The position numbers were made by a program, and so were the translations under genes. Positions 1-64,000 of a stretch of DNA of 64,000 bases are shown here, one piece after another. Source of the stretch: Escherichia coli (GTDB lineage Bacteria; Pseudomonadota; Gammaproteobacteria; Enterobacterales; Enterobacteriaceae); NCBI RefSeq assembly GCF_024502345.1, contig NZ_JALDNN010000001.1. One strand, written 5' to 3'. How positions within the stretch are numbered: position 1 is the stretch's first letter; the number at the start of each line of letters is the position of its first letter. The notes under the pieces were generated by a model that was given only the letters and a program-made list of their open reading frames with translations, was not told where the DNA came from and ran no database searches.

Positions 1-932
<932 letters not shown>

Positions 933-1038
933 CTAATCAGATAGAACAGTCCCGGATAATATTCGGGACTCATACACTGACATACTGAGTTCTGAATTTA
1001 GTAGCAAGATTACTTATGATTATTTAAGGATAGTAACC

Positions 1039-2004
1039 ATGCCTTTAGATTTAAGTAACACCTTAGTTATTGGCATCAGCGCAACCGCGCTTTTCGACAT
1101 GAGTGAATCCGATCGCATGTTTCGCGAAACCTATGCGACCGATCCTGATAGCGCCATTGAAAAGTATCGCGCCTACATGCTGGAGCACGAAAACCAGCCT
1201 TTACAACCAGGAACAGGCTATCCCTTGGTCAAAGCGCTTTTGGGACTCAACCAGCACCGTCAACCCGATGATAAATCACCGCTGGTTGAAGTTGTCGTGA
1301 TGTCGCGTAACAGCCCTGATACCGGTATCCGTGTCCTAAATACCATTCGCCATGACAAACTCGATATTACACGTTCAGCCTTTACCGCAGGTGAAACTGT
1401 TGCCGATTACTTAGATGCTTTTGATGTGGATCTGTTTTTAACGACCAACGTTGAAGATGCGCAAAAGGTGATTGATTCCCGGTTCTGCGCCGCAGCAATC
1501 CTGAAAGATCCGCCTTCTGACGCATCTGATATCCCCGAAGGGCAAGTGCGCATTGCTTTTGACGGTGATGCAGTGCTTTTCTCTGATGAAAGTGAGTTAG
1601 TTTATAAAACTCAAGGGATGGCCGCTTTTCACGCCCAGGAGGATGCGCAGCAAGATATCCCGATGGCTGAGGGACCTTATGCCACTTTGCTAAAAAAAAT
1701 AGCCAAGCTTCAGGAGCGATTGCCAACACGAGTCGAGTATTCTCCCGTCCGTATTGCGCTGGTGACAGCCCGAAATAGCCCTTCGGAAATGCGCGTCATT
1801 AAAACGCTGAGAAGCTGGGGGGTATATGTCGATGAAGCTTTTTTTCTTGGCGGTGTAGAGAAAACAAAAGTTCTGAAGGCGTTTAAACCGCACATTTTCT
1901 TCGACGACCAGGATGTGCATTTGGTTGCTGCCGCAAAGGTTGTTCCTTCCGGTAAAGTACCTTATGCCAGTAATTCAGAGCTTTTTGAAAACGTAGCATC
2001 ATGA
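1039..2004 (+). CDS. Predicted HAD-like 5'-nucleotidase of the cytosolic cN-IA type (321 aa); islet cargo gene
   Basis: Translation contains an FDGDAVLF (DxDx[TV]) motif and overall resemblance to the bacterial 5'-nucleotidase family; family assignment is from memory, not a search. Confidence 0.6.
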   Translation: MPLDLSNTLVIGISATALFDMSESDRMFRETYATDPDSAIEKYRAYMLEHENQPLQPGTGYPLVKALLGLNQHRQPDDKSPLVEVVVMSRNSPDTGIRVLNTIRHDKLDITRSAFTAGETVADYLDAFDVDLFLTTNVEDAQKVIDSRFCAAAILKDPPSDASDIPEGQVRIAFDGDAVLFSDESELVYKTQGMAAFHAQEDAQQDIPMAEGPYATLLKKIAKLQERLPTRVEYSPVRIALVTARNSPSEMRVIKTLRSWGVYVDEAFFLGGVEKTKVLKAFKPHIFFDDQDVHLVAAAKVVPSGKVPYASNSELFENVAS

Positions 2005-2010
2005 AACTTT

Positions 2011-2049
2011 AAACAAATAGCCATCTTTACATCTAGATGGCTATTTGTT
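2011..2049. terminator. Hairpin with about 14-bp perfect stem between convergent genes; probable bidirectional terminator
   Basis: ACAAATAGCCATCT ... AGATGGCTATTTGT inverted repeat directly after the stop codons of the 321-aa gene and the integrase. Confidence 0.5.
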
Positions 2050-2052
2050 AAT

Positions 2053-3267
2053 TTATGCCGTCTTCCTAAATGCACCCTCTACCACACCCCCGCCTTTCCC
2101 CAGCTCACCAATGTAATCCGCATACCACTGCATCATTTGCCTACGCCCATCAAGATACTGCGCATGGTTATACGTGCCGCGAATCGCATTCTTATCGACA
2201 TGGGCAAGCTGCGTTTCAATCCACGCTGAGTTAAAGCCCTGCTCGTGCAGAATGGTACTCATCGTGTGGCGGAAACCATGTCCCGTCAGCCTGCCTTTAT
2301 ACCCTAATAACTCAATGACCTGATTGATGCTTTCCTTGCTGATCGGCTTGCGAGGATCATTCCTGCCGATAAAGACCAGCGCGTGATGTTTTGATATCGG
2401 CTCAAGTTGCTTGAACAGCGCAATAACCTGTTCTGAGAGCGGCACAATATGGGGCCGTTTCATCTTCATCACTTCTGCCGGGATCTCCCATAGTTTTGTC
2501 TCAAAATCGATATCCTCCCAGCGTGCGAAACGTAGTTCTTGCGTGCGTACACCGGTTAACATAATGATCTGAGTGGCGGTCTTCGTGATAACACTGCCGG
2601 TATAACCCGCCAGATCATTGAGAAAGTGAGGTAGTTCATTGGCAGTAAGGAAAGGAAAATGTACCTTTTTTGGCGTAGCTAAGGCGCTGGCAAGATCGGG
2701 GGCGGGGTTGTAATTCGCTCTGCCGGTAATAATTGCAAAACGGAATACTTCCCCGCAGCGCTGGCGAACTTTACGCATTTTCTCCAGCGCTCCGCGTTTC
2801 TCCATCTTACGTAGCGCTTCCAGTAGTTCCATTGGCTTAATATCAGCAATAGGGCGCTTACCGATGTAGGGGAAGATGTCCTTCTCAAAGGTGTCGATGA
2901 TTTCATCGCGGTAGCGCAATGACCAGCGATCGGCTTTAGTCTGATGCCACTCGCGAGCCACGGCTTCAAACGTGTTCTCTGCATTCAGTTTCTGCGCAAG
3001 TTTCTCGGATTTTTTAGTTTCTCCGGGGTCGCCACCTGCCGCCAGAATCTTCTTCGCCGCATCACGTTTTTCACGGGCGTCTGCCAGAGAAACATCGGGG
3101 TAGACGCCAAAAGCGAGACGCTTCTCTTTACCTGCAACGCGATATTTCATGCGCCAGTAGCGTGAGCCATTGGTTGCTACTTCAACGTACAACCCTCCTG
3201 CATCACCTAAGCGATACGTCTTTTCTCTGGGTTTTAACGCACGCACTTTTGCATCAGTTAATGGCAT
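2053..3267 (-). CDS. Tyrosine recombinase, P4-type integrase (404 aa), apparently intact
   Basis: N-terminal arm-binding region (MPLTDAKVRALKP...GLYVEV...YWRMKYR) and C-terminal catalytic residues (GHGFRHT ... RGTYNHAQY); lies next to the tRNA-Sec 3' end. Confidence 0.9.
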   Translation of the reverse strand: MPLTDAKVRALKPREKTYRLGDAGGLYVEVATNGSRYWRMKYRVAGKEKRLAFGVYPDVSLADAREKRDAAKKILAAGGDPGETKKSEKLAQKLNAENTFEAVAREWHQTKADRWSLRYRDEIIDTFEKDIFPYIGKRPIADIKPMELLEALRKMEKRGALEKMRKVRQRCGEVFRFAIITGRANYNPAPDLASALATPKKVHFPFLTANELPHFLNDLAGYTGSVITKTATQIIMLTGVRTQELRFARWEDIDFETKLWEIPAEVMKMKRPHIVPLSEQVIALFKQLEPISKHHALVFIGRNDPRKPISKESINQVIELLGYKGRLTGHGFRHTMSTILHEQGFNSAWIETQLAHVDKNAIRGTYNHAQYLDGRRQMMQWYADYIGELGKGGGVVEGAFRKTA

Positions 3268-3706
3268 CGTTGTTTCCTCCTGAAAGCAAGAATGCTTTGA
3301 CAGCCTGGGTTTGTTCGGGTGTCAGGGATAGGGTTTGTTTGGTTGTTTTGATGGTTAAGCCGTAATGCTCTGAGAGGGAAAGTTGAAAGGATTGTTTGGC
3401 CCGTTCCTGGCGACGTTGCTCTCTTTCGTGAGCCTTATCGATTGCAGGATCGTAGCCCTCTTTGATTTTTACTCTGGCTTTATCCCTTAGCACAATGGCT
3501 TCTTTAATCGTGACGTCCGGCCATGCTCCAAATGTGAGGCTTTTCTCCTTCCCCTCTATCCGGTACTTCATCCGCCAGCACTTTGACCCCGTTGGATTCA
3601 CCAACAAAAAGAGCCCTCTGCCGATAGAAAATTTGTAAGGTTTACTACGGGCATCAAGTGACTTTATTATTTGATTATTAATGATTTTTTGTTCTTTTGG
3701 TGGCAT
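3254..3706 (-). pseudogene. Integrase N-terminal fragment (150 codons, arm-binding domain only), stops 14 bp inside the start of the intact integrase
   Basis: Translation MPPKEQKIINNQIIKSLDARSKPYKFSIGRGLFLLVNPTGSKCWRMKYR... resembles P4-type integrase N-termini but lacks the catalytic domain. Confidence 0.6.
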
Positions 3707-3862
3707 GTCATTTTACCTCCAATGGTTGGTATGCCCAATTGTGCCCCCAAAGGCGTATTGATACCAGTAGACTCCGGTTGACCTCAGAATACAAGGAAGG
3801 CTTGATATATAAGGGATGAGAAGAGATTTTGTTGACGTCAGAAGAGTTCAGGAGAGGCTAAT

Positions 3863-3957
3863 TGGCGGAAGATCACAGGAGTCGAACCTGCCCGGGACCG
3901 CTGGCGGCCCCAACTGGATTTGAAGTCCAGCCGCCTCACCGGAGACGACGATCTTCC
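3863..3957 (-). tRNA. selC: tRNA-Sec (selenocysteine tRNA), 95 nt
   Basis: Reverse complement reads GGAAGATCGTCGTCTCCGGTGAGGCGGCTGGACTTCAAATCCAGTTGGGGCCGCCAGCGGTCCCGGGCAGGTTCGACTCCTGTGATCTTCCGCCA, the E. coli selC sequence. Confidence 0.95.
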
Positions 3958-4249
3958 GCGCCTCGATTGCTACATGGAGGCGGGGCGCATTATAGCTACT
4001 TCCTTGAGTTTCTACATCCCCCAGATCAGTTTTTTCCGCCTAATACACGCAGCGTATTATCACGAAAGCATTATAGTTCATATAAAACCCATATTTTACA
4101 ATGATATATGAGCGGAATTAACGCTACCACGATCACATAAAACAAGAATCATAAATTAATAACCAGATATCGGAATATTCGCTCTCACAGGGATGGTTTA
4201 CAAAATGCGTTATCGGTCTCAGCACCCCTATAGCATCAAGGAAAAGCAG

Positions 4250-5632
4250 ATGAAGAGTGAAGTGTTGTCCGTTAAAGAGAAAATTGGTTATGGCATGGGA
4301 GACGCCGCCAGCCACATTATTTTCGATAACGTAATGTTATATATGATGTTCTTTTATACCGATATTTTTGGCATTCCTGCCGGTTTTGTCGGAACCATGT
4401 TTTTGGTCGCTCGTGCACTGGATGCGATTTCCGATCCTTGCATGGGGTTGTTGGCCGATCGAACGCGCTCTCGCTGGGGTAAATTTCGTCCGTGGGTACT
4501 GTTTGGCGCACTGCCATTCGGGATCGTCTGTGTACTGGCCTATAGCACGCCAGATCTCAGTATGAACGGCAAAATGATCTATGCAGCAATTACTTACACC
4601 CTACTTACCTTACTTTATACCGTCGTCAATATCCCTTACTGCGCATTGGGTGGTGTAATCACCAATGACCCGACTCAGCGTATCTCGCTGCAATCCTGGC
4701 GTTTTGTGCTGGCGACCGCGGGAGGCATGCTTTCTACTGTTCTGATGATGCCACTGGTTAATTTAATTGGCGGTGATAATAAACCACTCGGTTTCCAGGG
4801 CGGTATCGCGGTCCTTTCCGTGGTGGCATTCATGATGCTGGCATTTTGTTTCTTCACCACTAAAGAACGCGTTGAAGCACCACCTACAACAACGTCTATG
4901 CGGGAAGATTTACGTGATATCTGGCAAAACGACCAGTGGCGGATTGTCGGTTTACTAACCATTTTCAATATCCTGGCGGTGTGCGTACGCGGTGGGGCGA
5001 TGATGTATTACGTCACATGGATTTTGGGTACGCCGGAAGTGTTTGTCGCTTTTCTCACCACTTATTGCGTGGGTAACCTGATTGGTTCCGCACTGGCAAA
5101 ACCGCTGACCGACTGGAAATGTAAAGTCACTATCTTCTGGTGGACGAACGCCCTGCTGGCAGTGATTAGCCTCGCAATGTTCTTTGTTCCCATGCAGGCC
5201 AGCATCACTATGTTTGTCTTCATCTTCGTGATTGGTGTGTTGCATCAACTGGTGACACCTATCCAGTGGGTAATGATGTCCGATACCGTCGATTACGGCG
5301 AGTGGTGCAATGGTAAACGCCTGACCGGGATCAGTTTTGCTGGCACGCTGTTTGTGCTCAAACTGGGGTTGGCCTTCGGCGGCGCTCTTATCGGCTGGAT
5401 GCTGGCTTATGGCGGATATGATGCGGCAGAAAAAGCTCAGAACAGCGCCACGATTAGCATCATTATCGCGCTATTCACGATTGTTCCGGCGATCTGTTAT
5501 TTGCTGAGCGCGATTATCGCTAAACGCTACTACTCACTCACGACGCACAATCTGAAAACCGTTATGGAACAGCTGGCTCAGGGCAAACGCCGTTGCCAGC
5601 AACAATTCACCTCTCAAGAAGTGCAGAACTAA
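4250..5632 (+). CDS. yicJ: GPH-family sugar:cation symporter (460 aa)
   Basis: Translation matches YicJ; start set at the MKSEVLSV methionine inside the longer ORF. Confidence 0.9.
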   Translation: MKSEVLSVKEKIGYGMGDAASHIIFDNVMLYMMFFYTDIFGIPAGFVGTMFLVARALDAISDPCMGLLADRTRSRWGKFRPWVLFGALPFGIVCVLAYSTPDLSMNGKMIYAAITYTLLTLLYTVVNIPYCALGGVITNDPTQRISLQSWRFVLATAGGMLSTVLMMPLVNLIGGDNKPLGFQGGIAVLSVVAFMMLAFCFFTTKERVEAPPTTTSMREDLRDIWQNDQWRIVGLLTIFNILAVCVRGGAMMYYVTWILGTPEVFVAFLTTYCVGNLIGSALAKPLTDWKCKVTIFWWTNALLAVISLAMFFVPMQASITMFVFIFVIGVLHQLVTPIQWVMMSDTVDYGEWCNGKRLTGISFAGTLFVLKLGLAFGGALIGWMLAYGGYDAAEKAQNSATISIIIALFTIVPAICYLLSAIIAKRYYSLTTHNLKTVMEQLAQGKRRCQQQFTSQEVQN

Positions 5633-5641
5633 GGAACGGCA

Positions 5642-7960
5642 ATGAAAATTAGCGATGGAAACTGGTTGATTCAACCTGGCCTCAATTTGATTCACCCGCT
5701 TCAGGTGTTCGAGGTTGAACAGCAGGGTAATGAAATGGTGGTCTATGCTGCCCCCCGTGATGTACGTGAACGTACATGGCAGCTTGACACGCCTTTATTT
5801 ACGCTGCGCTTTTTCTCCCCACAGGAAGGTATTGTCGGGGTGCGGATTGAGCATTTTCAGGGGGCGCTGAATAACGGCCCTCATTATCCGCTCAATATTT
5901 TGCAGGACGTGAAGGTCACAATCGAAAACACAGAACGTTATGCTGAGTTTAAAAGTGGCAACTTAAGCGCGCGTGTCAGCAAAGGTGAGTTCTGGTCACT
6001 GGATTTTCTGCGCAACGGCGAACGTATTACCGGTAGTCAGGTGAAAAATAATGGCTACGTGCAGGACACGAATAATCAACGCAATTATATGTTTGAGCGG
6101 CTTGATCTTGGCGTTGGCGAAACAGTTTACGGTCTGGGAGAGCGCTTTACTGCCCTGGTGCGCAATGGCCAGACGGTAGAGACCTGGAACCGGGACGGCG
6201 GCACAAGTACTGAACAGGCGTATAAAAATATCCCGTTCTACATGACTAACCGTGGTTATGGGGTACTGGTCAATCATCCCCAGTGTGTCTCTTTTGAAGT
6301 GGGATCGGAGAAAGTCTCCAAAGTGCAGTTCAGCGTTGAGAGTGAATATCTCGAATACTTTGTTATCGACGGCCCGACGTCGAAAGCGGTACTTGATCGT
6401 TATACCCGCTTTACTGGTCGTCCGGCGCTGCCGCCCGCGTGGTCCTTCGGCCTGTGGCTAACCACTTCATTTACCACCAACTACGACGAAGCGACGGTAA
6501 ACAGCTTTATCGATGGTATGGCGGAACGCAATCTGCCGCTGCATGTTTTCCACTTTGACTGTTTCTGGATGAAAGCCTTCCAGTGGTGCGATTTTGAGTG
6601 GGACCCGCTGACTTTCCCTGACCCGGAAGGGATGATCCGCCGCCTGAAAGCGAAAGGGCTGAAAATCTGCGTCTGGATTAACCCCTATATCGGTCAAAAA
6701 TCCCCCGTCTTTAAAGAGTTACAAGAGAAAGGCTATTTACTCAAACGCCCGGACGGTTCGCTATGGCAGTGGGATAAATGGCAGCCAGGTCTGGCGATTT
6801 ATGACTTTACCAATCCGGATGCCTGCAAATGGTACGCCGACAAACTGAAAGGTCTGGTCGCGATGGGCGTTGATTGCTTTAAGACCGACTTTGGCGAACG
6901 TATCCCAACTGATGTTCAGTGGTTTGACGGTTCCGAACCGCAGAAAATGCATAACCATTATGCGTACATCTACAACGAACTGGTGTGGAACGTGCTCAAG
7001 GACACCGTTGGTGAGGAAGAAGCTGTCTTGTTTGCCCGCTCGGCCTCCGTCGGTGCGCAGAAATTCCCGGTACACTGGGGTGGCGATTGTTACGCTAACT
7101 ACGAATCAATGGCGGAAAGCCTGCGCGGTGGTTTGTCTATTGGCCTTTCAGGTTTTGGCTTCTGGAGCCACGATATCGGCGGCTTTGAAAATACCGCTCC
7201 GGCGCACGTTTACAAACGCTGGTGCGCGTTTGGTTTGCTCTCCAGCCATAGCCGTTTACACGGTAGCAAATCTTATCGTGTGCCGTGGGCCTACGATGAT
7301 GAGTCCTGTGATGTGGTGCGCTTCTTCACGCAACTGAAATGCCGCATGATGCCGTATCTGTATCGTGAAGCTGCGCGTGCGAACGCGCGGGGTACGCCGA
7401 TGATGCGGGCCATGATGATGGAGTTCCCGGACGATCCGGCTTGTGATTACCTTGACCGTCAATACATGTTAGGCGACAACGTGATGGTTGCGCCGGTGTT
7501 CACTGAAGCGGGCGATGTGCAGTTCTACCTGCCGGAAGGTCGCTGGACACACCTGTGGCACAACGATGAACTCGACGGTAGTCGCTGGCATAAACAGCAG
7601 CACGGCTTCCTGAGTCTGCCCGTTTATGTGCGTGATAACACTCTACTGGCGCTGGGCAACAACGATCAACGTCCCGATTACGCGTGGCACGAAGGTACGG
7701 CATTCCAGCTCTTTAAACTGCAAGACGGGCATGAAGCCGTCTGTGAAGTGCCCGCTGCTGACGGTTCGGTGATCTTTACTTTAAAAGCAGCACGTACTGG
7801 CAACACGATTACTGTGACTGGTGCGGGCGAGGCGAAGAACTGGACGCTGTGCTTGCGCAATGTTGTGAAAGTAAATGGTCTGCAAGGCGGTTCGCAGGCT
7901 GAAAGTGAGCAGGGGCTGGTGGTGACGCCTCAAGGGAATGCGCTGACAATTACGTTGTAA
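5642..7960 (+). CDS. yicI: Alpha-xylosidase, glycoside hydrolase family 31 (772 aa)
   Basis: Translation matches YicI; conserved synteny with yicJ. Confidence 0.9.
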
Positions 7961-8012
7961 TCTATTGACGGAATGCCGGGTACGTCTGAGTCGTACCCGG
8001 CGAGATTGATGT

Positions 8013-9722
8013 TTACCGCACCGGCTCCGTCGATGTAACTTCACCGCTGGAAACGATGCCAGCATTCATGGTTTGAGTCACTTGCTGCTTTGCGGCGTTC
8101 ACGGTATGCAATTGCCCGCTAACCGTAGGTTTCAGCGGGGCATTGGCCTGAATATCTCCACTGGCGGTAAGCTGAATATTGCCGTCGCCAGTCAACGGTA
8201 ATTCAGGCCATCCCCATTGTTGCAAAATATTCACCGGCACACCGCGTCCATTCAGGCTGATATGGGTCTGACGTTGTGGCGTTTGTGAAACACTGGCAGT
8301 GGCTTCCAGAATGCCTTTTTCAGTAAATGCACTCAGTTCGCTGATATTCACCGTGCTGCTGTTGGCGGTCAGCGCCAGCGACGGGCGACGAACATCAACA
8401 CGATTGAATGTCGCGGCGGCGGCATTCAGATTCGCCGAGCCACTCCAGACGCCCCATTTATGATCGGTAACCAGCGTCAGGTTGGCACCGTAACCATCGA
8501 GCGCGGTGAGCTGCCACGGGAAGTCAGGGTCGATATCAATGATCAGATTGCGGCTGGCGCTAAATCTCTTCAGTTGCAGGCTGTTTAACCAACCCGGTGT
8601 CGTTTCCATCCACAACTGTTGCCAGTTTTTCGGCAAGGTATATTCCAGCCCGGCAATTGCCGCATCATCAAGGAGTAACGTTTTCCCGTCACGCAGCCAG
8701 TTCCCTGACGTTCTGACCATACCCCCTTCCCAGCGGCTGGTGAACTGGCGCAGCGCTACGCCCTGCGGGGAAAATTCCGCGTTTATAATCGGGTCAAATA
8801 AATGCAGTGAACCATAAATGAACTCGCTGGCGTTCATCGACAGTTTGCCTTCCTGTGTCTGCCAGTCATCTTTACTGAAGGTCATGTTGCGCAAGCTGAG
8901 ATCGAGGTCGGTCACCGCCCAGTCCGGACCTTGCAGACGAGCATCGATCACTTCCAGGCGACCAATCTGCAACGACGGGACAGAGCGTAATGGCGCAAAG
9001 AAGTCGGTTAGCGATTTTTCGCTTTGTAGACGGATATCCGCCATGCGCAGATTTTCCACTTGCCAGCTGCCGTCGGCGTTACGCTGCGCGTTTCCGGTTA
9101 ATGTCCCGCGCGCGATGTCGGCACCCAGGTTAGTCAGCGTAACGCGATCGTTATCAATACTGCCTTCAATCAGTACATTGGTGGCAGGAACATCATTGAG
9201 CGAAAGCGATCCGGCACTAAACTGAATCTGCGCCTTCGTACCCAGCACTTTACCGGCTTCTGGTGACCACGGAACCACGCCGCCATTTACCCGCTGCGCG
9301 CTCAGTTTCCATTCGCTATTCGGGCTATTAAACGCCATATCACGCAGTTGCAGACGATCGGCTTTGAACGGTAGCGGCGCGGTCTGGCCGGTGAGATTCA
9401 GCGTCCCGTTTTCCAGCAGGATGGTATCGACATGGCGTGGTTCGGTCAGTTGCCGACTGCTTAGCGCAATGTCGACACTTTTTGCCACCAGGGTCGCGGG
9501 CTGACCATCACGACCAAACGTGACGTTCTCCAGCACGATATGAGATGGCGCGGAAAAACGGTGATCCATCGCCCCGAAGGCCAGATGATAGTCGCTATTC
9601 TCGGAAACCCATGCGCTGATATGTTCTGCTCCCCAGCGAGTTTGCAGAAGAAAATAGAGGCCAGCGATCACCACTAACAGAGCGATGAGAATGTAGAGAA
9701 GCAGCTTCCCAATAAATTTCAT
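8013..9722 (-). CDS. yicH: AsmA-family protein (569 aa)
   Basis: Translation matches YicH; start set at MKFIGKLLLY. Confidence 0.85.
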   Translation of the reverse strand: MKFIGKLLLYILIALLVVIAGLYFLLQTRWGAEHISAWVSENSDYHLAFGAMDHRFSAPSHIVLENVTFGRDGQPATLVAKSVDIALSSRQLTEPRHVDTILLENGTLNLTGQTAPLPFKADRLQLRDMAFNSPNSEWKLSAQRVNGGVVPWSPEAGKVLGTKAQIQFSAGSLSLNDVPATNVLIEGSIDNDRVTLTNLGADIARGTLTGNAQRNADGSWQVENLRMADIRLQSEKSLTDFFAPLRSVPSLQIGRLEVIDARLQGPDWAVTDLDLSLRNMTFSKDDWQTQEGKLSMNASEFIYGSLHLFDPIINAEFSPQGVALRQFTSRWEGGMVRTSGNWLRDGKTLLLDDAAIAGLEYTLPKNWQQLWMETTPGWLNSLQLKRFSASRNLIIDIDPDFPWQLTALDGYGANLTLVTDHKWGVWSGSANLNAAAATFNRVDVRRPSLALTANSSTVNISELSAFTEKGILEATASVSQTPQRQTHISLNGRGVPVNILQQWGWPELPLTGDGNIQLTASGDIQANAPLKPTVSGQLHTVNAAKQQVTQTMNAGIVSSGEVTSTEPVR

Positions 9723-9842
9723 GGTCTTCCATCCCGTGAAATGCACATAAGGGAGTTATGCACGATTTACGCGCAATCCTCAAGGCGGGAATGGTGAAAG
9801 AGGTGAGACTGCGGCGGTAATTATCTTACCGCCGCCAGTGAA

Positions 9843-11234
9843 TTACTGTTTTTCTGGTGGGAAAATCAGATTCAGCACGATGGCAGTAATACCGCCCGCG
9901 GCGATCCCGGAGGAGAGCAGGTTTTTCAGCCATTCAGGGGCAAACTGCAAAATCAGCGGCTGCTGAGACACGCCCAGACCAACCGCCAGCGACAGCGCGA
10001 TAATCAGAATCGCCCGACGGTTCAGCGGCTCACGAGAAACGATACGCACACCGGAGGCGGCGATGGTGCCAAACATTACAAGCGTTGCGCCGCCCAGAAC
10101 CGGTTCTGGAATGTGTTGTACAAAACCGCTCACTGCCGGGAACAGACCCAGCACGATCAACATCAGCGCGACGACAAAACCGACATAGCGGCTGGCAACA
10201 CCGGTCAACTGGATCACTCCGTTGTTCTGCCCGAAGCAGGAGTTCGGGAAGGTGTTAAACACCGCCGAAACAAACGAGTTCAGGCCGTTTGCCAGCACGC
10301 CGCCTTTCAGGCGTTTCATGTACAGCGGACCGGACACTGGCTGTTCGGAAACGTCAGAGGTCGCCGTGATATCGCCAATGGTTTCCAGCGAAGTGATCAT
10401 AAAGACCAGCATCAGCGGCAGCAGCAGACTCCATTCAATGCCAAGACCGTAATAGAGCGGCGTTGGCACCATAATCAGTTCTTGCGTCATCGGTTCGTTG
10501 CTTTCTGGCAACATGCCCATAAACCACGCCAGCGCATATCCGGCCGCCATCGCAATCACCAGTGAGGCCACGCGTAAGTAAGGGTTACGTTGACGGTTAA
10601 GCAGGATAATTAAGGCTAAGACCACGCCTGCCAGCAGCAGATTTTTCGGTGCGCCGAAGGTGTTATCGCTCATGGCTGCGTAACCGCCGCCAATTGAGGT
10701 CAGCCCCACCTGAATTAGCGACAGGCCGATAATCATCACCACAACGCCAGAAACCAGCGGCGTAATAATGCGGCGCGCCAGATGCAGAACACGGGAGATC
10801 ACCATCTCGGTGCAACTTGCCAGCATCAACGTGCCGAACAAAGCCGCCATCATGGTAGGAACATCAGCACCACCGGTTTTCAGCGCGGTACCGCCCATAA
10901 TCAGCGGGGCAACAAAGTTGAAGCTGGTGCCCTGAATAGACAACAGCCCGGAGCCAACCGGACCCCAGGCCTTAATTTGAATAATCGATGCCACACCGGA
11001 GGCAAACAGCGACATACTAATAATGTGTTGCGTGTCTTGTGCCGGTAAACCCAGCGCCTGGCAGATTAATAGCGCTGGCGTGATCACCGCAACGAACATT
11101 GCCAGCAAATGCTGACAGGCGGCAAACAGGGTTTGAGGAAGCGGCGGACGATCTTCAAGACGGTAAATCAGTTCGCTGTTTTGAGTCTGCGCAACCGGTT
11201 GCGCACTTTCTGACTCGAGGGTGGAAACAGACAT
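9843..11234 (-). CDS. xanP: Xanthine permease, NCS2 family (463 aa)
   Basis: Translation matches XanP (YicE); start at MSVSTLE. Confidence 0.9.
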
Positions 11235-11513
11235 CGAAAACAATCCCGTGGTAGCAAAGCGGGCATTTTAGCTGACCGAAAGAGAAAAGCAAACGTTTGC
11301 TACATCCTCATCTAAATATTTAAATGAGATAAATGCACTTTTTTATATAACTTTTGGTATTTTTCTGCTTAAAATCCATGCCATTTGTTCATTAACAGCT
11401 GAGAATTTGACCCAGGAAAGCATGACTCGATACCCGTCATATTTCATGAAGTTGCCACTGCGCGATGAAGTATGACGAGTATGAAAGAGTGATGCGGATA
11501 CAAAGGAGTAACT

Positions 11514-12719
11514 ATGTTTCATCTCGATACTTTAGCAACGCTTGTTGCCGCAACGCTGACGTTGCTGCTCGGGCGTAAGTTGGTCCATTCCGTCTCCTTT
11601 TTGAAGAAATACACCATACCGGAACCTGTTGCGGGTGGTTTGTTGGTGGCGCTGGCGCTACTGGTACTGAAAAAAAGCATGGGCTGGGAAGTCAACTTTG
11701 ATATGTCCCTGCGCGATCCGTTAATGCTGGCTTTCTTCGCCACCATTGGCCTGAACGCCAACATTGCCAGTTTGCGTGCCGGTGGGCGTGTGGTTGGCAT
11801 CTTCTTGATTGTGGTTGTTGGTCTGTTGGTGATGCAAAATGCCATTGGCATTGGGATGGCTAGCCTGTTAGGGCTTGATCCGCTGATGGGGCTGTTGGCC
11901 GGTTCTATTACGCTTTCCGGCGGTCACGGTACGGGAGCTGCATGGAGTAAATTGTTCATTGAACGTTATGGCTTCACCAATGCGACGGAAGTGGCGATGG
12001 CCTGTGCAACGTTCGGTTTGGTGCTGGGCGGCTTGATTGGCGGTCCGGTAGCGCGCTATCTGGTGAAACACTCCACCACGCCGAACGGTATTCCGGATGA
12101 CCAGGAAGTCCCGACGGCGTTTGAAAAGCCGGATGTGGGCCGCATGATCACCTCGTTGGTGCTGATTGAAACTATCGCGCTGATTGCTATCTGCCTGACG
12201 GTGGGGAAAATTGTTGCGCAACTTTTGGCTGGCACTGCTTTTGAACTGCCGACCTTCGTCTGTGTACTGTTTGTTGGCGTGATTCTGAGCAACGGTCTGT
12301 CAATAATGGGCTTTTACCGCGTCTTTGAGCGTGCGGTATCCGTGCTGGGTAACGTAAGCTTGTCGTTGTTCCTGGCGATGGCGTTGATGGGGCTGAAACT
12401 GTGGGAGCTGGCTTCGCTGGCGCTGCCGATGCTGGCGATTCTGGTGGTACAGACCATCTTCATGGCGTTGTATGCCATCTTCGTTACCTGGCGCATGATG
12501 GGCAAAAACTACGATGCGGCAGTGCTGGCTGCGGGTCACTGTGGTTTTGGCCTCGGTGCAACGCCAACGGCAATCGCCAACATGCAGGCGATCACTGAAC
12601 GTTTTGGCCCGTCGCACATGGCCTTCCTGGTAGTGCCGATGGTCGGTGCGTTCTTTATTGATATCGTTAACGCGCTGGTGATTAAGCTGTATTTGATGTT
12701 GCCGATTTTTGCGGGTTAA
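11514..12719 (+). CDS. gltS: Sodium/glutamate symporter (401 aa)
   Basis: Translation matches GltS. Confidence 0.9.
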   Translation: MFHLDTLATLVAATLTLLLGRKLVHSVSFLKKYTIPEPVAGGLLVALALLVLKKSMGWEVNFDMSLRDPLMLAFFATIGLNANIASLRAGGRVVGIFLIVVVGLLVMQNAIGIGMASLLGLDPLMGLLAGSITLSGGHGTGAAWSKLFIERYGFTNATEVAMACATFGLVLGGLIGGPVARYLVKHSTTPNGIPDDQEVPTAFEKPDVGRMITSLVLIETIALIAICLTVGKIVAQLLAGTAFELPTFVCVLFVGVILSNGLSIMGFYRVFERAVSVLGNVSLSLFLAMALMGLKLWELASLALPMLAILVVQTIFMALYAIFVTWRMMGKNYDAAVLAAGHCGFGLGATPTAIANMQAITERFGPSHMAFLVVPMVGAFFIDIVNALVIKLYLMLPIFAG

Positions 12720-12721
12720 AA

Positions 12722-13588
12722 ATGAAAAAGCGTCGGAAGGAACCGGAAACGCTACGTGAACACTGTCGCCACATTTTTGGTGATGAGCCGCCAGTGCTCT
12801 GTGTATGGGAAACGGAATTTGATTACGCAGATGCCGAACTCAAGGCGCTGGCGGCTAAAGAGTGGCAGCAGATCAGCGAATGGGATTTGAGTGCTTACTA
12901 TGTACTCAATCTCGTTTATAACGAACCGATGCAAATAGAGTTGTTTCGCTATCTGTTTCCGCTCTGCCTGGCGCAATGGCATGAAACCGTTTTAGCTGGC
13001 GGTTATGGTGATCACTTCGAAGAATCCTTAATGAAGGCATTGCGTCGGCCCTATCTCTGGCAGGAGATGATGAATGCTTCCCAACGCCAGCAGGTACGGC
13101 AATTTTTACTGGACACCGCGTTGCAGCGTATGGATAACGAGCGTGGTTTCAATAACGTTCTTTGCTGGCTGGCGGTGTTCAATACTCTGGGTGGGGCCGC
13201 GCCGTTAATTCGTTCTCTCTGGTCGCGCTGGTGGGCGCTGGATACGCCGGGAAAAGCGGTGTGTGCTATTCAGTATGCCGCGCATCTAATTTATCCCATA
13301 GAAGCCAATCCGTTATGGTCGCAAGAATGGATAGGCTGGGGGCATCCATTAGGCCATAAAGATGGCTGGTCCTCTGATAATCGCGCTTTTCTTCGCCAAA
13401 TGTTAACACCTGAAATGATTGTGGCTGGCGTACAGGCAGCGGCTGAAATTCTGCGTGGTGAACCGGAAGGCGCAATGGCGGCGCGAATTGCACAGGATGC
13501 GTATGAGGCAATGGATATCCTCACTATCCAGATTGAAGATTTACTGCGTGACTTGTCTCGTGATGAGTCTGGTCATGCGTTGGAGTAA
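12722..13588 (+). CDS. Hypothetical protein, 288 aa, no recognisable domain; ATG 2 bp after the gltS stop, 3' end overlaps the recG 3' end by 16 bp
   Basis: Long ORF with E. coli-typical codon choice in an intergenic position; not antisense to any known gene. Confidence 0.5.
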   Translation: MKKRRKEPETLREHCRHIFGDEPPVLCVWETEFDYADAELKALAAKEWQQISEWDLSAYYVLNLVYNEPMQIELFRYLFPLCLAQWHETVLAGGYGDHFEESLMKALRRPYLWQEMMNASQRQQVRQFLLDTALQRMDNERGFNNVLCWLAVFNTLGGAAPLIRSLWSRWWALDTPGKAVCAIQYAAHLIYPIEANPLWSQEWIGWGHPLGHKDGWSSDNRAFLRQMLTPEMIVAGVQAAAEILRGEPEGAMAARIAQDAYEAMDILTIQIEDLLRDLSRDESGHALE

Positions 13589-15654
13589 CGTTCCGTCTCC
13601 GGCATCCAGCGTTCTATCAAGGCTTTTGCCTGTTGTGGGTAACGTTCGTGAATATGTCGCGCCAGGCGCTGAACTTCCGGGATCATCGCCTGATCGCGCA
13701 GTAAATCCGCCACTTTAAATTCAGCATTACCCGTCTGACGCGTGCCTAACAATTCGCCAGGGCCGCGAATCTCCAGATCTTTTTGCGCAATCACAAAACC
13801 GTCGTTACTGTCGCGCAGCACTTGCAGGCGAATTTGCGCCGTTTTAGAAAGCGGCGTTTTGTAGAGCAGCACGCAGTGAGAAGCCACCGCGCCACGACCT
13901 ACGCGCCCGCGCAGCTGGTGTAACTGCGCCAGACCCAGACGCTCAGGGTTTTCGATAATCATCAGGCTGGCGTTAGGCACATCAACACCGACTTCAATAA
14001 CGGTAGTGGCAACCAGCAGATGTAGCTCACCTTGTTTAAACGACGCCATCACCGCCTGTTTCTCGGCTGGTTTCATCCGCCCGTGTACCAGGCCAACATT
14101 CAATTCTGGTAGCGCCAGTTTCAACTCTTCCCAGGTAGCTTCCGCCGCCTGCGCTTCCAGTAACTCTGACTCTTCAATCAACGTACAAACCCAGTACGCC
14201 TGACGACCTTCAGTTATGCAGGCGTGGCGCACGCGGTCAATGATGTCGGTACGGCGAGTATCAGGAATAGCGACCGTAGTCACTGGCGTGCGGCCTGGCG
14301 GCAGTTCATCAATGACCGAGGTGTCGAGATCGGCATACGCAGTCATCGCCAGCGTGCGGGGGATCGGCGTGGCGGTCATGATCAACTGATGCGGATGGAA
14401 GCCTTGCTGCTGGCCTTTCTCCCACAATGCCAGACGCTGATGCACGCCAAAGCGATGCTGTTCGTCGATAATCACCAGCGCCAGGCCGTTAAACTGCACC
14501 TGTTCCTGGAAGATGGCGTGTGTTCCGACAATCATCTGCACCTGACCGCTGGCGATGGCTTCCTGCTGTGCCAGCCGCGCTTTACCTTTCTGCTTACCGG
14601 CGAGCCAGCCCACTTCGATACCGAGCGGTGCAAACCAGTTACGGAAGTTATTGGCGTGCTGTTCGGCGAGTAATTCGGTTGGTGCCATCAATGCCACCTG
14701 TTTGCCGTGGGCAATCGCACGCAGCGCGGCGAGGGCAGCGACCAGCGTTTTACCGGAACCTACATCGCCCTGTACCAGGCGCATCATCGGCACATTCAGC
14801 GCCATATCGCGCTCGATCTCCGCCACCACGCGAGCCTGAGCGCCCGTTGGCTTGAACGGTAAGGCGGCAAGAAGTTTATTTTTCAGCGTGTCATTGGCGC
14901 TCAGCGGCTGGGCATGGAAACGTTGCGCTCCGGCGCGTAAGGCTAACATGCTGAGGTTATGCGCCAGCAGTTCTTCCAGAATCAGACGACGTTGCGTCGG
15001 ATGCTGCCCGGTTTCCAGATCGCTAAGTTGCAGCGTCGGCGGCGGGCGGTGCAAAGTGCGCAACGCTTCCGGTAGCGTCATCATTCCTTGTGACAGTTCC
15101 GGCGGCAGGAGTTCTTCAATGGCGCAGGTGTCGAGCAGATCCAGCGCCTGGTCGGTTAATTTACGCAGCGTGGCCTGCTTTACGCCTTCGGTTGTTGGAT
15201 AAACCGGCGTGAGCGTTTCCTGCAACTCTGGCGTACTGAGATCGCCCTGCACGCGGTATTCCGGGTGGATCATCTCCGCACCATATTTACCGCGCTTTGC
15301 TTCTCCATAGGCCAGCACGCGGCGGCCCGTCGCCAGGCTATTTTTCATTGCCGCGTTGAAGTTGAAAAAGCGCATGGTGAGAATGCCGGAACCGTCGCTG
15401 ATCTGGCAGGTCATCATCCGCCGACCGCCGAAGGAGATATTGCAGTTCAGCACTTCGCCTTCCACCGTGGCATAAACGCCCGGTAGTAGTTCTCCGATGG
15501 GGTAGAGATGGGTGCGATCTTCGTAGCGCAGGGGAAGGTGTAACAGTAGATCCTGCACGGTATGCAGGTTGATTTTCGCCAGTTTGTTACTAAGTGCTGC
15601 GCCAACGCCCGTTAGGGAACTGAGTGGGACAGCATCTAACAGGCGACCTTTCAT
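13573..15654 (-). CDS. recG: ATP-dependent DNA helicase RecG (693 aa)
   Basis: Translation matches RecG; start at MKGRLLDAVPL. Confidence 0.9.
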   Translation of the reverse strand: MKGRLLDAVPLSSLTGVGAALSNKLAKINLHTVQDLLLHLPLRYEDRTHLYPIGELLPGVYATVEGEVLNCNISFGGRRMMTCQISDGSGILTMRFFNFNAAMKNSLATGRRVLAYGEAKRGKYGAEMIHPEYRVQGDLSTPELQETLTPVYPTTEGVKQATLRKLTDQALDLLDTCAIEELLPPELSQGMMTLPEALRTLHRPPPTLQLSDLETGQHPTQRRLILEELLAHNLSMLALRAGAQRFHAQPLSANDTLKNKLLAALPFKPTGAQARVVAEIERDMALNVPMMRLVQGDVGSGKTLVAALAALRAIAHGKQVALMAPTELLAEQHANNFRNWFAPLGIEVGWLAGKQKGKARLAQQEAIASGQVQMIVGTHAIFQEQVQFNGLALVIIDEQHRFGVHQRLALWEKGQQQGFHPHQLIMTATPIPRTLAMTAYADLDTSVIDELPPGRTPVTTVAIPDTRRTDIIDRVRHACITEGRQAYWVCTLIEESELLEAQAAEATWEELKLALPELNVGLVHGRMKPAEKQAVMASFKQGELHLLVATTVIEVGVDVPNASLMIIENPERLGLAQLHQLRGRVGRGAVASHCVLLYKTPLSKTAQIRLQVLRDSNDGFVIAQKDLEIRGPGELLGTRQTGNAEFKVADLLRDQAMIPEVQRLARHIHERYPQQAKALIERWMPETERYSNA

Positions 15655-15659
15655 GGCAC

Positions 15660-16349
15660 TTACTCTGCAGCCTGCATAGTAGCCCACCAGTCGGCATCAG
15701 CTTCGATCTCGCCTTGCTGATTGACGTGGGGATAAGGCAGGCCTTTGCGTTTTGCGACTTTCGCCAGCACCGGATAGCCGCCTTCAAACAACAGGCGTTG
15801 TTGCTCTGCTTCCGGCAACATGCTGTTTTCACGCAGGTACATGCCCGCATTTTGCCGCTGGCGCTGGGCTTCGTAAAGAATGAGGGCTGAGGCAACGGAA
15901 ACATTCAGCGATTGCACCATGCCAATCATCGGAATGATGATGTCCCGATCCGCCAGGGCCAACGCTTCCTCAGTGATGCCCGTTTTCTCCTGACCCATCA
16001 AAATGCAGGTCGGGCGAGTGTAATCAATTTCGCGAAAATCGACAGCGTTATCAGAAAGATGGGTTGCCAGAATTTGCATGCCCTGGCCTTTGAGATGAGC
16101 GACGGCATCGCCAATGGTGCGGTGCGTTTTCACCTGCACCCAACTGTTGCTACCCGCCGCCGCAGAGGCCATGGTACGCATGCGGCTACCAGGCCAGACG
16201 GCGTGAACTTCATGTACGCCAACGGCATCTGCGGTACGAATAATCGCAGAAACGTTATGAGGTTTGTGGACCTGCTCCATGCAGACGGTCAGATCAGGCT
16301 GCCGCCTGGCGAGCATTTCGCAGATGCGTGCATAACGTGTTGGGTTCAT
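15660..16349 (-). CDS. trmH: tRNA (Gm18) 2'-O-methyltransferase (229 aa)
   Basis: Translation matches TrmH/SpoU. Confidence 0.9.
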   Translation of the reverse strand: MNPTRYARICEMLARRQPDLTVCMEQVHKPHNVSAIIRTADAVGVHEVHAVWPGSRMRTMASAAAGSNSWVQVKTHRTIGDAVAHLKGQGMQILATHLSDNAVDFREIDYTRPTCILMGQEKTGITEEALALADRDIIIPMIGMVQSLNVSVASALILYEAQRQRQNAGMYLRENSMLPEAEQQRLLFEGGYPVLAKVAKRKGLPYPHVNQQGEIEADADWWATMQAAE

Positions 16350-16355
16350 AAAACA

Positions 16356-18464
16356 TTAATTTCGGTTTCGGGTGACTTTAATCACGTCTGGCATCACGCG
16401 GATTTTGCGCATGATATTCGCCAGATGCACACGGTCACGAGCGGTCAGACGAATAAAGGCGCTGTAGACGCGACCATCTTTCTCTTCCGTATTCAAACTT
16501 TGAATATTCGAAGTCGTGGTGTTAATTGCCGCCGTCAGGTTTGCCAGCGCGCCCTGATGATTGAACATCTCCACCTTGATTTCGGTGATGAACTCCTGCG
16601 CCGTCTCTTTATCCCATTCCACAGCCATAAACTTCTCTGGCTCTTTCTGGTAGCCACGGATGTTACGGCAGGATTCATGGTGGATCACCAGACCTTTACC
16701 GGGGCTGACGTGGGCGATAATCGGGTCGCCAGGAATAGGGCGGCAGCATTTCGCAAAGGTGATCAGCACGCCATCGGCACCTTTAATGGGCAGATGTCCG
16801 TGACTTTGGGTTGCCGGTGGAATGGAGGCGTCCCCATGTTGCAGATTTTTCGCGACCACCACGCTCATTGCGTTACCAAGTCCGATTTCTGCCAGCAGAT
16901 CGTCAAGCGTTGCCAGCTTCATACGATCCAGCTCGCGCTGAATATTTTCCTGCGGGATTTCATTCAGCTTACGGCTACCACCCAAAGCATGGTTGAGCAG
17001 ACGACGGCCCAGGCTTACAGAATCATCACGCTTGAGGTTTTTCAGCAACTGACGAATTTTGGCGCGCGCTTTCGAGCTAACGACAAAGTTCAGCCACGCG
17101 GCATTCGGGCGAGCGCCGGGTGCGGTAATGATTTCAACGGTTTGACCGCTGGTAAGCGGCTGCGACAGCGGGTAAGGCTGACGGTCGACGCGTGCGCCCA
17201 CGCAGGCATGACCGATATCGGTATGCACTGCATAAGCGAAGTCGACAGGCGTTGCACCGGCAGGCAGTTCGACAATGCGCCCTTCCGGTGTGAAAACGTA
17301 AATCTCATCCGGGAAGAGATCGGATTTAACGCTCTCGATAAATTCAAACGAGCTACCGGCGCTTTGTTGCAGCTCCAGCAGGCTTTGCATCCAGCGCTGG
17401 GCGCGGATTTGTGCAGTCGTGCTGGTTTCGCCGTGCTCTTTATAAGCCCAGTGCGCGGCAACACCCATCTCCGCCATCTGATCCATATCTTCGGTACGGA
17501 TTTGGACCTCAACCGGCACGCCGTGCGGGCCAATCATCGAGGTGTGCAACGACTGATAGCCGTTCGCTTTTGGAATGGCGATGTAGTCTTTCACGCGACC
17601 CGGACGCGGCTTATACAGGCTATGCATCTGGCCGAGCACGCGATAACAGGTGTCGGAATCATTGACGATCACGCGGAAAGCGTAGATGTCCATGATCGAG
17701 TGAAAACGCTGCTCTTTGAGCACCATTTTGCAGTAAATCGAATAAAGATGCTTCTCGCGACCACTGACGCGGCACGGTATTCCCGCTTCCTGCAAACGCC
17801 CTTCGATTTCAGAGAGGATTTTTTGGATCATCTCTTTACGGTTGCCGCGCGCGGCTTTCACCACTTCTTTGATTACGCGATAACGGTTGGGATACAGCGC
17901 CTCAAAACCCAGCTCTTCGAGTTCGGTTTTAATGTGGTGGATACCTAAACGGTGCGCCAGCGGGCTATAAATTTCGAGAGTTTCACGGGCGATGCGGCGA
18001 CGTTTGTCCGGGCGAAGTGAGCCCAGCGTGCGCATGTTGTGGGTACGGTCGGCAAGTTTGATGAGGATGACGCGGATATCCTGCACCATCGCCATAATCA
18101 TCTTGCGAAAGTTTTCGGCCTGCGCCTCTTTCTTATCGCGGAACTTGAGCTTATCAAGTTTCGACACCCCCTCTACCAGCTCGGCGACGCTTTTACCAAA
18201 AAGCTGTTCCATGTCCTGGTAGGTGGCGGGAGTATCTTCAATCACGTCATGCAGCAGCGCTGCCATAAGCGTTTCATAGTCGAGTTTCATCTCGGCCAGA
18301 ATGCAGGCAACAGCTACCGGGTGCGTGATATAGGGTTCACCGCTTGAACGTGTTTGCCCCTCGTGAGCATCACGTGCAACGAGATACGCCTGCCGCAGAC
18401 GCTTGATTTGGTCTTCCGGCAGGTAGGTTTGAATCAGTTGATTCAGGCTTTCAAACAGATACAA
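16356..18464 (-). CDS. spoT: Bifunctional (p)ppGpp synthetase/hydrolase SpoT (702 aa)
   Basis: Translation matches SpoT. Confidence 0.95.
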   Translation of the reverse strand: MYLFESLNQLIQTYLPEDQIKRLRQAYLVARDAHEGQTRSSGEPYITHPVAVACILAEMKLDYETLMAALLHDVIEDTPATYQDMEQLFGKSVAELVEGVSKLDKLKFRDKKEAQAENFRKMIMAMVQDIRVILIKLADRTHNMRTLGSLRPDKRRRIARETLEIYSPLAHRLGIHHIKTELEELGFEALYPNRYRVIKEVVKAARGNRKEMIQKILSEIEGRLQEAGIPCRVSGREKHLYSIYCKMVLKEQRFHSIMDIYAFRVIVNDSDTCYRVLGQMHSLYKPRPGRVKDYIAIPKANGYQSLHTSMIGPHGVPVEVQIRTEDMDQMAEMGVAAHWAYKEHGETSTTAQIRAQRWMQSLLELQQSAGSSFEFIESVKSDLFPDEIYVFTPEGRIVELPAGATPVDFAYAVHTDIGHACVGARVDRQPYPLSQPLTSGQTVEIITAPGARPNAAWLNFVVSSKARAKIRQLLKNLKRDDSVSLGRRLLNHALGGSRKLNEIPQENIQRELDRMKLATLDDLLAEIGLGNAMSVVVAKNLQHGDASIPPATQSHGHLPIKGADGVLITFAKCCRPIPGDPIIAHVSPGKGLVIHHESCRNIRGYQKEPEKFMAVEWDKETAQEFITEIKVEMFNHQGALANLTAAINTTTSNIQSLNTEEKDGRVYSAFIRLTARDRVHLANIMRKIRVMPDVIKVTRNRN

Positions 18465-18482
18465 GGGCGACCCGCTTTGTGA

Positions 18483-18758
18483 TTAACGACGACCTTCAGC
18501 AATAGCGGTAACGGCTTGTAATTCAGCGGCTTCCTGCTCTTGCTGTTCCTGGCGTTCGCGAACGTCGAGGATCTGGTTGTTGATCAGACCTTCTTCGATT
18601 TCGCGCAGCGCGATTACAGTGGTTTTATCGTTTTCTTCCGGTACCAGCGGATCCTTTCCGCCTACCTGCATCTGACGAGCGCGACGCGCGGCGACCAGTA
18701 CCAGGTCAAAACGGTTACCAATTTTCTCTACAGCGTCCTGAACAGTTACGCGTGCCAT
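18483..18758 (-). CDS. rpoZ: RNA polymerase omega subunit (91 aa)
   Basis: Translation matches RpoZ. Confidence 0.95.
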
Positions 18759-18812
18759 ACTTAAAAAGCTCCACAGGTGAAGAAATGACTGGGCATAATA
18801 CTGAAATCAGGT

Positions 18813-19574
<762 letters not shown>

Positions 19575-19601
19575 AGTGATTCACTGCAATAAAGACGATT
19601 C

Positions 19602-21989
<2,388 letters not shown>

Positions 21990-22280
21990 GGTTCTCTCCC
22001 TAAAAATCTGTCTGGCAGGGTAGCGATTTGTGCGCATTGTCACGATTGAGATTTTTTAAGGTGAGGGGGAATTGATAACTTGTAGTTATGTGAAATCGCT
22101 ATTTTCTGTAGCGGAGATGCATTCTTCTGACTTCTTGTCTGAGAAAATGCATAAGAAAAAATAGGTTAAAACTGAGGGGTGGAAAAGAAAGGTGCAATGT
22201 TTAGCTATTGTATTCACCGCACCTGGACTTTGGCTTACGCATCGGGTGTCTCAATCAACAAAAAGAGTTTTTAGTTTCTG

Positions 22281-22478
22281 CTATTTTTTCTCTGTAATTT
22301 TTACACTGTTTTCCAACTGCTTAATGCTGACCTGCGGGGTCGGCAACTCCTCAGGCATGGTTCCGCCAAGTTCCTGAATGGTTTGCCTCACCTTGCGACC
22401 TACGTCAAAGTGTGTGGTGTTAGCTTGCTGTTTTGAATTCACGCCATCCCGCTTAAGTTTTTCTTCTGTTTGGGTAGC
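22281..22478 (-). pseudogene. dinD: 3'-terminal remnant (about 65 codons) of DNA-damage-inducible gene dinD; 5' two-thirds absent
   Basis: C-terminal part of ORF 22281..22592 (ATQTEEKLKRDGVNSKQQANTTHFDVGRKVRQTIQELGG...KITEKK) matches the recalled DinD C-terminus and sits at the K-12 dinD position between yicC and yicG; the ORF's first 38 residues look non-coding. Confidence 0.55.
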
Positions 22479-22814
22479 TACTTTGAACCGGATAACCTCG
22501 AATGGGTGACTGGTGAGATTGGTGCGCCGCCGTTCGATGTGTCGGGTGTGGCCTACCTGCTTCATGGCATGGTGTCGTTCGATAAGCGCCACCAGATCGA
22601 ATCAACCCGGCGCACACTGGAAAGCATGGTTGCTGGTGGACTGCTTGAGCGGGTGACAGTGTATGAATCGCGCCAGATACGGCGCGGCGGTGAGACTAAC
22701 GCAACGGTCGTGCGCTACGGTTTACCCGGTCAGTGCGCTGTTATGCGCGATACTGGCGGCGCTGATAGCCTGGCTGATTCCGGTAATACTGCGGAGTTAG
22801 GTCTACCGGCATAG
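22470..22814 (+). CDS. Hypothetical 114-aa ORF inside the dinD islet; possibly a 5'-truncated gene
   Basis: ORF only; protein-like composition; no recognisable family. Confidence 0.25.
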   Translation: MGSYFEPDNLEWVTGEIGAPPFDVSGVAYLLHGMVSFDKRHQIESTRRTLESMVAGGLLERVTVYESRQIRRGGETNATVVRYGLPGQCAVMRDTGGADSLADSGNTAELGLPA

Positions 22815-22858
22815 CTTACCCGTGGAGAAATGAATCATCGAATGAGTTTGGTCGGGAG

Positions 22859-23539
22859 TTATTCCACCAGCAAAAATGGCGTTGCCCGGTCTATGACGTT
22901 GATGCCAATTAACGAGCTAACATTTCGACCATTCACAATGCTATCCCGTTCAAGCAAATGCGCTATTTTTTCTACTTCATACCAGTATTGAGCCATGAGG
23001 GCTTTGGTCTTTTCAACGAGTTTAGAAAGCATTAACTCCCTGTTAATTTGCTTATTTGTAGCGCAGATTAAATCGAGCATGTCATTTACGTTAGCCATGT
23101 CATAGCGATGAGGTAGCGAATACTTTTTGTTGAAAATATCGTTGTTTTCGTAAAGGGCTTCGCTTACTGGTCCGGCGAGGGATACAAAAGCGGCCTTTTT
23201 TGCATCGCGCTTTATACCATCCGCATAGTAACGTATGAAAGGGATAACTTTACCATTCTGCCCAACTACACCAGATTTACTATCCCGCAAACGCCCGAGA
23301 TCGTGGCTGTGAATTATGCTGTGTTTAACAACGCCCAAACACTTGGCCTCATGTACATGTTCGCCAGCAACGTAACCGTATTCATCCATAACGGCGATAA
23401 CAATATTGGTTTCACGCCCACCGATATGACCAGGAATAACCGGGACAATTGTGGCAAATTCATTACCGTTAATTGTGCCCTGATAGGCGTTCAGATGAGG
23501 GGCGGCCTCAGAAATTAATCTGCTTTTTTCGATGTTCAT
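22859..23539 (-). CDS. Hypothetical protein (226 aa), cargo of the integrase islet in dinD; no family recognised
   Basis: Uninterrupted ORF with visibly lower GC than the flanking backbone, directly downstream of an intact integrase gene; contains a His cluster (GHIGG, EHVHE, HSIIHSHD). Confidence 0.6.
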   Translation of the reverse strand: MNIEKSRLISEAAPHLNAYQGTINGNEFATIVPVIPGHIGGRETNIVIAVMDEYGYVAGEHVHEAKCLGVVKHSIIHSHDLGRLRDSKSGVVGQNGKVIPFIRYYADGIKRDAKKAAFVSLAGPVSEALYENNDIFNKKYSLPHRYDMANVNDMLDLICATNKQINRELMLSKLVEKTKALMAQYWYEVEKIAHLLERDSIVNGRNVSSLIGINVIDRATPFLLVE

Positions 23540-23761
23540 TTTCAGTCTCCGTTAGGCGGCGGTGAGATTGTCCGGGTACCACATGGTTGACACTTAGATC
23601 CAACACGTAGTCGTACCTATCCAGTGAAAACCATTCCATCACATCGCCGTATTTAGCCCGTTTCATAACGCCACCTTTTACGCTGCGCCTTATTTTGTGA
23701 TTGAGCCAGGCGGTAAGGCTTCCCGCTTTTCGCCCCGTCGGGCTAGACTCAATCTATTCAG

Positions 23762-25021
23762 TTAGTTCGCCCTTCTGAGAGGCGTCACGTTGTAATCTTC
23801 GCCCTTCTCCAGAGCCACCAGCAAGCCCGCCCACTGTGTTAACGCAGCCCGTCGCTCGTCAAAGTATTGGTGACGGTTATAAATCCCCTCTACGCCCTTA
23901 ATGCGATGATTGAGGCATCGTTCCGCCACTACCGGATCAACGCCCAGCGCTGCTAAATGGGTGCGGGCCGTGCGTCGGAAGTCGTGAATCGTGAAATTAG
24001 GCACATCCGGCATTTCGGCGCGAACCTTAGCCAGTGCTACGGGCAGGGTGCTTTCCTGAATATGGGGGATCATGCGGTTTTGCATCTTTCTGGCTGGCAG
24101 TACCCATGCGCTGTTGCATGAGAACGTTTTAAGCTCTCTCAGCCATTCGACGGCTGGCGGTGCTAATGGGATGTCTATAGCGTCGCCGTTTTTGCTGCGT
24201 TCCTCTGGCAAGCGCCATACGGCTTTATCAAAATCGAACTCCTCCCAGCGGGCGGCGCATAACTCCATTTTGCGGACGCATAACGCTAACAGTAATTTGA
24301 ACGTGATTTCGTTCTGGCGACTGAATCCCTTAGCCGTGCGCATGGCTTTGAATAGCTGGATTAACTCATCGCGGGTTAACCAGCGGTCACGGGCAACTTC
24401 TTTCCCTCCGGCGTCTGCCACCTCAAAGGCTGAACAGGGGTTAATCTCCAGCGCGTGCCGTTTGATTCCGTAGTCGAATATGCGGCGCGTCCATCTCAGC
24501 ACGTCCGTTGCTATGGTCGGCGCTCCACGGTCAACAATACTTTTCAGCATGTCGTCGATATGGCGCGGCTTCACGTCCTCTACCTTCATGCTGCCAATGC
24601 AGGGGTTTATATCTTTGTCGATACGGCGGCGGAGTATATCTGGGTGCTTCCAGCGCGGCAGGATCTGACGCTCAAAGTATTCAGCGGCAAGCTCTGAAAC
24701 GCGCATGGCATTCTTCTCTGCTTCGATCTTCGCCAGTGCTTCGGCTTTCCGTTCCTGCTTCTCTCCTGCAACGTCATAGCCCAACGCAACGCGAGCCGAT
24801 AGCTCTTTGGCTGTCTCTCTGGCCTTTGATAGTGATAGCTCGGCATATGAGCCGATAACCATTGCTCGCTGCTTACCTGCGAATTTATAGCGAAAGCGCC
24901 AGAAAGGGACTGTGTAGTTTTTGGGGTAGCAAATATAAAGGCCGTTGCCATCGGCCCTTCCTTCAAATCTATCTCCGGCCTTTATCCATGCGCGGATCTG
25001 CATGTCTGTAATCTTTGGCAT
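23762..25021 (-). CDS. Tyrosine recombinase, phage-type integrase (about 419 aa), apparently intact
   Basis: N-terminal arm-binding region (GNGLYICY...FWRFRYKF) and catalytic residues (HDFRRT ... GIYNRHQY); start placed at MPKITD because the upstream ATG at 25057 lies inside a direct-repeat motif. Confidence 0.85.
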   Translation of the reverse strand: MPKITDMQIRAWIKAGDRFEGRADGNGLYICYPKNYTVPFWRFRYKFAGKQRAMVIGSYAELSLSKARETAKELSARVALGYDVAGEKQERKAEALAKIEAEKNAMRVSELAAEYFERQILPRWKHPDILRRRIDKDINPCIGSMKVEDVKPRHIDDMLKSIVDRGAPTIATDVLRWTRRIFDYGIKRHALEINPCSAFEVADAGGKEVARDRWLTRDELIQLFKAMRTAKGFSRQNEITFKLLLALCVRKMELCAARWEEFDFDKAVWRLPEERSKNGDAIDIPLAPPAVEWLRELKTFSCNSAWVLPARKMQNRMIPHIQESTLPVALAKVRAEMPDVPNFTIHDFRRTARTHLAALGVDPVVAERCLNHRIKGVEGIYNRHQYFDERRAALTQWAGLLVALEKGEDYNVTPLRRAN

Positions 25022-25144
25022 TGCGAATACCTGAACATTGAATGGGGGTGTGTACATAAACCGATGTACATAAAACCCATTATGTACACCACTATGTACA
25101 CGGCAATCGTGCGCTTTGTTGCTTCCTCATGATAGCCCATGATA

Positions 25145-25171
25145 ACAAAAAAGCCCGACAAAATGCGGGCT
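25145..25171 (-). terminator. Rho-independent terminator of yicC
   Basis: GCCCGCATTTTGTCGGGC hairpin followed by a T-run on the minus strand, about 40 bp after the yicC stop. Confidence 0.6.
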
Positions 25172-25210
25172 TTGCTGGTTTTGTGTATCTTTGTGATAGC
25201 TCTTAAATAT

Positions 25211-26074
25211 TTACTCGATATTCTGAATCTGCTCGCGCATCTGCTCAATCAACACTTTCAGCTCAATCGCGGAGTTTGTCACTTCGGCATTGATAGACTT
25301 CGACGCAAGAGTGTTCGACTCGCGGTTGAACTCCTGCATCATAAAGTCCAGACGACGACCAACGGCTTCTTTTTTCTTCAGAATGTTGTAGGTCTCTTTG
25401 ACATGCGCTTCGAGGCGGTCCAGCTCTTCGGCAACGTCAATTCGTTGTGCCAGCAGAACCAACTCCTGCTCCAGACGGTTGTTTTCCAACTGCACCTGAG
25501 CATCTTCCAGCTTCGCGACCAAGCGTTCACGCTGCCATTGCAGGATTTCCGGCATATGGGAGCGGACTTTGACCACTTCGGCGGTGACGCCTTCCAGACG
25601 CTGCTCGATCAATGCTTTCAGTGCCTGACCTTCGGTTTCGCGCGCGACAATAAAGTCGTCCAGGGTGCCATCCAACGCCGCGAGAATTTCAGCGGCAATG
25701 GCGTCAAGATCCTGCTCCTGGGCTGCCATCACGCCCGGCCAGCGCAGAATATCAACCGGGTTGATTTCCCCTTCGTCACTCTGCATTTTTACCCAGTTCG
25801 CGGCAGTTACCAGCTGTTTAGCCAGTTTTTCGTTGAGGATCAGCTCACCTTGCGCGCTAACATCTGGCTCATAGCGCAGGGTACATTCCACTTTACCGCG
25901 CGTCAGGCGAGAACGAATACGCTCACGAACGACAGGTTCAAGGCTACGGAACTGCTCCGGCAGACGAAAGTAAGTTTCCAGATAACGCTGGTTTACCGAG
26001 CGCATTTCCCAGGTTGCGCTCCCCCATTCACCCTTGATTTCACGCCGGGCGTAGGCGGTCATACTGCGGATCAT
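25211..26074 (-). CDS. yicC: YicC-family stress-induced protein (287 aa)
   Basis: Translation matches YicC. Confidence 0.9.
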   Translation of the reverse strand: MIRSMTAYARREIKGEWGSATWEMRSVNQRYLETYFRLPEQFRSLEPVVRERIRSRLTRGKVECTLRYEPDVSAQGELILNEKLAKQLVTAANWVKMQSDEGEINPVDILRWPGVMAAQEQDLDAIAAEILAALDGTLDDFIVARETEGQALKALIEQRLEGVTAEVVKVRSHMPEILQWQRERLVAKLEDAQVQLENNRLEQELVLLAQRIDVAEELDRLEAHVKETYNILKKKEAVGRRLDFMMQEFNRESNTLASKSINAEVTNSAIELKVLIEQMREQIQNIE

Positions 26075-26200
26075 AGACGTTCCTGTTTATAAAAGGAGAG
26101 GTGGAAGGATTATAGCCATCGATGCCTTGTCAGGATAGGAATAACCGCCGGAAGTCCGTATAATGCGCAGCCACATTTGTTTCAAGCCGGAGATTTCAAT

Positions 26201-26917
26201 ATGCGTCCAGCAGGCCGTAGCAATAATCAGGTGCGTCCCGTTACCCTGACTCGTAACTATACAAAACATGCAGAAGGCTCGGTGCTGGTCGAATTTGGCG
26301 ATACCAAAGTATTGTGTACCGCCTCTATTGAAGAAGGCGTGCCTCGCTTCCTGAAAGGTCAGGGCCAGGGCTGGATCACCGCAGAATACGGCATGCTGCC
26401 ACGTTCTACCCACACCCGTAACGCTCGTGAAGCAGCGAAAGGTAAGCAGGGTGGACGCACAATGGAAATCCAGCGTCTGATCGCCCGTGCTCTTCGTGCG
26501 GCAGTAGATTTGAAAGCGCTGGGTGAGTTCACCATTACGCTGGACTGCGACGTGCTTCAGGCTGATGGTGGCACGCGTACCGCTTCGATTACGGGTGCCT
26601 GTGTGGCGCTGGCAGATGCGCTACAGAAGCTGGTGGAAAACGGCAAGCTGAAAACCAATCCAATGAAAGGGATGGTAGCCGCGGTTTCTGTCGGGATTGT
26701 GAACGGCGAAGCGGTTTGCGATCTGGAATACGTTGAAGACTCAGCCGCAGAGACCGACATGAACGTAGTGATGACCGAAGACGGGCGCATCATTGAAGTG
26801 CAGGGGACGGCAGAAGGCGAGCCGTTCACCCATGAAGAGTTACTCACCTTGTTGGCGCTGGCCCGAGGGGGAATCGAATCCATTGTAGCGACGCAGAAGG
26901 CGGCGCTGGCAAACTGA
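26201..26917 (+). CDS. rph: Ribonuclease PH (238 aa), full length
   Basis: Translation matches RNase PH through the C-terminus; start at [10 protein letters not shown]. Confidence 0.9.
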
Positions 26918-26922
26918 TTTTT

Positions 26923-26950
26923 AAGGCGACTGATGAGTCGCCTTTTTTTT
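26923..26950 (+). terminator. rph-pyrE intergenic attenuator/terminator hairpin
   Basis: GGCGACTGATGAGTCGCC stem followed by TTTTTTTT. Confidence 0.75.
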
Positions 26951-26982
26951 GTCTGTAGAAAAGTAAGATGAGGAGCGAAGGC

Positions 26983-27624
26983 ATGAAACCATATCAGCGC
27001 CAGTTTATTGAATTTGCGCTTAGCAAACAGGTATTAAAGTTTGGTGAGTTTACGCTGAAATCCGGGCGCAAAAGCCCCTATTTCTTCAACGCCGGGCTGT
27101 TTAATACCGGGCGCGATCTGGCACTGTTAGGCCGTTTTTACGCTGAAGCATTGGTGGATTCCGGCATTGAGTTCGATCTGCTGTTTGGCCCTGCTTACAA
27201 AGGGATCCCGATTGCTACCACAACCGCCGTGGCGCTGGCGGAGCATCATGACCTGGACCTGCCGTACTGCTTTAACCGCAAAGAGGCAAAAGACCACGGT
27301 GAAGGCGGCAATCTGGTCGGTAGCGCGTTACAAGGACGCGTAATGCTGGTGGATGATGTGATCACCGCCGGAACGGCGATTCGCGAGTCGATGGAAATTA
27401 TTCAGGCCAATGGCGCGACGCTTGCTGGCGTATTGATTTCGCTTGATCGTCAGGAACGCGGGCGCGGCGAGATTTCGGCGATTCAGGAAGTTGAGCGTGA
27501 TTACAACTGCAAGGTGATCTCTATCATTACCCTGAAAGACTTGATTGCTTACCTGGAAGAGAAGCCAGAAATGGCGGAACATCTGGCGGCGGTTAAGGCC
27601 TATCGCGAAGAGTTCGGCGTTTAA
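26983..27624 (+). CDS. pyrE: Orotate phosphoribosyltransferase (213 aa)
   Basis: Translation matches PyrE; start at [11 protein letters not shown]. Confidence 0.9.
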
Positions 27625-27660
27625 AGAAACTCGCCGGATGAAAAGTCATCCGGCGTCATA

Positions 27661-28257
27661 TTACTGCAACTGCGCGGCAATTAGCGGCCAGCGGGCGTCA
27701 AAATCATCCGTCGGGCGGTATTTAAACTCGCTGCGGACAAAGCGTGACAGCATACCTTCACAGAAGGCCAGGATCTGGCTTGCCAGCAGGGTTTCATCGG
27801 TGGTGTAACCTTCACCCTCACGCATTCTCTTTTCACGCAATACCTGGCGCAGCTGCGCTTCAATACGCTCGAACAGCTGGTTGATGCGCCCTTGCAGGCG
27901 ATCCTGTTCAAACATCAGTGCATGACCAGTGAGGATGCGGGTCAGGCCAGGATTACGCTCACCAAAACCGAGAAGCAGCAACACAATCAGACGCAGGCGC
28001 GCTGTGGTGTCTTTCTCATCTTTCAGAATCAGGTTGATGCGAGTAATCAGGCTATCTTCGATAAACTCAATCAGGCTATCGAACATGCGGGTCTTACTGG
28101 GGAAGTGGCGATACAGTGCCGCTTCGGAAACGCCGACAGAGGCGGCCAGTTTTGCCGTCGTGATACGTTGGCTTCCATCGCTGGATTCCAGCATCAGCGC
28201 CAGAGACTGAAGTATTTCTTCGCGACGGTTCCTTTTCGCAGTTTGTTTTTCTGCCAT
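27661..28257 (-). CDS. slmA: Nucleoid occlusion factor SlmA, TetR family (198 aa)
   Basis: Translation matches SlmA; start at [10 protein letters not shown]. Confidence 0.9.
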
Positions 28258-28363
28258 GTTACAAAATACCCCTGAAAATAAGCACTTGCCAGGCGGCACC
28301 CACGCTATGACCGCAAACGAAATGTTTGCGGCTATGTTATGACGTTATTCGGATGCGTATGTG

Positions 28364-28819
28364 TTACTGACGACCAGAGTGACCAAAGCCGCCTTCACCG
28401 CGGTCGGTGGCGTCGAAATCTTCCACCAGATTAAATTCAGCCTGTACTACCGGAACAAAAATCATCTGGGCGATGCGTTCGCCAGGTTGAATGGTGAAGC
28501 TGTCCTGACCACGGTTCCACACGGAAATCATTAACTGGCCCTGATAGTCGGAATCGATCAATCCTACCAGGTTACCAAGCACGATACCGTGCTTATGTCC
28601 CAATCCGGAGCGCGGCAGCATCATTGCCGCCAGTGAAGGATCGGCAATATGAATCGCCAGCCCGGTCGGAACCAGAGTAGTGTCACCCGGAGCCAGTTCT
28701 ACGGCGTCGTCGAGACAGGCACGCAGGTCAAGTCCGGCAGAGCCAGAGGTGGCATAAGTCGGGAGCGGAAATACCTTCCCAACGCGCGGGTCCAGAATCT
28801 TAACGTCGATTTTTTTCAT
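28364..28819 (-). CDS. dut: dUTP diphosphatase (151 aa)
   Basis: Translation matches Dut. Confidence 0.9.
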
Positions 28820-30020
28820 CATAACGGGTCACGATCTCGTCGAGTAATAATTGGCCAAGGAGCTCTTTGCGCTCAAGCGGTAAGACTTTATCTCCGTCCT
28901 GCCAGAAAAGGTGTAATGCGTTGTTGTCGCTGTTAAATCCTTGAGTTGGCTGGGAAACATCGTTCGCGCAGATCATATCAAGGTTTTTACGGATACGTTT
29001 TTGCCGGGCGTATTCTTCCACATTATTTGTTTCGGCGGCAAATCCAACGACGTAGGGGCGATGGTCTTTTAGTGCGGCAACGCCTGCGACGATATCGGGG
29101 TTTTTAACCATTTTTATTGTTAATTCATCACCCTGCGTGGCCTGCTTTTTGATTTTTTCTGGGGCCACGGTAGCTGCGCGATAATCCGCCACGGCGGCGC
29201 AGCCGATAAAAATATTTTGCTGCTGTACAGAAGCATTCACGGTGGCTTCCATTTCCAGCGCGGTCATCACATCAACACGTTTAACAAACGGTGGCGTCGG
29301 TAGTGAAACCGGACCTGATATCAGCGTGACGTTCGCGCCACGACGGGCAGCGGCGGCGGCGATAGCAAAACCCATCTTGCCGGAGCTGTGATTAGAGATA
29401 TAACGCACCGGATCGAGCGGTTCACGCGTCGGGCCGGCGGTAATCATAATGTTCAGATGTTTCAGGTCGTTGACGGGCGAAAAATGCGCCACCGCCATAT
29501 CCACAATGGTTAACGGATCGAGCATTCGCCCAGGACCGATATCACCACAAGCCTGACTGCCACTGTCTGGCCCCCAGATGAGCAAACCACGGGAAGCAAG
29601 CACCTCTAAATTATGCTGCGTGGCAGCGGCACGGTACATCTGCTGGTTCATGGCGGGGATCACGGCTACAGGCGCAGGTGTAGCCAGACAAATCGTCGAT
29701 ACCAGGTCATTCGCCATTCCGGCAGCAACACGGGCAATCAAATCTGCCGTGGCAGGGGCGAGAATCACTAAATCAGCCCATTTACCCAGCTCAATATGGC
29801 CCATAGCGGCTTCGGCTGCCGGGTCCAGCAGACTGTCGGAAACGGGATAACCAGAAACCGCCTGCAAGCTAAGTGGGGTGATAAAGGCTTTTGCCGCTTC
29901 GGTCATGGCTACGCGGACGTCGGCCCCGCGATCGCGCAAACGACGCACCAGTTCAGGGGTTTTATAGGCAGCAATACCGCCGCTAACGCCGAGAACGATT
30001 TTTTTACCGGCCAGGCTCAT
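28800..30020 (-). CDS. coaBC: Bifunctional phosphopantothenoylcysteine decarboxylase/synthetase (406 aa)
   Basis: Translation matches CoaBC (Dfp); start at [15 protein letters not shown]. Confidence 0.9.
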
Positions 30021-30191
30021 GATGATTTTTCCTGTTGGGTGACACCAGAAGTTGGCGATTTTATCACAATACTTTTGTTGTCGTGCCTTCACCTGAGAAT
30101 CACTTTGCGAGGCGCTTTCCAGGATTGAAAACTGGCCGTCGATTTAACGGAACGGCTATGACAGGATGCGAGCACCACAAAGGAGGTGAAG

Positions 30192-30860
30192 GTGAAAAAC
30201 AATGCACAGCTGTTGATGCCGCGCGAAAAAATGCTGAAGTTTGGTATTAGCGCCTTAACGGATGTCGAGCTGCTGGCGCTATTTCTGCGTACCGGAACGC
30301 GCGGTAAAGATGTATTAACCCTGGCAAAAGAGATGCTGGAGAATTTCGGCTCTCTTTATGGCTTGTTAACCTCTGAATATGAACAATTTAGTGGTGTTCA
30401 TGGAATTGGCGTGGCGAAATTTGCCCAGTTAAAGGGGATTGCTGAACTGGCGCGGCGTTACTACAACGTGCGGATGCGTGAAGAAAGCCCTTTACTCAGC
30501 CCGGAGATGACGCGGGAATTTTTACAAAGCCAGCTCACGGGTGAGGAGCGGGAGATCTTTATGGTGATCTTTCTCGACTCACAACACCGGGTTATAACGC
30601 ATAGCCGTCTTTTTTCCGGCACGCTAAACCATGTTGAAGTCCATCCTCGGGAAATTATCCGCGAAGCGATAAAAATAAACGCCTCGGCGCTGATCCTTGC
30701 ACATAATCACCCTTCGGGTTGTGCTGAACCCAGTAAAGCGGATAAACTCATTACTGAACGGATAATAAAGAGTTGTCAGTTCATGGATTTACGCGTGCTC
30801 GACCATATCGTGATTGGGCGTGGAGAGTATGTTTCTTTTGCCGAACGCGGCTGGATTTAA
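30192..30860 (+). CDS. yicR: UPF0758 JAB-domain protein RadC/YicR (222 aa), probable GTG start
   Basis: Translation matches YicR; the GTG at 30186 overlaps the AGGAGG ribosome-binding site, so the next GTG is chosen. Confidence 0.8.
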
Positions 30861-31055
30861 CCCGCTATGCGCGATCCTTCGGGATCTTTGTCTGTTCGGG
30901 ACTTGAGCACATCGCTGAGTCAGCGTATACTACGCCACCTTTGAGAATCTCGGGTTTGGCATTTGGGCCTGGCAATCGAGAGTTCACATAGAACTGCGAT
31001 GACCGGGCTGTAAAGCCTGACGAGGCGCCAATACCCCATACGAAGCTCGAGCTAA

Positions 31056-31313
<258 letters not shown>

Positions 31314-31330
31314 GTACTTAGAGGAAATAA

Positions 31331-31500
<170 letters not shown>

Positions 31501-31520
31501 ATTCTCGCTTTGATGTAACA

Positions 31521-31548
31521 AAAAACCTCGCTCCGGCGGGGTTTTTTG
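31521..31548 (+). terminator. Rho-independent terminator of the rpmBG operon
   Basis: ACCTCGCTCCGGCGGGGT hairpin followed by TTTTTT. Confidence 0.7.
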
Positions 31549-31598
31549 TTATCTGCTTGCCCCCATATTGACTGCATCTGTTCATTCCTGGAGATGCT

Positions 31599-32408
31599 AT
31601 GCCTGAATTACCCGAAGTTGAAACCAGCCGTCGCGGCATAGAACCGCATCTCGTTGGTGCAACCATTCTTCATGCGGTGGTGCGCAACGGACGCTTGCGC
31701 TGGCCGGTTTCAGAAGAGATCTACCGATTAAGCGATCAACCAGTGCTTAGCGTGCAGCGGCGGGCTAAATATCTGCTGCTGGAGCTGCCTGAGGGCTGGA
31801 TTATCATTCATTTGGGGATGTCTGGCAGCCTGCGCATCCTTCCAGAAGAACTTCCCCCTGAAAAGCATGACCATGTGGATTTGGTGATGAGCAACGGCAA
31901 AGTGCTGCGCTACACCGATCCGCGCCGCTTTGGTGCCTGGCTGTGGACCAAAGAGCTGGAAGGGCATAATGTGCTGGCCCATCTTGGACCGGAGCCGCTT
32001 AGCGACGATTTCAACGGTGAGTACCTGCATCAGAAGTGCGCGAAGAAAAAAACGGCGATCAAACCGTGGCTGATGGATAACAAGCTGGTGGTAGGCGTAG
32101 GGAATATCTATGCCAGCGAATCTCTGTTTGCGGCGGGGATCCATCCGGATCGGCTGGCGTCATCACTGTCGCTGGCGGAGTGCGAATTGCTGGCTCGGGT
32201 GATTAAAGCGGTGTTGCTGCGTTCGATTGAGCAGGGCGGTACAACGCTAAAAGATTTTCTGCAAAGTGATGGTAAACCGGGCTATTTCGCTCAGGAATTG
32301 CAGGTTTACGGGCGAAAAGGCGAGCCCTGTCGGGTGTGCGGTACGCCGATTGTGGCGACTAAACATGCGCAGCGGGCAACGTTTTATTGTCGGCAGTGCC
32401 AGAAGTAA
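31599..32408 (+). CDS. mutM: Formamidopyrimidine-DNA glycosylase (269 aa)
   Basis: Translation starts [17 protein letters not shown], matching MutM/Fpg. Confidence 0.95.
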
Positions 32409-32446
32409 TTCATGCGCGCCGGATGGCATACCATCCGGCATAAACG

Positions 32447-34211
<1,765 letters not shown>

Positions 34212-34562
34212 AGTAAATAGCTGACTTATGGATGTGCTGGGGATTCTATGTATTTAGCTGTGGCTTTACCATTACTTTTCCCGTTTTTGACTTAAATAGC
34301 AATTTACCCGCCAATTCTTGCTGAACATCTATACTTTTTTTGTATTTTTATGCGATTCATTGATTTCTGCTGTACATGCAGGAAGGAATCGCAGAGCAAC
34401 AGTGAAAGAATATGGTTGCTAATGATTATATTTGATTGATTTCTTTATTGAAAATCAACAATGTGCTTAAAAATCATTCGGGTCGGATTGCCGCGAAAGA
34501 AGTGATACACTAGCGCGTCAATATCAGTGCGGTATCAGTATTCAGGTAGCTGTTGAGCCTGG

Positions 34563-34574
34563 GGCGGTAGCGTG
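34563..34574 (+). promoter_or_regulatory. ops element (GGCGGTAGCGTG) within a JUMPStart-like leader upstream of waaQ; RfaH recruitment site
   Basis: Exact ops consensus GGCGGTAGnnTG about 50 bp upstream of waaQ. Confidence 0.8.
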
Positions 34575-34623
34575 CTTTTTCTGCTTCACCTTAATCGGAT
34601 AATCTCAACAAAAAGAGTTAATT

Positions 34624-35682
34624 GTGGATAAGCCATTTCGAAGAATTTTGCTCATTAAGATGCGTTTTCATGGGGATATGTTATTAACTACTCCCGTCAT
34701 TAGTTCGCTGAAAAAAAATTACCCTGACGCAAAAATCGATGTGCTGCTTTATCAGGACACCATCCCGATCCTGTCTGAAAATCCAGAGATTAACGCGCTC
34801 TACGGCATAAAAAATAAAAAAGCAAAAGCCTCAGAAAAAATTGCCAACTTTTTTCATCTCATCAAGGTATTACGTGCCAATAAGTATGACCTTATCGTCA
34901 ATCTTACCGATCAATGGATGGTTGCTATACTGGTTCGCTTATTAAATGCCCGTGTGAAAATTTCCCAGGATTATCATCATCGGCAGTCTGCTTTTTGGCG
35001 TAAAAGTTTCACCCATTTGGTGCCGTTGCAGGGTGGAAATGTGGTGGAAAGTAACTTATCCGTGCTGACACCATTGGGACTTGATTCGTTGGTGAAGCAG
35101 ACAACCATGAGTTACCCGCCTGCAAGCTGGAAACGTATGCGTCGCGAACTTGATCACGCTGGTGTTGGACAAAATTATGTGGTTATCCAACCTACGGCGC
35201 GGCAAATCTTCAAATGCTGGGACAACGCCAAGTTTTCCGCTGTGATTGATGCCTTACATGCTCGTGGTTATGAAGTCGTTCTGACGTCCGGCCCAGATAA
35301 AGACGATCTGGCCTGCGTCAATGAAATTGCGCAGGGATGCCAGACGCCACCAGTAACGGCGCTGGCTGGAAAGGTGACCTTCCCGGAACTTGGTGCGTTA
35401 ATCGATCATGCGCAGCTGTTTATTGGCGTTGATTCCGCACCGGCGCATATTGCCGCTGCAGTTAATACGCCGCTGATATCGCTGTTTGGTGCGACAGACC
35501 ATATTTTCTGGCGTCCCTGGTCAAATAACATGATTCAATTCTGGGCGGGAGATTACCGGGAAATGCCAACGCGCGATCAGCGTGACCGAAATGAGATGTA
35601 TCTTTCGGTTATTCCGGCGGCAGATGTCATTGCTGCTGTCGATAAATTACTGCCCTCCTCCACGACAGGTACGTCGTTATGA
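34624..35682 (+). CDS. waaQ: LPS core heptosyltransferase III
   Basis: Translation matches WaaQ; exact start uncertain (GTG at 34624 or downstream ATG). Confidence 0.85.
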   Translation: MDKPFRRILLIKMRFHGDMLLTTPVISSLKKNYPDAKIDVLLYQDTIPILSENPEINALYGIKNKKAKASEKIANFFHLIKVLRANKYDLIVNLTDQWMVAILVRLLNARVKISQDYHHRQSAFWRKSFTHLVPLQGGNVVESNLSVLTPLGLDSLVKQTTMSYPPASWKRMRRELDHAGVGQNYVVIQPTARQIFKCWDNAKFSAVIDALHARGYEVVLTSGPDKDDLACVNEIAQGCQTPPVTALAGKVTFPELGALIDHAQLFIGVDSAPAHIAAAVNTPLISLFGATDHIFWRPWSNNMIQFWAGDYREMPTRDQRDRNEMYLSVIPAADVIAAVDKLLPSSTTGTSL

Positions 35683-36803
35683 TCGTTGCTTTTTGTTTAT
35701 ATAAATATTTTCCCTTTGGCGGTTTGCAGCGCGATTTTATGCGTATTGCTCAGACAGTCGCCGCCCGAGGTCATCATGTTCGGGTTTATACCCAGTCGTG
35801 GGAAGGCGAATGCCCTGATGTATTTGAACTGATCAAAGTGCCGGTTAAATCGCATACCAATCACGGGCGCAATGCGGAGTATTTTGCCTGGGTGCAAAAA
35901 CATTTACGCGAACATCCCGTCGATAAAGTCGTTGGATTCAACAAAATGCCGGGGCTGGACGTTTATTATGCCGCTGATGTTTGTTATGCCGAGAAAGTAG
36001 CGCAGGAAAAAGGCTTTTTCTATCGCCTGACGTCACGTTATCGCCATTATGCCGCCTTTGAGCGGGCAACCTTCGAACAGGGCAAGCCGACACAGCTGCT
36101 GATGCTGACAGATAAGCAAATCGCCGATTTCCGGAAACATTATCAGACTGAAGCGGAGCGTTTTCATATTCTGCCACCGGGGATTTATCCTGATCGTAAA
36201 TATAGCCAGCAGCCAGCCAATAGCCGTGAAATCTTCCGTAAGAAGAATGGAATAACCGAACAACAATATTTATTGTTGCAGGTCGGTTCAGACTTCACGC
36301 GTAAAGGTGTCGATCGTTCCATTGAAGCACTTGCTTCGTTACCGGATTCGCTGCGCCACAACACATTGCTATATGTTGTTGGGCAGGATAAACCGCGAAA
36401 ATTTGAGGCACTGGCAGAAAAACGCGGCGTGCGCAGTAATGTTCACTTCTTCTCGGGGCGCAACGATGTCTCGGAATTAATGGCGGCGGCGGATTTATTA
36501 CTGCATCCTGCCTACCAGGAAGCGGCGGGAATTGTGCTGCTGGAAGCGATTACTGCAGGATTACCGGTACTAACAACTGCCGTTTGTGGCTATGCGCATT
36601 ATATTGTCGACGCTAATTGCGGCGAGGCTATTGCTGAGCCATTCCGCCAGGAAACATTGAATGAGATTTTACGCAAAGCGTTAACGCAATCTTCATTGCG
36701 CCAGGCTTGGGCGGAAAATGCGCGACATTATGCTGATACACAAGATTTATACAGTCTGCCAGAGAAAGCGGCGGATATCATAACGGGTGGTCTGGATGGT
36801 TGA
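35679..36803 (+). CDS. waaG: LPS core glucosyltransferase I, GT4 (374 aa)
   Basis: Translation matches WaaG. Confidence 0.9.
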
Positions 36804-37593
36804 ACTTAAAGAGCCGTTTGCCACGTTATGGCGCGGCAAAGATCCTTTTGAGGAAGTTAAAACCTTGCAGGGTGAGGTATTTCGTGAACTGGAAACTCGC
36901 CGTACTCTGCGCTTCGAAATGGCGGGCAAAAGCTATTTTCTCAAATGGCATCGCGGCACGACCCTGAAAGAGATAATCAAAAATTTACTCTCATTGCGGA
37001 TGCCAGTATTAGGCGCAGACCGCGAATGGGATGCGATTCATCGACTGCGGGATGTCGGCGTTGATACTATGTATGGGGTGGCATTCGGCGAAAAAGGCAT
37101 GAATCCGCTGACCAGAACCTCGTTTATTATTACCGAAGATCTGACACCAACCATCAGTCTGGAAGATTACTGTGCTGACTGGGCGACCAACCCACCAGAT
37201 GTTCGCGTAAAGCGTATGCTTATTAAGCGTGTCGCGACGATGGTGCGCGATATGCATGCTGCGGGCATTAACCATCGTGACTGTTATATCTGTCATTTCC
37301 TGCTGCACTTGCCTTTTTCCGGTAAGGAAGAGGAGTTAAAAATTTCGGTAATTGACCTACACCGGGCGCAGCTTCGCACGCGCGTTCCACGTCGTTGGCG
37401 CGATAAAGATCTTATAGGGCTTTATTTTTCTTCAATGAATATTGGCCTGACTCAGCGGGATATCTGGCGCTTTATGAAGGTGTATTTTGCCGCCCCGCTT
37501 AAAGACATTCTCAAGCAGGAACAAGGACTGCTGTCGCAAGCAGAAGCAAAAGCCACAAAAATCAGGGAAAGAACGATTCGAAAATCGTTGTAA
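36796..37593 (+). CDS. waaP: LPS core heptose(I) kinase (265 aa)
   Basis: Translation matches WaaP. Confidence 0.9.
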
Positions 37594-37635
37594 CCCGTAA
37601 CTTATTTTTGCCAAAATTTTGGATACAGAATAAAT

Positions 37636-38643
37636 ATGTCTCAACTCAATGATAGTGACATCATCCTTTTTGAGTATAATTTTCATTATCAAAATATAAG
37701 ATCTAAAAATACTCTTGATATAGCATTTGGTATTGACAGAAATTTTCTTTTTGGATGTGGTGTAGCCATCGCATCTATTCTATTAAACAATAGAGAAATC
37801 TCTTGTGAATTTCATGTTTTCACAGATTATATCAGTGATAAAGACAAATTATATTTTTCTGATTTAGCAAAACAATATAATTCAAGAATTAATATTTATG
37901 TTATCAATTGTGATAAGCTGAAGTCATTACCAAGCACGAAAAACTGGACTTACGCAACATATTTTCGATTTATAATTGCAGATTATTTCTATCATAAACA
38001 TGAAAAAATACTATATCTTGATGCAGATATTGCTTGCAAGGGTAGTATTAAAGAACTCTTAGATTATCAATTTTCTACTAATGAAATTGCCGCAGTTGTA
38101 GCTGAAAGAGATGTTGAATGGTGGCAAAATCGAGCCTCGGTATTAACTACACCACAGTTAGCTTCTGGATATTTCAATGCTGGTTTTTTACTGATAAATA
38201 TTGATGAGTGGAATCTAAATAACATTTCGTCAAAAGCTATTGAAATGTTGCGTGACCCAGATTGGGTAAGTAAAATCACCCACCTTGATCAAGATGTACT
38301 GAATGTATTATTGAATGGTAAAGTGAAGTTTATTTCGGAGAAATATAATACCCGATATAGTATTAACTATGAATTAAAAGACAAAGTTGATAATCCAGTC
38401 AATGATGACACCGTGTTTATACACTATGTGGGACCTACAAAACCCTGGCATGAGTGGGCTGACTATCCGGTGTCACGTAGTTTTTTGATCGCCAAAGCAG
38501 CTTCTCCGTGGAGTAAAGAAGATTTACTTAAACCTGTAAATAGCAATCAGTATCGGTATTGTGCAAAACATAAATTTAAACAAAAGCATTATATGGCAGG
38601 CATTTTTAATTATTTAAAGTATTATAAAGAAAAATGCTTCTAA
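37636..38643 (+). CDS. LPS core glycosyltransferase, family GT8 (335 aa); WaaI-like by position
   Basis: GT8-type sequence features; low-GC variable part of the waa cluster; specific name from gene order only. Confidence 0.7.
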   Translation: MSQLNDSDIILFEYNFHYQNIRSKNTLDIAFGIDRNFLFGCGVAIASILLNNREISCEFHVFTDYISDKDKLYFSDLAKQYNSRINIYVINCDKLKSLPSTKNWTYATYFRFIIADYFYHKHEKILYLDADIACKGSIKELLDYQFSTNEIAAVVAERDVEWWQNRASVLTTPQLASGYFNAGFLLINIDEWNLNNISSKAIEMLRDPDWVSKITHLDQDVLNVLLNGKVKFISEKYNTRYSINYELKDKVDNPVNDDTVFIHYVGPTKPWHEWADYPVSRSFLIAKAASPWSKEDLLKPVNSNQYRYCAKHKFKQKHYMAGIFNYLKYYKEKCF

Positions 38644-38668
38644 AGATTTAAGGTTAAAATAATTCATT

Positions 38669-39376
38669 ATGATATATAATAAAACGATAAATGGGTTGAA
38701 AGTTTTCATAAAAGATAATGATCCCTTTTATGAGCAAGTTCTAAATGACTTTTTAACTTGCAGGGTTAAAACATTAAAAGTTTTTCGTTCTATTGATGAT
38801 ACTAAAGTCATTCTTATTGACACTGCTCGTGGACCTCTTGTACTTAAAGTTTATGCACCAAAGCATAAAATGACCGAACGTTTCTTAAAATCTTGCATAA
38901 AAAAAGATTATTATGAAAATTTAATTTATCAAACCGATCGGGTACGTGGTGAAGGCATCCAATCAATTAATGACTATTTTTTGCTAGCTGAACGTAAAAC
39001 ATTAAATTTCGCTCATTATTATATTATGCTCATTGAGTATATTGAAGGTGTCGGGTTAAATGAGTATTTGGAAATTTCTGAAGATCTGAAGGATCAATTA
39101 TCAGAATCGATAAAAGAGTTGCATCAGCATGGAATGGTGTCTGGCGATCCTCATAAAGGAAATTTTATAGTATCCGAAAAAGGTTTAAGACTAATTGACC
39201 TTTCAGGTAAAAAAACAACCGCTGTTTTAAAAGCAAAAGATCGCATTGATCTTGAACGGCACTATAATATAAAAAATGAATTGAAAGACTTTGGCTATAC
39301 ATATCTTATATTCAAAAAGAAAATTAAAAAAGTAATCAGGGATGTAAAAGTCAAACTAGGATTGAAGAGCAAATAA
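38669..39376 (+). CDS. waaY: LPS core heptose(II) kinase (235 aa)
   Basis: Translation shares conserved blocks with WaaY (KVFRSIDDTKV, HQHGMVSGDPH.GNF, RIDLERHY). Confidence 0.8.
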   Translation: MIYNKTINGLKVFIKDNDPFYEQVLNDFLTCRVKTLKVFRSIDDTKVILIDTARGPLVLKVYAPKHKMTERFLKSCIKKDYYENLIYQTDRVRGEGIQSINDYFLLAERKTLNFAHYYIMLIEYIEGVGLNEYLEISEDLKDQLSESIKELHQHGMVSGDPHKGNFIVSEKGLRLIDLSGKKTTAVLKAKDRIDLERHYNIKNELKDFGYTYLIFKKKIKKVIRDVKVKLGLKSK

Positions 39377-39400
39377 TGATTATGATGAAGGGTAATTAAA

Positions 39401-40414
39401 TTGGATTTTAAACATCTTACTCAATTTAAAGATATAATTGAACTGGACAAGCGCCCCGTTAAACTTGATGAACGGGAAACGTTTAATGTCTCATGGGGTA
39501 TTGATGAGAACTACCAGGTTGGGGCTGCGATTTCAATTGCTTCAATTCTTGAAAATAATAAACAAAACAAATTTACCTTTCACATAATCGCTGATTACTT
39601 AGACAAAGAGTATATTGAATTATTATCACAATTAGCAACGAAGTATCAAACAGTAATTAAATTATATCATATTGATTCTGAGCCATTGAAGGCGCTACCT
39701 CAATCAAATATCTGGCCAGTATCTATTTATTATCGTTTGCTTTCATTTGATTATTTTTCTGCGCGATTGGATTCATTATTATATCTTGATGCTGATATCG
39801 TCTGTAAGGGTTCATTGAACGAGTTAATAGCATTAGAGTTTAAAGATGAATATGGGGCAGTGGTAATTGATGTAGATGCTATGCAAAGTAAAAGCGCTGA
39901 GCGTTTGTGTAATGAGGATTTTAACGGTAGCTATTTTAACTCTGGTGTAATGTATATTAATTTACGGGAATGGTTAAAACAAAGACTAACGGAAAAATTC
40001 TTTGATCTATTATCAGATGAGTCAATTATAAAAAAATTAAAGTACCCGGATCAAGATATTTTAAACTTAATGTTTCTACATCATGCTAAAATATTACCGA
40101 GAAAATATAATTGTATTTATACTATAAAGTCAGAATTTGAAGAAAAAAATAGTGAATATTACACCCGGTTTATTAATGATGACACTGTCTTCATACATTA
40201 TACTGGTATAACTAAGCCATGGCATGATTGGGCGAACTACGCCTCTGCAGATTATTTTCGTAATATTTATAATATATCACCATGGAGAAATATACCTTAT
40301 AAAAAAGCTGTTAAAAAACATGAGCACAAAGAAAAATATAAACACTTGCTTTACCAGAAAAAATTTCTCGATGGTGTTTTTACAGCAATTAAATATAATG
40401 TTATGAAAGGTTAA
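39401..40414 (+). CDS. LPS core glycosyltransferase, family GT8 (337 aa); WaaJ-like by position
   Basis: Paralogous to the GT8 at 37636; specific name from gene order only. Confidence 0.7.
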   Translation: MDFKHLTQFKDIIELDKRPVKLDERETFNVSWGIDENYQVGAAISIASILENNKQNKFTFHIIADYLDKEYIELLSQLATKYQTVIKLYHIDSEPLKALPQSNIWPVSIYYRLLSFDYFSARLDSLLYLDADIVCKGSLNELIALEFKDEYGAVVIDVDAMQSKSAERLCNEDFNGSYFNSGVMYINLREWLKQRLTEKFFDLLSDESIIKKLKYPDQDILNLMFLHHAKILPRKYNCIYTIKSEFEEKNSEYYTRFINDDTVFIHYTGITKPWHDWANYASADYFRNIYNISPWRNIPYKKAVKKHEHKEKYKHLLYQKKFLDGVFTAIKYNVMKG

Positions 40415-40422
40415 TATACGAG

Positions 40423-41565
40423 ATGGTTGATAAAATAATATTTACGGTTACTCCTATTTTTTCAATTCCTCCTCGCGGAGCGGCTGCTGTTGAAACGTGG
40501 ATGTATCAGGTTGCTCAGCGTACCAATTTTCCAAATCGTATTGTTTGTATCAAAAATCCAGGATACTCAAATTACACCTTTGTTAATGATAATTGTAGTA
40601 TTCATAGGGTTGGATTCAGTCGCATATATAAGCGGTTATTTCAAAAATGGACAAGACTTGATCCTCTTCCATATTCACAGAGAATATTGAATATTGCACA
40701 TGATTTTCCTATAACGAAAGAAAGTGTTATTGTAGTTCATAATAGCATGAAGCTATACACTCAAATTCGTAAGCGAGCTCCTCAGGCAAGAGTGGTTATA
40801 CATATGCATAATGCATTTGAACCAAAATTGCTTGAGCAAAATGTTAAAATGATAGTGCCTAGTTTATACTTGAAAAAGTATTACCAATCTTATTTAGCAA
40901 ATGCAGATATTGAGATTGTACCAAATGGAATTGATTTAGAAACCTATCAATCTAATTTTCAGCCGATCACTAGAAGCGAACTTAATATCTCCCCTGAAGA
41001 GAAAATTATTTTTTATGCTGGGCGTATCGTCCCTGACAAAGGCATATTGCTGTTGATGCAATCATTCGAAAAATTGGCCGCTGCTCACAAAAATTTAAAA
41101 TTAGTTGTGATTGGTGATTATACAGAAATGAGTAAAAGTGACAAAGGTGCATATCAACGCAATGTCAGGGAAATTGCAAAACGTTTGAAGGATCGTTGCA
41201 TTATGTTAGGAAGCATACCGCCTGAAAAGATGCATTGTTATTACCCACTGGCAGATTTAGTCGTCATTCCTTCCCAGTTCCAGGAACCATTTTGCATGGT
41301 GGCAATTGAAGCTATGGGTGCTGGTAAGCCTGTTTTAGTGAGTACGCGTGGGGGGATGACGGAATTTGTCAAAGAAAATACTACGGGATTCCATTTAAAA
41401 GAACCTATGACTGCAGACTCCATAAGCAGCGATATTTTAAAAACGTTAGCGAATCCTGAATTAACAGCAGTTGCAAAGCAAGGTCAGGACTTTGTGTTTA
41501 ATCACTACAGTTGGGATGGCGTAACTCAAAGATTCGAAGAGGTTATTCATAATTGGTTTGAATAA
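40423..41565 (+). CDS. LPS outer-core glycosyltransferase, family GT4 (380 aa); WaaD/WaaK-like by position
   Basis: GT4 C-terminal signature (PSQFQEPFCMVAIEAMGAGKPVLVS); last gene of the long waa operon. Confidence 0.7.
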   Translation: MVDKIIFTVTPIFSIPPRGAAAVETWMYQVAQRTNFPNRIVCIKNPGYSNYTFVNDNCSIHRVGFSRIYKRLFQKWTRLDPLPYSQRILNIAHDFPITKESVIVVHNSMKLYTQIRKRAPQARVVIHMHNAFEPKLLEQNVKMIVPSLYLKKYYQSYLANADIEIVPNGIDLETYQSNFQPITRSELNISPEEKIIFYAGRIVPDKGILLLMQSFEKLAAAHKNLKLVVIGDYTEMSKSDKGAYQRNVREIAKRLKDRCIMLGSIPPEKMHCYYPLADLVVIPSQFQEPFCMVAIEAMGAGKPVLVSTRGGMTEFVKENTTGFHLKEPMTADSISSDILKTLANPELTAVAKQGQDFVFNHYSWDGVTQRFEEVIHNWFE

Positions 41566-41600
41566 ATAAAAAGGCCGCATTATGCAGCCTTTTTTATTTT

Positions 41601-42809
41601 TTACTTGTTTTTCATCGCTAATAATAAGCCGGCGTAAACGCCTAATAAATTTGGTTCAATTTGTTCTACGTTTCCACGGATAACAAAATAACCTATAAAA
41701 GATAGTAAGATTATATAATATGCATTATATGGTGAGCGATATTTATTCTTGACACCATTTTTTATACACTCTTTCAATATTGCACAGTATAGCATCATAA
41801 GACTTACCAGCCCTAATAAACCAGTGCCAAACCAGATGAATAGCGCAAAATTATGTGGCCCTATTGATTGTCTAAAGGTCCATTCTGGATAATCAATGAC
41901 ACGTTTATTATAGACATCTTTATATGCAACGTTACCGTAACCATAACCAATAACAGGATTTTCTAATATTAGATCGAGTGCGCTGCCTTGAGTACCATTT
42001 GCATAGCGATAAGAACTATTAGTTTGTTGAAGTTTATACGTTAGCTTTGCGGTCATCTCCTTATGTGTGAAAATAACCGACAATGCAATGATGGCAACCA
42101 TTACTCCTACTAATAGTAACTTCCATTGTTTAAACATCAGAATCCATATTAATCCAATGACTAACACGGAAAGCCAGGCCCCTCTGGATAAAGTTCCTAA
42201 TATCAGAAAAATAAAAATAACGCTTAGAACCACAAAAGAAATGCGGTATTTTGCTGATTTGATAAGCCAGAGATTTAACAATGCAGGGAATAAAAAGACC
42301 ATCGAGTCAGAAATGCTACGGTGTCTATAATCTGCGAATGGCATTATCCCTTGTTGATAGTCCTTATAATAGGTAATCAATTCAGAAAAACAGCGTAAGC
42401 CCAACGCACTAATAAATGAGAAGAAAACGATTTTTTCGACATCTTCTCTTTTCTCGTCTCTCAATATGATCGGTATTGCTATTGTGCATAGTAAAGTATT
42501 CTCAATAATAGCTTTGAAAATTTCCTTCATGCTAGCACCTGCATCAGGGGATTGAAGAAGTGACAGCAATGCAGCAATAGTTAATATGGCAACACTACCA
42601 AAAAGAAATGTTTTAAATAGTGAGAGATAGTGTTTTGGCCGTTTGCAGAGATAGACGATTGTCGTTATTGTCATAAGAATAACAATAAGATGTTTATACC
42701 TTGTAATCCCACCCAAAAAATAGGTGGTAATGAATAAGAATACGAGAGCTCTGTTCCAGTACGCTATCCAGTTTTTTTTCTCGAGAGAGAAAAATAATGT
42801 TGAGGTCAT
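41601..42809 (-). CDS. waaL: O-antigen ligase (402 aa), polytopic membrane protein
   Basis: Highly hydrophobic, low-GC ORF convergent with the waaQ operon and upstream of waaC. Confidence 0.8.
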   Translation of the reverse strand: MTSTLFFSLEKKNWIAYWNRALVFLFITTYFLGGITRYKHLIVILMTITTIVYLCKRPKHYLSLFKTFLFGSVAILTIAALLSLLQSPDAGASMKEIFKAIIENTLLCTIAIPIILRDEKREDVEKIVFFSFISALGLRCFSELITYYKDYQQGIMPFADYRHRSISDSMVFLFPALLNLWLIKSAKYRISFVVLSVIFIFLILGTLSRGAWLSVLVIGLIWILMFKQWKLLLVGVMVAIIALSVIFTHKEMTAKLTYKLQQTNSSYRYANGTQGSALDLILENPVIGYGYGNVAYKDVYNKRVIDYPEWTFRQSIGPHNFALFIWFGTGLLGLVSLMMLYCAILKECIKNGVKNKYRSPYNAYYIILLSFIGYFVIRGNVEQIEPNLLGVYAGLLLAMKNK

Positions 42810-43798
42810 CTTATCTCCGATGTCAATTTATTGGTTATTATTTCAAGATTTAAATTTTGAAAAACGGTTTGAGCTGGCAAATCTGCAAGAGACATACTTG
42901 TAGAACGACACTCTACTTGATTCTTCCCATACCCACCAATTAATCCCGGATCGGTTGGTCCATAAACCGTGATATTGGGTCTATCCAGTGCCGCCGTTAA
43001 ATGGCTTAACCCCGTATCCACCGACACTACAAATTTAGCCCCGGCCAGCACGCGGGCAACGCCTTCCAGACTCATCTTCGGCAATACTTCAACATAAGCA
43101 AATCCTTCCGCCAGTCGTTTCGCCCGTTCTTCCTCATGCGGCGCGCCCCACGGAAGTTTAATCCGTATTCCTGAATCAGCCAGTAAACCAATCAATTCTC
43201 GCCAGTGTTCTTCCGGCCAGTGTTTATCATCACGGGTCGTCGCATGAAGAAATACGGCATATTCGCCAGCATCTGTAGGCAGGTTCGTCAGAAAATGCTG
43301 TGCGATAGCATAATCGCCCTGGGTTTGCGGTTTGCTATAGCCCAAACTTTTGGCAAACAGTTCGCGGGTGCGTTCTACGGCGTGCTGCTGTTTTGCAATA
43401 TGATGCTTACGATTGTAAAACAGGCTGGCTAAAGGTTCGCGAGCGGTTTGCCAGTCCATGCCATGCTTTACGCCATGCGCCAGACGCGTCACCAGCGCCG
43501 CGCTTTTTACCAGCCCCTGAGCGTCGATAACTGCGTCATAGTTCTCTGCTTGTAGCGCTTCACGAAACGCTTTGCGTTCAGCTTTTATAGGGGCCGAGAA
43601 CCAGGCTTTACGCCAGCGACGTATTGCCACAGGAATAACTCGCTCAACGGCAGCGTGCCAGGAAGGAATCTGTGCGAACCCTTCTTCCACCACCCAGTCA
43701 AACTTAATTTCTGGGATTGCCTGCTGGGCATCAGTGAGTGCGGGCAACGTATGGAGAACATCGCCCATCGACGATGTTTTAACGATCAAAACCCGCAT
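42806..43798 (-). CDS. waaC: LPS heptosyltransferase I (330 aa); C-terminus differs from the K-12 protein
   Basis: Translation matches WaaC over most of its length, then diverges (...GYGKNQVECRSTSMSLADLP...). Confidence 0.9.
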   Translation of the reverse strand: MRVLIVKTSSMGDVLHTLPALTDAQQAIPEIKFDWVVEEGFAQIPSWHAAVERVIPVAIRRWRKAWFSAPIKAERKAFREALQAENYDAVIDAQGLVKSAALVTRLAHGVKHGMDWQTAREPLASLFYNRKHHIAKQQHAVERTRELFAKSLGYSKPQTQGDYAIAQHFLTNLPTDAGEYAVFLHATTRDDKHWPEEHWRELIGLLADSGIRIKLPWGAPHEEERAKRLAEGFAYVEVLPKMSLEGVARVLAGAKFVVSVDTGLSHLTAALDRPNITVYGPTDPGLIGGYGKNQVECRSTSMSLADLPAQTVFQNLNLEIITNKLTSEIR

Positions 43799-43801
43799 CC
43801 G

Positions 43802-44848
43802 TCAGGCTTCCTCTTGTAACAATAGCGCGTTGAGTTCTTCCAGTACGCGCTGGGGAGTAATGTCGATCAAGCTCTGGTGATAACCCTCCGCAGCGTCACC
43901 TTTACGCACTTTGTGATAGCCGGTAATCAGGCGGATCACGCGCGCTTTATGGGATAGCGGCGGTGTGAAGTCCGGGCTACTCGGACCATACAGGGCAACC
44001 AGCGGACGATTGAGCGCCGCCGCAACGTGCATCAGGCCAGAATCGTTAGTGACAATGGCTTTACAGGCTGCAATCAGGATAACCGCTTGATCAAGCTGTG
44101 TTTCCCCCGCCAGGTTCCGACACCATGCCTGCTGCTCGGTATTCAAAGCGGCAAGAATCTCATTGCCTGCTTCATGATCTTTCGCCGAGCCAAACAGAAC
44201 CACCTGATAACCTTCATCAATCAGCTGCTTTGCCAGCTCCGCATAGTGGTAGTGTGGCCAGCGTTTTGCCGGACCAAACTCCGCACCCGGGCAAAAACCA
44301 ATCATCGGACGTTCTGATGAAAGCGAAAATTGATTACAGGTATATGATTTTTCACCTTCGCTCACCTGCAACTGCGGCCATAACAATGGCTGCGGCAGAT
44401 CTTGTGCTGTGCGCATAATGCCTTTGTCATAGGCCAGCGCGACATAGCGTTCCACCATTAGCGGCCAGGCTTCTTTATCGAGCACGCGTACATCGTTGAG
44501 TAAACCGTAGCGCATCTCGCCGCGCCAGCCGGTGCGATGAGGAATACCCGCGAAGAAAGGCACTAATGCGGATTTGAAGGAGTTGGGTAAGACGTAGGCG
44601 CGGTCGTAGCGCTTTTCACGCAGGCTATGACCCAGTTTGCGGCGTTCGCCGATTTCCAGCGCTCCGTGACCGAGAGGCATAGGGATAGCTTCGTTAACTT
44701 CCGGCATCCGCGATAATAATGGACGGCACCATGCCGGTGCCATCACATCGATTATCGCCTGGGGATAGCGCGCCTGGAGCGTGCGATAGAGACTTTGCGA
44801 CATCATCATGTCGCCAACCCAAGACGGGCCGATCACCAGTATTTTCAT
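43802..44848 (-). CDS. waaF: LPS heptosyltransferase II (348 aa)
   Basis: Translation matches WaaF. Confidence 0.9.
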   Translation of the reverse strand: MKILVIGPSWVGDMMMSQSLYRTLQARYPQAIIDVMAPAWCRPLLSRMPEVNEAIPMPLGHGALEIGERRKLGHSLREKRYDRAYVLPNSFKSALVPFFAGIPHRTGWRGEMRYGLLNDVRVLDKEAWPLMVERYVALAYDKGIMRTAQDLPQPLLWPQLQVSEGEKSYTCNQFSLSSERPMIGFCPGAEFGPAKRWPHYHYAELAKQLIDEGYQVVLFGSAKDHEAGNEILAALNTEQQAWCRNLAGETQLDQAVILIAACKAIVTNDSGLMHVAAALNRPLVALYGPSSPDFTPPLSHKARVIRLITGYHKVRKGDAAEGYHQSLIDITPQRVLEELNALLLQEEA

Positions 44849-44857
44849 GCAGAGCTC

Positions 44858-45790
44858 TTATGCGTCGCGATTCAGCCAGGCCATGTATTCCGTTACACCT
44901 TCAGCAACGGTTTTGAACGGTTTGTCGTAACCCGCCGCGCGCAGATTTGTCAGATCTGCCTGAGTGAACGCCTGGTAGCGGCCTTTCAGCTTATCCGGGA
45001 ACGGAATGTATTCGATCTGGCCTTTCTTGTGATAAGCCAGCGTAGCATCAGCTACAGCCTGGAAGGATTCCGCACGACCGGTGCCGAGGTTGAAGATGCC
45101 GGAAACGCCATTTTCCAGGAACCACAGGTTTACATCTGCCACATCGCCAACATAGACGAAGTCGCGTTTAAAGTTCTCGCTACCTTCGAACAGCTTCGGT
45201 GATTCACCGTTATTAAGCTGGGTGTTGAGATGGAAAGCGACGCTCGCCATGCTGCCTTTATGGCCTTCACGCGGTCCATAAACGTTGAAATAGCGGAAGC
45301 CAACAATCTGCGAGTTCGCTTCCGGCAGGATTTGGCGAACATATTCATCAAACAGGAATTTTGAGTAACCGTAGACGTTCAACGGTTTTTCGTACTCGCG
45401 GGATTCAATAAAGTCGGAGGTGCGTCCGCCGTAGGTGGCTGCGGAAGAAGCGTACAGGAACGGGATTTCACGCTCCAGGCAGTAGTGCAGCAGCTCCTTG
45501 GAGTATTGATAGTTGTTATCCATCATATACTTGCCGTCCCACTCGGTGGTGGAAGAGCACGCGCCTTCGTGGAAAATCGCTTCGACATCGCCGAACTCTT
45601 CGCCAGCCATAATCTGGATCAGGAAGTCTTCCTTATCCATATAGTCTGCGATATTCAGATCCACCAGGTTCACAAACTTGGTGCCGTCTTTCAGGTTGTC
45701 CACCACCAGAATATCGGTGATGCCTTTATCATTCAGGGCTTTAACGATGTTGCTGCCGATAAAGCCCGCGCCGCCGGTAACGATGATCAT
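44858..45790 (-). CDS. hldD: ADP-L-glycero-D-manno-heptose 6-epimerase (310 aa)
   Basis: Translation matches HldD/RfaD ([11 protein letters not shown]). Confidence 0.95.
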
Positions 45791-46093
45791 AACTGTAACC
45801 TTCGAATTATGGAGTCAGAGACAATCTCAGACACGAATGTCTGTAATCATACCATCACATCCGAATCCCTTCAGCCCTTTACATAGAGGTGCAAGGATGC
45901 TAATTGCAACAAACTAGTTTGGGATTTAGCTAGTCCTTCATGGCGGATGTTGGTTTTGCATGTGAATAGTGCTTTAGTATCAATATTCCGATGTATGATA
46001 AATAACGGAAGCATTTGAATGGATAATATACAGTATACATTCTGTTAATATTTATGATATAATTCTTTTTTTATATTAATGGTCTTATTAGTA

Positions 46094-46951
46094 ATGAAAT
46101 CATCCACCACAATTATCACTGCATATTTTGACATTGGTAGAGGGGATTGGACTGCTAATAAAGGGTTCCGTGAAAAACTAGCTCGTTCAGTTGATGTTTA
46201 TTTTAGTTACTTTGAGCGTCTGGCCGCACTTGAAAATGAGATGATTATTTTCACTTCTCCCGATTTGAAACCAAGGGTTGAAGCGATTCGCAACGGAAAA
46301 CCAACAACGGTTATCGTTATCGATATAAAAAAGAAATTTAGATATATCAGAAGTCGTATCGAAAAAATTCAAAAAGATGAGTCGTTTACAAATAGACTTG
46401 AGCCTCGACAATTAAAAAACCCAGAGTACTGGTCACCAGAGTATGTTTTGGTATGTAACCTTAAGGCCTATTTTGTAAATAAAGCTATCAACATGGGCTT
46501 AGTGAAAACGCCTCTTGTTGCGTGGATAGATTTTGGCTATTGCCGTAAGCCAAATGTAACTCGAGGATTGAAAATTTGGGATTTCCCATTTGATGAAAGT
46601 AAGATGCATCTTTTCACTATAAAAAAAGGGCTTACTGTCACATCTCAACAACAGGTTTTTGATTTCATGATTGGCAATCATGTATATATTATTGGGGGCG
46701 CAATTGTTGGTTCACAGCATAAATGGAAAGAATTCTATAAATTAGTTCTGGAAAGTCAAAAAATAACACTAAATAATAACATTGTGGATGATGACCAGGG
46801 CATTTTTGTCATGTGCTATTACAAACGCCCCGATCTCTTCAACCTAAACTATCTGGGGAGAGGAAAATGGTTCGATTTGTTTCGCTGCTTCAGGAGTAAC
46901 ACTTTAGGGGCAAAAATGCAGGCGCTGAGAATTTTCCTTTCAAGAAAATAG
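46094..46951 (+). CDS. htrL: HtrL/YibB-family protein (285 aa)
   Basis: Translation and position between hldD and kbl match htrL; low GC. Confidence 0.8.
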   Translation: MKSSTTIITAYFDIGRGDWTANKGFREKLARSVDVYFSYFERLAALENEMIIFTSPDLKPRVEAIRNGKPTTVIVIDIKKKFRYIRSRIEKIQKDESFTNRLEPRQLKNPEYWSPEYVLVCNLKAYFVNKAINMGLVKTPLVAWIDFGYCRKPNVTRGLKIWDFPFDESKMHLFTIKKGLTVTSQQQVFDFMIGNHVYIIGGAIVGSQHKWKEFYKLVLESQKITLNNNIVDDDQGIFVMCYYKRPDLFNLNYLGRGKWFDLFRCFRSNTLGAKMQALRIFLSRK

Positions 46952-47225
46952 GTTTCCCTCCATTAGTGGGTAGCGTTTTGATACCAACTGAGATAGGAAA
47001 AATGATGCTTTGGCATCATTTTTTCTTTTTATATCAATGCAGTAAAATCAATCATCATTATGCCCAGCCAAAACTGTACAGTTTTTCTACTATCTGTAGG
47101 TGTTGAGAGACATCAAGTTACACGTTATTTATCCTGAATTTTGCAGAAGTGTTAACGCGTCATCTCGTCGCGACGTATAAGTTTGGGTAATATGTGCTGG
47201 AATTTGCCCTGTCTGGAGAATCGCA

Positions 47226-48422
47226 ATGCGTGGAGAATTTTATCAGCAGTTAACCAACGATCTGGAAACCGCACGGGCGGAAGGGTTGTTTAAAGAAGAG
47301 CGCATTATTACGTCTGCGCAGCAAGCAGATATCACTGTGGCTGATGGAAGCCACGTCATTAACTTTTGTGCCAACAACTATCTCGGGCTGGCGAATCATC
47401 CGGATCTGATTGCGGCAGCAAAGGCGGGAATGGATTCTCACGGTTTCGGCATGGCTTCGGTGCGTTTTATTTGCGGCACTCAGGACAGCCATAAAGAGCT
47501 TGAACAAAAACTGGCGGCATTCCTGGGGATGGAAGATGCGATTCTCTACTCTTCCTGCTTTGATGCTAACGGTGGACTGTTTGAAACGCTGCTGGGTGCG
47601 GAAGACGCCATTATCTCCGACGCACTGAACCACGCGTCTATTATTGATGGTGTGCGTCTGTGCAAAGCTAAACGCTATCGCTATGCCAACAACGATATGC
47701 AGGAGCTGGAAGCACGTCTGAAAGAAGCGCGTGAAGCCGGTGCGCGTCATGTGCTGATTGCCACCGATGGTGTGTTCTCAATGGACGGCGTGATTGCCAA
47801 TCTGAAGGGCGTTTGCGATCTGGCAGATAAATACGATGCCCTGGTGATGGTAGACGACTCCCACGCGGTCGGTTTTGTCGGTGAAAATGGTCGTGGTTCC
47901 CATGAATACTGCGATGTGATGGGGCGTGTCGACATCATCACCGGCACGCTCGGTAAAGCCTTAGGCGGGGCTTCTGGTGGTTATACCGCGGCGCGCAAAG
48001 AAGTGGTTGAGTGGCTGCGCCAGCGTTCTCGTCCGTACCTGTTCTCCAACTCGCTGGCGCCGGCCATTGTTGCCGCTTCCATCAAAGTGCTGGAGATGGT
48101 TGAAGCGGGTAGCGAGCTGCGTGACCGTCTGTGGGCGAACGCGCGTCAGTTCCGTGAGCAAATGTCGGCAGCGGGCTTTACCCTGGCGGGAGCCGATCAC
48201 GCCATTATTCCGGTCATGCTTGGTGATGCGGTAGTGGCGCAGAAATTTGCTCGTGAGCTGCAAAAAGAGGGGATTTACGTCACCGGTTTCTTCTATCCGG
48301 TCGTTCCGAAAGGTCAGGCGCGTATTCGTACCCAGATGTCTGCGGCGCATACCCCTGAGCAAATTACGCGCGCAGTAGAAGCATTCACGCGTATTGGTAA
48401 ACAACTGGGCGTTATCGCCTGA
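47226..48422 (+). CDS. kbl: 2-amino-3-ketobutyrate CoA ligase (398 aa)
   Basis: Translation matches Kbl. Confidence 0.95.
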
Positions 48423-48431
48423 GGATGTGAA

Positions 48432-49457
48432 ATGAAAGCGTTATCCAAACTGAAAGCGGAAGAGGGCATCTGGATGACCGACGTTCCTGTACCGGAACTC
48501 GGGCATAACGATCTGCTGATTAAAATCCGTAAAACAGCCATCTGCGGGACTGACGTTCACATCTATAACTGGGATGAGTGGTCGCAAAAAACCATCCCGG
48601 TGCCGATGGTCGTAGGCCATGAATATGTCGGTGAAGTGGTAGGTATTGGTCAGGAAGTGAAAGGCTTCAAAATCGGCGATCGCGTTTCTGGCGAAGGCCA
48701 TATCACCTGCGGTCACTGTCGCAACTGTCGTGGCGGTCGTACCCATCTGTGCCGCAACACCATTGGTGTCGGTGTTAACCGTCCGGGCTGCTTCGCCGAA
48801 TATCTGGTGATTCCGGCGTTCAACGCTTTCAAAATCCCCGACAATATCTCCGACGACCTGGCTTCCATTTTTGATCCCTTCGGTAACGCCGTGCATACCG
48901 CGCTGTCGTTCGATCTGGTGGGCGAAGATGTGCTGGTTTCTGGTGCAGGTCCGATAGGTATTATGGCTGCGGCGGTGGCGAAACACGTTGGTGCACGCAA
49001 TGTGGTGATCACCGATGTTAACGAATACCGCCTTGAGCTGGCGCGCAAAATGGGTATCACCCGTGCGGTCAACGTCGCTAAAGAAAACCTTAATGATGTG
49101 ATGGCAGAACTGGGCATGACCGAAGGCTTTGATGTCGGTCTGGAAATGTCCGGTGCGCCGCCAGCGTTTCGTACCATGCTCGACACCATGAACCACGGCG
49201 GTCGTATTGCGATGCTGGGTATTCCACCTTCTGACATGTCGATAGACTGGACAAAAGTGATCTTTAAGGGCTTGTTCATTAAAGGCATTTACGGTCGTGA
49301 GATGTTTGAAACCTGGTACAAGATGGCGGCGCTGATTCAGTCTGGCCTCGATCTCTCGCCGATCATTACCCATCGTTTCTCTATCGATGATTTCCAGAAG
49401 GGCTTTGACGCTATGCGTTCGGGCCAGTCCGGGAAAGTTATTCTGAGCTGGGATTAA
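48432..49457 (+). CDS. tdh: L-threonine 3-dehydrogenase (341 aa)
   Basis: Translation matches Tdh. Confidence 0.95.
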
Positions 49458-49464
49458 CACGAAC

Positions 49465-49490
49465 AAGGGCTGGTATTCCAGCCCTTTTAT
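49465..49490 (+). terminator. Rho-independent terminator of kbl-tdh
   Basis: GGGCTGG ... CCAGCCC hairpin followed by TTTTAT. Confidence 0.7.
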
Positions 49491-49695
49491 CTGAGGATAA
49501 TCTGTTAAATATGTAAAATCCTGTCAGTGTAATAAAGAGTTCGTAATTGTGCTGATCTCTTATATAGCTGCTCTCATTATCTCTCTACCCTGAAGTGACT
49601 CTCTCACCTGTAAAAATAATATCTCACAGGCTTAATAGTTTCTTAATACAAAGCCTGTAAAATGTCAGGATAACTTCAGAGGTCGTCGGTAATTT

Positions 49696-50730
49696 ATGAT
49701 GAACAGCACCAATAAACTTAGTGTTATTATTCCGTTATATAATGCGGGCGATGATTTCCGCACTTGTATGGAATCTTTAATTACGCAAACCTGGACTGCT
49801 CTGGAAATCATTATTATTAACGATGGTTCAACGGATAATTCTGTTGAAATAGCAAAGCATTACGCAGAAAACTATCCGCACGTTCGTCTGTTGCATCAGG
49901 CGAATGCTGGCGCATCGGTGGCGCGTAATCGTGGGATTGAAGTGGCAACGGGCAAATATGTCGCTTTTGTCGATGCTGACGATGAAGTCTATCCCACCAT
50001 GTACGAAACGCTGATGACCGTGGCGTTAGAGGACGACCTCGACGTGGCGCAGTGCAACGCTGACTGGTGTTTTCGTGAAACGGGAGAAACCTGGCAATCC
50101 ATCCCCAGCGATCGCCTTCGCTCAACCGGTGTATTAACCGGCCCGGACTGGCTGCGGATGGGGCTTTCTTCGCGCCGTTGGACTCACGTTGTCTGGATGG
50201 GGGTTTATCGCCGCGATGTTATTGTTAAAAATAACATTAAATTTATTGCCGGATTACATCATCAGGATATTGTCTGGACAACAGAATTCATGTTTAATGC
50301 GCTGCGTGCGCGATATACCGAGCAATCATTATATAAATATTATCTGCATAATACGTCAGTGAGTCGGTTGCATAGACAAGGGAATAAAAACCTTAATTAT
50401 CAACGTCACTATATTAAGATTACCCGCCTGCTGGAGAAATTAAATCGAAATTATGCCGACAAAATTACGATTTATCCGGAATTTCATCAGCAAATAACTT
50501 ACGAAGCATTGCGTGTTTGCCATGCGGTGCGCAAAGAGCCGGATATTCTTACCCGCCAACGGATGATTGCCGAGATATTTACTTCCGGTATGTATAAGCG
50601 CCTGATTACCAATGTGCGCAGCGTGAAGGTGGGTTATCAGGCGTTACTGTGGTCTTTCCGCTTATGGCAATGGCGCGACAAAACGCGGTCGCACCATCGC
50701 ATTACGCGTAGCGCCTTTAATTTGCGCTAG
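49696..50730 (+). CDS. waaH: GT2-family glycosyltransferase WaaH/YibD (344 aa)
   Basis: Translation matches WaaH/YibD. Confidence 0.85.
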   Translation: MMNSTNKLSVIIPLYNAGDDFRTCMESLITQTWTALEIIIINDGSTDNSVEIAKHYAENYPHVRLLHQANAGASVARNRGIEVATGKYVAFVDADDEVYPTMYETLMTVALEDDLDVAQCNADWCFRETGETWQSIPSDRLRSTGVLTGPDWLRMGLSSRRWTHVVWMGVYRRDVIVKNNIKFIAGLHHQDIVWTTEFMFNALRARYTEQSLYKYYLHNTSVSRLHRQGNKNLNYQRHYIKITRLLEKLNRNYADKITIYPEFHQQITYEALRVCHAVRKEPDILTRQRMIAEIFTSGMYKRLITNVRSVKVGYQALLWSFRLWQWRDKTRSHHRITRSAFNLR

Positions 50731-51676
50731 CGTTAAGTTTCGCCGCTTCGGGCTGTTTGCCCCAGCCTTGCCACTGATGCTGGAAGTAAACGATCAGCGT
50801 GCTCTGGCTGATGCTTTCGCTTAATACTTCAAAGAAGCGATTAGCATAAACAGGTTCTATCGGTTTCTTCGGTTTGCACAGCTTCACGCCACGGAACGGA
50901 TTACGCGGTGTGTCGGGCACAGTGTTTTTCGGCGGTGTAGACGTATCAACCTGCGGTTCATTCAGCAAGCTGCTGGCTTTCACCAGCGTAATGTCTGGCG
51001 GCAGGTTATAAACCATCTGTTGTAGCACGCGTACCGTTGAAGGGTGAGGATGCCCAATGGCAATGGTTGAACCGTTGCGACGCGCCAGATCAATTGCGCG
51101 ATTGAACTGCACACGGATGTCCGCTTCGTTCTGTGAATCGTCGAGGAACACCTTCCGTTTAATAACCTTCACGCCAGTGCCTTGCGCGGCGCGCATCGCC
51201 TGGGTATTATCAATGGTTACGCTGTCGAGGAAGTAAAGATTGTAACGCTCCAGCGCCTGCATCACTTTCTGCATACCAAACAGGTTAGAGGTCATCTTGC
51301 TGCCCATGTGGTTGTTGATCCCCACGGCATAGGGCACGTTATTGACCGCACTACGAATAATGCGCTCAATTTCGTCGCTGCTCATCTCCGGGCGTAGCGT
51401 ATTTTTCTCCAGCGGCTGTTTACTCAACGGTGCCATCGGGAGATGAATCAACACTTCGTGACCGCTGTTATGCGCTTTGGTCGCCATCTCTCTGGCGTGC
51501 GGTGAATCGGGTAATACAGCGACGGAGATAGCGGAAGGCATCGCCAGCACCTGGTTTTCGTTGTGCGGGCGATACCCAAAATCATCAATGACGATGGCAA
51601 GTTTGCCAGCAAGTATGGGGGAGGAGAGCGCCAACAGAGCGGCAAATGCAAGAACGTTACGACGAAATGGAAACAA
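50717..51676 (-). CDS. yibQ: Divergent polysaccharide deacetylase family protein (319 aa)
   Basis: Translation matches YibQ. Confidence 0.85.
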   Translation of the reverse strand: MFPFRRNVLAFAALLALSSPILAGKLAIVIDDFGYRPHNENQVLAMPSAISVAVLPDSPHAREMATKAHNSGHEVLIHLPMAPLSKQPLEKNTLRPEMSSDEIERIIRSAVNNVPYAVGINNHMGSKMTSNLFGMQKVMQALERYNLYFLDSVTIDNTQAMRAAQGTGVKVIKRKVFLDDSQNEADIRVQFNRAIDLARRNGSTIAIGHPHPSTVRVLQQMVYNLPPDITLVKASSLLNEPQVDTSTPPKNTVPDTPRNPFRGVKLCKPKKPIEPVYANRFFEVLSESISQSTLIVYFQHQWQGWGKQPEAAKLNASAN

Positions 51677-51679
51677 AAC

Positions 51680-52939
51680 TTATCTTCCCAACCACGGCTG
51701 TGGATTGACCGCCTGACCCTGGCGGCGAATTTCGAAATAGAGTGAAGGCCGACCCTGACCGCCACTGCTGCCCACCAGTGCAATTGGCTGGCCCGCGCGA
51801 ACCTGCGAACCAACGCTCAGCAGTGCGCTCTGATTATAGCCGTAAAGACTCATGTCGCCTTTACCATGCTCAACCACCACCACCAGACCGTAGCCTTGCA
51901 GCCAGTCAGCCAGAATCACCCGACCGTCGGCAATCGCTTTAACTTCAGTACCTTCAGAGGCACCAATCACCATCCCTTTCCAGCGTAATTCACCCTGTAG
52001 CTGCTCGCCATAGCGATGCAGCGTCGGCCCGCGAACCGGCCAGAATGCCTGACCACGCGGCGCGCCCAGGCCACCAGTTCGGGACATCAGCGATTTTTCG
52101 CTTTCAGTCGGTTTGTAGGTGGTGCCTTTACGCGTCGCTTCTTTCTGGCGGTCGCGAACCGCCTGGGCCTCACGTGCTTCTCGTTCTGCACGCGCTTTCG
52201 CCGCGGCTTCCGCACGGGCAATGCTGTTACGCAGACGGGATTCGTTGGCGCGCAGCTCGCTCAACTGTTGCTGACCTTGCTGGATGGAAGACTCCAGCCC
52301 CGCCAGCGTCTTTTTACGCTCGTTCAGAGCCTGAGTCAGTTTCGCCTGTTGGGCGCGCTGTTCATATAACAGCGTTTGTTGCTCGCTTTGTTTCTCTTCC
52401 AGTTCAGCACGCTGCATGGCGACTTCTTCACGCGTTTGCTTCAACTGGGCAATGGTTTCTTGTCGCGCCTGGTTGAGATAGCCGAAATAAGCCTGTAAAC
52501 GCTGTCCACGCTGGCTTTCTTCACCGCTGAGAATTAGCTGAATACCGGTATGCTCGCCCTGACGGAATGCGGCATCCAGTTGTGCGGCGAGGCTGCGCTC
52601 CTGGGCGGCTTTTTGCTGCTCCAGTTTGGCAATCGACGCGTTCATCTCATCAATCTGTTTATTGAGTTGATTGAGCGTGTTTTGCGTTTCGCGCAGCTTA
52701 CGGGTGGCTTCAGAGATCGCTTCTTCCTGCTTTTTCAATTGTGCGAGCAGGCTTGCGCGTTGTTGTTGCTTTTGGCGAACCGCGCGCTCTTTTGCGGCGA
52801 TATCGGCCTGAATAGATTTGAGTTGGTCACGCTCATCCGCGTGGGCGGAAAAGGCGCACAACAATACGCCAGCGCTAAGAACGCTGGCGTAGATGATGGG
52901 CCTGATTGCAAACCTGCGCGGTTTCACGGCCCGTGTCAT
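51680..52939 (-). CDS. envC: Murein hydrolase activator EnvC (419 aa), coiled coil plus LytM domain
   Basis: Translation matches EnvC; start at MTRAVKPRRF. Confidence 0.9.
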   Translation of the reverse strand: MTRAVKPRRFAIRPIIYASVLSAGVLLCAFSAHADERDQLKSIQADIAAKERAVRQKQQQRASLLAQLKKQEEAISEATRKLRETQNTLNQLNKQIDEMNASIAKLEQQKAAQERSLAAQLDAAFRQGEHTGIQLILSGEESQRGQRLQAYFGYLNQARQETIAQLKQTREEVAMQRAELEEKQSEQQTLLYEQRAQQAKLTQALNERKKTLAGLESSIQQGQQQLSELRANESRLRNSIARAEAAAKARAEREAREAQAVRDRQKEATRKGTTYKPTESEKSLMSRTGGLGAPRGQAFWPVRGPTLHRYGEQLQGELRWKGMVIGASEGTEVKAIADGRVILADWLQGYGLVVVVEHGKGDMSLYGYNQSALLSVGSQVRAGQPIALVGSSGGQGRPSLYFEIRRQGQAVNPQPWLGR

Positions 52940-52972
52940 GGTATTAATCGCCTTTCCCCTCATGGGGAGGGA

Positions 52973-54517
52973 TTATTCCACGATGAACAGCGGCTTACCA
53001 GTCATCTCTTGCGGGATTTCCATACCCATCAGCGACAACATGGTCGGCGCGATGTCAGAAAGTTTGCCGCCTTCAACCGCTTTCACGTTCTTATCACCAA
53101 CATAAATCAGCGGAACTGGCAGGTTGGTGTGTGCCGTGTGTGCCTGACCCGTTGCCGGATCGCGCATCTGTTCAGCGTTACCGTGGTCAGCGGTGATCAG
53201 CAGTTGTCCACCCACGGACTCAACCGCTTTCGCGACTTCTTCCACGCAGTGATCCAGTGCTTCAACCGCTTTAACCGCCGCTTCCATCACCCCGGTGTGA
53301 CCTACCATGTCGCCGTTCGGATAGTTACAGATAATGGTGTCGTATTTGCCGCTCTTGATGGCCGCAACCAGTTTTTCGGTCAGCTCTGCGGAGCTCATTT
53401 CCGGTTGCAGATCGTAGGTAGCCACTTTCGGTGAGTTGATCAGAATGCGATCTTCGCCTTTGAACGACTCTTCTACGCCACCGTTGAAGAAGAAAGTAAC
53501 GTGGGCATATTTTTCGGTTTCGGAAATACGCAACTGAGTTTTGTCGTTTTTCGCCATCCACTCGCCGAAGGTGTTAACCAGGGAAGCGGGTGGGTAAGCA
53601 ACAGCAGTTTTGATGTCAGCGGCGTATTCGGTCAGCATCACGAAATCGACGTTAACCACTTTCTTACGCGCGAAGCCATCGAAATCAGCGTTCACGAATG
53701 CACGAGTGATTTCACGCGCGCGGTCAGCACGGAAGTTCATGAAAATCAGCGCATCGCCGTCTTCCATTGCCGCATCTGGCTGACCTTCTGCACGAATAAC
53801 GGTCGCTTTCACGAACTCGTCGTTTTCGTCGCGAGCATAAGCTGCCTGCAAACCAGCAACGGCAGTATCGGCCTGGAACTCACCCTGCGCCAGAGTCAGC
53901 AGGTCATAGGCTTTTTCAACGCGATCCCAACGGTTATCGCGGTCCATCGCGTAGTAACGACCAATGATGGACGCTACGCGGCCTTTACCCAGCGCAGCAA
54001 ATTTCTCTTCAAATTTTTTCAGCGAGGATTCAGCACTGCGCGGCGGGGTGTCGCGACCGTCAAGGAATGCGTGCAGGTAGATTTTTTCTGCGCCGCGTTC
54101 AGCTGCCAGTTCTACCATCGCCATGATGTGATCTTCGTGGCTGTGTACGCCGCCTGCGGAGAGCAGACCCATAATGTGTACTGCTTTACCTGCGTTTTTC
54201 GCTTTATCTACCGCGCCAGTCAGCACTGGATTAGCAAAGAAAGCGCGATCTTTGATTTCAACGTCCAGACGAGTCAGGTCCTGATACACGATGCGGCCGG
54301 CACCCAGGTTAACGTGGCCTACTTCGGAGTTACCCATCTGACGGTCAGGCAGACCGACTTCCAGACCGGAAGCGTCGATCAGGGTATGCGGACGATTGGC
54401 CCACAGTGCATCCATTACCGGGGTTTTAGCACTAAAAATGGCGTTATCCTGCTGTTCTTCACGATAGCCATAGCCATCCAGAATCACCAGTACCATAGGT
54501 TTTTTAGAAACCGACAT
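52973..54517 (-). CDS. gpmM: 2,3-bisphosphoglycerate-independent phosphoglycerate mutase (514 aa)
   Basis: Translation matches GpmM/GpmI; start at [18 protein letters not shown]. Confidence 0.9.
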
Positions 54518-54761
54518 TGCGACAACCTCATACTCAAGAGTCAAAATTTGCGTAATTTTACTACAGCTGAATCGATAAAATAGCCTCTGAAGATCAAAAT
54601 ATACGACCGCTCGCGGCAAGCCGATGCCAGATTTGCGCTTTTTTTTCGTCGTGCCCCGCAAAATTGCATTCCAGTTAACGCGCTGGCTGTATTTGCCGCA
54701 CCGCGCAGGTATACTCCTTTCCTGGTTTTTTTAATCACTACGTCGGGAGTTGTTACCCCCC

Positions 54762-55193
54762 ATGCAAGAAATTATGCAATTTGTTGGCCGTCATCCCATA
54801 CTGAGTATCGCCTGGATCGCGTTACTGGTGGCGGTTCTTGTGACTACGTTTAAGAGCCTGACCTCGAAAGTGAAGGTGATTACTCGTGGTGAAGCTACGC
54901 GTCTGATCAACAAAGAAGACGCTGTGGTTGTGGATTTACGTCAGCGTGATGACTTCCGTAAAGGCCATATCGCAGGTTCTATCAATCTGTTGCCGAGCGA
55001 AATCAAAGCCAACAATGTTGGTGAGCTTGAGAAGCACAAAGACAAACCGGTTATCGTGGTAGACGGTTCTGGCATGCAGTGCCAGGAGCCTGCAAACGCA
55101 CTGACGAAAGCTGGTTTTGCGCAAGTATTCGTGCTGAAAGAAGGCGTCGCTGGCTGGGCTGGCGAAAACTTGCCTTTGGTGCGCGGCAAATAA
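54762..55193 (+). CDS. yibN: Rhodanese-domain inner-membrane protein (143 aa)
   Basis: Translation matches YibN. Confidence 0.85.
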
Positions 55194-55334
55194 TTTACCT
55201 GTCGTCTTTCATGATGCAGGCCGTTAGCTGCAATTAGGCCCCCAGCGACTTATTGTTATAAGCTTCTGGGGACACTCCATTTTGCAGCCGCCCTGCAACA
55301 TGAAATTTCAGGGTAAAAAAACAGGAGCTAAATT

Positions 55335-55586
55335 ATGGCCAATGTTGAAATCTATACCAAAGAAACCTGCCCGTATTGCCATCGTGCAAAAGCACTGCTG
55401 AGCAGCAAGGGCGTGAGTTTCCAGGAGCTGCCGATCGATGGCAACGCCGCTAAGCGTGAAGAGATGATCAAACGCAGCGGTCGCACCACGGTTCCCCAGA
55501 TTTTTATTGACGCACAGCACATTGGCGGCTGTGATGACTTGTATGCATTGGATGCACGTGGTGGACTGGATCCCCTGCTGAAATAA
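55335..55586 (+). CDS. grxC: Glutaredoxin 3 (83 aa)
   Basis: Translation matches GrxC (CPYC active site). Confidence 0.95.
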
Positions 55587-55648
55587 CGTGTGAACGTTGG
55601 CATTACATTGCGCAGTATTTAAGGACAACACTTAAGGGTTTTCTACAC

Positions 55649-56116
55649 ATGTCAGAACAAAACAACACCGAAATGACTTTCCAGATCCAACGTATTTATA
55701 CCAAGGATATTTCTTTCGAAGCGCCGAACGCGCCGCACGTTTTCCAGAAAGATTGGCAGCCAGAAGTTAAACTTGATCTGGATACGGCATCTACTCAACT
55801 GGCAGATGACGTTTACGAAGTGGTACTGCGTGTTACCGTAACGGCCTCCCTGGGCGAAGAAACCGCGTTCCTGTGTGAAGTGCAGCAGGGCGGTATTTTC
55901 TCCATCGCGGGTATCGAAGGCACCCAGATGGCACATTGCCTGGGCGCATACTGCCCGAACATTCTGTTCCCGTATGCTCGTGAGTGCATCACCAGCATGG
56001 TATCCCGCGGTACATTCCCGCAACTGAACCTTGCGCCGGTTAACTTCGATGCGCTGTTCATGAACTATTTGCAGCAGCAGGCTGGCGAAGGTACTGAAGA
56101 ACATCAGGATGCCTGA
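55649..56116 (+). CDS. secB: Protein-export chaperone SecB (155 aa)
   Basis: Translation matches SecB. Confidence 0.95.
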
Positions 56117-57135
56117 TGAACCAACGTAATGCTTCAATGACTGTGATCGGTGCCGGCTCGTACGGCACCGCTCTTGCCATTACCCTGGCAAGAAATGGCC
56201 ACGAGGTTGTCCTCTGGGGCCATGACCCTGAACATATCGCAACGCTTGAACGCGACCGCTGTAACGCCGCGTTTCTCCCCGATGTGCCTTTTCCCGATAC
56301 GCTCCATCTTGAAAGCGATCTCGCCACTGCGCTGGCAGCCAGCCGTAATATTCTCGTCGTCGTACCCAGCCATGTCTTTGGTGAAGTGCTGCGCCAGATT
56401 AAACCGCTGATGCGTCCTGATGCGCGTCTGGTGTGGGCGACCAAAGGGCTGGAAGCGGAAACCGGGCGTCTGTTACAGGACGTGGCCCGCGAGGCGTTAG
56501 GCGATCAAATTCCGCTGGCGGTTATCTCTGGCCCAACGTTTGCGAAAGAACTGGCGGCAGGTTTACCGACAGCCATTTCGCTGGCCTCGACCGACCAAAC
56601 TTTTGCTGATGATCTTCAGCAGCTGCTGCACTGCGGCAAAAGTTTCCGCGTTTACAGCAATCCGGATTTCATTGGCGTGCAGCTTGGCGGCGCGGTGAAA
56701 AACGTCATTGCCATTGGTGCGGGGATGTCCGACGGTATCGGTTTTGGTGCGAATGCGCGTACGGCGCTGATCACCCGTGGGCTGGCTGAAATGTCGCGTC
56801 TTGGCGCGGCGCTGGGTGCCGATCCTGCCACCTTTATGGGCATGGCGGGGCTGGGGGATCTGGTGCTTACCTGTACCGACAACCAGTCGCGTAACCGCCG
56901 TTTTGGCATGATGCTCGGTCAGGGCATGGATGTACAAAGCGCGCAGGAGAAGATTGGTCAGGTGGTGGAAGGCTACCGCAATACGAAAGAAGTCCGCGAA
57001 CTGGCGCATCGCTTCGGCGTTGAAATGCCAATAACCGAGGAAATTTATCAAGTATTATATTGCGGAAAAAACGCGCGCGAAGCAGCATTGACGTTATTAG
57101 GTCGTGCACGCAAGGACGAGCGCAGCAGCCACTAA
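56116..57135 (+). CDS. gpsA: NAD(P)H-dependent glycerol-3-phosphate dehydrogenase (339 aa)
   Basis: Translation matches GpsA. Confidence 0.95.
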
Positions 57136-57214
57136 CCCCAGGGAACCTTTGTTACCGCTATGACCCGGCCCGCGCAGAACGGGCCGGTCATTATCTCATC
57201 GTGTGGAGTAAGCA

Positions 57215-58036
57215 ATGTCGTGTGAAGAACTGGAAATTGTCTGGAACAATATTAAAGCCGAAGCCAGAACGCTGGCGGACTGTGAGCCAATGCTGGCCAG
57301 TTTTTACCACGCGACGCTACTCAAGCACGAAAACCTTGGCAGTGCACTGAGCTACATGCTGGCGAACAAGCTGTCATCGCCAATTATGCCTGCTATTGCT
57401 ATCCGTGAAGTGGTGGAAGAAGCCTACGCCGCTGACCCGGAAATGATCGCCTCTGCGGCCTGTGATATTCAGGCGGTGCGTACCCGCGACCCGGCGGTGG
57501 ATAAATACTCAACGCCGTTGTTATACCTGAAGGGTTTTCATGCCTTGCAGGCGTATCGCATCGGTCACTGGTTGTGGAATCAGGGACGTCGCGCACTGGC
57601 AATCTTTCTGCAAAACCAGGTTTCTGTGACGTTCCAGGTTGATATTCACCCGGCAGCAAAAATTGGTCGCGGTATCATGCTTGACCACGCCACGGGTATC
57701 GTTGTGGGTGAAACGGCGGTGATTGAAAACGACGTGTCGATTCTGCAATCCGTCACCCTTGGCGGTACTGGGAAAACTAGCGGCGACCGTCACCCGAAAA
57801 TTCGTGAAGGCGTGATGATTGGCGCGGGCGCGAAGATTCTCGGCAATATTGAAGTTGGTCGCGGCGCGAAGATTGGCGCAGGTTCCGTGGTGCTGCAACC
57901 GGTGCCGCCGCATACCACCGCCGCCGGTGTTCCGGCACGCATTGTCGGTAAACCAGACAGCGATAAGCCATCAATGGATATGGACCAGCATTTCAACGGT
58001 ATTAACCATACATTTGAGTATGGGGATGGGATCTGA
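57215..58036 (+). CDS. cysE: Serine O-acetyltransferase (273 aa)
   Basis: Translation matches CysE. Confidence 0.95.
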   Translation: MSCEELEIVWNNIKAEARTLADCEPMLASFYHATLLKHENLGSALSYMLANKLSSPIMPAIAIREVVEEAYAADPEMIASAACDIQAVRTRDPAVDKYSTPLLYLKGFHALQAYRIGHWLWNQGRRALAIFLQNQVSVTFQVDIHPAAKIGRGIMLDHATGIVVGETAVIENDVSILQSVTLGGTGKTSGDRHPKIREGVMIGAGAKILGNIEVGRGAKIGAGSVVLQPVPPHTTAAGVPARIVGKPDSDKPSMDMDQHFNGINHTFEYGDGI

Positions 58037-58088
58037 TGTCCTGTGATCGTGCCGGATGCGATGTAATCATCTATCCGGCATGGCGTCA

Positions 58089-58562
58089 CTAATCTCTCAA
58101 CAACGCTCCCGGATATCCCAGCTGCCGCCAGGCTTCATACACCACTACCGACACCGCATTGGACAGGTTCATGCTGCGGCTGTCTGGCACCATCGGAATC
58201 CGAATTTTTTGTTCAGCGGGCAGGGCATCAAGAATGCTCGCTGGCAGGCCGCGTGTTTCCGGGCCGAACATCAGATAATCGCCATCCTGATAGCTTACGG
58301 CGCTGTGAGCAGGCGTACCTTTCGTGGTGAGGGCAAACAGGCGCTGGGGATTTTCTGCTTCGAGGAACGCGCTGTAGTCATGATGACGCGTAACGGCGGT
58401 AAACTCGTGATAGTCCAGCCCCGCGCGGCGCAGGCGCTTATCGTCCCAGGCAAATCCCATCGGTTCGATGATATGCAGACGAAAGCCGGTATTAGCGCAA
58501 AGACGGATGATGTTGCCAGTATTTGGCGGAATTTCTGGTTCGTAAAGTACGATGTTTAGCAT
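58089..58562 (-). CDS. trmL: tRNA (Cm34/Um34) 2'-O-methyltransferase (157 aa)
   Basis: Translation matches TrmL/YibK. Confidence 0.9.
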
Positions 58563-58607
58563 ACTGCCCCCTTAGTGCGGGGGCAGGATAGCAGAAAATT
58601 GGTGAAC

Positions 58608-58715
58608 CGTGCGGCCTTTTCCCCTCACCCCGGCCCTCCCCCTGTCTCTTGATCAGGAGATCTGATCAAGAGACAGCTCCCTGAGGGAGAGGGTTAGGGT
58701 GAGGGGGCTCAAACG
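58608..58715. repeat. GC-rich imperfect palindrome of about 100 bp with a central pair of inverted 15-bp repeats; one arm is a perfect 19-bp match to the Tn5/IS50 inside end
   Basis: CTGTCTCTTGATCAG-G-AGATCTGATCAAGAGACAG at 58642-58676 flanked by CCCCTCACCCC.../...GGGTGAGGGGG inverted arms; three GATC sites and one AGATCT site. Confidence 0.7.
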
Positions 58716-58716
58716 A

Positions 58717-59907
58717 CTATGCCGCATTCCCTTTCGCCATCGGAGCCAGTGCCGTAGGCAACTCTTTACCCAGCCCCTGCACCAGCGAATCTTGCGTAAT
58801 TTCACTGATCGATTTCGCGCCAGTCAGCGTCATTGCCACTTTCATCTCTTTCTCGATCAGATTTAGCAGGTTAGCTACACCCGCCTGGCCCGCTGTTGCC
58901 AGCGCATACAGGAAAGCACGACCCAGCAGTACGGTGTCGGCACCGAGCGCAATCATACGCACGACATCAAGCCCGTTACGAATTCCGCTATCCGCCAGAA
59001 TGGCGATATCACCTTTCACCGCATCTGCAATAGCGGGCAACGCACGAGCGGAAGAGAGTACACCGTCCAGCTGGCGGCCACCGTGGTTAGAAACCACAAT
59101 TCCATCAGCACCAAAACGTACTGCATCGCGCGCATCTTCCGGATCGAGGATCCCTTTGATCACCATCGGGCCATCCCAGAAATCGCGGATCCACTCAAGG
59201 TCTTTCCATGAGATGGACGGATCGAAGTTATTCCCCAGCCAGCCGATGTAATCTTCCAGTCCGGTCGGTTTGCCGAGATAAGCTGAGATATTACCTAAAT
59301 CATGTGGACGACCGTTCAGGCCCACATCCCACGTCCATTGCGGATGCGTCACCGCCTGCAAGTAGCGGCGCATTGCCGCATTTGGGCCGCTCATACCTGA
59401 ATGCGCATCACGGTAGCGTGCGCCCGGTGTCGGCATATCCACGGTGAAAACCAGCGTCGAACAACCCGCTGCTTTTGCTCGCTCCAGCGCGTTACGCATA
59501 AAGCCGCGATCGCGCAGTACATAAAGCTGGAACCACATTGGGCGCTTGATGGCTGGCGCGACTTCTTCAATCGGGCAAACGGAAACCGTCGAGAGAGTAA
59601 ACGGAATGCCATGCGCGTCCGCCGCTTTGGCTGCCTGAACTTCGCCACGACGCGCATACATGCCACACAAACCCACCGGTGCCAGTGCTACCGGCATCGA
59701 CAATTTCTCATTAAACAGCGTCGTTTCCAAGCTTAAGTCAGACATGTTTTTCAGAATACGCTGGCGCAGTGCCACTTCTGACAAATCTTCCACGTTGCGG
59801 CGCAGCGTGTATTCAGAATATGCACCACCATCCATATAGTGGAACAGGAACGGCGGCAGAATGCGTTGCGCTGCGGCGCGATAATCGCTGGCTGCGGAAA
59901 TAATCAT
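58717..59907 (-). CDS. lldD: L-lactate dehydrogenase, FMN-dependent (396 aa)
   Basis: Translation matches LldD. Confidence 0.95.
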
Positions 59908-60680
59908 GCGTTTTTCTCCCTCGAATGCTCATTATGCTCACCGGGCAGGTGGGTAATCCGTGCGTGGCGAGCCTGATCTTCATCGAATCGTTTCATGGTG
60001 GTGTGAACAAAACTAAGGTGCGCCATCATTGCTTTACGCGCCCCGTCGGCATCACCAGCAAAAATGGCGTCAATGACAGCCTGATGTTGTTCGGTCAGTT
60101 GTGAAAAAACCGGTGGCACCAGATACATCCGCTGACGGCTATGCTTCACTGAGGATTGCAGGACATCGAAGAAACCGCGCATGGTTTGCAGCAGCACGAT
60201 GTTATGTGAGGCTTCGGCAATCGCCAGATGAAAACGAACGTCCGCTTGTGAGGCGATATCCGGGTCTTCACTTAGCGTTGCTTCAAAGCAAAGCTGAATC
60301 TTTTCTTTGTCGCCAGGTGTGGCGCGCATTGCCGCATGCCATGCGGTGCTGGCTTCAATGGCGTAGCGGGCTTCCAGAATATCGAAACTGTAATCCGGAT
60401 CATCGGCCATCAGCGTTTTTAGCGGCTGGACGATGTTTTGCTCCGACCATGTGTCATGACGCCAGCGAATAAACGTCCCGCCGCCGCGTCGACTGAGCAG
60501 CACGCCTTCGCTCACCAGTTTTGCCAGCGCCTCGCGCAGTGAATTACGTGATACGCCGAGTTGCATCGCCAGTTGGCGCTCAGCGGGCAACTTCATGCCC
60601 GCTTCCAGGTTTTTTTCATCAATCAGCGCCCGCACACGATCGGCAACCTCGTCTGACAGGCGTCTGGGTAAAACAATCAT
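59904..60680 (-). CDS. lldR: GntR-family lactate regulator (258 aa)
   Basis: Translation matches LldR; start at [10 protein letters not shown]. Confidence 0.9.
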
Positions 60681-62335
60681 TAAGGAATCATCCACGTTAA
60701 GACATAGGCCTGAAGCGTGGTGATCACGCCCACCATACAGGTGAAGATCAGGCTGTGTTTGACAGTAAAGCGGAACAAATCAGACTCTTTGCCCACCAGG
60801 CCTACCGCCGCACAGGCGATAGCGATAGATTGCGGGGAGATCATCTTACCGGTGACGCCACCGGTGGTATTGGCGGCAACCAGCAACAGATCAGAGACGC
60901 CAATTTGTTGTGCTGCGGTGGCTTGCAGCGCGGCGAACAGGGCGTTAGATGAGGTATCCGACCCGGTCAGGAATACCCCCAGCCAGCCGAGGAACGGCGA
61001 GAAGAAGGTGAATGCATGACCGGTGTGCGCCAGTGCCAGCGCCAGTGTTGATGACAGTCCGGAATAGTTCGAAATAAAGGCGAATGCCAGCACCATACCG
61101 ATGGAGTAGATGGGCAGAGCCAGTTCTTTCAGCGTGCTGCCGAAGGTGCTGATAGCGTCAGACGGTTTCATCTTCAGCCAGACAACCGAGAGCAGCGCAG
61201 CAAACAGAATGGCGGTACCGGTGGCAGAGAACCAGTCAAACTTAAATACGGCGGCGTAAGCGGTAGCTTCGCTGACGACCGGCGGCATACGAGCAACCAG
61301 TTTGTCGAGATACGGCACCGGAATGTTGATCACCCATTCATAAAGCGCGCCACCCGATGCGAACAGGGCTTTAAACGGAGGGATACTCCACAGTGTTACA
61401 GTAGCTGTCAGGAACAGGAACGGTGTCCAGGCACGTAACACCTGACCCGCAGTGTAACCGGTGTGGGCCAGCGTCATATCAACCTGTGACGCCCCCAAAT
61501 CACCAAAACGGAATACGCGCACTGGCTGCCAGCGTTTGAGGAACAGCGTCAGGCAGAGCAGTGATACCAGCGAAGAGATAATGTCCGGCAGCTCCGGCCC
61601 AATGAAGTTAGAGCTAAGGTACTGAGCGATGGCAAACGAGCCGCCCGCAACCACGACCGCAGGCCACGTCTCTTTGATACCGCGCCAGCCGTCCATAATC
61701 GCCATGATCCAGAACAGCACGATAATGGTCATAAACGGTAGCTGACGCCCCACCATCTGGCCAATCTCAAAGCTGTCGATGCCTGTTACCTGTCCGGCAA
61801 CCAGAATTGGAATGCCCATCGCACCAAATGCCACTGGCGCGGTGTTAACAATCAGGCACAGCCCGGCGGCGTATAACGGTTTAAAGCCCAGACCGACCAG
61901 CAATGCGGCGGTAATTGCTACCGGTGCGCCAAAGCCTGCGGCTCCTTCAAGGAAAGCGCCGAAACAGAAACCGACGATCAGCATTTGCAGACGCTGGTCA
62001 GGGGTTATCGAAAGAATTGACGAGCGAATGATGTCAAACTGCCCGGTTTTCACCGAGATCTTATAGACGAACACCGCTGCAATAATGATCCACGCGATGG
62101 GCCACAAACCATAGAAGAAGCCATAAACCACCGAGGCCAGCGCGTTAGCGACCGGCATTTTATAGAACAGCAAAGCCACGGCAAGGGCGATTGCCACTGT
62201 CCATGAAGCGGCGACGTATCCTTTCAGTTTGAGCTTAATCAGCGCAAAGAAGAAAAACAGGATGGGAAGCGATGCTATCAGACTGGAAAGCCAGATATTC
62301 CCGGCGGGATCGTAGTTTTGTTGCCAGAGATTCAT
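60680..62335 (-). CDS. lldP: L-lactate permease (551 aa)
   Basis: Translation matches LldP; start at [10 protein letters not shown]. Confidence 0.9.
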
Positions 62336-62619
62336 TGCAGGTCTCCTGGAGTCCACGCACATCGTGTAATGAGTCTGTTGCTCATCTACTTGTCACACGT
62401 TGTGTAAAAGTGGCACTGCCAATTGTGTTGTGTAGGGATAATGACAATGAATGGTTAACTAAATGTTATGTATTGGCAACATTGATGTGAGTTTTAATTG
62501 GGGAATTGTGAACCAGAGGTCAGATAAGCGAAGAATTGGTAGGGCCAATTCTTGTGGGGGGAGATGTCTGGTAAAGAAAAGGGCAATCCTCATCAGAGAA
62601 TTGCCCTTAGATTGTTGAC

Positions 62620-62740
62620 CCGGAGCGCCTTATCTTGCCAGATGCGGCGTGAACACCTTACCCGGCCTATAGGAATGTGCAGAATCACCCTGTAGGCCTG
62701 ATAAGCGTAGCGCATCAGGCAATTTGGCGTTTGCCCTTAG
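62620..62740. repeat. REP/BIME-type repetitive extragenic palindromes
   Basis: GCCGGATGCGGCGTGAAC...CCGGCCTA and GTAGGCCTGATAAGCGTAGCGCATCAGGC match the REP consensus. Confidence 0.75.
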
Positions 62741-62761
62741 TCACACTAACTTAATGGATCA

Positions 62762-64000
62762 TTACCACTGAATACCGGCACCGAGTGCGGCGGAGTATTC
62801 ACCCTGGCTATTGGTACTACCTTGTAATTTGTAGACCCAACGACCATTGGCGCTCACCATCGATACACCTAAAGCAACTGCCGATTCACCGTTGTAAGTA
62901 CCGCCACCAATAGAAGCCATGCTGGCACCTGGAGTGTAAGCCTGCGGCAGACCGGTCATTGCCATTGCAGAAGCGATACCACCGCTCAACTTGCTTTCAG
63001 TTTTAGACAGTTTGTTATCCATCTCAACCATGCGCTGATCGGTGTATTGCTTTGTTTCCTGCACGCTTTGCTTCAACTGCGCGTAGTTCACCGCGTCGTT
63101 GTTGTTCACACCTGCGGAAACGTTGCTGATGCGAGTCGTACCTCCGTTGCCACCACCGAGAGTGATGTTGCTGTAGTCGATAGAGCCATCCGCTTTGGTG
63201 TCGTAGCGAACGCCGCCTGCTTCAGAAGATTTCAGCTGCGACACGTTAACCGCATCGGTGGCATTAACACCGGCAGCTACGTTGGTGATACGGCGCTGGT
63301 TGGTAGAAGAACCCACAGAGATCGTGTTTTCTTCGTTGGCCACGGAGCCTGTACCCAGAGCGACGCTGTTGTCAGCGGCAGCAATGGAACCAGAACCAAT
63401 CGCAACGCTATCTTTACCCTGGGCGTTGGCATCTACGCCATCGGTGTTGGTCTTGAAGTACTTGGTGCTACCGGTGGTCACGATATCGCCAATACCGTTT
63501 TCGATATTAGTAACGCGAGTATCCAGATTAGTGACCTGATTGTTCAGGTTAGTAATGCTCTGGGTATTTTGCGCTACGCGCTCATCAGTGACTTTCAACT
63601 GACCCACGTTAACCGCATCGGTATCCGCTGAACCAGCTGCGACGTTGGTGATCTGGCGTTGACCGTCTTCACTACCGACAGAAAACTCACCTACAGAGTT
63701 CTGCGGTGCGTCCATGTTGTAGGCGGTGTAGCCAGTCTGTGCACCACGGGTGGTCTGAGAACCGTTACCCATTGCAATACTGTTTGCATGGTTTGCGCGT
63801 GCGTTACTGCCGATAGCAATACCGTTGATCGCATCAGCCAGAACCAGAGTGTTCAAACCGATACCAATACCTGCATTACCATTAACGACAGTTTTCGCAC
63901 CCATTGCCAGCGAGTCTTCACCAACGGCCAGTGAGTCTTCTGCCGTTGAGTTGGCGTGATAGTACTTGGTTGGCGTAGTGGCGACCGCTCCAATAGCGTT
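62762..64000 (-). CDS. Trimeric autotransporter adhesin, C-terminal part with YadA-like membrane anchor (UpaG/EhaG-like); 5' end outside the window
   Basis: Repeated NVAAG...DAVNV.QLK neck motifs and a C-terminal anchor ending ...[10 protein letters not shown]; minus-strand frame stays open from 63904 to the window edge (checked by hand). Confidence 0.8.

Follow-up and report, generated by a model that had tools for sequence, protein, structure and literature searches.

The closest described relatives of the locus analysed here are the PICIs of Gram-negative bacteria found in E. coli, for example EcCICFT073 and EcCIMP1 (Fillol-Salom 2018, PMC6092414; PMC11773190), and yicC is mentioned in the literature as the integration site of reference PICIs. 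The SatelliteFinder scheme defines a “Type C PICI”, and in that scheme the gene set of int, alpA and primase fits Type C PICIs and P4-like satellites alike (PMC10085698). Intact satellites with these three genes, 12.5–13.3 kb long, occupy the site between dinD and yicC in E. coli ET979, PSS-13, FLI21 and X14-3, where they carry int, a variable gene, alpA, antA, icd, a P4-family primase gene, ssb, perC and others. They resemble PICIs in size, in having int at one end followed by alpA, in their unidirectional genes, in possessing a primase (PHROG DNA primase, 9e-147), perC and a dedicated chromosomal att site, and in the absence of structural and lysis genes. They may differ from PICIs in their capsid-morphogenesis and terS components; neither capsid-morphogenesis nor small-terminase genes were recognised by PHROGs or annotation among the ET979 island proteins, which include several unassigned hypotheticals. 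Of the five core components by which SatelliteFinder defines a PICI, these satellites have only three, and none has a helper demonstrated by experiment, so that the label “PICI” as applied to them rests on their architecture.

The window analysed here is a 64-kb stretch of E. coli DNA, and all coordinates refer to it unless another genome is named. Between yicG and yicC, where most complete E. coli genomes have dinD alone and some lack dinD and island alike, it carries 2,731 bp of foreign DNA (22480–25210). We consider it highly probable (about 0.92) that this is the wreck of a roughly 13-kb PICI-like satellite that was inserted at the yicC end and has been gutted by deletions; such decay is an ordinary event in genomes, and the locus is no compact cassette for defence or a toxin. 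A previous sequence-only reading had placed, in order from yicG to yicC, the final 65 or so codons of dinD, an ORF of 114 aa, a 226-aa ORF of lower GC content and an integrase gene, and this order is confirmed at the coordinates below. A 52-aa ORF between the 226-aa ORF and the integrase gene, absent from that reading’s list, is added here. The GC content of the 226-aa ORF is 0.435, versus about 0.53 for the integrase gene, yicC and yicG. The features of the locus are as follows:

22281–22478, minus strand: dinD 3' remnant, last 65 codons and stop codon (97.5–100% identity to chromosomal dinD)
22470–22814, plus strand: 114-aa ORF, containing the satellite fragment of the line after next
22475–22479: junction J1, microhomology TAGCT, joining dinD to nucleotide 33 of a satellite gene for a 119-aa protein
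22480–22767, plus strand: codons 12–108 of this 119-aa hypothetical gene, from the distal end of the satellite
22766–22767: junction J2, microhomology TA, joining PSS-13 positions 13588 and 15001
22859–23539, minus strand: 226-aa chimeric ORF, recognised by protein alignments
23394–23401: junction J3, joining PSS-13 positions 15636 and 22147; the BLAST matches overlap by 8 bp
23508–23666, minus strand: 52-aa ORF, resolved by protein comparison
23577–23578: junction J4, microhomology TA, joining ET979 positions 20185 and 21666
23687–23753, minus strand: int-alpA RNA motif (Rfam RF02996), intact, directly downstream of the int stop codon
23762–25021, minus strand: P4-type tyrosine integrase, 419 aa, intact (PHROG 1 integrase, 7e-62)
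25051–25100: four TGTACA(C/T) repeats (at 25051, 25065, 25083 and 25095) between int and the att core, putative arm-type integrase binding sites
25150–25173, minus strand: satellite-borne intrinsic-terminator hairpin just downstream of yicC, found by terminator scan
25211–25231: att core (attR), TTACTCGATATTCTGAATCTG, the last six codons and stop codon of yicC

Every base of the foreign DNA tiles onto four separate pieces of the intact satellites at 96–99.8% identity. The first tile (22475–22767) holds the 119-aa gene fragment and is 98.3% identical to ET979 10984–11276 and 96.6% identical to PSS-13 13297–13588; the second (22766–23401) is 99.8% identical to PSS-13 15001–15636, the third (23394–23578) is 99.5% identical to ET979 20001–20185, and the fourth (23577–26200) corresponds to ET979 21666–24289 at 98.9% identity. 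No one sequenced island holds all four tiles: the end with int and the DUF6387-family gene is ET979-like, and the segment encoding a peptidase M41-like protein is PSS-13-like and missing from ET979. Because the four tiles are never found together, a mosaic variant is inferred as the immediate parent, while the sizes given here for the deletions at J2, J3 and J4 are estimates since they were measured against proxy islands. Relative to the PSS-13 island, J2 is a deletion of about 1.41 kb that removed a pRiA4b-ORF3-family gene, a 61-aa gene and perC, and J3 is a deletion of about 6.5 kb that removed most of antA, the icd-like gene with its C4/isrK RNAs, several small ORFs, the P4-family primase gene and a 57-aa gene. 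J4, measured against ET979, is a deletion of about 1.48 kb that took alpA together with the larger parts of the DUF6387 gene and of a 144-aa gene; nucleotides 23552–23578 of the window are the final eight codons and stop of this last gene. Each of the four junctions has 2–8 bp of microhomology (the 8-bp overlap at J3 is exact only in the 4 bp TAAC), and the deletions probably arose by illegitimate, microhomology-mediated recombination. A search of complete genomes for elements with only some of the junctions found none that spans J2 or J3.

J1 was measured against sister assemblies. These are 100% identical to the window save for a 1,088-bp segment that the window lacks, and they keep full-length dinD and attL. 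In one of them (L008) positions 7066–8158 are those absent from the window, and both flanks are 100% identical. The segment lost at J1 comprised 626 nucleotides of dinD and the promoter region with its LexA box, together with attL, two repeats of the arm type and the native terminator of yicC. The attL of the sisters already has an 11-bp deletion in its core, and decay is continuing among them, since the integrase gene is broken in one (L012) and another (L010) has undergone an IS-mediated rearrangement. The sequence-only reading had the islet replacing most of dinD; the element was instead inserted in the 3' end of yicC, and the sisters carry the same remnant beside a complete dinD, which in the window was cut later by the separate 1,088-bp deletion. 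That reading’s statement that dinD is cut to about 65 codons stands, and no other copy of dinD is present in the 64-kb window. Nor is the arrangement universal in E. coli, as none of 5,426 complete genomes has it (counted at ≥80% coverage of 21900–25400). The split ligB of the window and the absence of the arrangement from these genomes raised the idea of a Shigella origin, but this need not be invoked, since the identical sister assemblies are labelled E. coli and have the same ligB frameshift.

These observations make the following history highly probable. A satellite of the int–alpA–primase (PICI-like) type, roughly 12.5–13.3 kb long, would have integrated into the yicC 3' end, where recombination at a 21-bp core would regenerate the YicC C-terminus and the element would bring a new terminator. 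Three internal deletions (J2–J4) in this E. coli lineage would then have removed about 9.4 kb, namely alpA with most of the int-adjacent variable gene, the antA–icd–C4/isrK–primase block, and perC with its neighbours, so that only pieces of genes remained, along with two ORFs fused by accident, namely the AntA::M41-like chimera of 226 aa and the ORF of 52 aa. In the window strain the further 1,088-bp deletion, with its 5-bp microhomology, would have taken dinD codons 1–209 and the dinD promoter as well as attL and the terminator native to yicC.

The small ORFs of the locus are products of these junctions. The 226-aa ORF, which had been taken for a cargo gene, was created when a deletion joined two unrelated genes of the satellite: residues 1–46 of an AntA/AntB antirepressor (23402–23539) are fused in frame to residues 44–223 of the M41-like protein (22859–23401). 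The parent of the latter is a 223-aa “peptidase M41 family” protein with HEAGH at residues 27–31, whose sole Pfam signal is a weak Peptidase_M41 match (residues 21–40, E = 0.0026); the chimera begins at parent residue 44, so that HEAGH, its HEXXH zinc-binding motif, is missing and the ORF lacks what would mark it as an M41 peptidase. Likewise the 114-aa ORF is a fragment of the 119-aa satellite gene truncated at both its 5' and 3' ends, whose start and C-terminal tail are artefacts made by J1 and J2. The 52-aa ORF opens with codons 1–30 of the DUF6387-family gene located after int in ET979 (23577–23666) and continues as an out-of-frame read-through. Searches of PHROGs, NCBIfam, PADLOC and Pfam gave no matches for the 226-, 114- and 52-aa ORFs, as their chimeric or fragmentary origin would explain, and neither these ORFs nor the integrase matched any PADLOC v2 defence model. 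The products of the int-adjacent variable genes (the DUF6387 and 316/317-aa proteins) and the M41-like parent also gave no PADLOC matches. The 226-aa fusion is in frame and identical on at least 66 contigs, as expected for a clonal lineage, and the assemblies with the chimera include GCA_036619395.1 and GCA_050032215.1; it may still have a function, and we regard the fusion ORFs as probably non-functional.

At the yicC end more has survived. The integrase ORF (23762–25057) could start at an in-frame ATG at 25057 to give 431 aa, but the likely start is at 25021, which gives the 419-aa length annotated in ET979 and the sister assemblies. The frame is full length and differs from that of ET979 by seven synonymous changes and one non-synonymous change; Arm-DNA-bind_3, Phage_int_M and Phage_integrase (PF00589) Pfam domains are recorded on the identical protein, which is found on 63 contigs, and motifs place the catalytic R-K-H-R-H-Y set at R250, K277, H346, R349, H372 and Y381. 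This spacing agrees with that of lambda Int (R212/K235/H308/R311/H333/Y342). The int-alpA RNA motif scores 59.5 bits (gathering score 35.8) over model positions 1–71 of 71, its minimum free energy fold reproduces the model structure, and it shows compensatory changes relative to the 2015C-3121 copy. It occupies the canonical place of RF02996 downstream of int and is orphaned because alpA itself is deleted. GTACAC repeats comparable to the putative arm-type sites lie on the attL side of the intact islands and sister genomes. The hairpin, which the sequence-only reading had called the yicC terminator, belongs to the element: its sequence is common to the ET979 island and missing in island-free strains, where the native terminator lies in the dinD–yicC spacer. 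With the insertion that native terminator came to lie on the attL side, where it was later deleted, and the satellite-borne hairpin is now the predicted terminator of yicC.

A direct search of both junctions for att repeats, as the same reading had proposed, found only short chance matches flanking the islet, and the attachment core was instead defined from the intact relatives. It is the last 21 bp of yicC (TTACTCRATATTCTGAATCTG) and forms a direct repeat flanking the intact islands of ET979, X14-3 and PSS-13; in the window it has a single match at up to three mismatches. A related integrase gene adjoins yicC in 463 of the 5,426 complete E. coli genomes (about 8.5%), and the yicC 3' end is thus documented as a recurrent satellite attachment site. 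Any activity left in the remnant is probably confined to the integrase, its RNA motif and the att core, the last of which could be a landing site for incoming satellites. With attL, AlpA and the replication module all missing, the remnant can probably neither excise nor be mobilised.

Of the features by which PICIs are recognised, the window retains the integrase at the element end. It lacks an AlpA (or MerR/Stl) regulator, alpA (ET979 20593–20802) lying inside the J4 deletion and profile searches of the window ORFs giving no HTH match; it lacks a primase-replicase, that gene (PSS-13 16404–18845) lying inside the J3 deletion; it has one att core, where both copies flank the intact relatives; and of the region of possible packaging genes it keeps only the M41-like fragment. 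Apart from fragments of genes, nothing of the element is left in the window but int, its int-alpA RNA and a single att core. The parent could instead have been a P4-like satellite or a cryptic P4-type prophage, with the remnant a decayed P4-like element. The P4-type integrase with its Arm-DNA-bind_3 arm-binding domain, the primase annotated “P4 family”, the AlpA/Vis-like regulator and the C4/CI-type antisense RNA with an icd-like gene in the intact relatives (the C4 and isrK RNAs are absent from the window region) all point that way, and the SatelliteFinder scheme does not separate the two classes by int, alpA and primase. However, neither epsilon nor the psu-delta-sid operon was detected in the window or, by PHROGs and annotation, in the ET979 island, whose proteins gave no Psu, Sid, Delta or structural match; the gene order and perC are as in described E. 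coli PICIs, and yicC is cited as a PICI site. We consider a P4-like parent unlikely. In its present state the locus also resembles cryptic remnants such as CP4-57 and the integrase-only stubs at tRNA genes, in having an orphan intact integrase beside an att site, fragments of neighbouring genes, short-microhomology deletions and decay that is ongoing in sister strains; it differs from them in that its target, the 3' end of yicC, belongs to a gene for a protein and not for a tRNA, and in that decay has spilled into a chromosomal SOS gene, dinD.

Three other explanations were weighed against decay of a PICI-like satellite. Satellites carry defence genes, and an intact integrase beside an open, low-GC ORF that is conserved in many assemblies might be a functional minimal integrative islet with a single 226-aa defence or toxin cargo gene, close to the compact single-gene islet that the sequence-only reading had proposed. 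This is very improbable, and is already contradicted by the tiling: the locus is what deletions have left, about 21%, of a roughly 13-kb int–alpA–primase satellite, its supposed cargo is an AntA/M41-like fusion produced by the 6.5-kb deletion with no HEAGH and no family match, its flanking ORFs are gene fragments, and it has one att core and neither a recombination directionality factor nor alpA. What that reading had right is that the element is integrative and degraded and that its tyrosine integrase, adjoining yicC, is intact. Selection could, alternatively, have retained the integrase, the RNA motif and the att core as a domesticated recombinase or as a landing pad for yicC-targeting satellites, and it is true that four or five deletions have left the integrase whole, that its differences from ET979 are mostly synonymous, and that the RNA motif and arm-type repeats are intact. 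But the integrase is already broken in one sister assembly, the 7:1 ratio is mostly a record of the time when the two copies diverged within active elements, and one survivor among about 20 genes is unremarkable, and we hold such retention to be improbable. Finally, the dinD truncation is found in no complete RefSeq E. coli genome and the closest sister assemblies have full-length dinD, as would be the case if a collapsed or misjoined contig had created it. Such an assembly artefact is extremely improbable, however, as J1 has a clean 5-bp microhomology and is spanned colinearly by two independent assemblies from other samples, ENA ERZ19692831 (99.6% identity) and Logan SRR33906014 (100%).

Decay of the PICI-like satellite challenges nothing in current understanding. 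Its main value is as a caution, in that a low-GC small ORF beside an integrase gene may mimic a single-gene defence islet and yet be an in-frame fusion made by deletions within a far larger satellite. It also indicates that satellite decay through short-microhomology deletions can spread to adjacent chromosomal genes, here with the probable inactivation of dinD. In this lineage, which would be dinD-null by nature, the integrase and the int-alpA RNA are both orphans, and it could help to test what each of the two does alone.

The window is colinear with ET979, X14-3, T7Express and PSS-13 through yicG and dinD up to 22479, and the dinD remnant is 100% identical to that of sister assembly L008. 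A 103-aa ORF that reaches 22592 is an accidental read-through from dinD into satellite DNA. The remnant covers only positions 209–272 of the PADLOC defence-candidate profile PDC-S13, and is thus not a full-length match, and the N-terminal Bro-N domain present in the sister dinD is deleted; dinD function has in all probability been lost. Full-length DinD matches PDC-S13 at about 1e-124. Just inside attL of intact yicC satellites, 34 of the 5,426 genomes carry a dinD paralogue (85% amino acid identity), in the same position and orientation relative to yicC as chromosomal dinD. The dinD cassette is wholly absent in some E. coli, and its right boundary is the yicC stop codon/att core. A weak yicC-3'-like stretch of 23 nucleotides lies downstream of dinD (local alignment score 24; 2 of 500 shuffles were as good), and is suggestive, though not proof, of an old copy of the yicC 3' end. 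We tentatively raise the possibility, which we think is rather less probable than its opposite, that chromosomal dinD, a LexA-regulated SOS gene, began as an accessory gene in an older satellite that targeted yicC, of which it would be a fossil, and that the site is a nested satellite graveyard; if so, the satellite remnant described here has deleted an earlier satellite’s domesticated defence or SOS gene.

The locus reads as follows, with rph and pyrE downstream of yicC on the plus strand.

Features of the window locus (from the ORF map and the sequence)
19688–21375 (+), ligB, split into two ORFs
21372–22043 (−), yicG
22281–22592 (−), ORF with dinD's last 65 codons at its end
22470–22814 (+), 114-aa ORF
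22859–23539 (−), 226-aa ORF
23508–23666 (−), 52-aa ORF
23762–25021 (or 25057) (−), tyrosine integrase
25211–26074 (−), yicC

Over the 226-aa ORF the GC content is 0.41–0.46, versus ~0.53 in the adjoining genes. The sequence-only reading described the islet accurately, the unlisted 52-aa ORF apart, but also took the foreign DNA for a compact islet of single-gene size. That proposal was not borne out: mapped by local blastn against island and chromosomal loci, the islet is a tiling of four pieces of intact yicC islands joined at deletions, and its ORFs other than the integrase are fusions and fragments.

Matches of the window to chromosome and intact islands (E. coli ET979 and PSS-13)
21301–22479: chromosome, 98.0–98.5% to reference strains and 100% to sister assembly L008; yicG and dinD's last 199 nt
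22475–22767: ET979 10984–11276, 98.3%; codons 12–108 of the 119-aa distal gene
22766–23401: PSS-13 15001–15636, 99.8%; 3' flank and codons 44–223 of a 223-aa "peptidase M41 family" gene
23394–23578: ET979 20001–20185, 99.5%; last 8 codons of the 144-aa gene and first 46 of antA
23577–26200: ET979 21666–24289, 98.9%; first 30 codons of the DUF6387 gene, intergenic RNA motif, int, putative arm repeats, terminator, yicC

Deletion junctions: microhomology, deletion size and reference (J2–J4 sizes are proxy estimates from PSS-13 or ET979, not from the actual parent)
J1: TAGCT (5 bp), 1,088 bp, L008
J2: TA, ~1.41 kb, PSS-13
J3: TAAC (BLAST overlap 8 bp), ~6.5 kb, PSS-13
J4: TA, ~1.48 kb, ET979

Because no one sequenced island combines the ET979-type int end with the PSS-13-type M41-like gene, the remnant's immediate parent must, to judge from these matches, have combined known modules as a mosaic. 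Insertion was site-specific, at the yicC 3' end, and the four internal or edge deletions, each with short microhomology and probably made by illegitimate recombination, took away alpA, the replication module and attL. The site-specific insertion, the deletions and a surviving intact integrase bear out the earlier description of a degraded integrative element, and the remnant is a case of ordinary mobile-element decay.

The 226-aa ORF does not stand as a gene: by protein comparison it is AntA residues 1–46 fused in frame to M41-like residues 44–223, and the chimera matched nothing in Pfam, PHROGs, NCBIfam or PADLOC. The only recognisable feature of the M41-like parent, HEAGH at residues 27–31 (with a weak Pfam Peptidase_M41 match at 21–40), lies in the region missing from the chimera. 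The 52-aa ORF begins as the DUF6387 N-terminus and then runs on out of frame. In the 114-aa ORF the 119-aa gene has lost its promoter and first 11 codons and gained a new tail at J2, and the 103-aa ORF over dinD continues across J1 into satellite DNA in antisense. None of the four is a cargo gene, and the fusion ORFs are presumably inert.

The islet arrangement is not universal in E. coli, since 0 of 5,426 complete genomes cover ≥80% of window 21900–25400 (megablast). Most commonly dinD alone lies between yicG and yicC (e.g., locus L003; complete E. coli genomes), some genomes lack both dinD and the island (locus L004), and a minority have an island of 12.5–13.3 kb between dinD and yicC; a related integrase adjoins yicC in 463 of the 5,426. 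Intact-island genes share the strand of yicC, save for the last one; in order they are the integrase, a variable gene (of the DUF6387 family in ET979, whereas other islands have unrelated proteins of 316/317 aa), an AlpA-family regulator, a 144-aa protein, an AntA/AntB antirepressor, an Icd-like gene, small ORFs, a P4-family primase, ssb or other genes, perC, a pRiA4b-ORF3-family gene and, at the far end in opposite orientation, the 119-aa gene. In intact yicC satellites the 5' part of annotated "Icd-like" genes is overlapped by C4 antisense RNA, isrK and c4-a1b1 target motifs (ET979 locus L001, 18738–18923; island-bearing loci L002, 19557–19782, and L005, 15767–16472); the set is a P1/P4-type antisense immunity module within PICI-like elements. 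The C4 and isrK RNAs, which accompany the icd-like gene in intact islands, fall in the J3 deletion and are hence gone from the remnant.

Comparison of island-free, island-bearing and window sequences defined the attachment site. A direct repeat of 21 bp, TTACTC(A/G)ATATTCTGAATCTG, borders the islands on both sides and corresponds to yicC's last six codons plus stop; its single A/G variation is synonymous in yicC, and the YicC C-terminus is restored upon integration. The terminator hairpin downstream of yicC (window 25150–25173) is island-borne, the native terminator and old core copy having been shifted by integration to the dinD side (attL). GTACAC/TGTACA repeats, putative arm-type integrase sites, lie inside both island ends, and the window has four (25051–25100). 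The att direct repeats sought at both islet junctions were not found: a repeat search at both sides gave no direct repeat flanking the islet, and the sole core copy in the window is 25211–25231.

The intact relatives have int, alpA, primase, perC, unidirectional genes and a dedicated att site, and structural and lysis genes are absent. In this they are like Gram-negative PICIs, for which an int-alpA-primase, perC and unidirectional layout has been described, and a preprint mentions reference PICIs with yicC as integration site. Membership among P4-like satellites is argued against because, unlike those, the ET979 island yielded no Psu, Sid, Delta or structural protein (annotation and PHROGs). 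In the SatelliteFinder scheme the int+alpA+primase set ranks as "Type C PICI" only, which the scheme's authors themselves treat with caution, and on all these grounds the parent is called a PICI-like satellite. The remnant itself lacks alpA, pri-rep and flanking att sites, which count among PICI criteria, and is presumably unable to excise or be mobilised. We know of no helper phage for the intact yicC satellites.

What survives is a full-length, 419-aa integrase (7 synonymous and 1 non-synonymous substitutions versus ET979) with Arm-DNA-bind_3, Phage_int_M and Phage_integrase domains and candidate catalytic residues R250, K277, H346, R349, H372 and Y381, whose spacing agrees with that in lambda Int. 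It is possible that incoming satellites are still acted on in trans by the integrase and att core. The int-alpA RNA motif (Rfam RF02996; 23687–23753, −; 59.5 bits versus a gathering score of 35.8) is orphaned by deletion of its downstream partner alpA; its MFE fold agrees with the Rfam model, and in the 2015C-3121 copy the outer stem and the first hairpin differ by compensatory changes.

It had also been proposed that the insertion replaced most of dinD. The truncation to the last ~65 codons (22281–22478) stands, and local blastn of the 64-kb window found no second dinD copy, but replacement by insertion does not. By exact-protein look-up the 226-aa chimera is on at least 66 contigs from E. 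coli assemblies and gut metagenomes, and the best such assemblies (e.g., GCA_036619395.1, L008) match the window at 100% on either side of J1. L008 has an extra 1,093-nt stretch (7066–8158; 1,088 bp deleted after discounting the TAGCT overlap). On it are dinD's first 209 codons together with the dinD promoter, which has a LexA-box-like palindrome, as well as yicC's native terminator, attL and the beginning of the 119-aa gene. Since such sisters match perfectly around J1 yet keep this stretch, the J2–J4 remnant predates J1 and lay beside an intact dinD, whose first 209 codons were lost in the window at J1. J1 is not an assembly artefact, because two independent datasets (ENA ERZ19692831 and Logan SRR33906014) reproduce it, and we infer that dinD is inactivated in this strain. 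Decay has continued in the sisters: the attL core of L008-type assemblies already has an 11-bp deletion, metagenome contig L012 has its integrase split by a deletion (in place of 128 bp of window sequence, 24446–24573, it has 10 bp, 5085–5094), and L010 has an ISL3/ISKox3 insertion with rearrangement on the dinD side (7551–8771).

In some yicC satellites a dinD paralogue of their own sits just inside attL (PSS-13, L006 12305–13129; FLI21, L007); it is 85% identical in amino acids and 75% in nucleotides to chromosomal dinD and occurs in 34 of 5,426 complete genomes. Both proteins match the PADLOC defence-candidate model PDC-S13 (~1e-124). In some E. coli the dinD cassette is missing as a whole (L004 1764–1842; window 22164–22280 and 25211–25254), and its right boundary is the yicC stop/att core. 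Together these observations suggest that chromosomal dinD could be a fossil left by an earlier element that used this site. We offer this as a hypothesis because there is only a weak trace of an old att copy: a 23-nt stretch downstream of dinD (22238–22260) is similar to the yicC codons next to the core on its upstream side (2 of 500 shuffles were as good) and may be left from an older insertion that would have brought dinD.

Elsewhere in the window, a frameshift near 20713, due to a 1-bp deletion in an A-run relative to ET979 ligB (1658/1683 identities, one gap), breaks ligB into two ORFs of 347 and 215 aa, and the gene is probably a pseudogene; the split is also called in islet-carrying sister assemblies and is thus a lineage marker. 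Beyond tRNA-SeC (selC; 3863–3957, −) lie a P4-type integrase ORF (2053–3267, −) and an IS5-family transposase (33–785); a selC-associated island thus has its edge here, at the beginning of the window (33–3957). A 288-aa ORF (12722–13588, +) that sits as an insertion between gltS and recG had no match in NCBIfam or PADLOC and is present in 1,910 of the 5,426 complete genomes, annotated there as a hypothetical protein.

Follow-up and report, generated by a model that had tools for sequence, protein, structure and literature searches.

A 114-codon reading frame beside dinD in Escherichia coli is very probably a pseudogene fragment of the terminal gene of a decayed PICI

Phage-inducible chromosomal islands (PICIs) occupy a dedicated att site and carry no structural or lysis genes (PMC6092414, PMC11773190). 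Among those of Gram-negative bacteria, the EcCIMP1-type elements encode int, AlpA, an antirepressor, a P4-family primase and PerC. The same gene set in the same order is found in an island of about 12 kb that many E. coli strains carry at the 3' end of yicC. Like the described elements, this island has a dedicated att site in the 3' end of a gene and is devoid of structural and lysis genes; it is a PICI. We analyzed its counterpart in a window, by which we mean a whole stretch of 64,000 nucleotides from an E. coli genome (RefSeq assembly GCF_024502345.1, contig NZ_JALDNN010000001.1). In contrast to the EcCIMP1-type elements, the window holds only a ~2.7-kb PICI wreck consisting of int and gene fragments. 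At its edge lies a 114-codon ORF that the initial annotation had taken for a protein-like frame, perhaps a truncated regulator, an excisionase-like gene or a partner of the neighboring 226-aa gene. The ORF is very probably a non-functional remnant (a pseudogene fragment) of the PICI terminal gene, with a stepwise history of deletion. The coordinates of the features are collected in Table 1.

The window covers the gmk-ligB-yicG-dinD-yicC-rph region of the E. coli chromosome. In K-12, dinD and yicC are adjacent, and comparison with this empty site places the island exactly at the yicC 3' end; the att position was set by this comparison, and no exact att direct repeats of at least 10 bp were found. 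Read from int, the intact island contains int, DUF6387, an AlpA-type HTH gene, a hypothetical gene, AntA/AntB, DUF4222 and an Icd-like gene. These are followed by small ORFs, the P4-family primase, SSB or small ORFs, an M41-family protein and PerC, then by variable cargo (pRiA4b ORF-3, a Panacea-domain gene and others) and lastly by a gene of 119 aa. Every gene is on one strand save this last one, which is convergent with the rest. It is the integrase-distal terminal gene, situated about 0.2 kb inside att and reading inward. Elsewhere in the same chromosomal region, ligB (19688-21375, + strand) is split into ORFs of 347 and 215 aa that overlap at 20728-20731, and its alignment with K-12 ligB shows one gap, of 1 nt. 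Because the gene is called as split in the sister genomes L012, L013, L015 and L016 as well, this is a lineage frameshift.

A similar arrangement is found at related loci. Wherever downstream backbone genes (PerC, SSB, primase, int) could be mapped in the loci examined, they are on the strand opposite the terminal gene, a pattern that is consistent, not exhaustive: at several loci no backbone gene could be mapped, and one extra copy on the same strand occurs in a few of the more complex arrays. At three loci (L027, L032, L054), the int of another island lies 384-444 bp upstream of the terminal gene, pointing to tandem arrays in which related islands share one att site; at L027, the gene is preceded by a complete backbone (primase, Icd-like, AntA/B, DUF6387, int). 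Four TGTACA repeats surround the integrase 5' end in the window (25051, 25065, 25083, 25095), and a GTACAC..GTGTACAC inverted pair is located near the opposite att end of intact islands (8830-8845 in L001, a locus with an intact terminal gene). Both are possible integrase arm-type sites.

The terminal gene belongs to no named family; its cluster is that of WP_032318765 and WP_001243001, and all of its relatives are called "hypothetical protein" in their sources. These relatives form 537 clusters at 90% identity, with lengths of 119-124 aa, and are distributed across Enterobacterales, including Escherichia, Klebsiella, Salmonella, Citrobacter, Enterobacter, Yersinia, Pectobacterium and Pantoea among other genera. 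The median pairwise dN/dS of 13 diverse members is 0.14, and by this measure the family is under purifying selection and is a real protein-coding gene. Conservation of the frame in related elements, which the initial annotation had proposed as a check, is thus borne out. The N-terminus, a helix with the sequence ESTRRTL and the C-terminal tail are nearly invariant.

Searches for described relatives of the family gave little. Neither the 114-aa nor the 119-aa protein matched Pfam, NCBIfam or PHROG families at E <= 1, and scans of the 114-aa, 119-aa and 226-aa proteins against Pfam, PHROGs, NCBIfam and PADLOC yielded no meaningful family. A PDB profile search returned just a chance match to RseA (E = 0.8), Foldseek found nothing significant in PDB, and a literature search by family accession produced no matches. 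When BFVD was searched with Foldseek and 50,697 phage genomes with tblastn, a single homologue was recovered, in the early region of Klebsiella phage ZX1 adjoining an anti-repressor; it is too thin a basis for assigning function. An exhaustive profile search of 1.84 billion representatives retrieved 94 family representatives at 50% identity, many of which are fragments. The family is thus narrow, and in phages it is almost absent.

The predicted fold is a winged helix. In the structure model, the core winged helix-turn-helix comprises residues 16-93 and is accompanied by an additional N-terminal helix, while the conserved C-terminal tail is modeled at low confidence. The family is like the MarR and ArsR regulators and the N-terminal domain of BlaI/MecI in this predicted fold only. 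It differs from them in its extra N-terminal helix and conserved C-terminal tail, it has no evident ligand-binding or dimerization domain, and it lacks profile membership, the Pfam, NCBIfam, PHROG and PDB profile searches all being negative. One distant relative alone (P0194) has sub-threshold matches to PaaX, MarR_2 and TrmB. Another distant member (P0182, 200 aa) combines the winged helix (residues 1-103) with a C-terminal MUG113/T5orf172 (GIY-YIG-like) domain, a fusion that supports a putative DNA-binding role and nothing beyond.

The Rpp (redirecting phage packaging) proteins of E. coli PICIs are small, have a DNA-binding domain and are encoded near the integrase-distal end (PMC6739421). 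They resemble the present family in these respects and differ from it in size, RppA being 144 aa and RppC 153 aa (PMC6739421). Identity with Rpp was considered and rejected, as there was no sequence match to a PDB chain and no Rpp structure among the top fold matches. In CFT073, the PICI end beside phoQ, presumably that of EcCICFT073, encodes a protein of RppA size (144 aa) and has no member of the family. Neither the Rpp paper (PMC6739421) nor the other PICI papers searched for it (PMC6092414, PMC11773190) mention the terminal winged-helix gene.

Directly upstream of intact family genes is a palindrome of ~32 bp, CTTATTGTAKGATAG-N2-CTATCCYACAATAAGGAA, set in otherwise unrelated DNA. Its consensus is CTTATTGTA(T/G)GATAG-N2-CTATCC(C/T)ACAATAAGGAA, and it ends 11-13 nt before the ATG. 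Alignment of distinct upstream regions recovered it in all 30, with no conservation in the remainder of the upstream DNA; examples are located at L001 8924-8955, L003 2586-2617 and L004 5470-5501, with others in the sister genome L011 and at about 27 further loci. Each island has the palindrome once, and a regulon search within islands revealed no convincing extra half-sites. The palindrome overlaps the Shine-Dalgarno sequence and contains a -10-like TATGAT/TAGGAT. The latter assignment is tentative because even the DNA ahead of the intact gene gave no consensus promoter in a simple scan.

Autoregulated repressors and their operators classically show this layout, with a palindrome over the start region of the gene. 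In the most likely mechanism, a winged-helix dimer of the parent protein would bind the palindrome, a candidate operator, and repress its own promoter. We consider it about an even call that the protein is an autoregulated DNA-binding regulator of the island, the proposed binding resting on juxtaposition and dyad symmetry. The near-neutral isoelectric points of the family (mostly 5.3-7) and the predicted RNA structure of the palindrome count against this model. Pairings between operator variants and recognition-helix residue 51 were considered as evidence and set aside; they are suggestive in one subgroup, and neither clean nor independent of phylogeny. A doubtful extension of the same model is that the parent family is a previously unrecognized master regulator of such enterobacterial PICIs, which would control its own expression and bind the terminus palindrome.

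The palindrome may alternatively be the target of some other protein, or it may act as RNA. As RNA, it would form a 5'-UTR hairpin that sequesters the Shine-Dalgarno sequence and controls translation, and would not be a protein operator. The predicted hairpin has an energy of -12.7 kcal/mol (z = -2.5) and pairs the AAGG of the Shine-Dalgarno sequence, and one subgroup shows a symmetric change from ATTGT/ACAAT to AATGT/ACATT. However, the asymmetric arms at five loci (L032, L044, L049, L054, L060) would break the stem, and conservation is at the level of sequence, not of pairing. Furthermore, if the TATGAT of the left arm is the -10 element, the transcript would lack that arm altogether. Overall, we regard control by an RNA hairpin as unlikely.

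Less probable still is that the parent gene encodes a recombination directionality factor, i.e. an excisionase acting at the neighboring att site, as the excisionase-like reading of the initial annotation would imply. The AlpA-Vis-Xis excisionases are likewise small winged-helix proteins encoded near the att site of an integrative element, and the family gene lies within about 0.2 kb of att. The geometry is also compatible: in the excised circle, the gene would be divergent from int across attP. The evidence otherwise runs the other way. The family matches no Xis, AlpA or HTH_17 family and no excisionase model in Pfam, NCBIfam or PHROG, its isoelectric points are not strongly basic, and its gene is at the end opposite int. 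The islands already have a separate AlpA-family gene beside int. The targets of recombination directionality factors normally co-vary with the integrase. In this family, neither the ESTRRTL recognition helix nor the palindrome co-varies with integrase type: both stay invariant among islands that use different att sites and have unrelated integrases of only 25-29% identity.

The islet in the window was delineated by BLAST of positions 22000-25300 against the intact islands of PK6, PT62 and ET979, which resolved four deletion junctions (J1-J4; Table 1). J2 removed about 1.4 kb relative to the PK6 island (pRiA4b ORF-3, a hypothetical gene and PerC), J3 about 5.8 kb including the primase and Icd-like genes, and J4 the AlpA gene. 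On the far side of J4, both int and the yicC 3' end contributed by the island remain intact. This 3' end, TTACTCGATATTCTGAATCTG, is a synonymous substitute for the K-12 yicC 3' end, TTATTCGATGTTCTGAATCTG, and comparison of the two places the crossover core at about CTGAATCTG, within the last yicC codons. The islet is a PICI remnant, not a PICI, because it retains only int and gene fragments, with AlpA, the primase and attL deleted, whereas intact relatives at the same site have the full complement of integrase, AlpA, primase module in order and att site with no structural or lysis genes.

Table 1. Positions in the window of the ORF, the deletion junctions and the other features of the islet.
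Feature	Position	Strand	Description
dinD 3' remnant	22281..22479	-	199 bp, the last 65 codons and stop; corresponds to L004 2923-3121 of dinD 2923-3747
114-codon ORF	22470..22814	+	TTG start; from the open reading frame listing
Junction J1	22475..22479		5-bp direct-repeat microhomology TAGCT; joins dinD 3' remnant to nt 33 of the 119-aa gene
Fragment A, interior of 119-aa family gene	22475..22767	+	99.7% identical to L001 9001-9293
Junction J2	22766..22767		From codon 108/109 of family gene to DNA 93 bp downstream of M41-family gene
226-aa ORF	22859..23539	-	Chimera of AntA/AntB residues 1-47 and M41-family residues ~45-223, fused at J3
Junction J3	23394..23401		8-bp overlap; from M41-family gene to antA/antB 5' end
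Junction J4	23577..23578		From end of 144-aa hypothetical gene to first ~30 codons of DUF6387 gene
Tyrosine integrase of the island, apparently intact	23762..25057	-	Arm-DNA-bind_3, Phage_int_M and Phage_integrase domains
Island-supplied yicC 3' end (TTACTCGATATTCTGAATCTG), integrase-side att junction	25211..25231	-	Putative core about CTGAATCTG

The product of these deletions is not confined to the window. The exact 226-aa chimera is widespread in E. coli, occurring in about 150 collection blocks, and contigs that encode it have the same J2-J4 mini-islet, after which come a 123-aa form of the ORF and a complete dinD of 274 aa. Annotations elsewhere name the 226-aa product "peptidase M41 family protein". 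In a sister metagenome contig (L012, ENA ERZ28571495), the integrase is split into ORFs of 175 and 219 aa at the equivalent of window positions 24446-24573, with about 118 bp missing relative to the window; this is a sign of continuing decay of the mini-islet.

The most informative comparison is with the sister genome L011 (GCA_036619395.1), which differs from window positions 21000-26500 only in a 1,098-bp segment between TAGCT pentamers and is otherwise 100% identical. The segment comprises the 5' 626 bp of dinD (codons 1-209) with the dinD promoter and LexA box, K-12-like intergenic DNA, attL, and the palindrome, Shine-Dalgarno sequence and first 11 codons (MRMTSRKKEIL) of the family gene. 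In L011, the ORF accordingly has 123 aa and begins with this N-terminus, and dinD is intact. The window thus carries the 123-aa ORF after a further, very recent deletion has taken off its 5' end. This deletion, J1, is not an assembly artefact, because the same junction recurs in two independent assemblies (ERZ19692831 and SRR33906014; L018, L019). Neither J1 nor J2 was found in the complete RefSeq E. coli genomes of the collection. The frame of the dinD remnant reads through J1 into the antisense of the winged-helix fragment, creating a spurious 103-aa ORF with a GTG start (22281-22592, - strand).

Several statements of the initial annotation are upheld by these comparisons. The ORF does begin at the dinD breakpoint, 5 bp before J1, and it is convergent with the 226-aa gene; homology shows that it was derived from a real gene. 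The longer version sought in related islets exists as the 123-aa form and as the 119-124 aa proteins of intact islands. Together with the winged-helix model of the family, these longer versions support the suggestion of a truncated regulator.

Homology of the ORF to the family is unambiguous over the core. Fragment A matches, at 99.7% identity, an internal stretch of an annotated 360-bp CDS (WP_032318765.1, "hypothetical protein"), which is the intact 119-aa gene at 8969-9328 of L001, and the matching fragment is present in 397 of 5,426 complete E. coli genomes. Allelic differences aside, ORF codons 3-99 are family residues 12-108, including the invariant ESTRRTL motif of the recognition helix. 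In clustering, the exact 114-aa sequence groups with P0002, which represents the family. The position of the ORF is likewise that of the integrase-distal terminal gene: it is found where the islet meets dinD and is on the + strand, whereas int and the 226-aa ORF are both on the - strand. Only codons 1-2 (TTG GGT) are dinD-antisense sequence. After D108, the family tail is replaced by codons 100-114 (SLADSGNTAELGLPA), which have no homology to the family and are encoded by DNA downstream of the M41-family gene.

What distinguishes intact members from the window copy is found at the two ends. Full-length proteins of 119-124 aa start with MR[ML]TSRKKEILSYF, and the loss of the first 11 codons at J1 deprives the remnant of the nearly invariant R2, T4, R6, K7, K8, I10 and L11. 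They end with a tail of the form …GGADNAIxGExxRV, of which the nearly invariant I111, G113 and R117 are missing from the window copy. The ~32-bp palindrome and AAGGAA that directly precede the start codon of intact genes are also missing; a half-site scan of the window gave just a chance match with 3 mismatches at 23689. No Shine-Dalgarno sequence is present ahead of the TTG, where the sequence is TTTCTTCTGT, and a promoter scan of 22050-22900 detected no sigma-70-like site. As the TTG is a fortuitous start, with neither a Shine-Dalgarno sequence nor a promoter-like site, the remnant is probably silent, i.e. neither transcribed from its own signals nor translated, as judged from these sequence features. 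Read-through transcription may enter it from the + strand.

It is conceivable that expression of the truncated frame persists, starting at the TTG or at a GTG or ATG further in, and that its product acts as a shortened winged-helix regulator. The core winged helix-turn-helix (model residues 16-93) is kept, and the fragment is 100% identical to that of the sister genome, with no decay mutations. We judge such residual function to be very improbable. The deletion took the palindrome, Shine-Dalgarno sequence and start codon and left no promoter-like site or Shine-Dalgarno sequence upstream, and both the nearly invariant N-terminal helix and the C-terminal tail are gone. Zero divergence from the sister genome reflects only how recent the deletion is.

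Another possibility is a functional module made up of the ORF and its 226-aa neighbor, for instance a regulator with its effector or a defense pair. The two are convergent with a gap of only 45 bp, and the same adjacency is found in the widespread mini-islet. This adjacency was created by the 1.4-kb deletion J2, whereas intact islands have 1.4-2.6 kb of variable cargo between the family gene and the M41-family gene. The 226-aa ORF is itself a chimera that lacks the HEAGH (HExxH) motif carried by the intact 223-aa M41-family protein of PK6, and neither protein matches PADLOC. A partnership of the two is hardly credible, and this suggestion of the initial annotation falls away.

Finally, ORF size alone is no proof of a gene, because the same 7.5 kb contains abundant spurious ORFs of 80-130 aa, yet a chance ORF of no genic origin is refuted by 99.7% identity to a gene family under purifying selection.

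The history that best fits these observations, and is very probably correct, begins with a PICI integrated into the 3' end of yicC, beside dinD. Three internal deletions (J2-J4) reduced it to the widespread mini-islet, whose 123-aa version of the gene had already lost the conserved C-terminal tail. Later, a recent 1,098-bp deletion between two TAGCT pentamers produced J1, taking most of dinD, attL, the palindrome, the ribosome-binding site, the start codon and the first 11 codons, which encode the N-terminal helix (helix 0).

As a result, the ORF is to be treated as a pseudogene fragment in a decayed PICI; it should be regarded neither as a candidate regulator nor as partnering the 226-aa protein. 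The J1 deletion also inactivates dinD. Of wider use is the parent family itself, a widespread, unannotated winged-helix gene for which there is no Pfam, PHROG or NCBIfam model. It provides a practical marker for the integrase-distal end and thereby delimits a large class of enterobacterial PICIs. The regulation of such elements is only partly understood, and the family and its palindrome constitute a simple, testable candidate regulator-operator pair. Were the doubtful master-regulator reading true, the protein could be the quiescence or immunity repressor that has yet to be identified in Gram-negative PICIs, or it could sense the helper phage, and the decayed island in the window would represent a natural knock-out of it.

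Follow-up and report, generated by a model that had tools for sequence, protein, structure and literature searches.

The four TGTACA repeats located directly upstream of the integrase gene (int) in the window, i.e. in the whole 64,000-nucleotide stretch of Escherichia coli DNA analyzed here, are with a probability of roughly 85% the int-proximal (P') arm of the att site of a PICI-type satellite which integrates into the last codons of yicC. The sequence-only reading had proposed integrase arm-type sites in an att region or an operator, and comparative evidence supports the arm-type sites: the layout of the region, additional copies of the sites at the far end of intact elements, likeness to the att site of P4, the arm-binding domain of the integrase and the co-variation of the sites with a part of that domain. 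Judged from sequence comparison, the repeats are most likely an ordinary feature of a known kind of element, namely P4-type arm sites in a PICI att site. In the window itself nothing more than a relic is left of them, unless they still serve the intact int as an autoregulatory operator.

The cluster is placed between the int ATG (25021, minus strand) and a terminator hairpin at 25150-25173. Positions 25050-25101 of the plus strand read GTGTACATAAACCGATGTACATAAAACCCATTATGTACACCACTATGTACAC, in which TGTACA is found within GTGTACAT (25050-25057), ATGTACAT (25064-25071) and two copies of ATGTACAC (25082-25089 and 25094-25101). The motif was originally described as four copies of ATGTACA(T/C) near int; their presence and position stand, with the correction that the first copy starts with G and not with A on the plus strand. 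TGTACA occurs 12 times in the window and four of these copies are inside 50 bp. With the background rate as its basis, a Poisson estimate predicts about 4e-6 clusters of this kind per window, and none of 300 simulated Markov-1 windows contained more than two copies per 60 bp. Across the whole window the heptamer is without over-representation (11 found vs 6.4 expected), and the exact 9-mer TATGTACAY is present four times, always in the cluster and twice per strand. The repeats are thus real and beyond chance. TGTACA is a palindrome and only the flanks give the unit its direction; together with the flanks the units are 10-12-bp sites with the consensus GTGTACATAA, two on the plus strand followed by two on the minus strand, 29-80 nt upstream of the int ATG. 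What was taken for four direct repeats is therefore a pair of sites plus a second, inverted pair.

Read in the direction of int, P'1 (GTGTACATAGTG, 25090-25101, minus strand) begins 80 nt before the int ATG, an offset (-80/-81) which is the same in most relatives, and P'2 (GTGTACATAATG, 25078-25089, minus strand) abuts it with a 12-bp period. P'3 (ATGTACATAAAA, 25064-25075) and P'4 (GTGTACATAAAC, 25050-25061), both on the plus strand, are inverted in relation to P'1 and P'2; P'3 is missing from several lineages, and P'4 ends 29 nt before the int ATG. Directly upstream of P'1 lies the conserved block GCAACAAAGCGCAYGATT (25102-25122, minus strand), which includes a promoter-like -35 element, TTGCCG at 25101-25106, while the accompanying -10 element, CATAAT at 25079-25084, is overlapped by P'2.

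The gene itself (23762-25021, minus strand) codes for an intact tyrosine integrase of 419 amino acids, in which the Pfam domains Arm-DNA-bind_3 (PF13356, residues 4-90, E 2.8e-18), Phage_int_M and Phage_integrase were detected. The N-terminal domain resembles the arm-type domains of the HPI and HAI7 integrases both in sequence (3JU0, E 7.5e-8; 3JTZ and 3RMP, E 1.9e-6) and in fold, since the AlphaFold model of Int (pLDDT 86) gives target-normalised TM-scores of 0.89, 0.86 and 0.70 with 3RMP, 3JTZ and 3JU0, respectively. Identity between these domains and the Int N-domain is 26-28%; the comparison covers the proteins. In the model, residues ~31-42 form a variable beta2-beta3 hairpin made of the end of strand 2, the loop and the start of strand 3; residues 30-43 read ICYPKNYTVPFWRF, and we infer that this hairpin sits at the DNA interface.

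A scan for relatives with the Int protein, one genome per species, gave 52 loci. The same plan is present in about 40 of them, with Int 62-95% identical, and these come from Enterobacterales, Aeromonas, Chromobacterium, Vogesella, Azonexus, Methylocaldum and others. In order, the plan starts with the end of yicC (…CAGATTCAGAAYATCGAGTAA) and a terminator carried by the element and surrounded by short repeats specific to the lineage; then come the conserved block AAAGCGCATGATTA, a pair of abutting 12-mers, one or two more in inverted orientation, ~20-30 nt and the int ATG. Relative to the ATG, the 12-mers of most Enterobacterales start at -80, -68, -54 and -40. Almost every locus has 108-109 nt between the yicC stop and the first site, while the sequence of this stretch diverges; in the window the repeats begin 109 nt from the yicC stop, i.e. 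from the crossover core. Elements whose Int is ~63% identical (L104, L106, L115, L035 and L036) have the same upstream plan, with a terminator, a AAAGCGCATAATTA block and GTGTACCCAAAG sites, next to a different host gene ending in ...GVTYSF*, so the same att architecture is used there with another target. A more distant relative, with Int 40% identical, keeps the order with another repeat motif. Upstream of int in Psychrosphaera (L059 3915-4174), the most distant relative found (Int 40%), there are TTGGTGGGCAAA repeats, which are closer to the P4 arm repeat TTGGGGGCA (L047 9740-10000) than to GTGTAC.

Intact elements have another abutting pair of 12-mers from this family at their far end, exactly 59 nt before the core. 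This distal pair was seen in L004, L005, L006, L019, L020, L021, L030, L042, L077 and L086, ~10 kb from int, and it consists of direct repeats only. The att regions of related integrases, with which the sequence-only reading had suggested comparing the repeats, accordingly have a fixed layout and, in intact relatives, copies on both arms. Distal arm, core, proximal arm and int are contiguous in an IMG/VR contig (L077/L119) and in L086, which is an attP-like junction. The IMG/VR contig is 9.7 kb long and without early genes, and a terminal repeat, looked for as a sign of circularity, was not found in it. Both an excised form and a tandem array would explain the contig, so it was dropped as proof of excision. 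A search of IMG/VR with the conserved block CAACAAAGCGCAYGATT returned ten matches, all of them unrelated phage sequence. Tandem satellites at yicC were observed in L021 (20560-21245) and in L042 and L022, which are on the same Erwinia psidii contig; here the distal arm of one element is followed by a hybrid core and then by the proximal arm belonging to another element, in which frameshift and stop codons have disrupted int.

In an intact element the N-terminal domain of Int would bind the four proximal sites of 10-12 bp, each made of GTGTAC and ~4 lineage-specific bases, together with the two distal sites, and the core-binding and catalytic domains would work on CAGATTCA, the core within yicC. 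With constant spacings of 59 nt to one side and 108-109 nt to the other, the DNA could wrap into an intasome, as it does in lambda and P4. The position, non-random clustering and conserved layout of the sites, the boundaries of the island, the presence of an arm-binding domain and the co-variation of its hairpin with the sites are observed directly; physical binding, formation of the intasome and autoregulation we infer from them.

A close known parallel is P4: its record NC_001609 marks 12-bp stretches as "attP arm sequence repeats" (Pierson & Kahn 1987, cited in PMC7286903). In the P4 attP two abutting copies are located 53 nt from the core on one side (59 nt in the yicC satellites), and on the other side there are two abutting copies and an inverted copy touching the int ATG. 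Both P4 and the yicC satellites have 12-bp repeats, an int transcribed away from the core and an arm-binding domain of the same family, so the P4-type attP layout, with an abutting 12-bp pair per arm, inverted copies at the int start and int pointing away from the core, is found in the yicC satellites as well. The two differ in motif (TTGGGGGCAyA in P4, GTGTACATAA here), in target (tRNA-Leu in P4, the 3' end of the protein gene yicC here) and in the number of inverted copies (one in P4, two here); P4 Int is only 27% identical, and P4 itself is a different kind of element from the PICI-type satellite. Similarities extend to the int-side junction of KplE1 (CPS-53): in KplE1 IntS/attL and at P4 Pint the int promoter region overlaps the arm sites, which is also where the promoter-like match of the window lies, and sites of the directionality factor are situated between the core and the arm sites, like a second family of repeats in the window which is described below.

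It is known that P4 Int and KplE1 IntS repress their own promoters through att arm sites (PMC7286903; PMC2951348). As the sites in the window lie between the candidate int promoter and the int start codon, bound Int would, by analogy with these two systems, probably also repress its own gene. Repression was measured in KplE1 and P4, whereas here there is a weak promoter-like match and the gene for the directionality factor is deleted from the window. We do not assign an int promoter: the match over the sites (-35 at 25101-25106, -10 at 25079-25084) is a single consensus match not above chance (one found, 0.9 expected), its -10 element is poor or weak in most relatives, and a -10/-35 pair conserved across relatives, sought by eye, was not found. 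Because the match is no better than chance, autoregulation is here an argument by analogy.

Could the repeats then be only a transcriptional operator for int, used by Int or another regulator, without any role in recombination? The position of the sites between the promoter-like match and the int ATG would suit such a function, as would the precedent of P4 Int and KplE1 IntS, and in the window, which is without the second arm, regulation is the only activity still possible. We nevertheless consider a pure operator improbable, since intact elements have two more copies ~10 kb off, which keep a constant distance of 59 nt to the core and are remote from any int promoter, and since the layout equals that of the P4 attP arm repeats.

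The reading of the repeats as arm sites bound by Int is also in accordance with the way in which the sites vary. Between lineages all sites of one element change together: they are GTGTAC-ATAA in the window, FCI23 and Rosenbergiella gaditana, GTGTAC-CCAA/ACAA in most loci, GTGTAC-ACCT in Tatumella, Pantoea agglomerans and Tolumonas, RTGTAC-CAAn in Yersinia, Rahnella and Zobellella, and GTGCAC-CC in Azonexus. The aligned Int sequences show high conservation throughout the N-domain with the exception of residues ~31-42, which sort by the same classes of sites, so that GTGTAC-ATAA is paired with a C[YF]P..Y..PFW hairpin, GTGTAC-ACCT with SYRENYQTPVW, GTGTAC-CCAA with R[YFH]R..D..P.W and GTGTAC-CAAn with CYR..F..PKW. 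In 36 elements positions 7-10 of the sites track Int residues 31-42 when the rest of Int is controlled for (partial Mantel r = 0.43, 0 of 5000 permutations), while the converse partial correlation is 0.18; the lists of sites were taken by rule and assembled by hand and the elements are related, so neither this nor the permutation count given below is a true probability. In two elements from Rosenbergiella (L011 and L017) Int is 98% identical outside the hairpin and 43% within it, and nearly all differences in their upstream DNA fall on the variable positions of the sites.

The sites and the hairpin codons are only ~110-210 bp apart, and linkage could explain a part of this correlation. The distal sites, ~10 kb off, resemble the proximal sites of their own element more than those of other elements (0.71 vs 0.49 at positions 7-10; 0 of 20000 permutations), which argues against simple linkage. 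Two exceptions were noted: PK6 has ACAA/CTAC distal sites and ATAA-type proximal sites, and in the decayed second (tandem) element of L021 CCAA sites go together with an 'SYRKNY' hairpin. We tentatively suggest, giving it somewhat less than an even chance, that yicC satellites with near-identical Int cores have repeatedly co-exchanged four variable site bases and a hairpin of ~12 residues, resulting in at least four arm specificities. If so, the recognition of arm sites by P4-type arm-binding domains would follow a readable code, of which the window holds one allele, and replacing ICYPKNYTVPFWRF with the hairpin LRYRAADKIPTWRF would move the preference from GTGTACATAA to GTGTACCCAA; such specificities could also serve as an identity tag letting tandem or competing satellites at one site excise independently. 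This co-variation is the one lead that goes beyond routine annotation, as it suggests, at the level of alignments, which residues of Int read the arm sites, and could guide the engineering of orthogonal integrases.

Another explanation is that the inverted sites act as a hairpin, either in the leader of the int mRNA or as a DNA cruciform, and not as sites for a protein. The 89-nt leader does fold to a long hairpin of -30.7 kcal/mol (z = -3.5, none of 200 shuffles as good) and a terminator-like stem was called at 25062-25091. A hairpin, however, arises automatically wherever two sites are followed by two inverted ones, the repeats of the distal arm are direct only, P'3 has been lost from several lineages, the sequence of the sites follows the protein hairpin of Int, and no Rfam family matches (a search of 24900-25300 gave two sub-threshold chance matches only). 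We therefore regard a nucleic acid hairpin as very unlikely to be what the sites are for.

Slightly less credit still is given to the possibility that the sites are bound not by Int but by the AlpA-like HTH directionality factor of the satellite. All intact relatives code for an AlpA-like protein two or three genes after int, and directionality factors bind direct repeats in att arms. On the other hand, the type of AlpA does not track the GTGTAC variant: L011 and L017 have near-identical AlpA and different sites, and L006 and L019 have another type of AlpA, yet their sites are ATA-type like those in the window. AlpA type tracks a separate family of repeats instead (CTATCA or CACTCC). In the window this second family has three copies on the plus strand, TGATAGC at 25130-25136, TGATAAC at 25140-25146 and TGATAGC at 25194-25200, the last between the terminator and the core, so that they flank the element-borne terminator, with the core on one side of the group and the arm sites on the other. 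Among relatives the family is lineage-specific (CTATCA, CACTCC, TTCACG, CGCTCA) and tracks the type of AlpA-like HTH. On this comparative basis we propose these repeats as candidate binding sites of the excision (directionality) factor.

That the repeats are a chance cluster or backbone sequence, for example the dinD promoter with its LexA box, is suggested only by the proximity of the dinD locus and is hardly credible, the cluster being far beyond chance, the dinD promoter not in the window and the islet-free strains without the repeats. The last point comes from a comparison of a 401-bp query across the region with 5426 complete E. coli genomes. A match was found in 5394 of them, in most only from the yicC stop codon (window position 25211) onward, and the integrase adjoins yicC in 472. 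The islet-free order is dinD, a 220-bp spacer and yicC. This spacer (L003 3781-4000) contains the LexA-type palindrome of dinD, CTGT-N8-ACAG, and the native yicC terminator, and no TGTACA cluster was seen in it; both the spacer and the dinD promoter are absent from the window. The K-12 dinD promoter, which the sequence-only reading had named as the source that would speak against an att region, is thus excluded together with any other backbone origin, as the comparison with islet-free genomes refutes it.

In the alignment to islet-free genomes, which had been proposed for locating the boundary of the island, homology starts at the yicC stop, at the 3' end of the gene. The last yicC codons of the window differ from the islet-free ones by synonymous changes (gag/aat vs gaa/aac), which indicates that the element replaces the 3' end of the gene and brings its own terminator. 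By this comparison the true boundary of the islet lies inside the last codons of yicC and not after the terminator. The intrinsic terminator at 25150-25173 (minus strand) was at first taken for that of yicC; homology with islet-free strains starts only at the yicC stop codon, and the terminator is in fact element-borne. It takes the place of the terminator native to yicC and shields int from transcription that would run on from yicC. The att core region (25211-25231, minus strand) is formed by the last seven codons of yicC, CAGATTCAGAATATCGAGTAA, and CAGATTCA is the sole block common to both junctions. The core type, CAGATTCAG, and the arm motif, GTGTACATAA, are distinct sequences. Distal junctions are not clean copies of attB: NCCP 13963 (L006 ~10220-10240) is without 15 bp after CAGATTCA, while PK6 (L004 ~10290-10320) has a 2-3-bp scar, and the NCCP element also alters the penultimate codon of yicC from Ile to Val. 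These observations fit the 'attB drift' reported for yicC PICIs (bioRxiv 10.1101/2022.07.18.500453).

The islet is a remnant of ~2.7 kb, int and three gene fragments, of a PICI-type satellite of ~12 kb. The same int-yicC junction is present in E. coli PK6, 99.8% identical over the 401-bp query and within an element of ~12 kb which codes for int, an AlpA-like HTH protein, an AntA-like antirepressor, an Icd-like protein, a P4-family primase and PerC; diverged versions of this element occupy the same site in FCI23 and NCCP 13963. A BLAST comparison of window positions 22300-25300 with PK6 showed that, apart from at least four internal deletions, the islet and the PK6 satellite are collinear. Three non-contiguous pieces of the satellite are left over at 22475-23578 and match L004 (PK6) 10547-10839, 12252-12887 and 18679-18863. 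On the left, dinD homology stops inside the gene at 22478-22479, where the 3' 197 bp of dinD are fused to about codon 12 of the outermost gene of the satellite. The same arrangement of this left part is absent from the complete E. coli genomes of our collection. Deleted from the window are the distal core and junction, the distal arm sites, the alpA-like gene and the primase and replication genes. The features expected from an intact Gram-negative PICI (int with an alpA-type gene and a primase module, 10-15 kb, two att junctions) are found in the relatives L004, L005 and L006 and are incomplete in the window, which keeps only int and one of the junctions. By its content, then, the islet is the immobilised remnant of a PICI-type satellite with its integrase still intact. 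Since the distal core, the distal arm, the alpA-like gene and the replication genes are lost, the sites are unable to support excision.

PICIs at yicC-dinD with the att core GAGCAGATTCAA are listed in the supplement of Fillol-Salom et al. 2018 (PMC6092414), and satellites at yicC-dinD are also mentioned in bioRxiv 10.1101/2022.07.18.500453. EcCIRM13514 (core GAGCAGATTCAA) and CfCIP10159 (PMC6092414) have the same insertion site and core as found here, and PK6, FCI23 and NCCP 13963 share with the yicC-dinD PICIs a gene set of int, alpA-like HTH, icd-like, primase and perC, of which the window retains only the ~2.7-kb remnant. In the searched passages of that article and its supplement we found no description of arm-type sites. 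MGIVflInd1, MGIVmi1 and SGI1-like islands (PMC5397120, PMC8409611) likewise use a tyrosine integrase to insert at the yicC 3' end, but they are conjugatively mobilised and carry different cargo, and we liken them by target. For annotation, the comparison fixes the true boundary and the history of the islet. It also gives a complete map of attP with conserved geometry for yicC-targeting satellites, consisting of two P sites, 59 nt, the core, 109 nt, four P' sites and int. Satellites of this type are present in 472 of the 5426 complete genomes of E. coli and also in numerous other genera.

Several minor observations were made in and around the islet. The 226-aa ORF that follows int (22859-23539) is a chimera made by deletion, in which a piece of a peptidase-M41-family gene is joined to the 5' end of the antA-like antirepressor gene, and its exact arrangement has no match among the complete E. 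coli genomes of our collection. In the same window ligB (19688-21375), a single gene of 1683 bp in other strains, is split into two overlapping ORFs, 19688-20731 and 20728-21375, as a result of either a frameshift that made it a pseudogene or a sequencing error. The satellite of NCCP 13963 (L006 10403-10602) carries a tRNA-Tyr and a 'tRNA-OTHER' gene at its distal end, beside the att arm. In PK6 (L004 8833-10053) an ISKox3 element of the ISL3 family interrupts the promoter region of dinD, on the stretch that separates this gene from the distal junction of the satellite.

What the first reader, a model, noticed from the sequence alone, without database searches (positions are those of the whole stretch)
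26201..26950. rph is full length, unlike MG1655
RNase PH reads through to its natural C-terminus and the rph-pyrE attenuator is intact, so this strain does not carry the K-12 rph-1 frameshift. Useful as a strain-background marker, not novel.
Basis: partly seen in the sequence, partly recalled or inferred. Interest (0 to 1): 0.15.

Follow-up and report, generated by a model that had tools for sequence, protein, structure and literature searches.

The report
Intact rph-pyrE operon, non-K-12 E. coli
This is the normal, full-length RNase PH gene followed by the normal pyrE attenuator, as in about 97% of complete E. coli genomes; only the MG1655/W3110 laboratory lineage carries the one-base deletion, so the finding is correct but ordinary.

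Summary
Confirmed and ordinary. rph lies at window 26201..26917 (+). It encodes 238 aa and ends at its natural TGA. It matches the RNase PH equivalog TIGR01966 end to end (380.8 bits, cut-off 141.5).

Aligned with MG1655, the window has five G at 26867..26871 where MG1655 has four. That missing G is the rph-1 deletion, which gives MG1655 a 228-aa product ending ...GESNPL*. The window reads ...[16 protein letters not shown].

The 65 nt between the rph stop and the pyrE ATG (26983) are identical to MG1655. They include the terminator hairpin 26923..26944 and its T8 tract. So the attenuator is intact, but it is intact in MG1655 too. What differs is where rph translation stops: 5 nt before the hairpin here, 34 nt before it in rph-1.

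The 5-G allele occurs in 5244 of 5426 complete E. coli genomes. The 4-G allele occurs in 169, and every named strain in the 60 rows shown is a K-12 laboratory derivative.

The window is not K-12: rph carries 15 substitutions and the flanks are 98.2% identical. The marker therefore adds almost nothing.

Side notes: a small integrase islet sits after yicC, a 1,093-bp deletion truncates dinD, and an island sits at selC.

The parts
26201..26917 (+). rph, full-length RNase PH (238 aa plus TGA)
   Evidence: ORF and translation. TIGR01966 at 380.8 bits against a cut-off of 141.5, covering profile positions 1-235 of 236. PF01138 and PF03725. The DNA is 100% identical to the gene annotated rph / WP_001247093.1 in NZ_CP050998.1.
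26867..26871 (+). Run of five G (nt 667-671 of rph); MG1655 has four here, which is the rph-1 deletion
   Evidence: Alignment A1, the only indel in 891 nt; sequence check.
26886..26888 (+). TAG that is out of frame here; it is the premature stop used in rph-1 strains
   Evidence: Direct reading of the sequence and the MG1655 translation ending ...GESNPL*.
26915..26917 (+). Natural rph stop codon TGA, 5 nt upstream of the attenuator hairpin
26923..26950 (+). pyrE attenuator: intrinsic terminator, stem AAGGCGACT / AGTCGCCTT with loop GATG, then a T tract running to 26950
   Evidence: Terminator scan: 9 pairs, 5 of them G-C. The RNA fold of 26880..26960 contains this hairpin; MFE -28.8 kcal/mol, z = -3.2. 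Identical to MG1655.
26972..26977 (+). GAGGAG, the likely pyrE ribosome-binding site
   Evidence: Direct reading; the position 5 nt before the ATG is an inference.
26983..27624 (+). pyrE, orotate phosphoribosyltransferase (213 aa)
   Evidence: TIGR00336 at 240.6 bits against a cut-off of 106.8; PF00156. The pyrE start is annotated at the equivalent position in the 100%-identical stretch of NZ_CP050998.1.
27632..27655 (-). G+C-rich hairpin between the convergent genes pyrE and slmA (terminator-like)
   Evidence: Terminator scan, 10 pairs; function inferred.
25211..26074 (-). yicC, the divergent neighbour of rph; the 126-nt intergenic region is identical to MG1655 over the aligned part
   Evidence: PF03755 and PF08340; alignment.

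Best explanation
The region is the wild-type rph-pyrE operon of a natural, non-K-12 E. coli. rph encodes a complete 238-aa RNase PH, a phosphorolytic 3'-5' exoribonuclease that trims tRNA 3' ends. Its last codons also serve as the leader of the pyrE attenuator. The rph stop codon lies 5 nt before the terminator hairpin, so a ribosome that keeps up with RNA polymerase covers the 5' arm of the hairpin. This suppresses termination and lets transcription continue into pyrE. According to the published model, the ribosome catches up when UTP is scarce and the polymerase lags. In rph-1 strains translation stops 29 nt earlier, the hairpin always forms, and pyrE is under-expressed. That defect is absent here. 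Shown here: the intact frame, the family membership, the identity of the attenuator to the K-12 one, the distances, and the allele frequencies. Inferred from the literature: the enzymatic activity and the UTP-dependent coupling mechanism.
For: The frame is intact and the G5 run is present. The match to RNase PH models is full length, and the protein aligns over residues 2-237 with the solved P. aeruginosa RNase PH 1r6l, with [12 protein letters not shown] conserved exactly and the DSAAETD stretch identical. The protein differs from repaired K-12 RNase PH at only two positions, V138A and I216T. The same protein accession, WP_001247093.1, is annotated as ribonuclease PH in two independent complete genomes. 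All 65 intergenic nt are identical to MG1655, where the attenuator was characterised. The hairpin was found by the terminator scan and by folding. The 5-G 31-mer is in 5244 of 5426 genomes and the 4-G 31-mer in 169. rph is 238 aa in the five contigs that include the gene; three of these are 100% identical to the window wherever they align. The mechanism and the rph-1 phenotype are described in PMC2784333, PMC11148124 and PMC6941894, which cite Jensen 1993 (PMID 8501045) and Bonekamp et al. 1984 (PMID 6098450).
Against: Nothing in the sequence argues against it. Activity and regulation were not measured. The primary papers (Jensen 1993, Bonekamp 1984) were not held in the library, so the mechanism is cited second-hand. 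No Rfam family covers this attenuator, so there is no independent covariance-model test.
Confidence: 0.97

Rival explanations
1. rph has an open frame, but the protein is inactive because of the two substitutions relative to K-12 (A138, T216).
For: There are two amino-acid differences from K-12 RNase PH.
Against: The same protein, WP_001247093.1, occurs in unrelated complete genomes. The P. aeruginosa enzyme has Ile and Ala at these two positions, so they vary among family members; the conserved motifs are unchanged. The score against TIGR01966 is far above the cut-off.
Confidence: 0.02
2. The fifth G is a homopolymer sequencing or assembly error, and the strain really carries rph-1.
For: The difference lies in a homopolymer run, the kind of site where long-read assemblies make errors.
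Against: The 5-G state is in 5244 of 5426 genomes. Independent assemblies are 100% identical to the window across rph (L005, L007, L010; H1). The window differs from K-12 at 15 other positions in rph, so it is not of the lineage in which rph-1 arose.
Confidence: 0.005
3. The window is from a K-12 derivative that kept or regained rph+ (like JM83 or DH5alpha), so the marker separates K-12 sub-lineages.
For: rph+ K-12 strains exist (PMC11148124; DH5alpha row).
Against: Identity to MG1655 is 98.2% over the 4 kb around rph and 98.0-99.0% over the next 17 kb. There is an integrase islet after yicC, an island at selC and an extra ORF between gltS and recG, all absent from MG1655. The best matches are natural isolates.
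Confidence: 0.005

Closest known systems
E. coli RNase PH, protein WP_001247093.1 (e.g. strains F8704-2 and SCEC020007)
   Same: The 921 nt covering rph and its flanks are identical in DNA to F8704-2. The same protein accession is annotated in both genomes.
   Different: Nothing in rph. The rest of the window differs from F8704-2: 99.4% and 98.4% identity in the flanks, plus the islet after yicC.
K-12 wild-type rph+ (UniProt P0CG18, as in JM83; PMC11148124)
   Same: Same length, the same C-terminus [16 protein letters not shown], and the same attenuator.
   Different: Fifteen nucleotide substitutions in the first 666 nt, two of them non-synonymous (V138A, I216T).
rph-1 allele of MG1655 / W3110 (Jensen 1993, PMID 8501045)
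   Same: Same locus, same promoter region and same attenuator sequence.
   Different: rph-1 lacks one G of the G5 run, reads GESNPL and stops at a TAG 29 nt upstream of the natural stop. It gives a 228-aa inactive protein and low pyrE expression. The window has none of this.
82-bp rph-pyrE deletion, the compensatory allele of evolved MG1655 lines (PMC2784333; seen here in NBRC 3301)
   Same: Same operon. Like the wild type, this allele brings the end of rph translation close to the attenuator.
   Different: The window has no deletion. NBRC 3301 lacks the rph 3' end and its rph is annotated as partial.

Membership tests
Ribonuclease PH (NCBIfam TIGR01966; Pfam PF01138 + PF03725) | Full-length match to the equivalog model above its curated cut-off | tested here: met
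   380.8 bits against 141.5, residues 2-236 on profile positions 1-235 of 236.
Ribonuclease PH (NCBIfam TIGR01966; Pfam PF01138 + PF03725) | Both RNase PH domains present, including the C-terminal helix region that rph-1 lacks | tested here: met
   PF01138 at residues 10-140 and PF03725 at 157-222. The alignment with 1r6l extends to residue 237.
Ribonuclease PH (NCBIfam TIGR01966; Pfam PF01138 + PF03725) | Conserved phosphate-binding and catalytic motifs (GGTRTAS; acidic residues in DSAAETD). The motif roles come from my own knowledge of RNase PH structures. | tested here: met
   Both stretches are identical to the solved P. aeruginosa enzyme in the printed alignment.
Ribonuclease PH (NCBIfam TIGR01966; Pfam PF01138 + PF03725) | Phosphorolytic 3'-5' exonuclease activity | not testable with these tools
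   Needs an enzyme assay.
rph-1 allele (MG1655/W3110) | Loss of one G-C pair from the G5 run at nt 667-671 of rph | tested here: not met
   The window has GGGGG at 26867..26871 and MG1655 has GGGG.
rph-1 allele (MG1655/W3110) | In-frame premature TAG giving a 228-aa product | tested here: not met
   The TAG at 26886..26888 is out of frame and the product is 238 aa.
pyrE intercistronic attenuator (UTP-sensitive coupling of rph translation to transcription) | Intrinsic terminator between rph and pyrE | tested here: met
   Hairpin 26923..26944 plus T tract.
pyrE intercistronic attenuator (UTP-sensitive coupling of rph translation to transcription) | The upstream reading frame ends immediately before the hairpin | tested here: met
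   The stop at 26915..26917 is 5 nt before the stem. In rph-1 the distance is 34 nt.
pyrE intercistronic attenuator (UTP-sensitive coupling of rph translation to transcription) | Sequence identity to the experimentally studied K-12 attenuator | tested here: met
   65 of 65 intergenic nt are identical to MG1655.
pyrE intercistronic attenuator (UTP-sensitive coupling of rph translation to transcription) | Read-through rises when UTP falls | not testable with these tools
   Needs in vivo or in vitro transcription assays.

The most novel reading that the evidence does not exclude
The most novel reading left open is that natural variation at this locus tunes pyrE read-through or RNase PH activity between E. 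coli lineages. The variation seen here is the A138/T216 protein variant, and in other isolates a missing C in the 3' arm of the hairpin or a T9 tract. The window itself carries the canonical attenuator, so at most it would be the reference state.
Probability: 0.03. Interest if true: 0.15.

Novelty: already known. Interest (0 to 1): 0.03.

Why it matters
It matters very little. It tells an annotator that rph should be called a functional 238-aa gene rather than a pseudogene. It also predicts that pyrimidine biosynthesis in this strain is not handicapped as it is in MG1655, W3110 and BW25113. As a strain marker it only excludes the MG1655/W3110 laboratory lineage, which the 2% sequence divergence and the different gene content already exclude.

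Tried and rejected
1. I looked for any other frameshift or length change between the window and MG1655 across 26120..27010. There is none apart from the G run.

2. I scanned 25000..28500 against Rfam at E <= 1 for a curated attenuator or leader family. There were no matches.

3. I tried to read the primary papers: Jensen 1993 (PMC204738), Bonekamp 1984 (PMC557777) and a PMC id recalled for the Turnbough & Switzer 2008 review (PMC2415746). None is held, so I cited secondary sources that summarise them.

4. The sigma-70 scan did not call the rph promoter. A TATAAT at 26159..26164 is visible by eye, but no good -35 lies at a 16-18 nt spacing, so I make no promoter claim. The region is identical to MG1655 anyway.

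5. I considered that F8704-2 is the source strain because rph is 100% identical. I rejected this because the flanks are only 98.4-99.4% identical and F8704-2 has no islet.

6. I scanned the 226-aa ORF beside the integrase against Pfam, PHROGs and PADLOC as a possible defence gene. PHROGs and PADLOC gave nothing, and Pfam gave only one marginal match to an unrelated eukaryotic domain. A homology search shows it is a chimera of two known gene types.

Full report
**Observation**

The window has an open reading frame from ATG 26201 to TGA 26915..26917, which is 238 codons plus the stop. The finding's end coordinate, 26950, is the last T of the T tract that follows a hairpin at 26923..26944. So the coordinates delimit rph plus the pyrE attenuator exactly.

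The protein matches the RNase PH equivalog model TIGR01966 from end to end. The score is 380.8 bits against a cut-off of 141.5, E = 1.9e-114, covering profile positions 1-235 of 236. It carries both Pfam RNase PH domains. It also aligns over residues 2-237 with the solved P. aeruginosa enzyme 1r6l, with the GGTRTAS and DSAAETD stretches unchanged.

The next gene, 26983..27624, is pyrE (TIGR00336, 240.6 bits).

**Comparison with MG1655**

I fetched NC_000913.3 3813500..3819500, where rph is annotated as 'truncated RNase PH', and aligned it with window 26120..27010.

- There is one indel: GGGGG at window 26867..26871 (nt 667-671 of rph) against GGGG in MG1655.
- MG1655 rph translates to 228 aa ending ...ALARGESNPL*.
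- The window translates to 238 aa ending ...[20 protein letters not shown].
- Adding one G back to the MG1655 sequence restores that same C-terminus.
- Otherwise there are 15 substitutions in the first 666 nt of rph. Two change the protein: V138A and I216T, K-12 residue first.
- The yicC-rph intergenic region and all 65 nt between the rph stop and the pyrE ATG are identical in the two strains.

**How it works**

The hairpin AAGGCGACT-GATG-AGTCGCCTT followed by a T tract is a canonical intrinsic terminator. It is the dominant local structure when 26880..26960 is folded as RNA (MFE -28.8 kcal/mol, z = -3.2).

The natural rph stop codon lies 5 nt upstream of the stem. The TAG used in rph-1 strains, at window 26886..26888 and out of frame here, lies 34 nt upstream.

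The published model is attributed to Bonekamp et al. 1984 and Jensen 1993, and is summarised in PMC2784333, PMC11148124 and PMC6941894. It holds that transcription past this attenuator needs a ribosome translating the end of rph close behind RNA polymerase. Translation that stops early uncouples the two, termination prevails, and pyrE is under-expressed. That gives the partial pyrimidine starvation of MG1655, W3110 and BW25113.

The distances measured here fit that model. The regulation itself is taken from the literature, not shown here.

The attenuator is just as intact in MG1655. What differs is the position of the stop codon, not the attenuator sequence.

**How common is this allele?**

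I designed two 31-nt queries so that every 28-nt megablast word spans the G run.

- The 5-G query hit 5244 of 5426 complete E. coli genomes.
- The 4-G (rph-1) query hit 169 genomes. Sixty of these were listed. The named ones are K-12 laboratory strains or derivatives: MG1655, BW25113, J53, HMS174, MFDpir and DSM 498.
- The whole 921-nt region is present in 5424 of 5426 genomes.
- The K-12 strain NBRC 3301 carries the known compensatory 82-bp deletion instead (PMC2784333).

The intact state is therefore the species norm. Its absence is the peculiarity of one laboratory lineage.

**Strain background**

The window is not K-12. Identity to MG1655 is 98.2% around rph and 98.0-99.0% further on, and gene content differs, as listed below.

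The rph region is 100% identical to E. coli O39:NM F8704-2, but the flanks are only 98.4-99.4% identical. Draft and metagenome contigs are 100% identical to the window over about 9.6 kb around rph, except for one deletion. An example is GCA_036619395.1 JAZJVH010000009.1, locus L005. rph is 238 aa in the five of these contigs that include the gene.

**Rivals**

- Inactivation by the two missense changes is unlikely. The same protein accession occurs in unrelated complete genomes, and both positions vary in the P. aeruginosa enzyme.
- A homopolymer sequencing error is excluded for practical purposes by independent identical assemblies and by the non-K-12 background.
- A K-12 rph+ sub-lineage is excluded by the divergence.

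**Seen in passing**

1. Integrase islet after yicC. Homology to MG1655 and F8704-2 breaks exactly after the yicC stop codon, at window 25211. In the closest relatives a 2,981-bp islet sits there, and its far end repeats 10 nt of the yicC 3' end (CAGATTCAGA).
   - It carries a tyrosine integrase at 23762..25057, minus strand, with Arm-DNA-bind_3, Phage_int_M and Phage_integrase domains.
   - It also carries a 226-aa ORF at 22859..23539, minus strand. Its first ~48 residues are 98% identical to AntA/AntB antirepressors. The rest is up to 98% identical to 223-aa proteins that NCBI names 'peptidase M41 family protein'.
   - Strain ET979 has a ~14-kb island with a P4-family primase at the same site. 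The window's islet consists mostly of pieces of it, plus 626 nt (22768..23393) with no match there.
2. dinD truncation. Relative to the otherwise identical contigs, the window lacks 1,093 bp (L005 6066..7158; junction at window 22475..22479). The deletion removes the end of the islet and the first 626 nt of dinD.
3. ligB is split by an internal stop (19688..20731 and 20728..21375). It is annotated as a pseudogene in F8704-2.
4. Island at selC. K-12 homology ends 15 nt past selC (3863..3957, minus strand). Beyond it lie an integrase fragment, a full integrase, a 5'-nucleotidase and an IS transposase.
5. A 288-aa ORF with no Pfam domain lies between gltS and recG (12722..13588). It is absent from MG1655.
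6. The attenuator varies slightly in other isolates. One strain lacks a C in the 3' arm and another has nine T.

**Verdict**

The observation and the interpretation are both correct. The feature is textbook and is the majority state of the species. Interest is minimal.

Noticed in passing
window 22480..25210: Remnant of an integrase islet inserted exactly after the yicC stop codon. It carries a tyrosine integrase (23762..25057, minus strand) and a 226-aa chimeric ORF (22859..23539, minus strand). The ORF joins the first ~48 residues of an AntA/AntB antirepressor to a 'peptidase M41 family protein'. Strain ET979 has a ~14-kb island with a P4-family primase at the same site. In the closest relatives the islet is 2,981 bp and ends with a 10-nt repeat of the yicC 3' end.
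   Followed up: partly
window 22475..22479 (junction): A 1,093-bp deletion relative to contigs that are otherwise 100% identical (e.g. GCA_036619395.1). It removes the end of the islet and the first 626 nt of dinD. Only the last ~199 nt of dinD remain, so dinD is a truncated pseudogene here. No complete RefSeq E. coli genome shows this exact configuration.
   Followed up: partly
window 19688..21375: ligB is split by an internal stop into two overlapping ORFs (19688..20731 and 20728..21375). The gene is annotated as a pseudogene with an internal stop in F8704-2 and is also split in related contigs.
   Followed up: partly
window 1..3957: Island at tRNA-Sec (selC, 3863..3957, minus strand). Homology to K-12 ends 15 nt past selC. 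Beyond it lie an integrase fragment with only the arm-binding domain (3254..3706), a full integrase (2053..3267), a PF06189 5'-nucleotidase (1039..2004) and a DDE transposase (33..785).
   Followed up: partly
window 12722..13588: A 288-aa ORF with no Pfam domain sits between gltS and recG and overlaps the recG 3' end by 16 nt. MG1655 has only about 170 nt here. F8704-2 annotates it as a hypothetical protein (WP_000747329.1).
   Followed up: no
L011 (SCEC020007) and L012 (PRO_A-2567-6M-A), aligned to window 26940..26950: The pyrE attenuator varies naturally in other isolates. One lacks a C in the 3' arm of the hairpin and another has nine T instead of eight. The effect on pyrE read-through is unknown.
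   Followed up: no
window 34624..45790: The LPS core (waa/rfa) cluster aligns without a break with that of F8704-2, whose annotated genes include waaO, rfaY, a galactosyl-LPS alpha-1,2-glucosyltransferase and an N-acetylglucosaminyltransferase. The cluster could serve as a marker of strain background; the core type was not determined.
   Followed up: no

Follow-up and report, generated by a model that had tools for sequence, protein, structure and literature searches.

The ops/JUMPstart element in the leader of the Escherichia coli waaQ lipopolysaccharide core operon

Background

The spacer between the divergent genes waaA and waaQ precedes a long operon for the lipopolysaccharide (LPS) core, a cell-surface function, and carries a sequence that resembles the ops element recognized by RfaH. 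This raises the question of whether the sequence is the RfaH loading site of the operon, as it is in E. coli K-12, how much of the spacer is leader, and whether the leader holds a further regulatory structure. We addressed it in a stretch of 64,000 nucleotides, referred to here as the window. The window is assigned to E. coli because the spacer (34212-34623) is matched in 5,424 of 5,426 complete E. coli genomes.

The ops element is among the strongest consensus pauses, and RNA polymerase pauses within it at U11 (PMC5995543). A hairpin in the non-template strand (C3:G8) exposes G5 and a flipped-out T6 to the N-terminal domain of RfaH, and substitutions of G4, G5, A7 or G8 abolish RfaH recruitment (PMC5995543). 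In MG1655 the waa genes are under RfaH, with involvement of Rho, NusG and H-NS; Rho and H-NS act on the foreign-looking AT-rich waa DNA, and RfaH counteracts both (PMC5449661). RfaH keeps NusG out, acts in waa against both Rho and H-NS silencing, and links the ribosome to transcription (PMC5449661, PMC6358824).

Very probably, positions 34563-34574 are the ops/JUMPstart site of the E. coli waaQ LPS-core leader and work through RfaH as in K-12. The site is already known. The value of the analysis lies in annotation and not in discovery: the real leader, its promoter, the RirA equivalent, the position of the ops pause and the limits of the operon are fixed. For LPS biology, it means that the core operon of this strain carries the standard RfaH control site.

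The ops element and its JUMPstart context

We identified an exact 12-nt ops sequence, GGCGGTAGCGTG, upstream of waaQ (Table 1). It is the sole copy in the window and remains the single match when one mismatch is allowed. All 12 positions agree with the wild-type ops of PMC5995543 (GGCGGTAGnnTG), including G4-G8 and T11/G12. The element lies on the strand of waaQ, and thus on the non-template (sense) strand, inside the transcribed leader. Its end is 85 nt from the ATG at 34660 and 49 nt from the GTG at 34624, the start used by PGAP, which bears out the distance of about 50 bp to waaQ given in the preliminary description.

The ops sequence closes a full-length match to the Rfam JUMPstart model RF01707 (all 38 model positions; E=6.4e-10 when the whole window is searched). 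The match consists of seven unpaired nucleotides, a 5-bp stem, a loop of nine nucleotides (AGCUGUUGA), a single G, and ops. A comparison with annotated JUMPstart sequences had been proposed in the preliminary description, and the score of 55.2 bits, where 35 is the gathering score, favors the assignment. RF01707 describes leaders of O-antigen, capsule, haemolysin and conjugation operons (Rfam). At the level of the model the present element shows no difference, and GGGCGGUAGCGUG comes after the canonical 5-bp hairpin. The waaQ leaders do extend beyond the model, with about 25 conserved nucleotides upstream (GUGCG.UAUCAGUA) and usually a U-run downstream.

Table 1. Features of the waaA-waaQ spacer and of the waaQ operon. 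Positions refer to the window.
Feature	Position	Strand	Basis or remark
waaA (kdtA), Kdo transferase, divergent	32934-34211	-	NF004385, 906 bits, full length; annotated waaA in locus L001
Whole waaA-waaQ intergenic spacer	34212-34623	.	ORFs, families, RefSeq annotation of a 99.8%-identical strain
Inferred waaQ promoter, extended -10 (TGaTACACT)	34503-34511	+	TG 34503-04, TACACT 34506-11
Putative start of waaQ mRNA and RirA	34518	+	5' end of MG1655 rirA (b4760), 3808238, aligned
waaQ 5' untranslated leader	34518-34623	+	106 nt if GTG 34624 is the start; rirA alignment, ORF
RirA equivalent, 72 nt	34518-34589	+	Alignment to annotated MG1655 rirA (73 nt)
JUMPstart element (RF01707)	34536-34574	+	55.2 bits against gathering score 35
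JUMPstart hairpin, stem CAGGU/GCCUG	34543-34561 (arms 34543-47, 34557-61)	+	Rfam structure line
ops GGCGGTAGCGTG	34563-34574	+	Exact unique match; predicted pause U11 (34573)
ops base roles	G at -10, 34564; G at +1, 34574	+	Roles from PMC5995543
T-run directly 3' of ops	34576-34580	+	Read in the sequence; kept in most, not all, orthologous leaders
Weak Shine-Dalgarno-like AAGAG	34613-34617	+	6 nt before GTG; anti-SD duplex -2.4 kcal/mol
waaQ (RfaQ), heptosyltransferase	34624-35682	+	NF007742, 714 bits; GTG start
waaG	35679-36803	+	
waaP	36787/36796-37593	+	
3-alpha-galactosyltransferase	37636-38643	+	NF011718, 620 bits
waaY	38669-39376	+	
GT8 paralog	39401-40414	+	
GlcNAc-transferase	40423-41565	+	NF012028, 770 bits
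Bidirectional terminator-like hairpin, 12-bp stem, A5/T5 flanks	41568-41594	.	Between the last operon gene and convergent waaL

A chance origin of the 12-mer within the intergenic spacer is scarcely credible. Given the base composition, one would expect 0.0078 exact copies in a 64-kb window when both strands are counted, and about 1e-5 in any one sense-strand leader of 150 nt. In addition, the motif sits inside the 55-bit JUMPstart match, and the same position is kept across genera. Coincidence could appeal to the fact that two chance 8-mers occur elsewhere in the window, and to nothing else. These are copies of the bare 8-mer GGCGGTAG at 21777 (+) and 60802 (-), which bring the total to three where 1.39 are expected. 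Considered as ops sites in their own right they were rejected, being at chance level and having neither the T11/G12 dinucleotide nor a JUMPstart element.

Three direct repeats containing GGTA are present in the leader (GCGGTAT at 34529-34535, GGTAGC at 34545-34550 and GGTAGC at 34566-34571). The second makes up hairpin arm and loop, and the third falls within ops. The loop AGCUGUUGA is kept across genera beyond what a simple hairpin would need.

Predicted promoter and transcription start, and the RirA equivalent

Family matches identify the genes on either side of the spacer as waaA and waaQ, as they had been named in the preliminary description, which took the whole of 34212-34623 to be the waaQ leader. 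By homology the waaQ transcript may be placed to begin at 34518, because the 5' end of MG1655 rirA aligns there and because RirA and the waaQ mRNA have a common 5' end according to reviews of the primary work (PMC5736990, PMC8745692). With this start, the true leader would comprise only 34518-34623. The remainder of the interval is a spacer for the divergent waaA and waaQ promoters, which corrects the preliminary description. The ops element begins at +46, 45 nt 3' of the mapped start.

An extended -10 element occupies positions -15 to -7 relative to this start and is found without a convincing -35. The block is kept in both E. coli spacer alleles (see below), in Kluyvera and in Siccibacter (TGGTACACT / TGGTACAAT). 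A generic sigma-70 promoter scan, which demands a -35, did not report the extended -10 at 34503-34511. The scan returned only two sites in all, a chance frequency (1.9 expected). One of them, at 34454-34425 on the minus strand (TTTTCA-18-TATAAT), faces waaA and lies in the allele-variable center of the spacer. A text search of PMC8745692 for data on a waaA promoter returned none.

The portion of the leader that corresponds to RirA differs from MG1655 rirA by five substitutions and one T fewer, and synteny is kept, as both are in the waaQ 5' UTR and include ops. RirA is reported, in reviews of the primary work, to be a discrete short RNA that binds RfaH and restrains it (PMC5736990, PMC6358824), and its binding is reported to require the ops sequence in the RNA (PMC6358824). 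We found no Term-seq literature mentioning rirA, and the ends given in Table 1 therefore rest on the MG1655 RefSeq annotation.

The waaQ leader of MG1655 (rfaQ) is orthologous to the one described here. The flanks are alike, with waaA divergent and waaQ-waaG-waaP following, and the start site and the extended -10 are shared. Positions 34533-34580, a stretch that takes in the JUMPstart hairpin, ops and the first part of the T-run, are identical in the two. The differences are four substitutions among transcript positions 1-15, a T-run that is one T shorter in the window, one substitution near the 3' end of RirA and, 5' of the promoter (~34300-34461), a spacer that belongs to another allele and is ~79% identical overall. 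Since RfaH control of waa is experimentally established in MG1655, the identity of the core agrees with the earlier view of an expected regulatory site; the site is an ordinary one. By analogy with K-12, we infer that the waaQ operon of this strain depends on RfaH.

An imperfect palindrome at 34362-34404, present only in the window-type allele (13 nt extra relative to K-12), was considered as a further structure. Its DNA fold is unremarkable compared with shuffled sequences (z=0.20), and a weak MIR5284 match in Rfam covering this stretch is at the level of chance, with 19 bits where the gathering score is 93 (E=0.58). Both were set aside.

The waaQ start codon

The start of waaQ is GTG 34624 in PGAP annotations, and the curated MG1655 record uses the ATG equivalent to 34660. 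Pairing with a Shine-Dalgarno sequence is weak at both candidates (-2.4 and -1.0 kcal/mol, respectively). The GTG is probably the real start, because the arrangement AAGAG-N6-8-GTG is kept as far as Providencia and Hartigia, and because every full-length locus matches the WaaQ protein from one of its residues 1-6 onward. RfaH-dependent operons have been described as lacking a good ribosome-binding site (PMC6358824, PMC5995543), and the weak Shine-Dalgarno at waaQ agrees with this.

The downstream operon

The waaQ operon consists of seven genes on the plus strand (34624-41565) with little or no spacing. From ~37.6 kb onward the distal genes have a GC content of 30-37%. The outer-core genes together with waaL (37600-42900) stand at 30-37% GC compared with ~50% in their neighbors. 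The gene order is one that we take to resemble an R3/Salmonella-type core, and we presume that the distal gene order of K-12 differs from it. Beyond the hairpin at 41568-41594 lie convergent waaL, waaC, waaF and rfaD, and this hairpin is likely a bidirectional terminator for both waa operons.

The outer-core type of the window also differs from that of strain F9792, although the two spacers are 99.8% identical. The window has seven genes with waaL on the opposite strand, and its outer-core block (37600-42900) is not homologous to that of F9792. It follows that the outer-core type is inherited independently of the leader.

Conservation within E. coli

Two alleles of the spacer are found among complete E. 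coli genomes. The window type (>=95% identity) is found in 4,468 records, and 936 records fall in the 60-80% band of the K-12 type; among the matches listed, K-12-type spacers are ~78-80% identical to the window. In an alignment of the window with K-12 J53, M505 and E2, approximately 90 bp proximal to waaA and 160 bp proximal to waaQ are conserved, while the center (~34300-34461, 32% GC) is replaced between the alleles. With a differing center between a conserved waaA-proximal end and a conserved waaQ promoter and leader, the alignment suggests recombination breakpoints inside the waaA-waaQ spacer.

The JUMPstart and ops sequences are intact in both of these ~79%-identical alleles. A 45-nt segment comprising JUMPstart, ops and the T-run (34536-34580) is identical in 4,906 of the 5,428 matching E. 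coli records and never falls below 90% identity. The regulatory core has thus stayed the same, although the spacer on its 5' side and the outer-core genes on its 3' side have been exchanged. The gene for RfaH itself is outside the window; as a proxy, 5,425 of the 5,426 complete E. coli genomes carry it.

The 45-nt query matches 6,405 places in the 5,428 records, with at most two per genome and four on plasmids. The ~980 extra matches are presumably JUMPstart copies of O-antigen, capsule or plasmid loci. In E. coli E2 (locus L004, NZ_CP104509.1) the gene for an IS4-like ISVsa5 transposase lies in the spacer at 196-1404. The insertion is ~130 bp 5' of the waaQ start site. It cuts waaA off from the waaQ promoter but leaves this promoter intact, together with JUMPstart and ops.

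Distribution in other Enterobacterales

A scan for WaaQ with one genome per species yielded 72 loci. The exact 8-mer GGCGGTAG is found 49-64 nt 5' of waaQ in 47 of these 72 Enterobacterales loci, whose genera include Escherichia, Citrobacter, Salmonella, Kluyvera, Cedecea, Pluralibacter, Shimwellia and Leminorella. From the ops-positive loci we drew 45 distinct leaders, which together with the window gave an alignment of 46. Positions C3-T11 of ops and the core of the hairpin are invariant in it, where the invariance of the 8-mer is partly by construction as the loci were selected for it. The flanking columns, which were not used for selection, do vary, and the U-run 3' of ops is absent in several genera.

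These leaders bear on the possibility that ops serves as a strong consensus pause that aids coupling of the first ribosome with RNA polymerase, with no requirement for RfaH. The sequence does fit the general pause consensus (G-10, Y-1, G+1) and pauses without RfaH (PMC5995543), and the waaQ start has a weak Shine-Dalgarno. However, G4-G8 are dispensable for pausing and needed for RfaH (PMC5995543), and they are invariant in the 46 ops-selected leaders. RfaH control of waa is, moreover, established in MG1655 with an identical element (PMC5449661), and loss of operon expression in a K-12 rfaH deletion has already been reported. We consider a pause independent of RfaH very improbable, and loading of RfaH remains the preferred reading of the site.

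Several loci depart from the common arrangement. In Kluyvera intermedia (locus L009, 1445-1456) and K. cryocrescens (locus L072, upstream of 1501) the leader is otherwise conserved, and ops is degenerate (AGCGGTAGCGTA and AAGCAGTAGCGTA, respectively). G1 and G12 are changed in both, and G4 as well in AAGCAGTAGCGTA. Neither leader reaches the Rfam gathering score for JUMPstart, as tested for L009. Judging from these sequences, RfaH control may be weakened or lost in the two waaQ leaders. In Siccibacter (loci L018 and L036, 1340-1500) the promoter-like TGGTACAAT is kept, and unrelated GC-rich sequence stands in place of the JUMPstart/ops leader.

In Brenneria and one Superficieibacter locus (L062), JUMPstart or an exact ops is located 1.3-1.5 kb 5' of waaQ (L061, 10-48; L062, 169-205; L067, 44-55). 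Another gene therefore heads the operon in these organisms. The Providencia, Arsenophonus and Moellerella loci that were examined have no ops within 1.5 kb of waaQ.

Proposed mechanism

Pausing, RfaH loading, anti-Rho action and RirA are attributed to this locus by analogy, from the literature on the identical K-12 element. Transcription would start at 34518 from the extended -10 promoter, and ~55 nt on RNA polymerase would reach ops (34563-74) and pause at U11. The exposed non-template (+) strand of the paused complex would then fold into a small hairpin that shows G5 and T6 to RfaH. Once bound, RfaH would exclude NusG and suppress pausing, Rho-dependent termination and H-NS-aided silencing over the 7-kb AT-rich operon. 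The refolded C-terminal domain of RfaH would recruit a ribosome to a leader that has a weak Shine-Dalgarno. The same leader would also yield the short RNA RirA (34518-~34589), reported to bind and restrain RfaH.

A comparable arrangement is the ops-like site of PrfaH from IncX plasmids (PMC11880322), where the principle is the same: a NusG paralog loaded at the leader protects a long AT-rich operon. However, PrfaH-type systems use variant sites and plasmid-encoded factors, and the site in the window is the canonical chromosomal ops.

RNA structure in the leader

A mechanism that involves ops only leaves the upstream half of JUMPstart, with its hairpin and highly conserved loop, unaccounted for. 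The JUMPstart hairpin itself is recovered by RNAalifold on the 46 leaders. Its second stem pair (alignment columns 33/49) is AU in 31 leaders, GU in 13 and GC in two, and pair 36/46 is UG in 42 and CG in four. No pair is broken in any of the 46, which lends the hairpin modest support as the stem is short and mostly invariant.

We also considered an extended RNA stem (34526-34576) followed by the U-run. Such a structure could be attenuator-like and yield RirA when RfaH is not loaded, could provide the shape that RfaH binds, or both. This reading of the leader is unlikely, and it would add an RNA-level component to DNA-level recognition of ops without replacing it. The specific structural proposal, in which the ops RNA would pair with 34526-34539 to give a stem of ~50 nt with a U-run in Escherichia, Citrobacter, Salmonella, Kluyvera and relatives, is a little more doubtful still.

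The extended stem is the minimum-free-energy fold of the leader (-19.3 kcal/mol), with the ops RNA paired to GUGCG.UAUC.GU and followed by U5. However, its energy is only z=-1.7 relative to shuffled sequences, 25 of 500 of which fold as well, and the energy of the whole leader is no different from that of shuffles (z=0.05). Across the 46 leaders 92.3% of cells are paired compared with 29-51% for slid partners, a control that is biased because the stem was derived from the window sequence. Changes in the 5' arm mostly preserve pairing (U>C opposite G, G>A opposite U), one pair changes from G-C to A-U in Cedecea, and the JUMPstart hairpin itself varies among AU, GU and GC. Only three pairs of the extended stem change on both sides, however, and 50 of 500 shuffles give as many or more. 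The 3' arm is made up of ops, whose invariance has DNA-level causes, and RNAalifold on the same leaders does not predict an extension of the hairpin.

Function as an attenuator is likewise contested by several observations. A terminator scan of the leader found no terminator, the U-run after the stem is missing in several genera, and the annotated 3' end of RirA is 13 nt past the stem, where an intrinsic terminator would not release the transcript. A role in shaping RirA would accord with the reported need for ops in the RNA (PMC6358824). If the stem exists, it would decide between RirA and the full operon transcript or would shape RirA for binding by RfaH, and an RNA-level switch would be added to a system now explained through recognition of the non-template DNA. 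We regard it as a weak and mildly new lead, and RfaH loading at ops on the DNA remains our explanation of the site.

Other features of the window

Between yicG/dinD and yicC, the region at 22480-25210 is unlike that of most E. coli. It contains an ORF for a 431-aa site-specific integrase (23762-25057, -), a 226-aa ORF (22859-23539, -), an Rfam int-alpA RNA (23687-23753, -; 59.5 bits) and a small ORF of AlpA size (23508-23666, -). The best E. coli matches cover 60-64% of 22300-25300, and in 0 of 5,426 genomes is >=80% of it covered. The region resembles a small integrase islet whose arrangement is rare. The window also includes the gene for tRNA-Sec (selC; 3867-3957, -; 83.8 bits), a classic integration site for islands.

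Follow-up and report, generated by a model that had tools for sequence, protein, structure and literature searches.

An Escherichia coli outer-core waa locus predicted to be of the standard R3 type

The outer-core part of the waa locus differs among the Escherichia coli core types K-12, R1, R2, R3 and R4, and the R3 type sets the site of O-antigen attachment and influences recognition by phages and core-directed antibodies. The R3 core is linked to EHEC/STEC and LEE-positive strains as well as to S. flexneri (PMC8715443, PMC3184986), and recognition by amoeba predators likewise depends on it (PMC9927288). For a 64,000-nucleotide stretch of E. coli DNA (the window), a first-pass annotation had proposed the R3 pattern waaI-waaY-waaJ-waaD for the genes at 37636-42809, raising the question of which core type this segment belongs to. 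Judged from its sequence, the segment almost certainly forms the type-specific middle of a standard waa locus of the E. coli/Shigella R3 type. The R3 locus found here is ordinary and already known, with nothing novel about it, and the result serves only to type the strain as R3 core; with roughly one in four complete E. coli genomes carrying the cassette, no new biology follows from it.

Five ORFs occupy the segment at exactly the positions given by that annotation, and an ORF map combined with family scans bore out the order it had read after waaQ-waaG-waaP, namely a GT8 transferase, waaY, a second GT8 transferase, a GT4 transferase and a convergent waaL (Table 1). Its statement that K-12 has waaS-B-O-J-Y-Z-U after waaQGP agrees with the MG1655 annotation, and the window is unlike that order. 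The gene content and order of R3, waaQ-G-P-I-Y-J-D with a convergent waaL, are present according to the ORF map, the family scans, colinearity with O157:H7 and the positions of published deletion primers. The waaQ operon opens with the conserved genes waaQ, waaG and waaP, whose identity is about 98-100% to their R1, R3 and R4 counterparts and 73-90% to those of K-12 and R2; because waaG fell below every family cut-off in the NCBIfam scan, its name comes from a BLASTP match to typed WaaG at 99.5% identity. On the opposite strand, waaL is the final gene of the rfaD-waaF-waaC-waaL operon, whose structure is drawn from published work or inferred; the start of waaL and the stop of waaC share 4 bases. 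No disruption or frameshift was seen in the genes of the locus, every ORF being full length with its frame intact.

Table 1. Positions of the waa genes and associated signals in the window
Feature	Position	Strand	Length	Product or class	Basis or remark
JUMPstart element with ops	34536-34574	+		waaQ leader	Rfam RF01707
waaQ	34624-35682	+		heptosyltransferase III	NCBIfam RfaQ equivalog
waaG	35679-36803	+		glucosyltransferase I, adds Glc I	99.5% BLASTP identity to typed WaaG
waaP	36787-37593	+		heptose I kinase	NCBIfam RfaP equivalog
waaI (ORF1)	37636-38643	+	335 aa	GT8	
waaY (ORF2)	38669-39376	+	235 aa	heptose II kinase	
waaJ, R3 allele (ORF3)	39401-40414	+	337 aa	GT8	TTG start
waaD (ORF4)	40423-41565	+	380 aa	GT4	last gene of the waaQ operon
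Intrinsic-terminator-like hairpin	41568-41594	both directions		bidirectional	in the 35-bp waaD/waaL gap
waaL, R3 allele (ORF5)	41601-42809	-	402 aa	O-antigen ligase	
waaC, waaF, rfaD (gmhD)	42806-45790	-		conserved inner-core heptose genes	NCBIfam RfaC, RfaF equivalogs

Family scans placed ORF1 and ORF3 in Pfam Glyco_transf_8 plus 8C, ORF4 in Glycos_transf_1 (GT4) and WaaL in Wzy_C, and the NCBIfam assignments were PRK15171 for the waaI product (619.6 bits), the RfaY equivalog for WaaY (390.5 bits), the PRK15484 subfamily for WaaD (769.8 bits) and the RfaL equivalog for WaaL (692.7 bits). RefSeq labels the waaI gene 'waaO'. When the proteins were compared with typed loci by BLASTP, a check that had been proposed at the outset, identities were 99.7-100% with O157:H7 (R3) and did not exceed 58% with K-12, R1, R2 and R4; every best match was to R3, and none to R1, R2, R4 or K-12. 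WaaI, WaaY and WaaL are 100% identical to their O157:H7 counterparts, while WaaJ and WaaD are 99.7% identical, each with a single substitution (Y309H and D360N, respectively). R2 is the closest non-R3 type for four of the five proteins, through WaaO for WaaI (58%), WaaY (58%, within a range of 52-58% to the other core types), WaaK for WaaD (57%) and WaaL (51.5%); the best non-R3 match of WaaJ is WaaT of R1/R4 (44%), above the R2 WaaJ (42%). The WaaL sequence is exactly that of UniRef entry Q9ZIT8_ECOLX and gave no BLASTP match to the ligases of R1, R4 or K-12 (for K-12, E<1e-3). By its complete identity to O157:H7 WaaL it is the R3-specific waaL allele, which serves as a typing criterion in PMC8715443.

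Core-typing PCR, the other proposed check, was run in silico on the window with the nine primers of PMC13293308 (its Table 2), and the R3 pair alone matched. Primer R3-R lies at 39485-39507 (+) within waaJ and R3-F at 40486-40505 (-) within waaD, both exact, and the predicted waaJ-waaD amplicon of 1,021 bp has the published size; the other seven typing primers had no site in the window even at 4 mismatches, leaving R3 positive and the four other types negative. As a control, the reference loci for K-12, R2, R1, R4 and R3 were all typed correctly, the R4 reference having been located through the R1 waaY-waaL segment, to which it matches in part, and its type confirmed by the R4 primers. Published deletion primers fall on the ORF borders, and the names waaI-waaY-waaJ-waaD given in the first-pass annotation are thus right. 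Those of PMC9927288 (an R3 strain; waaI, waaJ, waaD and waaG) map exactly to the borders with one exception, and those of PMC3184986 (S. flexneri 2457T; waaI, waaJ, waaD and waaL), as well as the waaI primers of PMC11394844 (O157:H7 ATCC 43895), are exact. The waaI deletion arms end at 37638 and start at 38623, and the S. flexneri primers lie at 39404 and 40411 for waaJ and at 41604 and 42806 for waaL. For the exception, the upstream arm for waaJ in PMC9927288, the match has 2 substitutions, which we attribute to cassette-priming bases included in the test string. Among the verification primers of the same study, waaI-up-VF mapped only with 4 errors and waaJ-down-VR had no match in the window.

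At the DNA level, the 5174 bases of 37636-42809 share 99.9% identity with E. coli O157:H7, O55:H7, G6/7 and CP53, with 5 SNPs relative to O157:H7 strain 493/89. The closest genomes, CP060061 (G6/7), CP033096 (CP53) and CP038412 (O157:H7 493/89), are assigned to R3 by a 2025 typing study (PMC13293308, Table S1), and the segment is therefore nearly identical to genomes typed independently. Matches of at least 95% over the full segment were found in 1363 of the 5426 complete E. coli genomes, and the remaining matches (4074 records) reach 60-80% over parts only, a bimodal distribution with nothing between. Colinearity with the O157:H7 locus extends without gaps over 17,174 bases at 99.28% identity. 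The R3 loci of O157:H7, O55:H7, S. flexneri 2a and the strain of PMC9927288 agree with the window in gene content, gene order, orientation and intergenic signals and have a typing amplicon of the same size, and that of O157:H7 differs only by WaaJ Y309H and WaaD D360N, both common alleles.

Membership in another core type (K-12, R1, R2 or R4) might be entertained on the grounds that GT8 transferases and waaY are common to all core types, that RefSeq names ORF1 after waaO and that ORF4 falls in the NCBIfam subfamily of R2 WaaK, but it is exceedingly improbable. Protein identity to these types stays within the limit given above and DNA identity is 64-69% over parts only, their typing primers find no sites, and the window is without waaS, waaB, waaZ, waaU, waaK, waaT, waaW, waaV and waaX, with no homologue of waaU, waaZ, waaV or waaX among its ORFs. 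The R2 locus (waaQGP-S-B-O-J-Y-Z-K) resembles the window in its convergent waaL within the rfaD operon, but it has waaS, waaB and waaZ, places waaJ before waaY, and carries waaQGP that are 73-88% identical to those of the window, from which the R2 primers are absent. At the position of R2 waaS, the annotation gives merely a GT8-family gene. K-12 shares the three-operon layout, the JUMPstart leader, the convergent waaL and yibB/htrL adjoining rfaD; unlike the window, it has the gene order described above and lacks a WaaD homologue, and its WaaO, WaaY and WaaJ are 57%, 56% and 40% identical to the window proteins. The waaQGP genes of R1 and R4 are 98-99% identical to those of the window, whereas their outer-core genes (waaO-T-Y-W-V in R1 and waaO-T-Y-W-X in R4) are unlike it, their waaL lies on the strand of the waaQ operon rather than convergent to it, and their references lack yibB. 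Primers, genome distribution and BLASTP together rule out these other types.

A hybrid locus, in which R3 genes are joined to those of another type, deserves mention because hybrids exist in E. coli, R2/K-12 ones having been reported (PMC13293308), and because waaQGP of the window match R1/R4 alleles as well as R3. As waaQGP are alike in R1, R3 and R4, the flanks alone cannot separate these types; this likeness is, however, inherent in the standard loci, all genes between waaP and waaC have their best match in R3 at 99.7-100%, and 17 kb of gap-free colinearity with the R3 locus of O157:H7 refutes a hybrid from waaA to tdh, so that its probability is negligible. There is equally little chance that an R3-like sequence has an altered function here, with a core truncated or modified through WaaJ Y309H or WaaD D360N. 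These are two non-synonymous differences from O157:H7, but the exact variants are widespread (153 contigs for WaaJ and 557 for WaaD), both occur in the top-matching genome G6/7, typed R3, and all reading frames are intact. That Y309H, D360N or the absence of the unlinked wabB gene might shift the outer core away from that of O157:H7 R3, for example by loss of the GlcNAc branch, is slightly less remote yet still very unlikely. The standard R3 locus thus remains the preferred reading.

For the assembly of an R3 core, the individual transfer steps, the dependence on RfaH and the structure of the operons come from published work or are inferred, and the enzyme roles rest on PMC9927288 and PMC3184986 as secondary citations; in these, WaaI is an alpha-1,3-galactosyltransferase adding Gal (HexII) to Glc I. 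Transcription of the waaQ operon would start upstream of waaQ, with RfaH acting at JUMPstart/ops to keep it processive. WaaG would transfer Glc I onto Hep II, WaaI alpha-1,3-Gal onto Glc I, WaaJ alpha-1,2-Glc onto this Gal and WaaD a side-branch hexose onto the glucose added by WaaJ, while WaaP would phosphorylate Hep I, WaaY would phosphorylate Hep II and WaaQ would add Hep III. WaaL would then join undecaprenyl-PP-linked O antigen to the finished core, and both convergent operons would end at one shared hairpin. The attachment site of O antigen is reportedly the glucose added by WaaJ, and WabB, the product of a gene located elsewhere, is said to add the GlcNAc of the R3 outer core (both points being attributed to work by Kaniuk and colleagues in 2004); the full R3 structure can therefore not be inferred from the window alone. 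The wabB gene has been placed in the virulence-plasmid operon pgdA-wabB-virK-msbB2 (PMC4267944). The sole caveat on the R3 result concerns the sugar handled by WaaD, on which the literature is split: the side-branch sugar on HexIII is glucose according to PMC9927288 but GlcNAc according to PMC3184986, and database names, which give a GlcNAc transferase, agree with the latter.

R3 and Salmonella reportedly share the Glc-Gal-Glc outer-core backbone and the gene names waaI and waaJ (1998 review by Heinrichs, Yethon and Whitfield). The Salmonella enterica waa locus has waaB and waaZ, and WaaK there adds GlcNAc. The window WaaD falls in PRK15484, a WaaK-like subfamily.

The leader of the waaQ operon holds a JUMPstart RNA scoring 55.2 bits in Rfam (gathering score 35) and, at 34563-34574, the ops element GGCGGTAGCGTG, an exact 12-mer match that is unique within the window. 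These are the sequence features of an RfaH operon, and together they form a putative signal for antitermination by RfaH along the long waaQ operon. At its other end, the hairpin between waaD and waaL was matched by a terminator scan, is bordered by runs of A and of T, and has predicted folding energies of -11.9 kcal/mol (z -3.2) on the + strand and -16.4 kcal/mol (z -5.3) on the - strand. A promoter scan of the A+T-rich cassette returned 34 candidates against 31.1 expected from shuffled sequence, and for this reason no claim is made for internal promoters. The type-specific cassette spans approximately 37594-42917, with a G+C content of 33.1% compared to 49.5% and 52.8% in its flanks. Relative to R1/R4, the breakpoints lie at 37593 and 42918, and homology with the K-12 locus also breaks at 42918. 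The terminal ~110 bases of waaC (42806-42917) are part of the R3-specific cassette, and WaaC consequently has 330 aa here compared to 319 aa in K-12.

The waa outer-core locus of the window (37636-42809, 5174 bases) is, as judged from sequence, of the R3 type: every defining feature that can be tested in this way is present, namely the order of the genes, the allele of waaL, the typing amplicon and the identity to genomes of assigned type, and the defining features of K-12, R1, R2 and R4 are absent from the window. The first-pass annotation had read the order GT8, waaY, GT8, GT4 and a convergent waaL after waaQ-waaG-waaP; the ORF map reproduced its ORF positions to the base, and Pfam and NCBIfam assignments agree with that order. 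The K-12 order that it had set against the window was likewise found in the MG1655 annotation (waaQ-G-P-S-B-O-J-Y-Z-U, waaL convergent), which is clearly unlike the present arrangement.

Features in window coordinates, with BLASTP identities of the outer-core proteins to typed loci
Feature	Position	Strand	Description	O157:H7 (R3)	Best non-R3
226-aa ORF	22859-23539	-	without family match		
Tyrosine integrase	23762-25057	-	431 aa; Arm-DNA-bind_3, Phage_int_M, Phage_integrase		
JUMPstart element	34536-34574		Rfam RF01707, 55.2 bits		
waaQ	34624-35682	+	ORF map; NCBIfam RfaQ equivalog		
waaG	35679-36803	+	ORF map		
waaP	36787-37593	+	ORF map; NCBIfam RfaP equivalog		
ORF1 (waaI)	37636-38643	+	335 aa; Pfam GT8 and GT8 C-terminal domain	100%	58% (R2 WaaO)
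ORF2 (waaY)	38669-39376	+	235 aa; NCBIfam RfaY equivalog	100%	58% (R2 WaaY)
ORF3 (waaJ)	39401-40414	+	337 aa, TTG start; Pfam GT8 and GT8 C-terminal domain	99.7%	44% (R1/R4 WaaT)
Primer R3-R	39485-39507	+	exact site		
ORF4 (waaD)	40423-41565	+	380 aa; Pfam Glycos_transf_1 (GT4)	99.7%	57% (R2 WaaK)
Primer R3-F	40486-40505	-	exact site		
ORF5 (waaL)	41601-42809	-	402 aa, convergent; Pfam Wzy_C; NCBIfam RfaL equivalog	100%	51.5% (R2 WaaL)
waaC	42806-43798	-	stop overlapped by waaL start; NCBIfam RfaC equivalog		
yibB/htrL	46079-46951	+	Pfam HtrL_YibB		
waaH	49696-50730		intact 344-aa ORF		

The R3 call was upheld by BLASTP against the typed loci, in which all five proteins shared 99.7-100% identity with R3; since R3 was best for every protein and no non-R3 match exceeded 58%, no best match falls to another core type. 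Outside R3, the outer-core proteins are closest to those of R2, and R1 and R4 carry a waaQGP segment nearly identical to that of the window. Similarity between the window WaaL and the R1, R4 and K-12 ligases was undetectable by BLASTP. ORF1 scored 619.6 bits against the NCBIfam lipopolysaccharide 3-alpha-galactosyltransferase model, and ORF4 769.8 bits against the PRK15484 subfamily. Core-typing PCR, which the first-pass annotation had proposed as a check, was run in silico with nine primers (PMC13293308 Table 2). Only the R3 pair matched, with a predicted amplicon of 1,021 bp, the size published for this pair; primers for R1, R2, R4 and K-12 had no site in the window with up to four mismatches allowed. 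As a control, the nine primers returned the expected types on MG1655 (K-12), MRSN346638 (R2), ATCC 25922 (R1, as in Table S1 of PMC13293308), 201609 (R4) and O157:H7 493/89 (R3).

The locus is already known and very common, being present in approximately 25% of complete E. coli genomes, and a frequency of 31% was reported in the sample of PMC8715443. By megablast, the 5174 bases matched at full length in 1363 of 5426 complete E. coli genomes (1118 at ≥99% identity, 245 at 95-99%), a collection that leaves out Shigella genomes, several of them R3 carriers. A more sensitive blastn search with waaI-waaD recovered the same 1363 genomes at ≥95%, and the remaining 4074 records reached only 60-80% identity over 7-51% of the query; no match fell between these groups, and the distribution is strictly bimodal. 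The top megablast matches, at 99.9%, include O157:H7, O55:H7 RM12579, G6/7 and CP53; CP060061 (G6/7), CP033096 (CP53) and CP038412 (O157:H7 493/89) are listed as R3 in Table S1 of Trofimova et al. 2025 (PMC13293308), and R3 is the preferred core type in serogroup O157 (PMC8715443). The window aligned with the O157:H7 locus without gaps over 17,174 bases at 99.28% identity, with 5 SNPs inside the outer-core segment, of which two are non-synonymous (WaaJ Y309H and WaaD D360N). The exact window proteins are common in public data, each occurring on between 153 and at least 1000 contigs. FDAARGOS_943 and FDAARGOS_944, the complete E. coli genomes with the best match to the 24-kb neighbourhood (26000-50000), reached only 99.5% identity, in 2-3 pieces; this collection therefore does not contain the source strain or lineage.

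Relative to R1 and R4, the window is highly identical up to 37593, where waaP ends, and again from 42918 onward, which delimits an R3-specific cassette of approximately 37594-42917 that takes in the final ~110 bases of waaC; WaaC accordingly has 330 aa in the window versus 319 aa in K-12. The outer-core segment is also compositionally distinct, with a G+C content of 33.1% versus 49.5% and 52.8% in its flanks. The waaP start is ambiguous: GTG at 36787 gives 268 aa, and RefSeq RfaP in equivalent loci has 265 aa (start 36796). Beyond waaC lie waaF (NCBIfam RfaF equivalog) and rfaD, the latter adjoined by the low-G+C gene yibB/htrL (region 45839-47121). The O157:H7 and K-12 loci have this gene as well; in the R1, R2 and R4 references it is missing and kbl comes directly after rfaD. 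Presence or absence of yibB/htrL does not track the outer-core cassette. The annotation of G6/7, otherwise the closest R3 genome, lists waaH (UDP-glucuronate:LPS(HepIII) glycosyltransferase) as a pseudogene interrupted by an internal stop.

The gene names are fixed by published mutagenesis primers that map to ORF borders. The PMC9927288 arms for R3 waaI, waaG and waaD and the waaJ downstream arm are exact at ORF borders; the waaJ upstream arm differs by 2 substitutions, attributed to cassette-priming bases included in the test string. Exact mapping was also obtained for S. flexneri 2457T primers for waaI, waaJ, waaD and waaL (PMC3184986) and O157:H7 ATCC 43895 waaI primers (PMC11394844). In R3 genomes, waaI bears the RefSeq symbol 'waaO', though it encodes the galactosyltransferase WaaI, which shares only 54-58% identity with the WaaO glucosyltransferases of K-12, R1, R2 and R4; within the corresponding protein cluster, one of the source names is glucosyltransferase. 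RefSeq and NCBIfam name WaaD 'lipopolysaccharide N-acetylglucosaminyltransferase' via PRK15484, which is common to the window WaaD and R2 WaaK (57% identity), and the database name was probably transferred by homology from WaaK. WaaD is treated as a GlcNAc transferase in PMC3184986 and as a glucosyltransferase in PMC9927288, and one partial database entry, P0055, names it 'UDP-glucose--(glucosyl)LPS alpha-1,2-glucosyltransferase'.

The JUMPstart element, 50 bases upstream of waaQ, contains the ops sequence GGCGGTAGCGTG; by analogy with what is established for JUMPstart operons, transcription of waaQ-G-P-I-Y-J-D would be RfaH-dependent. In the 35-bp waaD-waaL gap, a hairpin between A and T runs is terminator-like on both strands (-11.9 and -16.4 kcal/mol; z-scores -3.2 and -5.3). 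WaaI adds the HexII galactose and WaaJ the HexIII glucose (PMC9927288, PMC3184986), the RefSeq product name agreeing for WaaJ. WaaG would add Glc I, WaaD the HexIII substituent, and WaaP and WaaY would phosphorylate Hep I and Hep II, with WaaL, presumably co-transcribed with rfaD-waaF-waaC, ligating O antigen to the core. Kaniuk and colleagues (2004) are said to have placed the ligation site at the glucose added by WaaJ, with WaaD reportedly an alpha-1,2-glucosyltransferase and the outer-core GlcNAc reportedly added by WabB, encoded elsewhere. PMC4267944 cites the title of this study, together with the plasmid operon pgdA-wabB-virK-msbB2.

Outside the waa region, a ~2.7-kb insert (approximately 22480-25210) lies between yicG and yicC, where G6/7 has dinD. 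No complete E. coli genome covered ≥80% of 21800-25900, the best match reaching 61% coverage at 98.9% identity, and the insert, which carries the tyrosine integrase and the 226-aa ORF, resembles a variable integrative islet of small size located at a hotspot.

Follow-up and report, generated by a model that had tools for sequence, protein, structure and literature searches.

Where does the exchangeable part of an LPS core locus begin in Escherichia coli, and can its edge be placed inside waaC? According to Leclercq et al. 2021 (PMC8715443), the conserved waaDFC and waaA flanks of the locus have the GC content of the core genome, GC falls markedly in the variable genes between them, and homologous recombination exchanges this central region. 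A typing study of 2025 described K-12/R2 hybrid loci and one R1/R4 hybrid (PMC13293308). Herein, we analysed 64,000 nucleotides of E. coli DNA from contig NZ_JALDNN010000001.1 (the window). For this DNA, an earlier note had claimed from the letters alone that the WaaC translation follows the K-12 protein up to GYGKNQ and then diverges, that waaC overlaps waaL by 4 bp, and that the point of divergence is probably a recombination boundary between the conserved inner-core genes and the type-specific region.

The gene concerned, waaC (rfaC; 42806..43798, minus strand), encodes LPS heptosyltransferase I of 330 aa, a member of family GT9. In profile searches, its product scored 634 bits against the NCBIfam RfaC equivalog NF008204 (cutoff 437) and 432 bits against TIGR02193 (cutoff 185). 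The RfaC match spanned residues 1-320, so that the last 10 aa fell outside the profile. The comparison with the solved E. coli WaaC (2GT1/6DFE) gave E = 3.6e-203, and rfaC is annotated in genomes that are 99.5-99.9% identical to the window. The active-site positions D13, K192, and D261-T262-G263, with a catalytic role according to the literature, were all present, in columns at least 90% conserved among 115 homologues. An AF2 model built from the 115-sequence alignment had a mean pLDDT of 96.5 and adopted the two-domain GT-B fold, with TM values of 0.95-0.97 to 2H1H, 2GT1, and 6DFE, although the AlphaFold training set included E. coli WaaC structures.

Around waaC, the order of genes was waaI(O)-waaY-waaJ-waaD, convergent with hldD-waaF-waaC-waaL and colinear with the annotated SE11 locus. 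On the plus strand, the ORFs corresponded to waaI/waaO (37636-38643), waaY (38669-39376), and waaJ (39401-40414) according to the SE11 annotation, and to waaD (40423-41565; NF012028, 770 bits). On the minus strand, waaL (rfaL; 41601..42809; NF012031, 693 bits) encodes an R3-type O-antigen ligase of 402 aa. A consensus scan placed a terminator-like hairpin 3' of waaL at 41568-41594 (minus strand), between the convergent waaL and waaD. The waaL gene shared 99.5-100% nucleotide identity with those of SE11, O157:H7, and O104:H4, and R3 WaaL was 22-25% identical in amino acids to the K-12, R1, and R4 proteins and 51% identical to that of R2. Based on the gene order and the 99.5-99.9% identity to SE11, O157:H7, and O104:H4 genomes, the window is assigned to the E. 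coli R3 LPS core type. Known R3 loci (O157:H7, O104:H4, and SE11; RefSeq RfaC of 330 aa, WP_001264565.1) have the same order, with hldD-waaF-waaC-waaL facing waaQGP-I/O-Y-J-D, and share the 330-aa WaaC as well as the 4-bp overlap; waaC plus waaL agreed at 99.5-99.9% of nucleotides. Nothing of substance differed, apart from a few SNPs.

The GC profile revealed a low-GC block from ~37500 to ~42900, and the R3 type-specific cassette could be delimited to 37594..42917, about 5.3 kb with a GC content of 0.27-0.41. At its left edge, alignments of non-R3 genomes ran as far as 37593, where the waaP stop codon ends, and some reached only 37489. These limits, together with those within waaC described below, indicate that both conserved flanking genes point into the cassette and that the type-specific DNA starts at their 3' ends or ~100 nt inside them.

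The departure from K-12 after GYGKNQ was borne out, since the window protein ends in ...GYGKNQVECRSTSMSLADLPAQTVFQNLNLEIITNKLTSEIR and the 319-aa K-12 protein of an O16:H48 genome ends in ...GYGKNQMVCRAPRENLINLNSQAVLEKLSSL, so that the two C-termini are not identical and differ in both length and tail sequence. At the nucleotide level, the first 881 nt of waaC contained 4 mismatches to K-12 (0.45%), and from nt 882 onward 39 of 72 ungapped positions mismatched (54%). Gapped nucleotide identities of the tails (0.70-0.82) were not used, since gaps inflate them in a short AT-rich sequence. Counted in blocks of 30 nt across the junction, the mismatches went from 0, 0, 0, and 0 to 16 and 17, and the change of divergence at nt 881/882 had a Fisher p of ~1e-44. 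In the tail, third-codon positions were near saturation, with 14 of 23 different from K-12. The switch point corresponds to window positions 42918/42917, within the interval that the earlier note had given (42806-42920). It separates a conserved head (42918..43798, minus strand; nt 1-881, aa 1-294), with 96-100% nucleotide identity among core types and a GC content of 0.52, from an R3-type-specific tail (42806..42917, minus strand; nt 882-993, aa 295-330, VECRSTSMSLADLPAQTVFQNLNLEIITNKLTSEIR, plus the stop), with a GC content of 0.33. GC content thus drops by 19 points at this very base.

To place this step among other genomes, megablast of waaC plus waaL matched the gene in 5,423 of 5,426 complete E. 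coli genomes. Full-length matches to the window came from the R3 genomes, 1,363 of this set, and the non-R3 genomes among the matches listed aligned only over query positions 1-881 or 1-884. These alignment limits support a junction at waaC nt 881/882 between DNA conserved across the species and a core-type-specific block. The mismatch profile rests on eight aligned loci, and the population data are BLAST coverage summaries.

The waaC 3' ends were compared across the five core types, with loci of K-12 (L001), R3 (L002), R1 (L003, L006, and L007), R4 (L004), and R2 (L005). All five WaaC proteins agreed up to Q294, with near-identical heads, and then continued into a tail of their own of 24-36 residues; for instance, the R1 tail, as in the crystallised protein, reads MVCRAPGNELSQ... 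and the K-12 tail MVCRAPRENLINLNSQAVLEKLSSL. Tails of different core types were 33-50% identical in amino acids. The R3 tail was 33-46% identical to the other E. coli tails, which mismatched it at 43-60% of ungapped nucleotide positions. R3 was also the outlier in that it diverged at once, whereas K-12, R1, R2, and R4 remained alike for ~20 nt longer (M/V-V-C-R-A-P) before parting.

We then asked with which downstream sequence each tail occurs, using as the query the tail plus about 300 nt downstream at a coverage of at least 80%. The unit was found in 1,362 genomes for R3, 1,031 for K-12, 1,831 for R1, 500 for R2, and 692 for R4. According to these counts, which come from BLAST coverage summaries rather than per-genome inspection, tail type and downstream sequence occurred together in 5,416 of about 5,424 genomes. 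About 8 genomes, including TR01, E6, N921, and 98224, showed partial coverage of the unit. R1 and R4 possess type-specific waaC tails even though their waaL lies on the opposite strand.

A sequencing or frameshift artefact was ruled out as the source of the R3 tail, as over 1,100 genomes carry it unchanged, it is in frame, and it is modelled as a helix; it also keeps the C-R...L..L.A..V pattern, which contradicts such a reading. The tail is carried by 1,362-1,363 complete E. coli genomes, about a quarter, and is uniform within R3: a variant with 23 head differences from the window had 1 change in the 112 tail nucleotides.

In the AF2 model, the tail forms a strand (residues 294-298), a short turn, and a helix (309-329), with a lower pLDDT of 72 for the ten C-terminal residues. 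The model superposed on the solved R1-type proteins (2H1H, 2GT1, and 6DFE) at 1.1-1.2 Å over 320-324 columns, tail included. Among 120 Enterobacterales WaaC C-terminal fragments, TDPGLIGGYGKNQ was near-invariant, and the sequence after it was hypervariable except for the loose C-R...L..L.A..V pattern. In 110 distant full-length homologues, conservation per column dropped from 2.5-3.2 bits at residues 256-285 to 1.6, 1.4, and 0.7 in the last three 15-residue blocks. The last nearly invariant column of the family is G288, beyond which no residue with a known role in catalysis or substrate binding is located. Judged by the model, the core-type tails retain the fold and are homologous, though diverged, rather than unrelated in sequence. 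Given the modelled fold and the end of the invariant columns at G288, the tail would still serve the structure by supplying the last beta-strand and the C-terminal helix of the GT-B fold, while its sequence is under little constraint.

Head and tail also gave conflicting signals of ancestry. The R1 strain 2002-3211 had no mismatch to the window in the 881 nt of the head, yet carries an R1 tail, and the R3 strain SE11 showed 9 differences from the window in its head. The tail of the O157:H7 strain TR01 was chimeric, R1-like at nt 882-928 (MVCRAPGNELSQLTA) and R3 beyond, and looks like a short conversion patch spanning the boundary; this chimera indicates that crossovers do occur in this region. 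An abrupt step of divergence, conflicting ancestry, and a compositional shift, by which a mosaic junction is recognised, were all found at the same point. Four independent lines, namely the alignment limits, the linkage of tails, the conflict between head and tail, and the GC drop, support the proposal that the point of divergence is the recombination boundary between the conserved inner-core genes and the type-specific region.

Relatives of the R3 tail were also found outside E. coli. A search with the last 79 aa yielded 161 short fragments of similar length, and the survey of donors was not exhaustive; among what was found, the closest tail was that of Atlantibacter hermannii (VECRSVSKDLADLSASTVFEQLNVEIINTHK), with 19 of 31 aa identical to the R3 tail, although closer relatives may exist because the search returned short fragments only. 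The A. hermannii contig (L009, GCA_002432765.1) was identified via the WaaF and WaaL cluster names. R3 WaaL was 68% identical to A. hermannii WaaL, compared with 22-51% to the other E. coli types. The A. hermannii locus resembles R3 in its waaC tail (VECRS...), a 403-aa WaaL, and the succession GT4, GT8, GT8, waaP, waaG, and waaQ. However, it belongs to another genus, its flanks are 79-81% identical in nucleotides, it has no waaY, and its waaC stops at a TAG 14 nt before waaL without the overlap seen in R3.

When R3 waaC was compared with that of an A. hermannii-type contig (L010) whose WaaC has the same C-terminus, the head was 76.6% and the tail 72.2% identical in nucleotides, with no discontinuity. 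As tail and WaaL are both nearer to A. hermannii, and head and tail show no break in this comparison, the R3 tail appears to follow the lineage of the cassette rather than the species. The sole identical stretch of at least 15 nt in the 3' region of R3 and A. hermannii-type waaC was a 22-nt run, TAATTGGTGGGTATGGGAAGAA, which encodes LIGGYGKN (42921..42942, minus strand; waaC nt 857-878) and lies just upstream of the junction. This run is a candidate natural crossover site. RecA-dependent exchange needs a minimal homology of roughly 25 bp.

The overlap with waaL was present as proposed: at 42806-42809, the plus-strand letters tcat read ATGA on the minus strand, with the waaL start ATG at 42809-42807 and the waaC stop TGA at 42808-42806. 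Annotations of SE11, TR01, and EF5-18-41 show this arrangement too. Upstream of it, TTG at 42824-42826 in R3 aligned with the TAG stop codon of waaC in A. hermannii and in a second, related contig (L011), where TAG lies 14 and 13 nt, respectively, from the waaL ATG. From this TTG onward, R3 WaaC carries an extension (42806..42826, minus strand; TTG ACA TCG GAG ATA AGA TGA, LTSEIR*) that falls outside the RfaC profile and contains the waaL Shine-Dalgarno sequence GGAG (42815-42818). The last 6 WaaC codons look like a read-through into the waaL ribosome-binding site after a stop loss (TAG to TTG), a direction of change that we infer from the two outgroup sequences. The ATGA overlap probably couples translation of waaL to that of waaC.

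Taken together, we consider R3 waaC to be a mosaic in which nt 1-881 belong to the conserved flank and the last 112 nt to the cassette, produced by recombinational exchange, with the tail as a passenger and a stop loss in R3; we give this reading a probability of roughly 0.85. The conserved flank would comprise hldD-waaF-waaC, and the cassette the waaC tail, waaL, waaD, waaJ, waaY, and waaI. Homologous recombination would carry core types from one E. coli lineage to another, with the crossovers falling in the conserved flanks, and the flank DNA would thereby be homogenised across the species up to the first base at which old cassette alleles differ. On the waaC side, this limit may lie just past the codons of the invariant TDPGLIGGYGKNQ, beyond which only the last beta-strand and the C-terminal helix remain, both presumably tolerant of sequence change. 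The tail most likely rides along with waaL as a passenger that keeps its fold and may be neutral in sequence. R3 would additionally have lost its stop codon (TAG to TTG), gaining six codons that run through the waaL ribosome-binding site to the ATGA end.

Other explanations have to be weighed against this one. The tail might instead have diverged in place within E. coli, by relaxed constraint or diversifying selection and without recombination. Within WaaC, constraint is indeed lowest after GYGKNQ, both in Enterobacterales and outside them, but divergence of this kind cannot, within one species, yield third-codon positions near saturation (14/23) beside 881 nt that differ by 0.45%, a 19-point GC shift at the same base, identical heads joined to different tails, and an R3 tail that resembles the tail of another genus more closely than those of the other E. 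coli types; we regard it as the least probable of the readings considered. Somewhat less remote, yet quite improbable as well, is the reading in which the expression signals of waaL impose the divergence and the true cassette boundary is the waaL start. It accounts for the last 6 R3 waaC codons, which overlap the Shine-Dalgarno sequence and start of waaL. However, divergence begins 112 nt before the waaC stop, far past any ribosome-binding site, and R1 and R4 have type tails with waaL on the opposite strand. A promoter-like site for waaL was sought on the minus strand of the tail and none was found, the region giving fewer matches than shuffled sequences. This reading was refuted as a full explanation and is valid only for window positions 42806-42826.

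The linkage between tail and waaL would fit functional co-adaptation and the passenger model equally well. Under co-adaptation, the C-terminal helix would contact, for example, WaaL, outer-core transferases, or the membrane, and selection would maintain the linkage. The co-occurrence in 5,416 of about 5,424 genomes and the conservation of the R3 tail in the variant with 23 head differences (1 change per 112 nt) both speak for it. Against it, adjacency accounts for the linkage without selection, as the next type-specific sequence lies 0-70 nt away; in the established pathway, the WaaC step on Kdo2-lipid A is shared by all core types; no catalytic or substrate-binding residue is known after G288; and the R1/R3 chimeric tail of TR01 exists in an isolate. 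We consider co-adaptation quite unlikely. A further elaboration, in which the WaaC helix docks type-specific partners in a membrane-associated complex, the stop loss and ATGA set the dosage of WaaL, and a switch of core type needs co-transfer of the tail, seems slightly less likely again, though not as improbable as the reading based on waaL signals.

With exchange of a cassette whose right edge carries the waaC tail as the preferred explanation, the window can be set against what is known. The modular model of the waa locus has already been published (PMC8715443, PMC13293308) and describes the features seen here, a conserved waaDFC flank, a central GC drop, and core types that are not fixed by phylogeny; the boundary is an ordinary and understood kind of mosaic edge. 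Both studies type by waaL and contain 0 mentions of waaC, whereas the right edge is here mapped inside waaC and the left edge to the waaP stop. No paper naming the junction at codon 294 of waaC turned up in the literature searched, whose reach did not extend to older Whitfield-lab work. The additions made here are the position of the junction to the base pair, the extension of R3 waaC into the waaL ribosome-binding site by stop loss, and the chimeric tail in one O157:H7 genome.

These results are of use mainly in annotation and typing and leave current understanding unchallenged. E. coli WaaC falls into five tail classes (318-330 aa), from which the LPS core type can be told as reliably as from waaL; given these type-specific classes, the length differences among RfaC annotations are genuine alleles and not errors. 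They also bear on structural and inhibitor work on HepI, which used the R1-type protein. The solved WaaC/HepI structures (2GT1, 2H1F, 2H1H, and 6DFE) have the R1-type tail MVCRAPGNELSQLTANAVKQFIEENAEKAAMI and are ~99% identical to the window over residues 1-294, but their tail is ~37% identical, and at 326 aa they are 4 residues shorter than the R3 protein. About a quarter of the complete genomes searched, including O157:H7 and O104:H4 strains, differ from the protein studied in the last strand and helix. The right edge of the cassette is set to a single base pair, directly past the codons of an invariant motif, and the junction illustrates how purifying selection on a flanking gene can fix where a swappable surface-antigen cassette can begin.

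The E. coli O157:H7 strain TR01, which has an R3 core, carries a chimeric WaaC tail (NZ_CP033605.1; waaC at positions 2620-3612 of the fetched locus). Nucleotides 882-928 of the gene were R1-like (MVCRAPGNELSQLTA), and the sequence was R3 thereafter. At nt 864/867, TR01 waaC reads GGC GGA, the same as in R2 and R4 strains. The chimeric stretch corresponds to window 42870-42935 and looks like a gene-conversion patch of ~65 nt across the boundary between the conserved head and the type-specific tail; it may also be an assembly artefact. R1-type tails gave WaaC proteins of two lengths, 326 aa (...EENAENAAMI; two loci, L003 and L006) versus 323 aa (...EENAAMI; one locus, L007); a 9-nt unit (GAAAACGCT) at about nt 950-970 of waaC is present in one copy more in the longer form. 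The length difference is, on the sequence, a small tandem-repeat indel.

At the other side of the R3-specific cassette, the left edge in most non-R3 genomes was the waaP stop codon (window 37593), and in some it lay ~104 nt earlier, in the waaP 3' end (window 37489). Megablast with window 35600-38600 found nothing in about 955 of the 5,426 genomes, pointing to a group with diverged waaQ-G-P alleles.

Beside the waa locus, the low-GC (0.32-0.36) ORF yibB/htrL (window 46079-46951, plus strand; 290 aa) was flanked by kbl and hldD in the window, the K-12 locus, and the R3 loci of SE11 and TR01. It was missing from every R1, R2, and R4 locus fetched, in which kbl adjoins hldD. Judged from these sequences, yibB is a second presence/absence polymorphism next to the waa locus, and among the loci fetched its presence seems to correlate with core type.

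Within the cassette, the convergent genes waaL (ending at 41601) and waaD (ending at 41565) are separated by a gap of 35 nt, which contains a hairpin with a 12-bp stem followed by a T-run (window 41568-41594, minus strand). This hairpin is likely a bidirectional terminator. E. coli B strains are known to have a truncated core. In agreement with that phenotype, an IS1A insertion split a GT8 outer-core gene of the B strain REL606, which has an R1 locus (locus positions 11171-12881).

An R3-like core locus was also present in a metagenome-assembled genome of Atlantibacter hermannii (GCA_002432765.1; locus positions 6011-13892), with amino acid identities to the window of 68% for WaaL, 75% for WaaJ, and 71% for WaaI. 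However, it lacked waaY, and its waaD-like GT4 gene was split into two ORFs. RfaC proteins from E. coli, 319-330 aa long, are also listed in the 90%-identity protein cluster of A. hermannii RfaF; this is an oddity of database clustering and not biology. The central waa region has been described as having no homologue beyond Escherichia and Shigella (PMC8715443); given the A. hermannii locus, this claim may need to be revisited.
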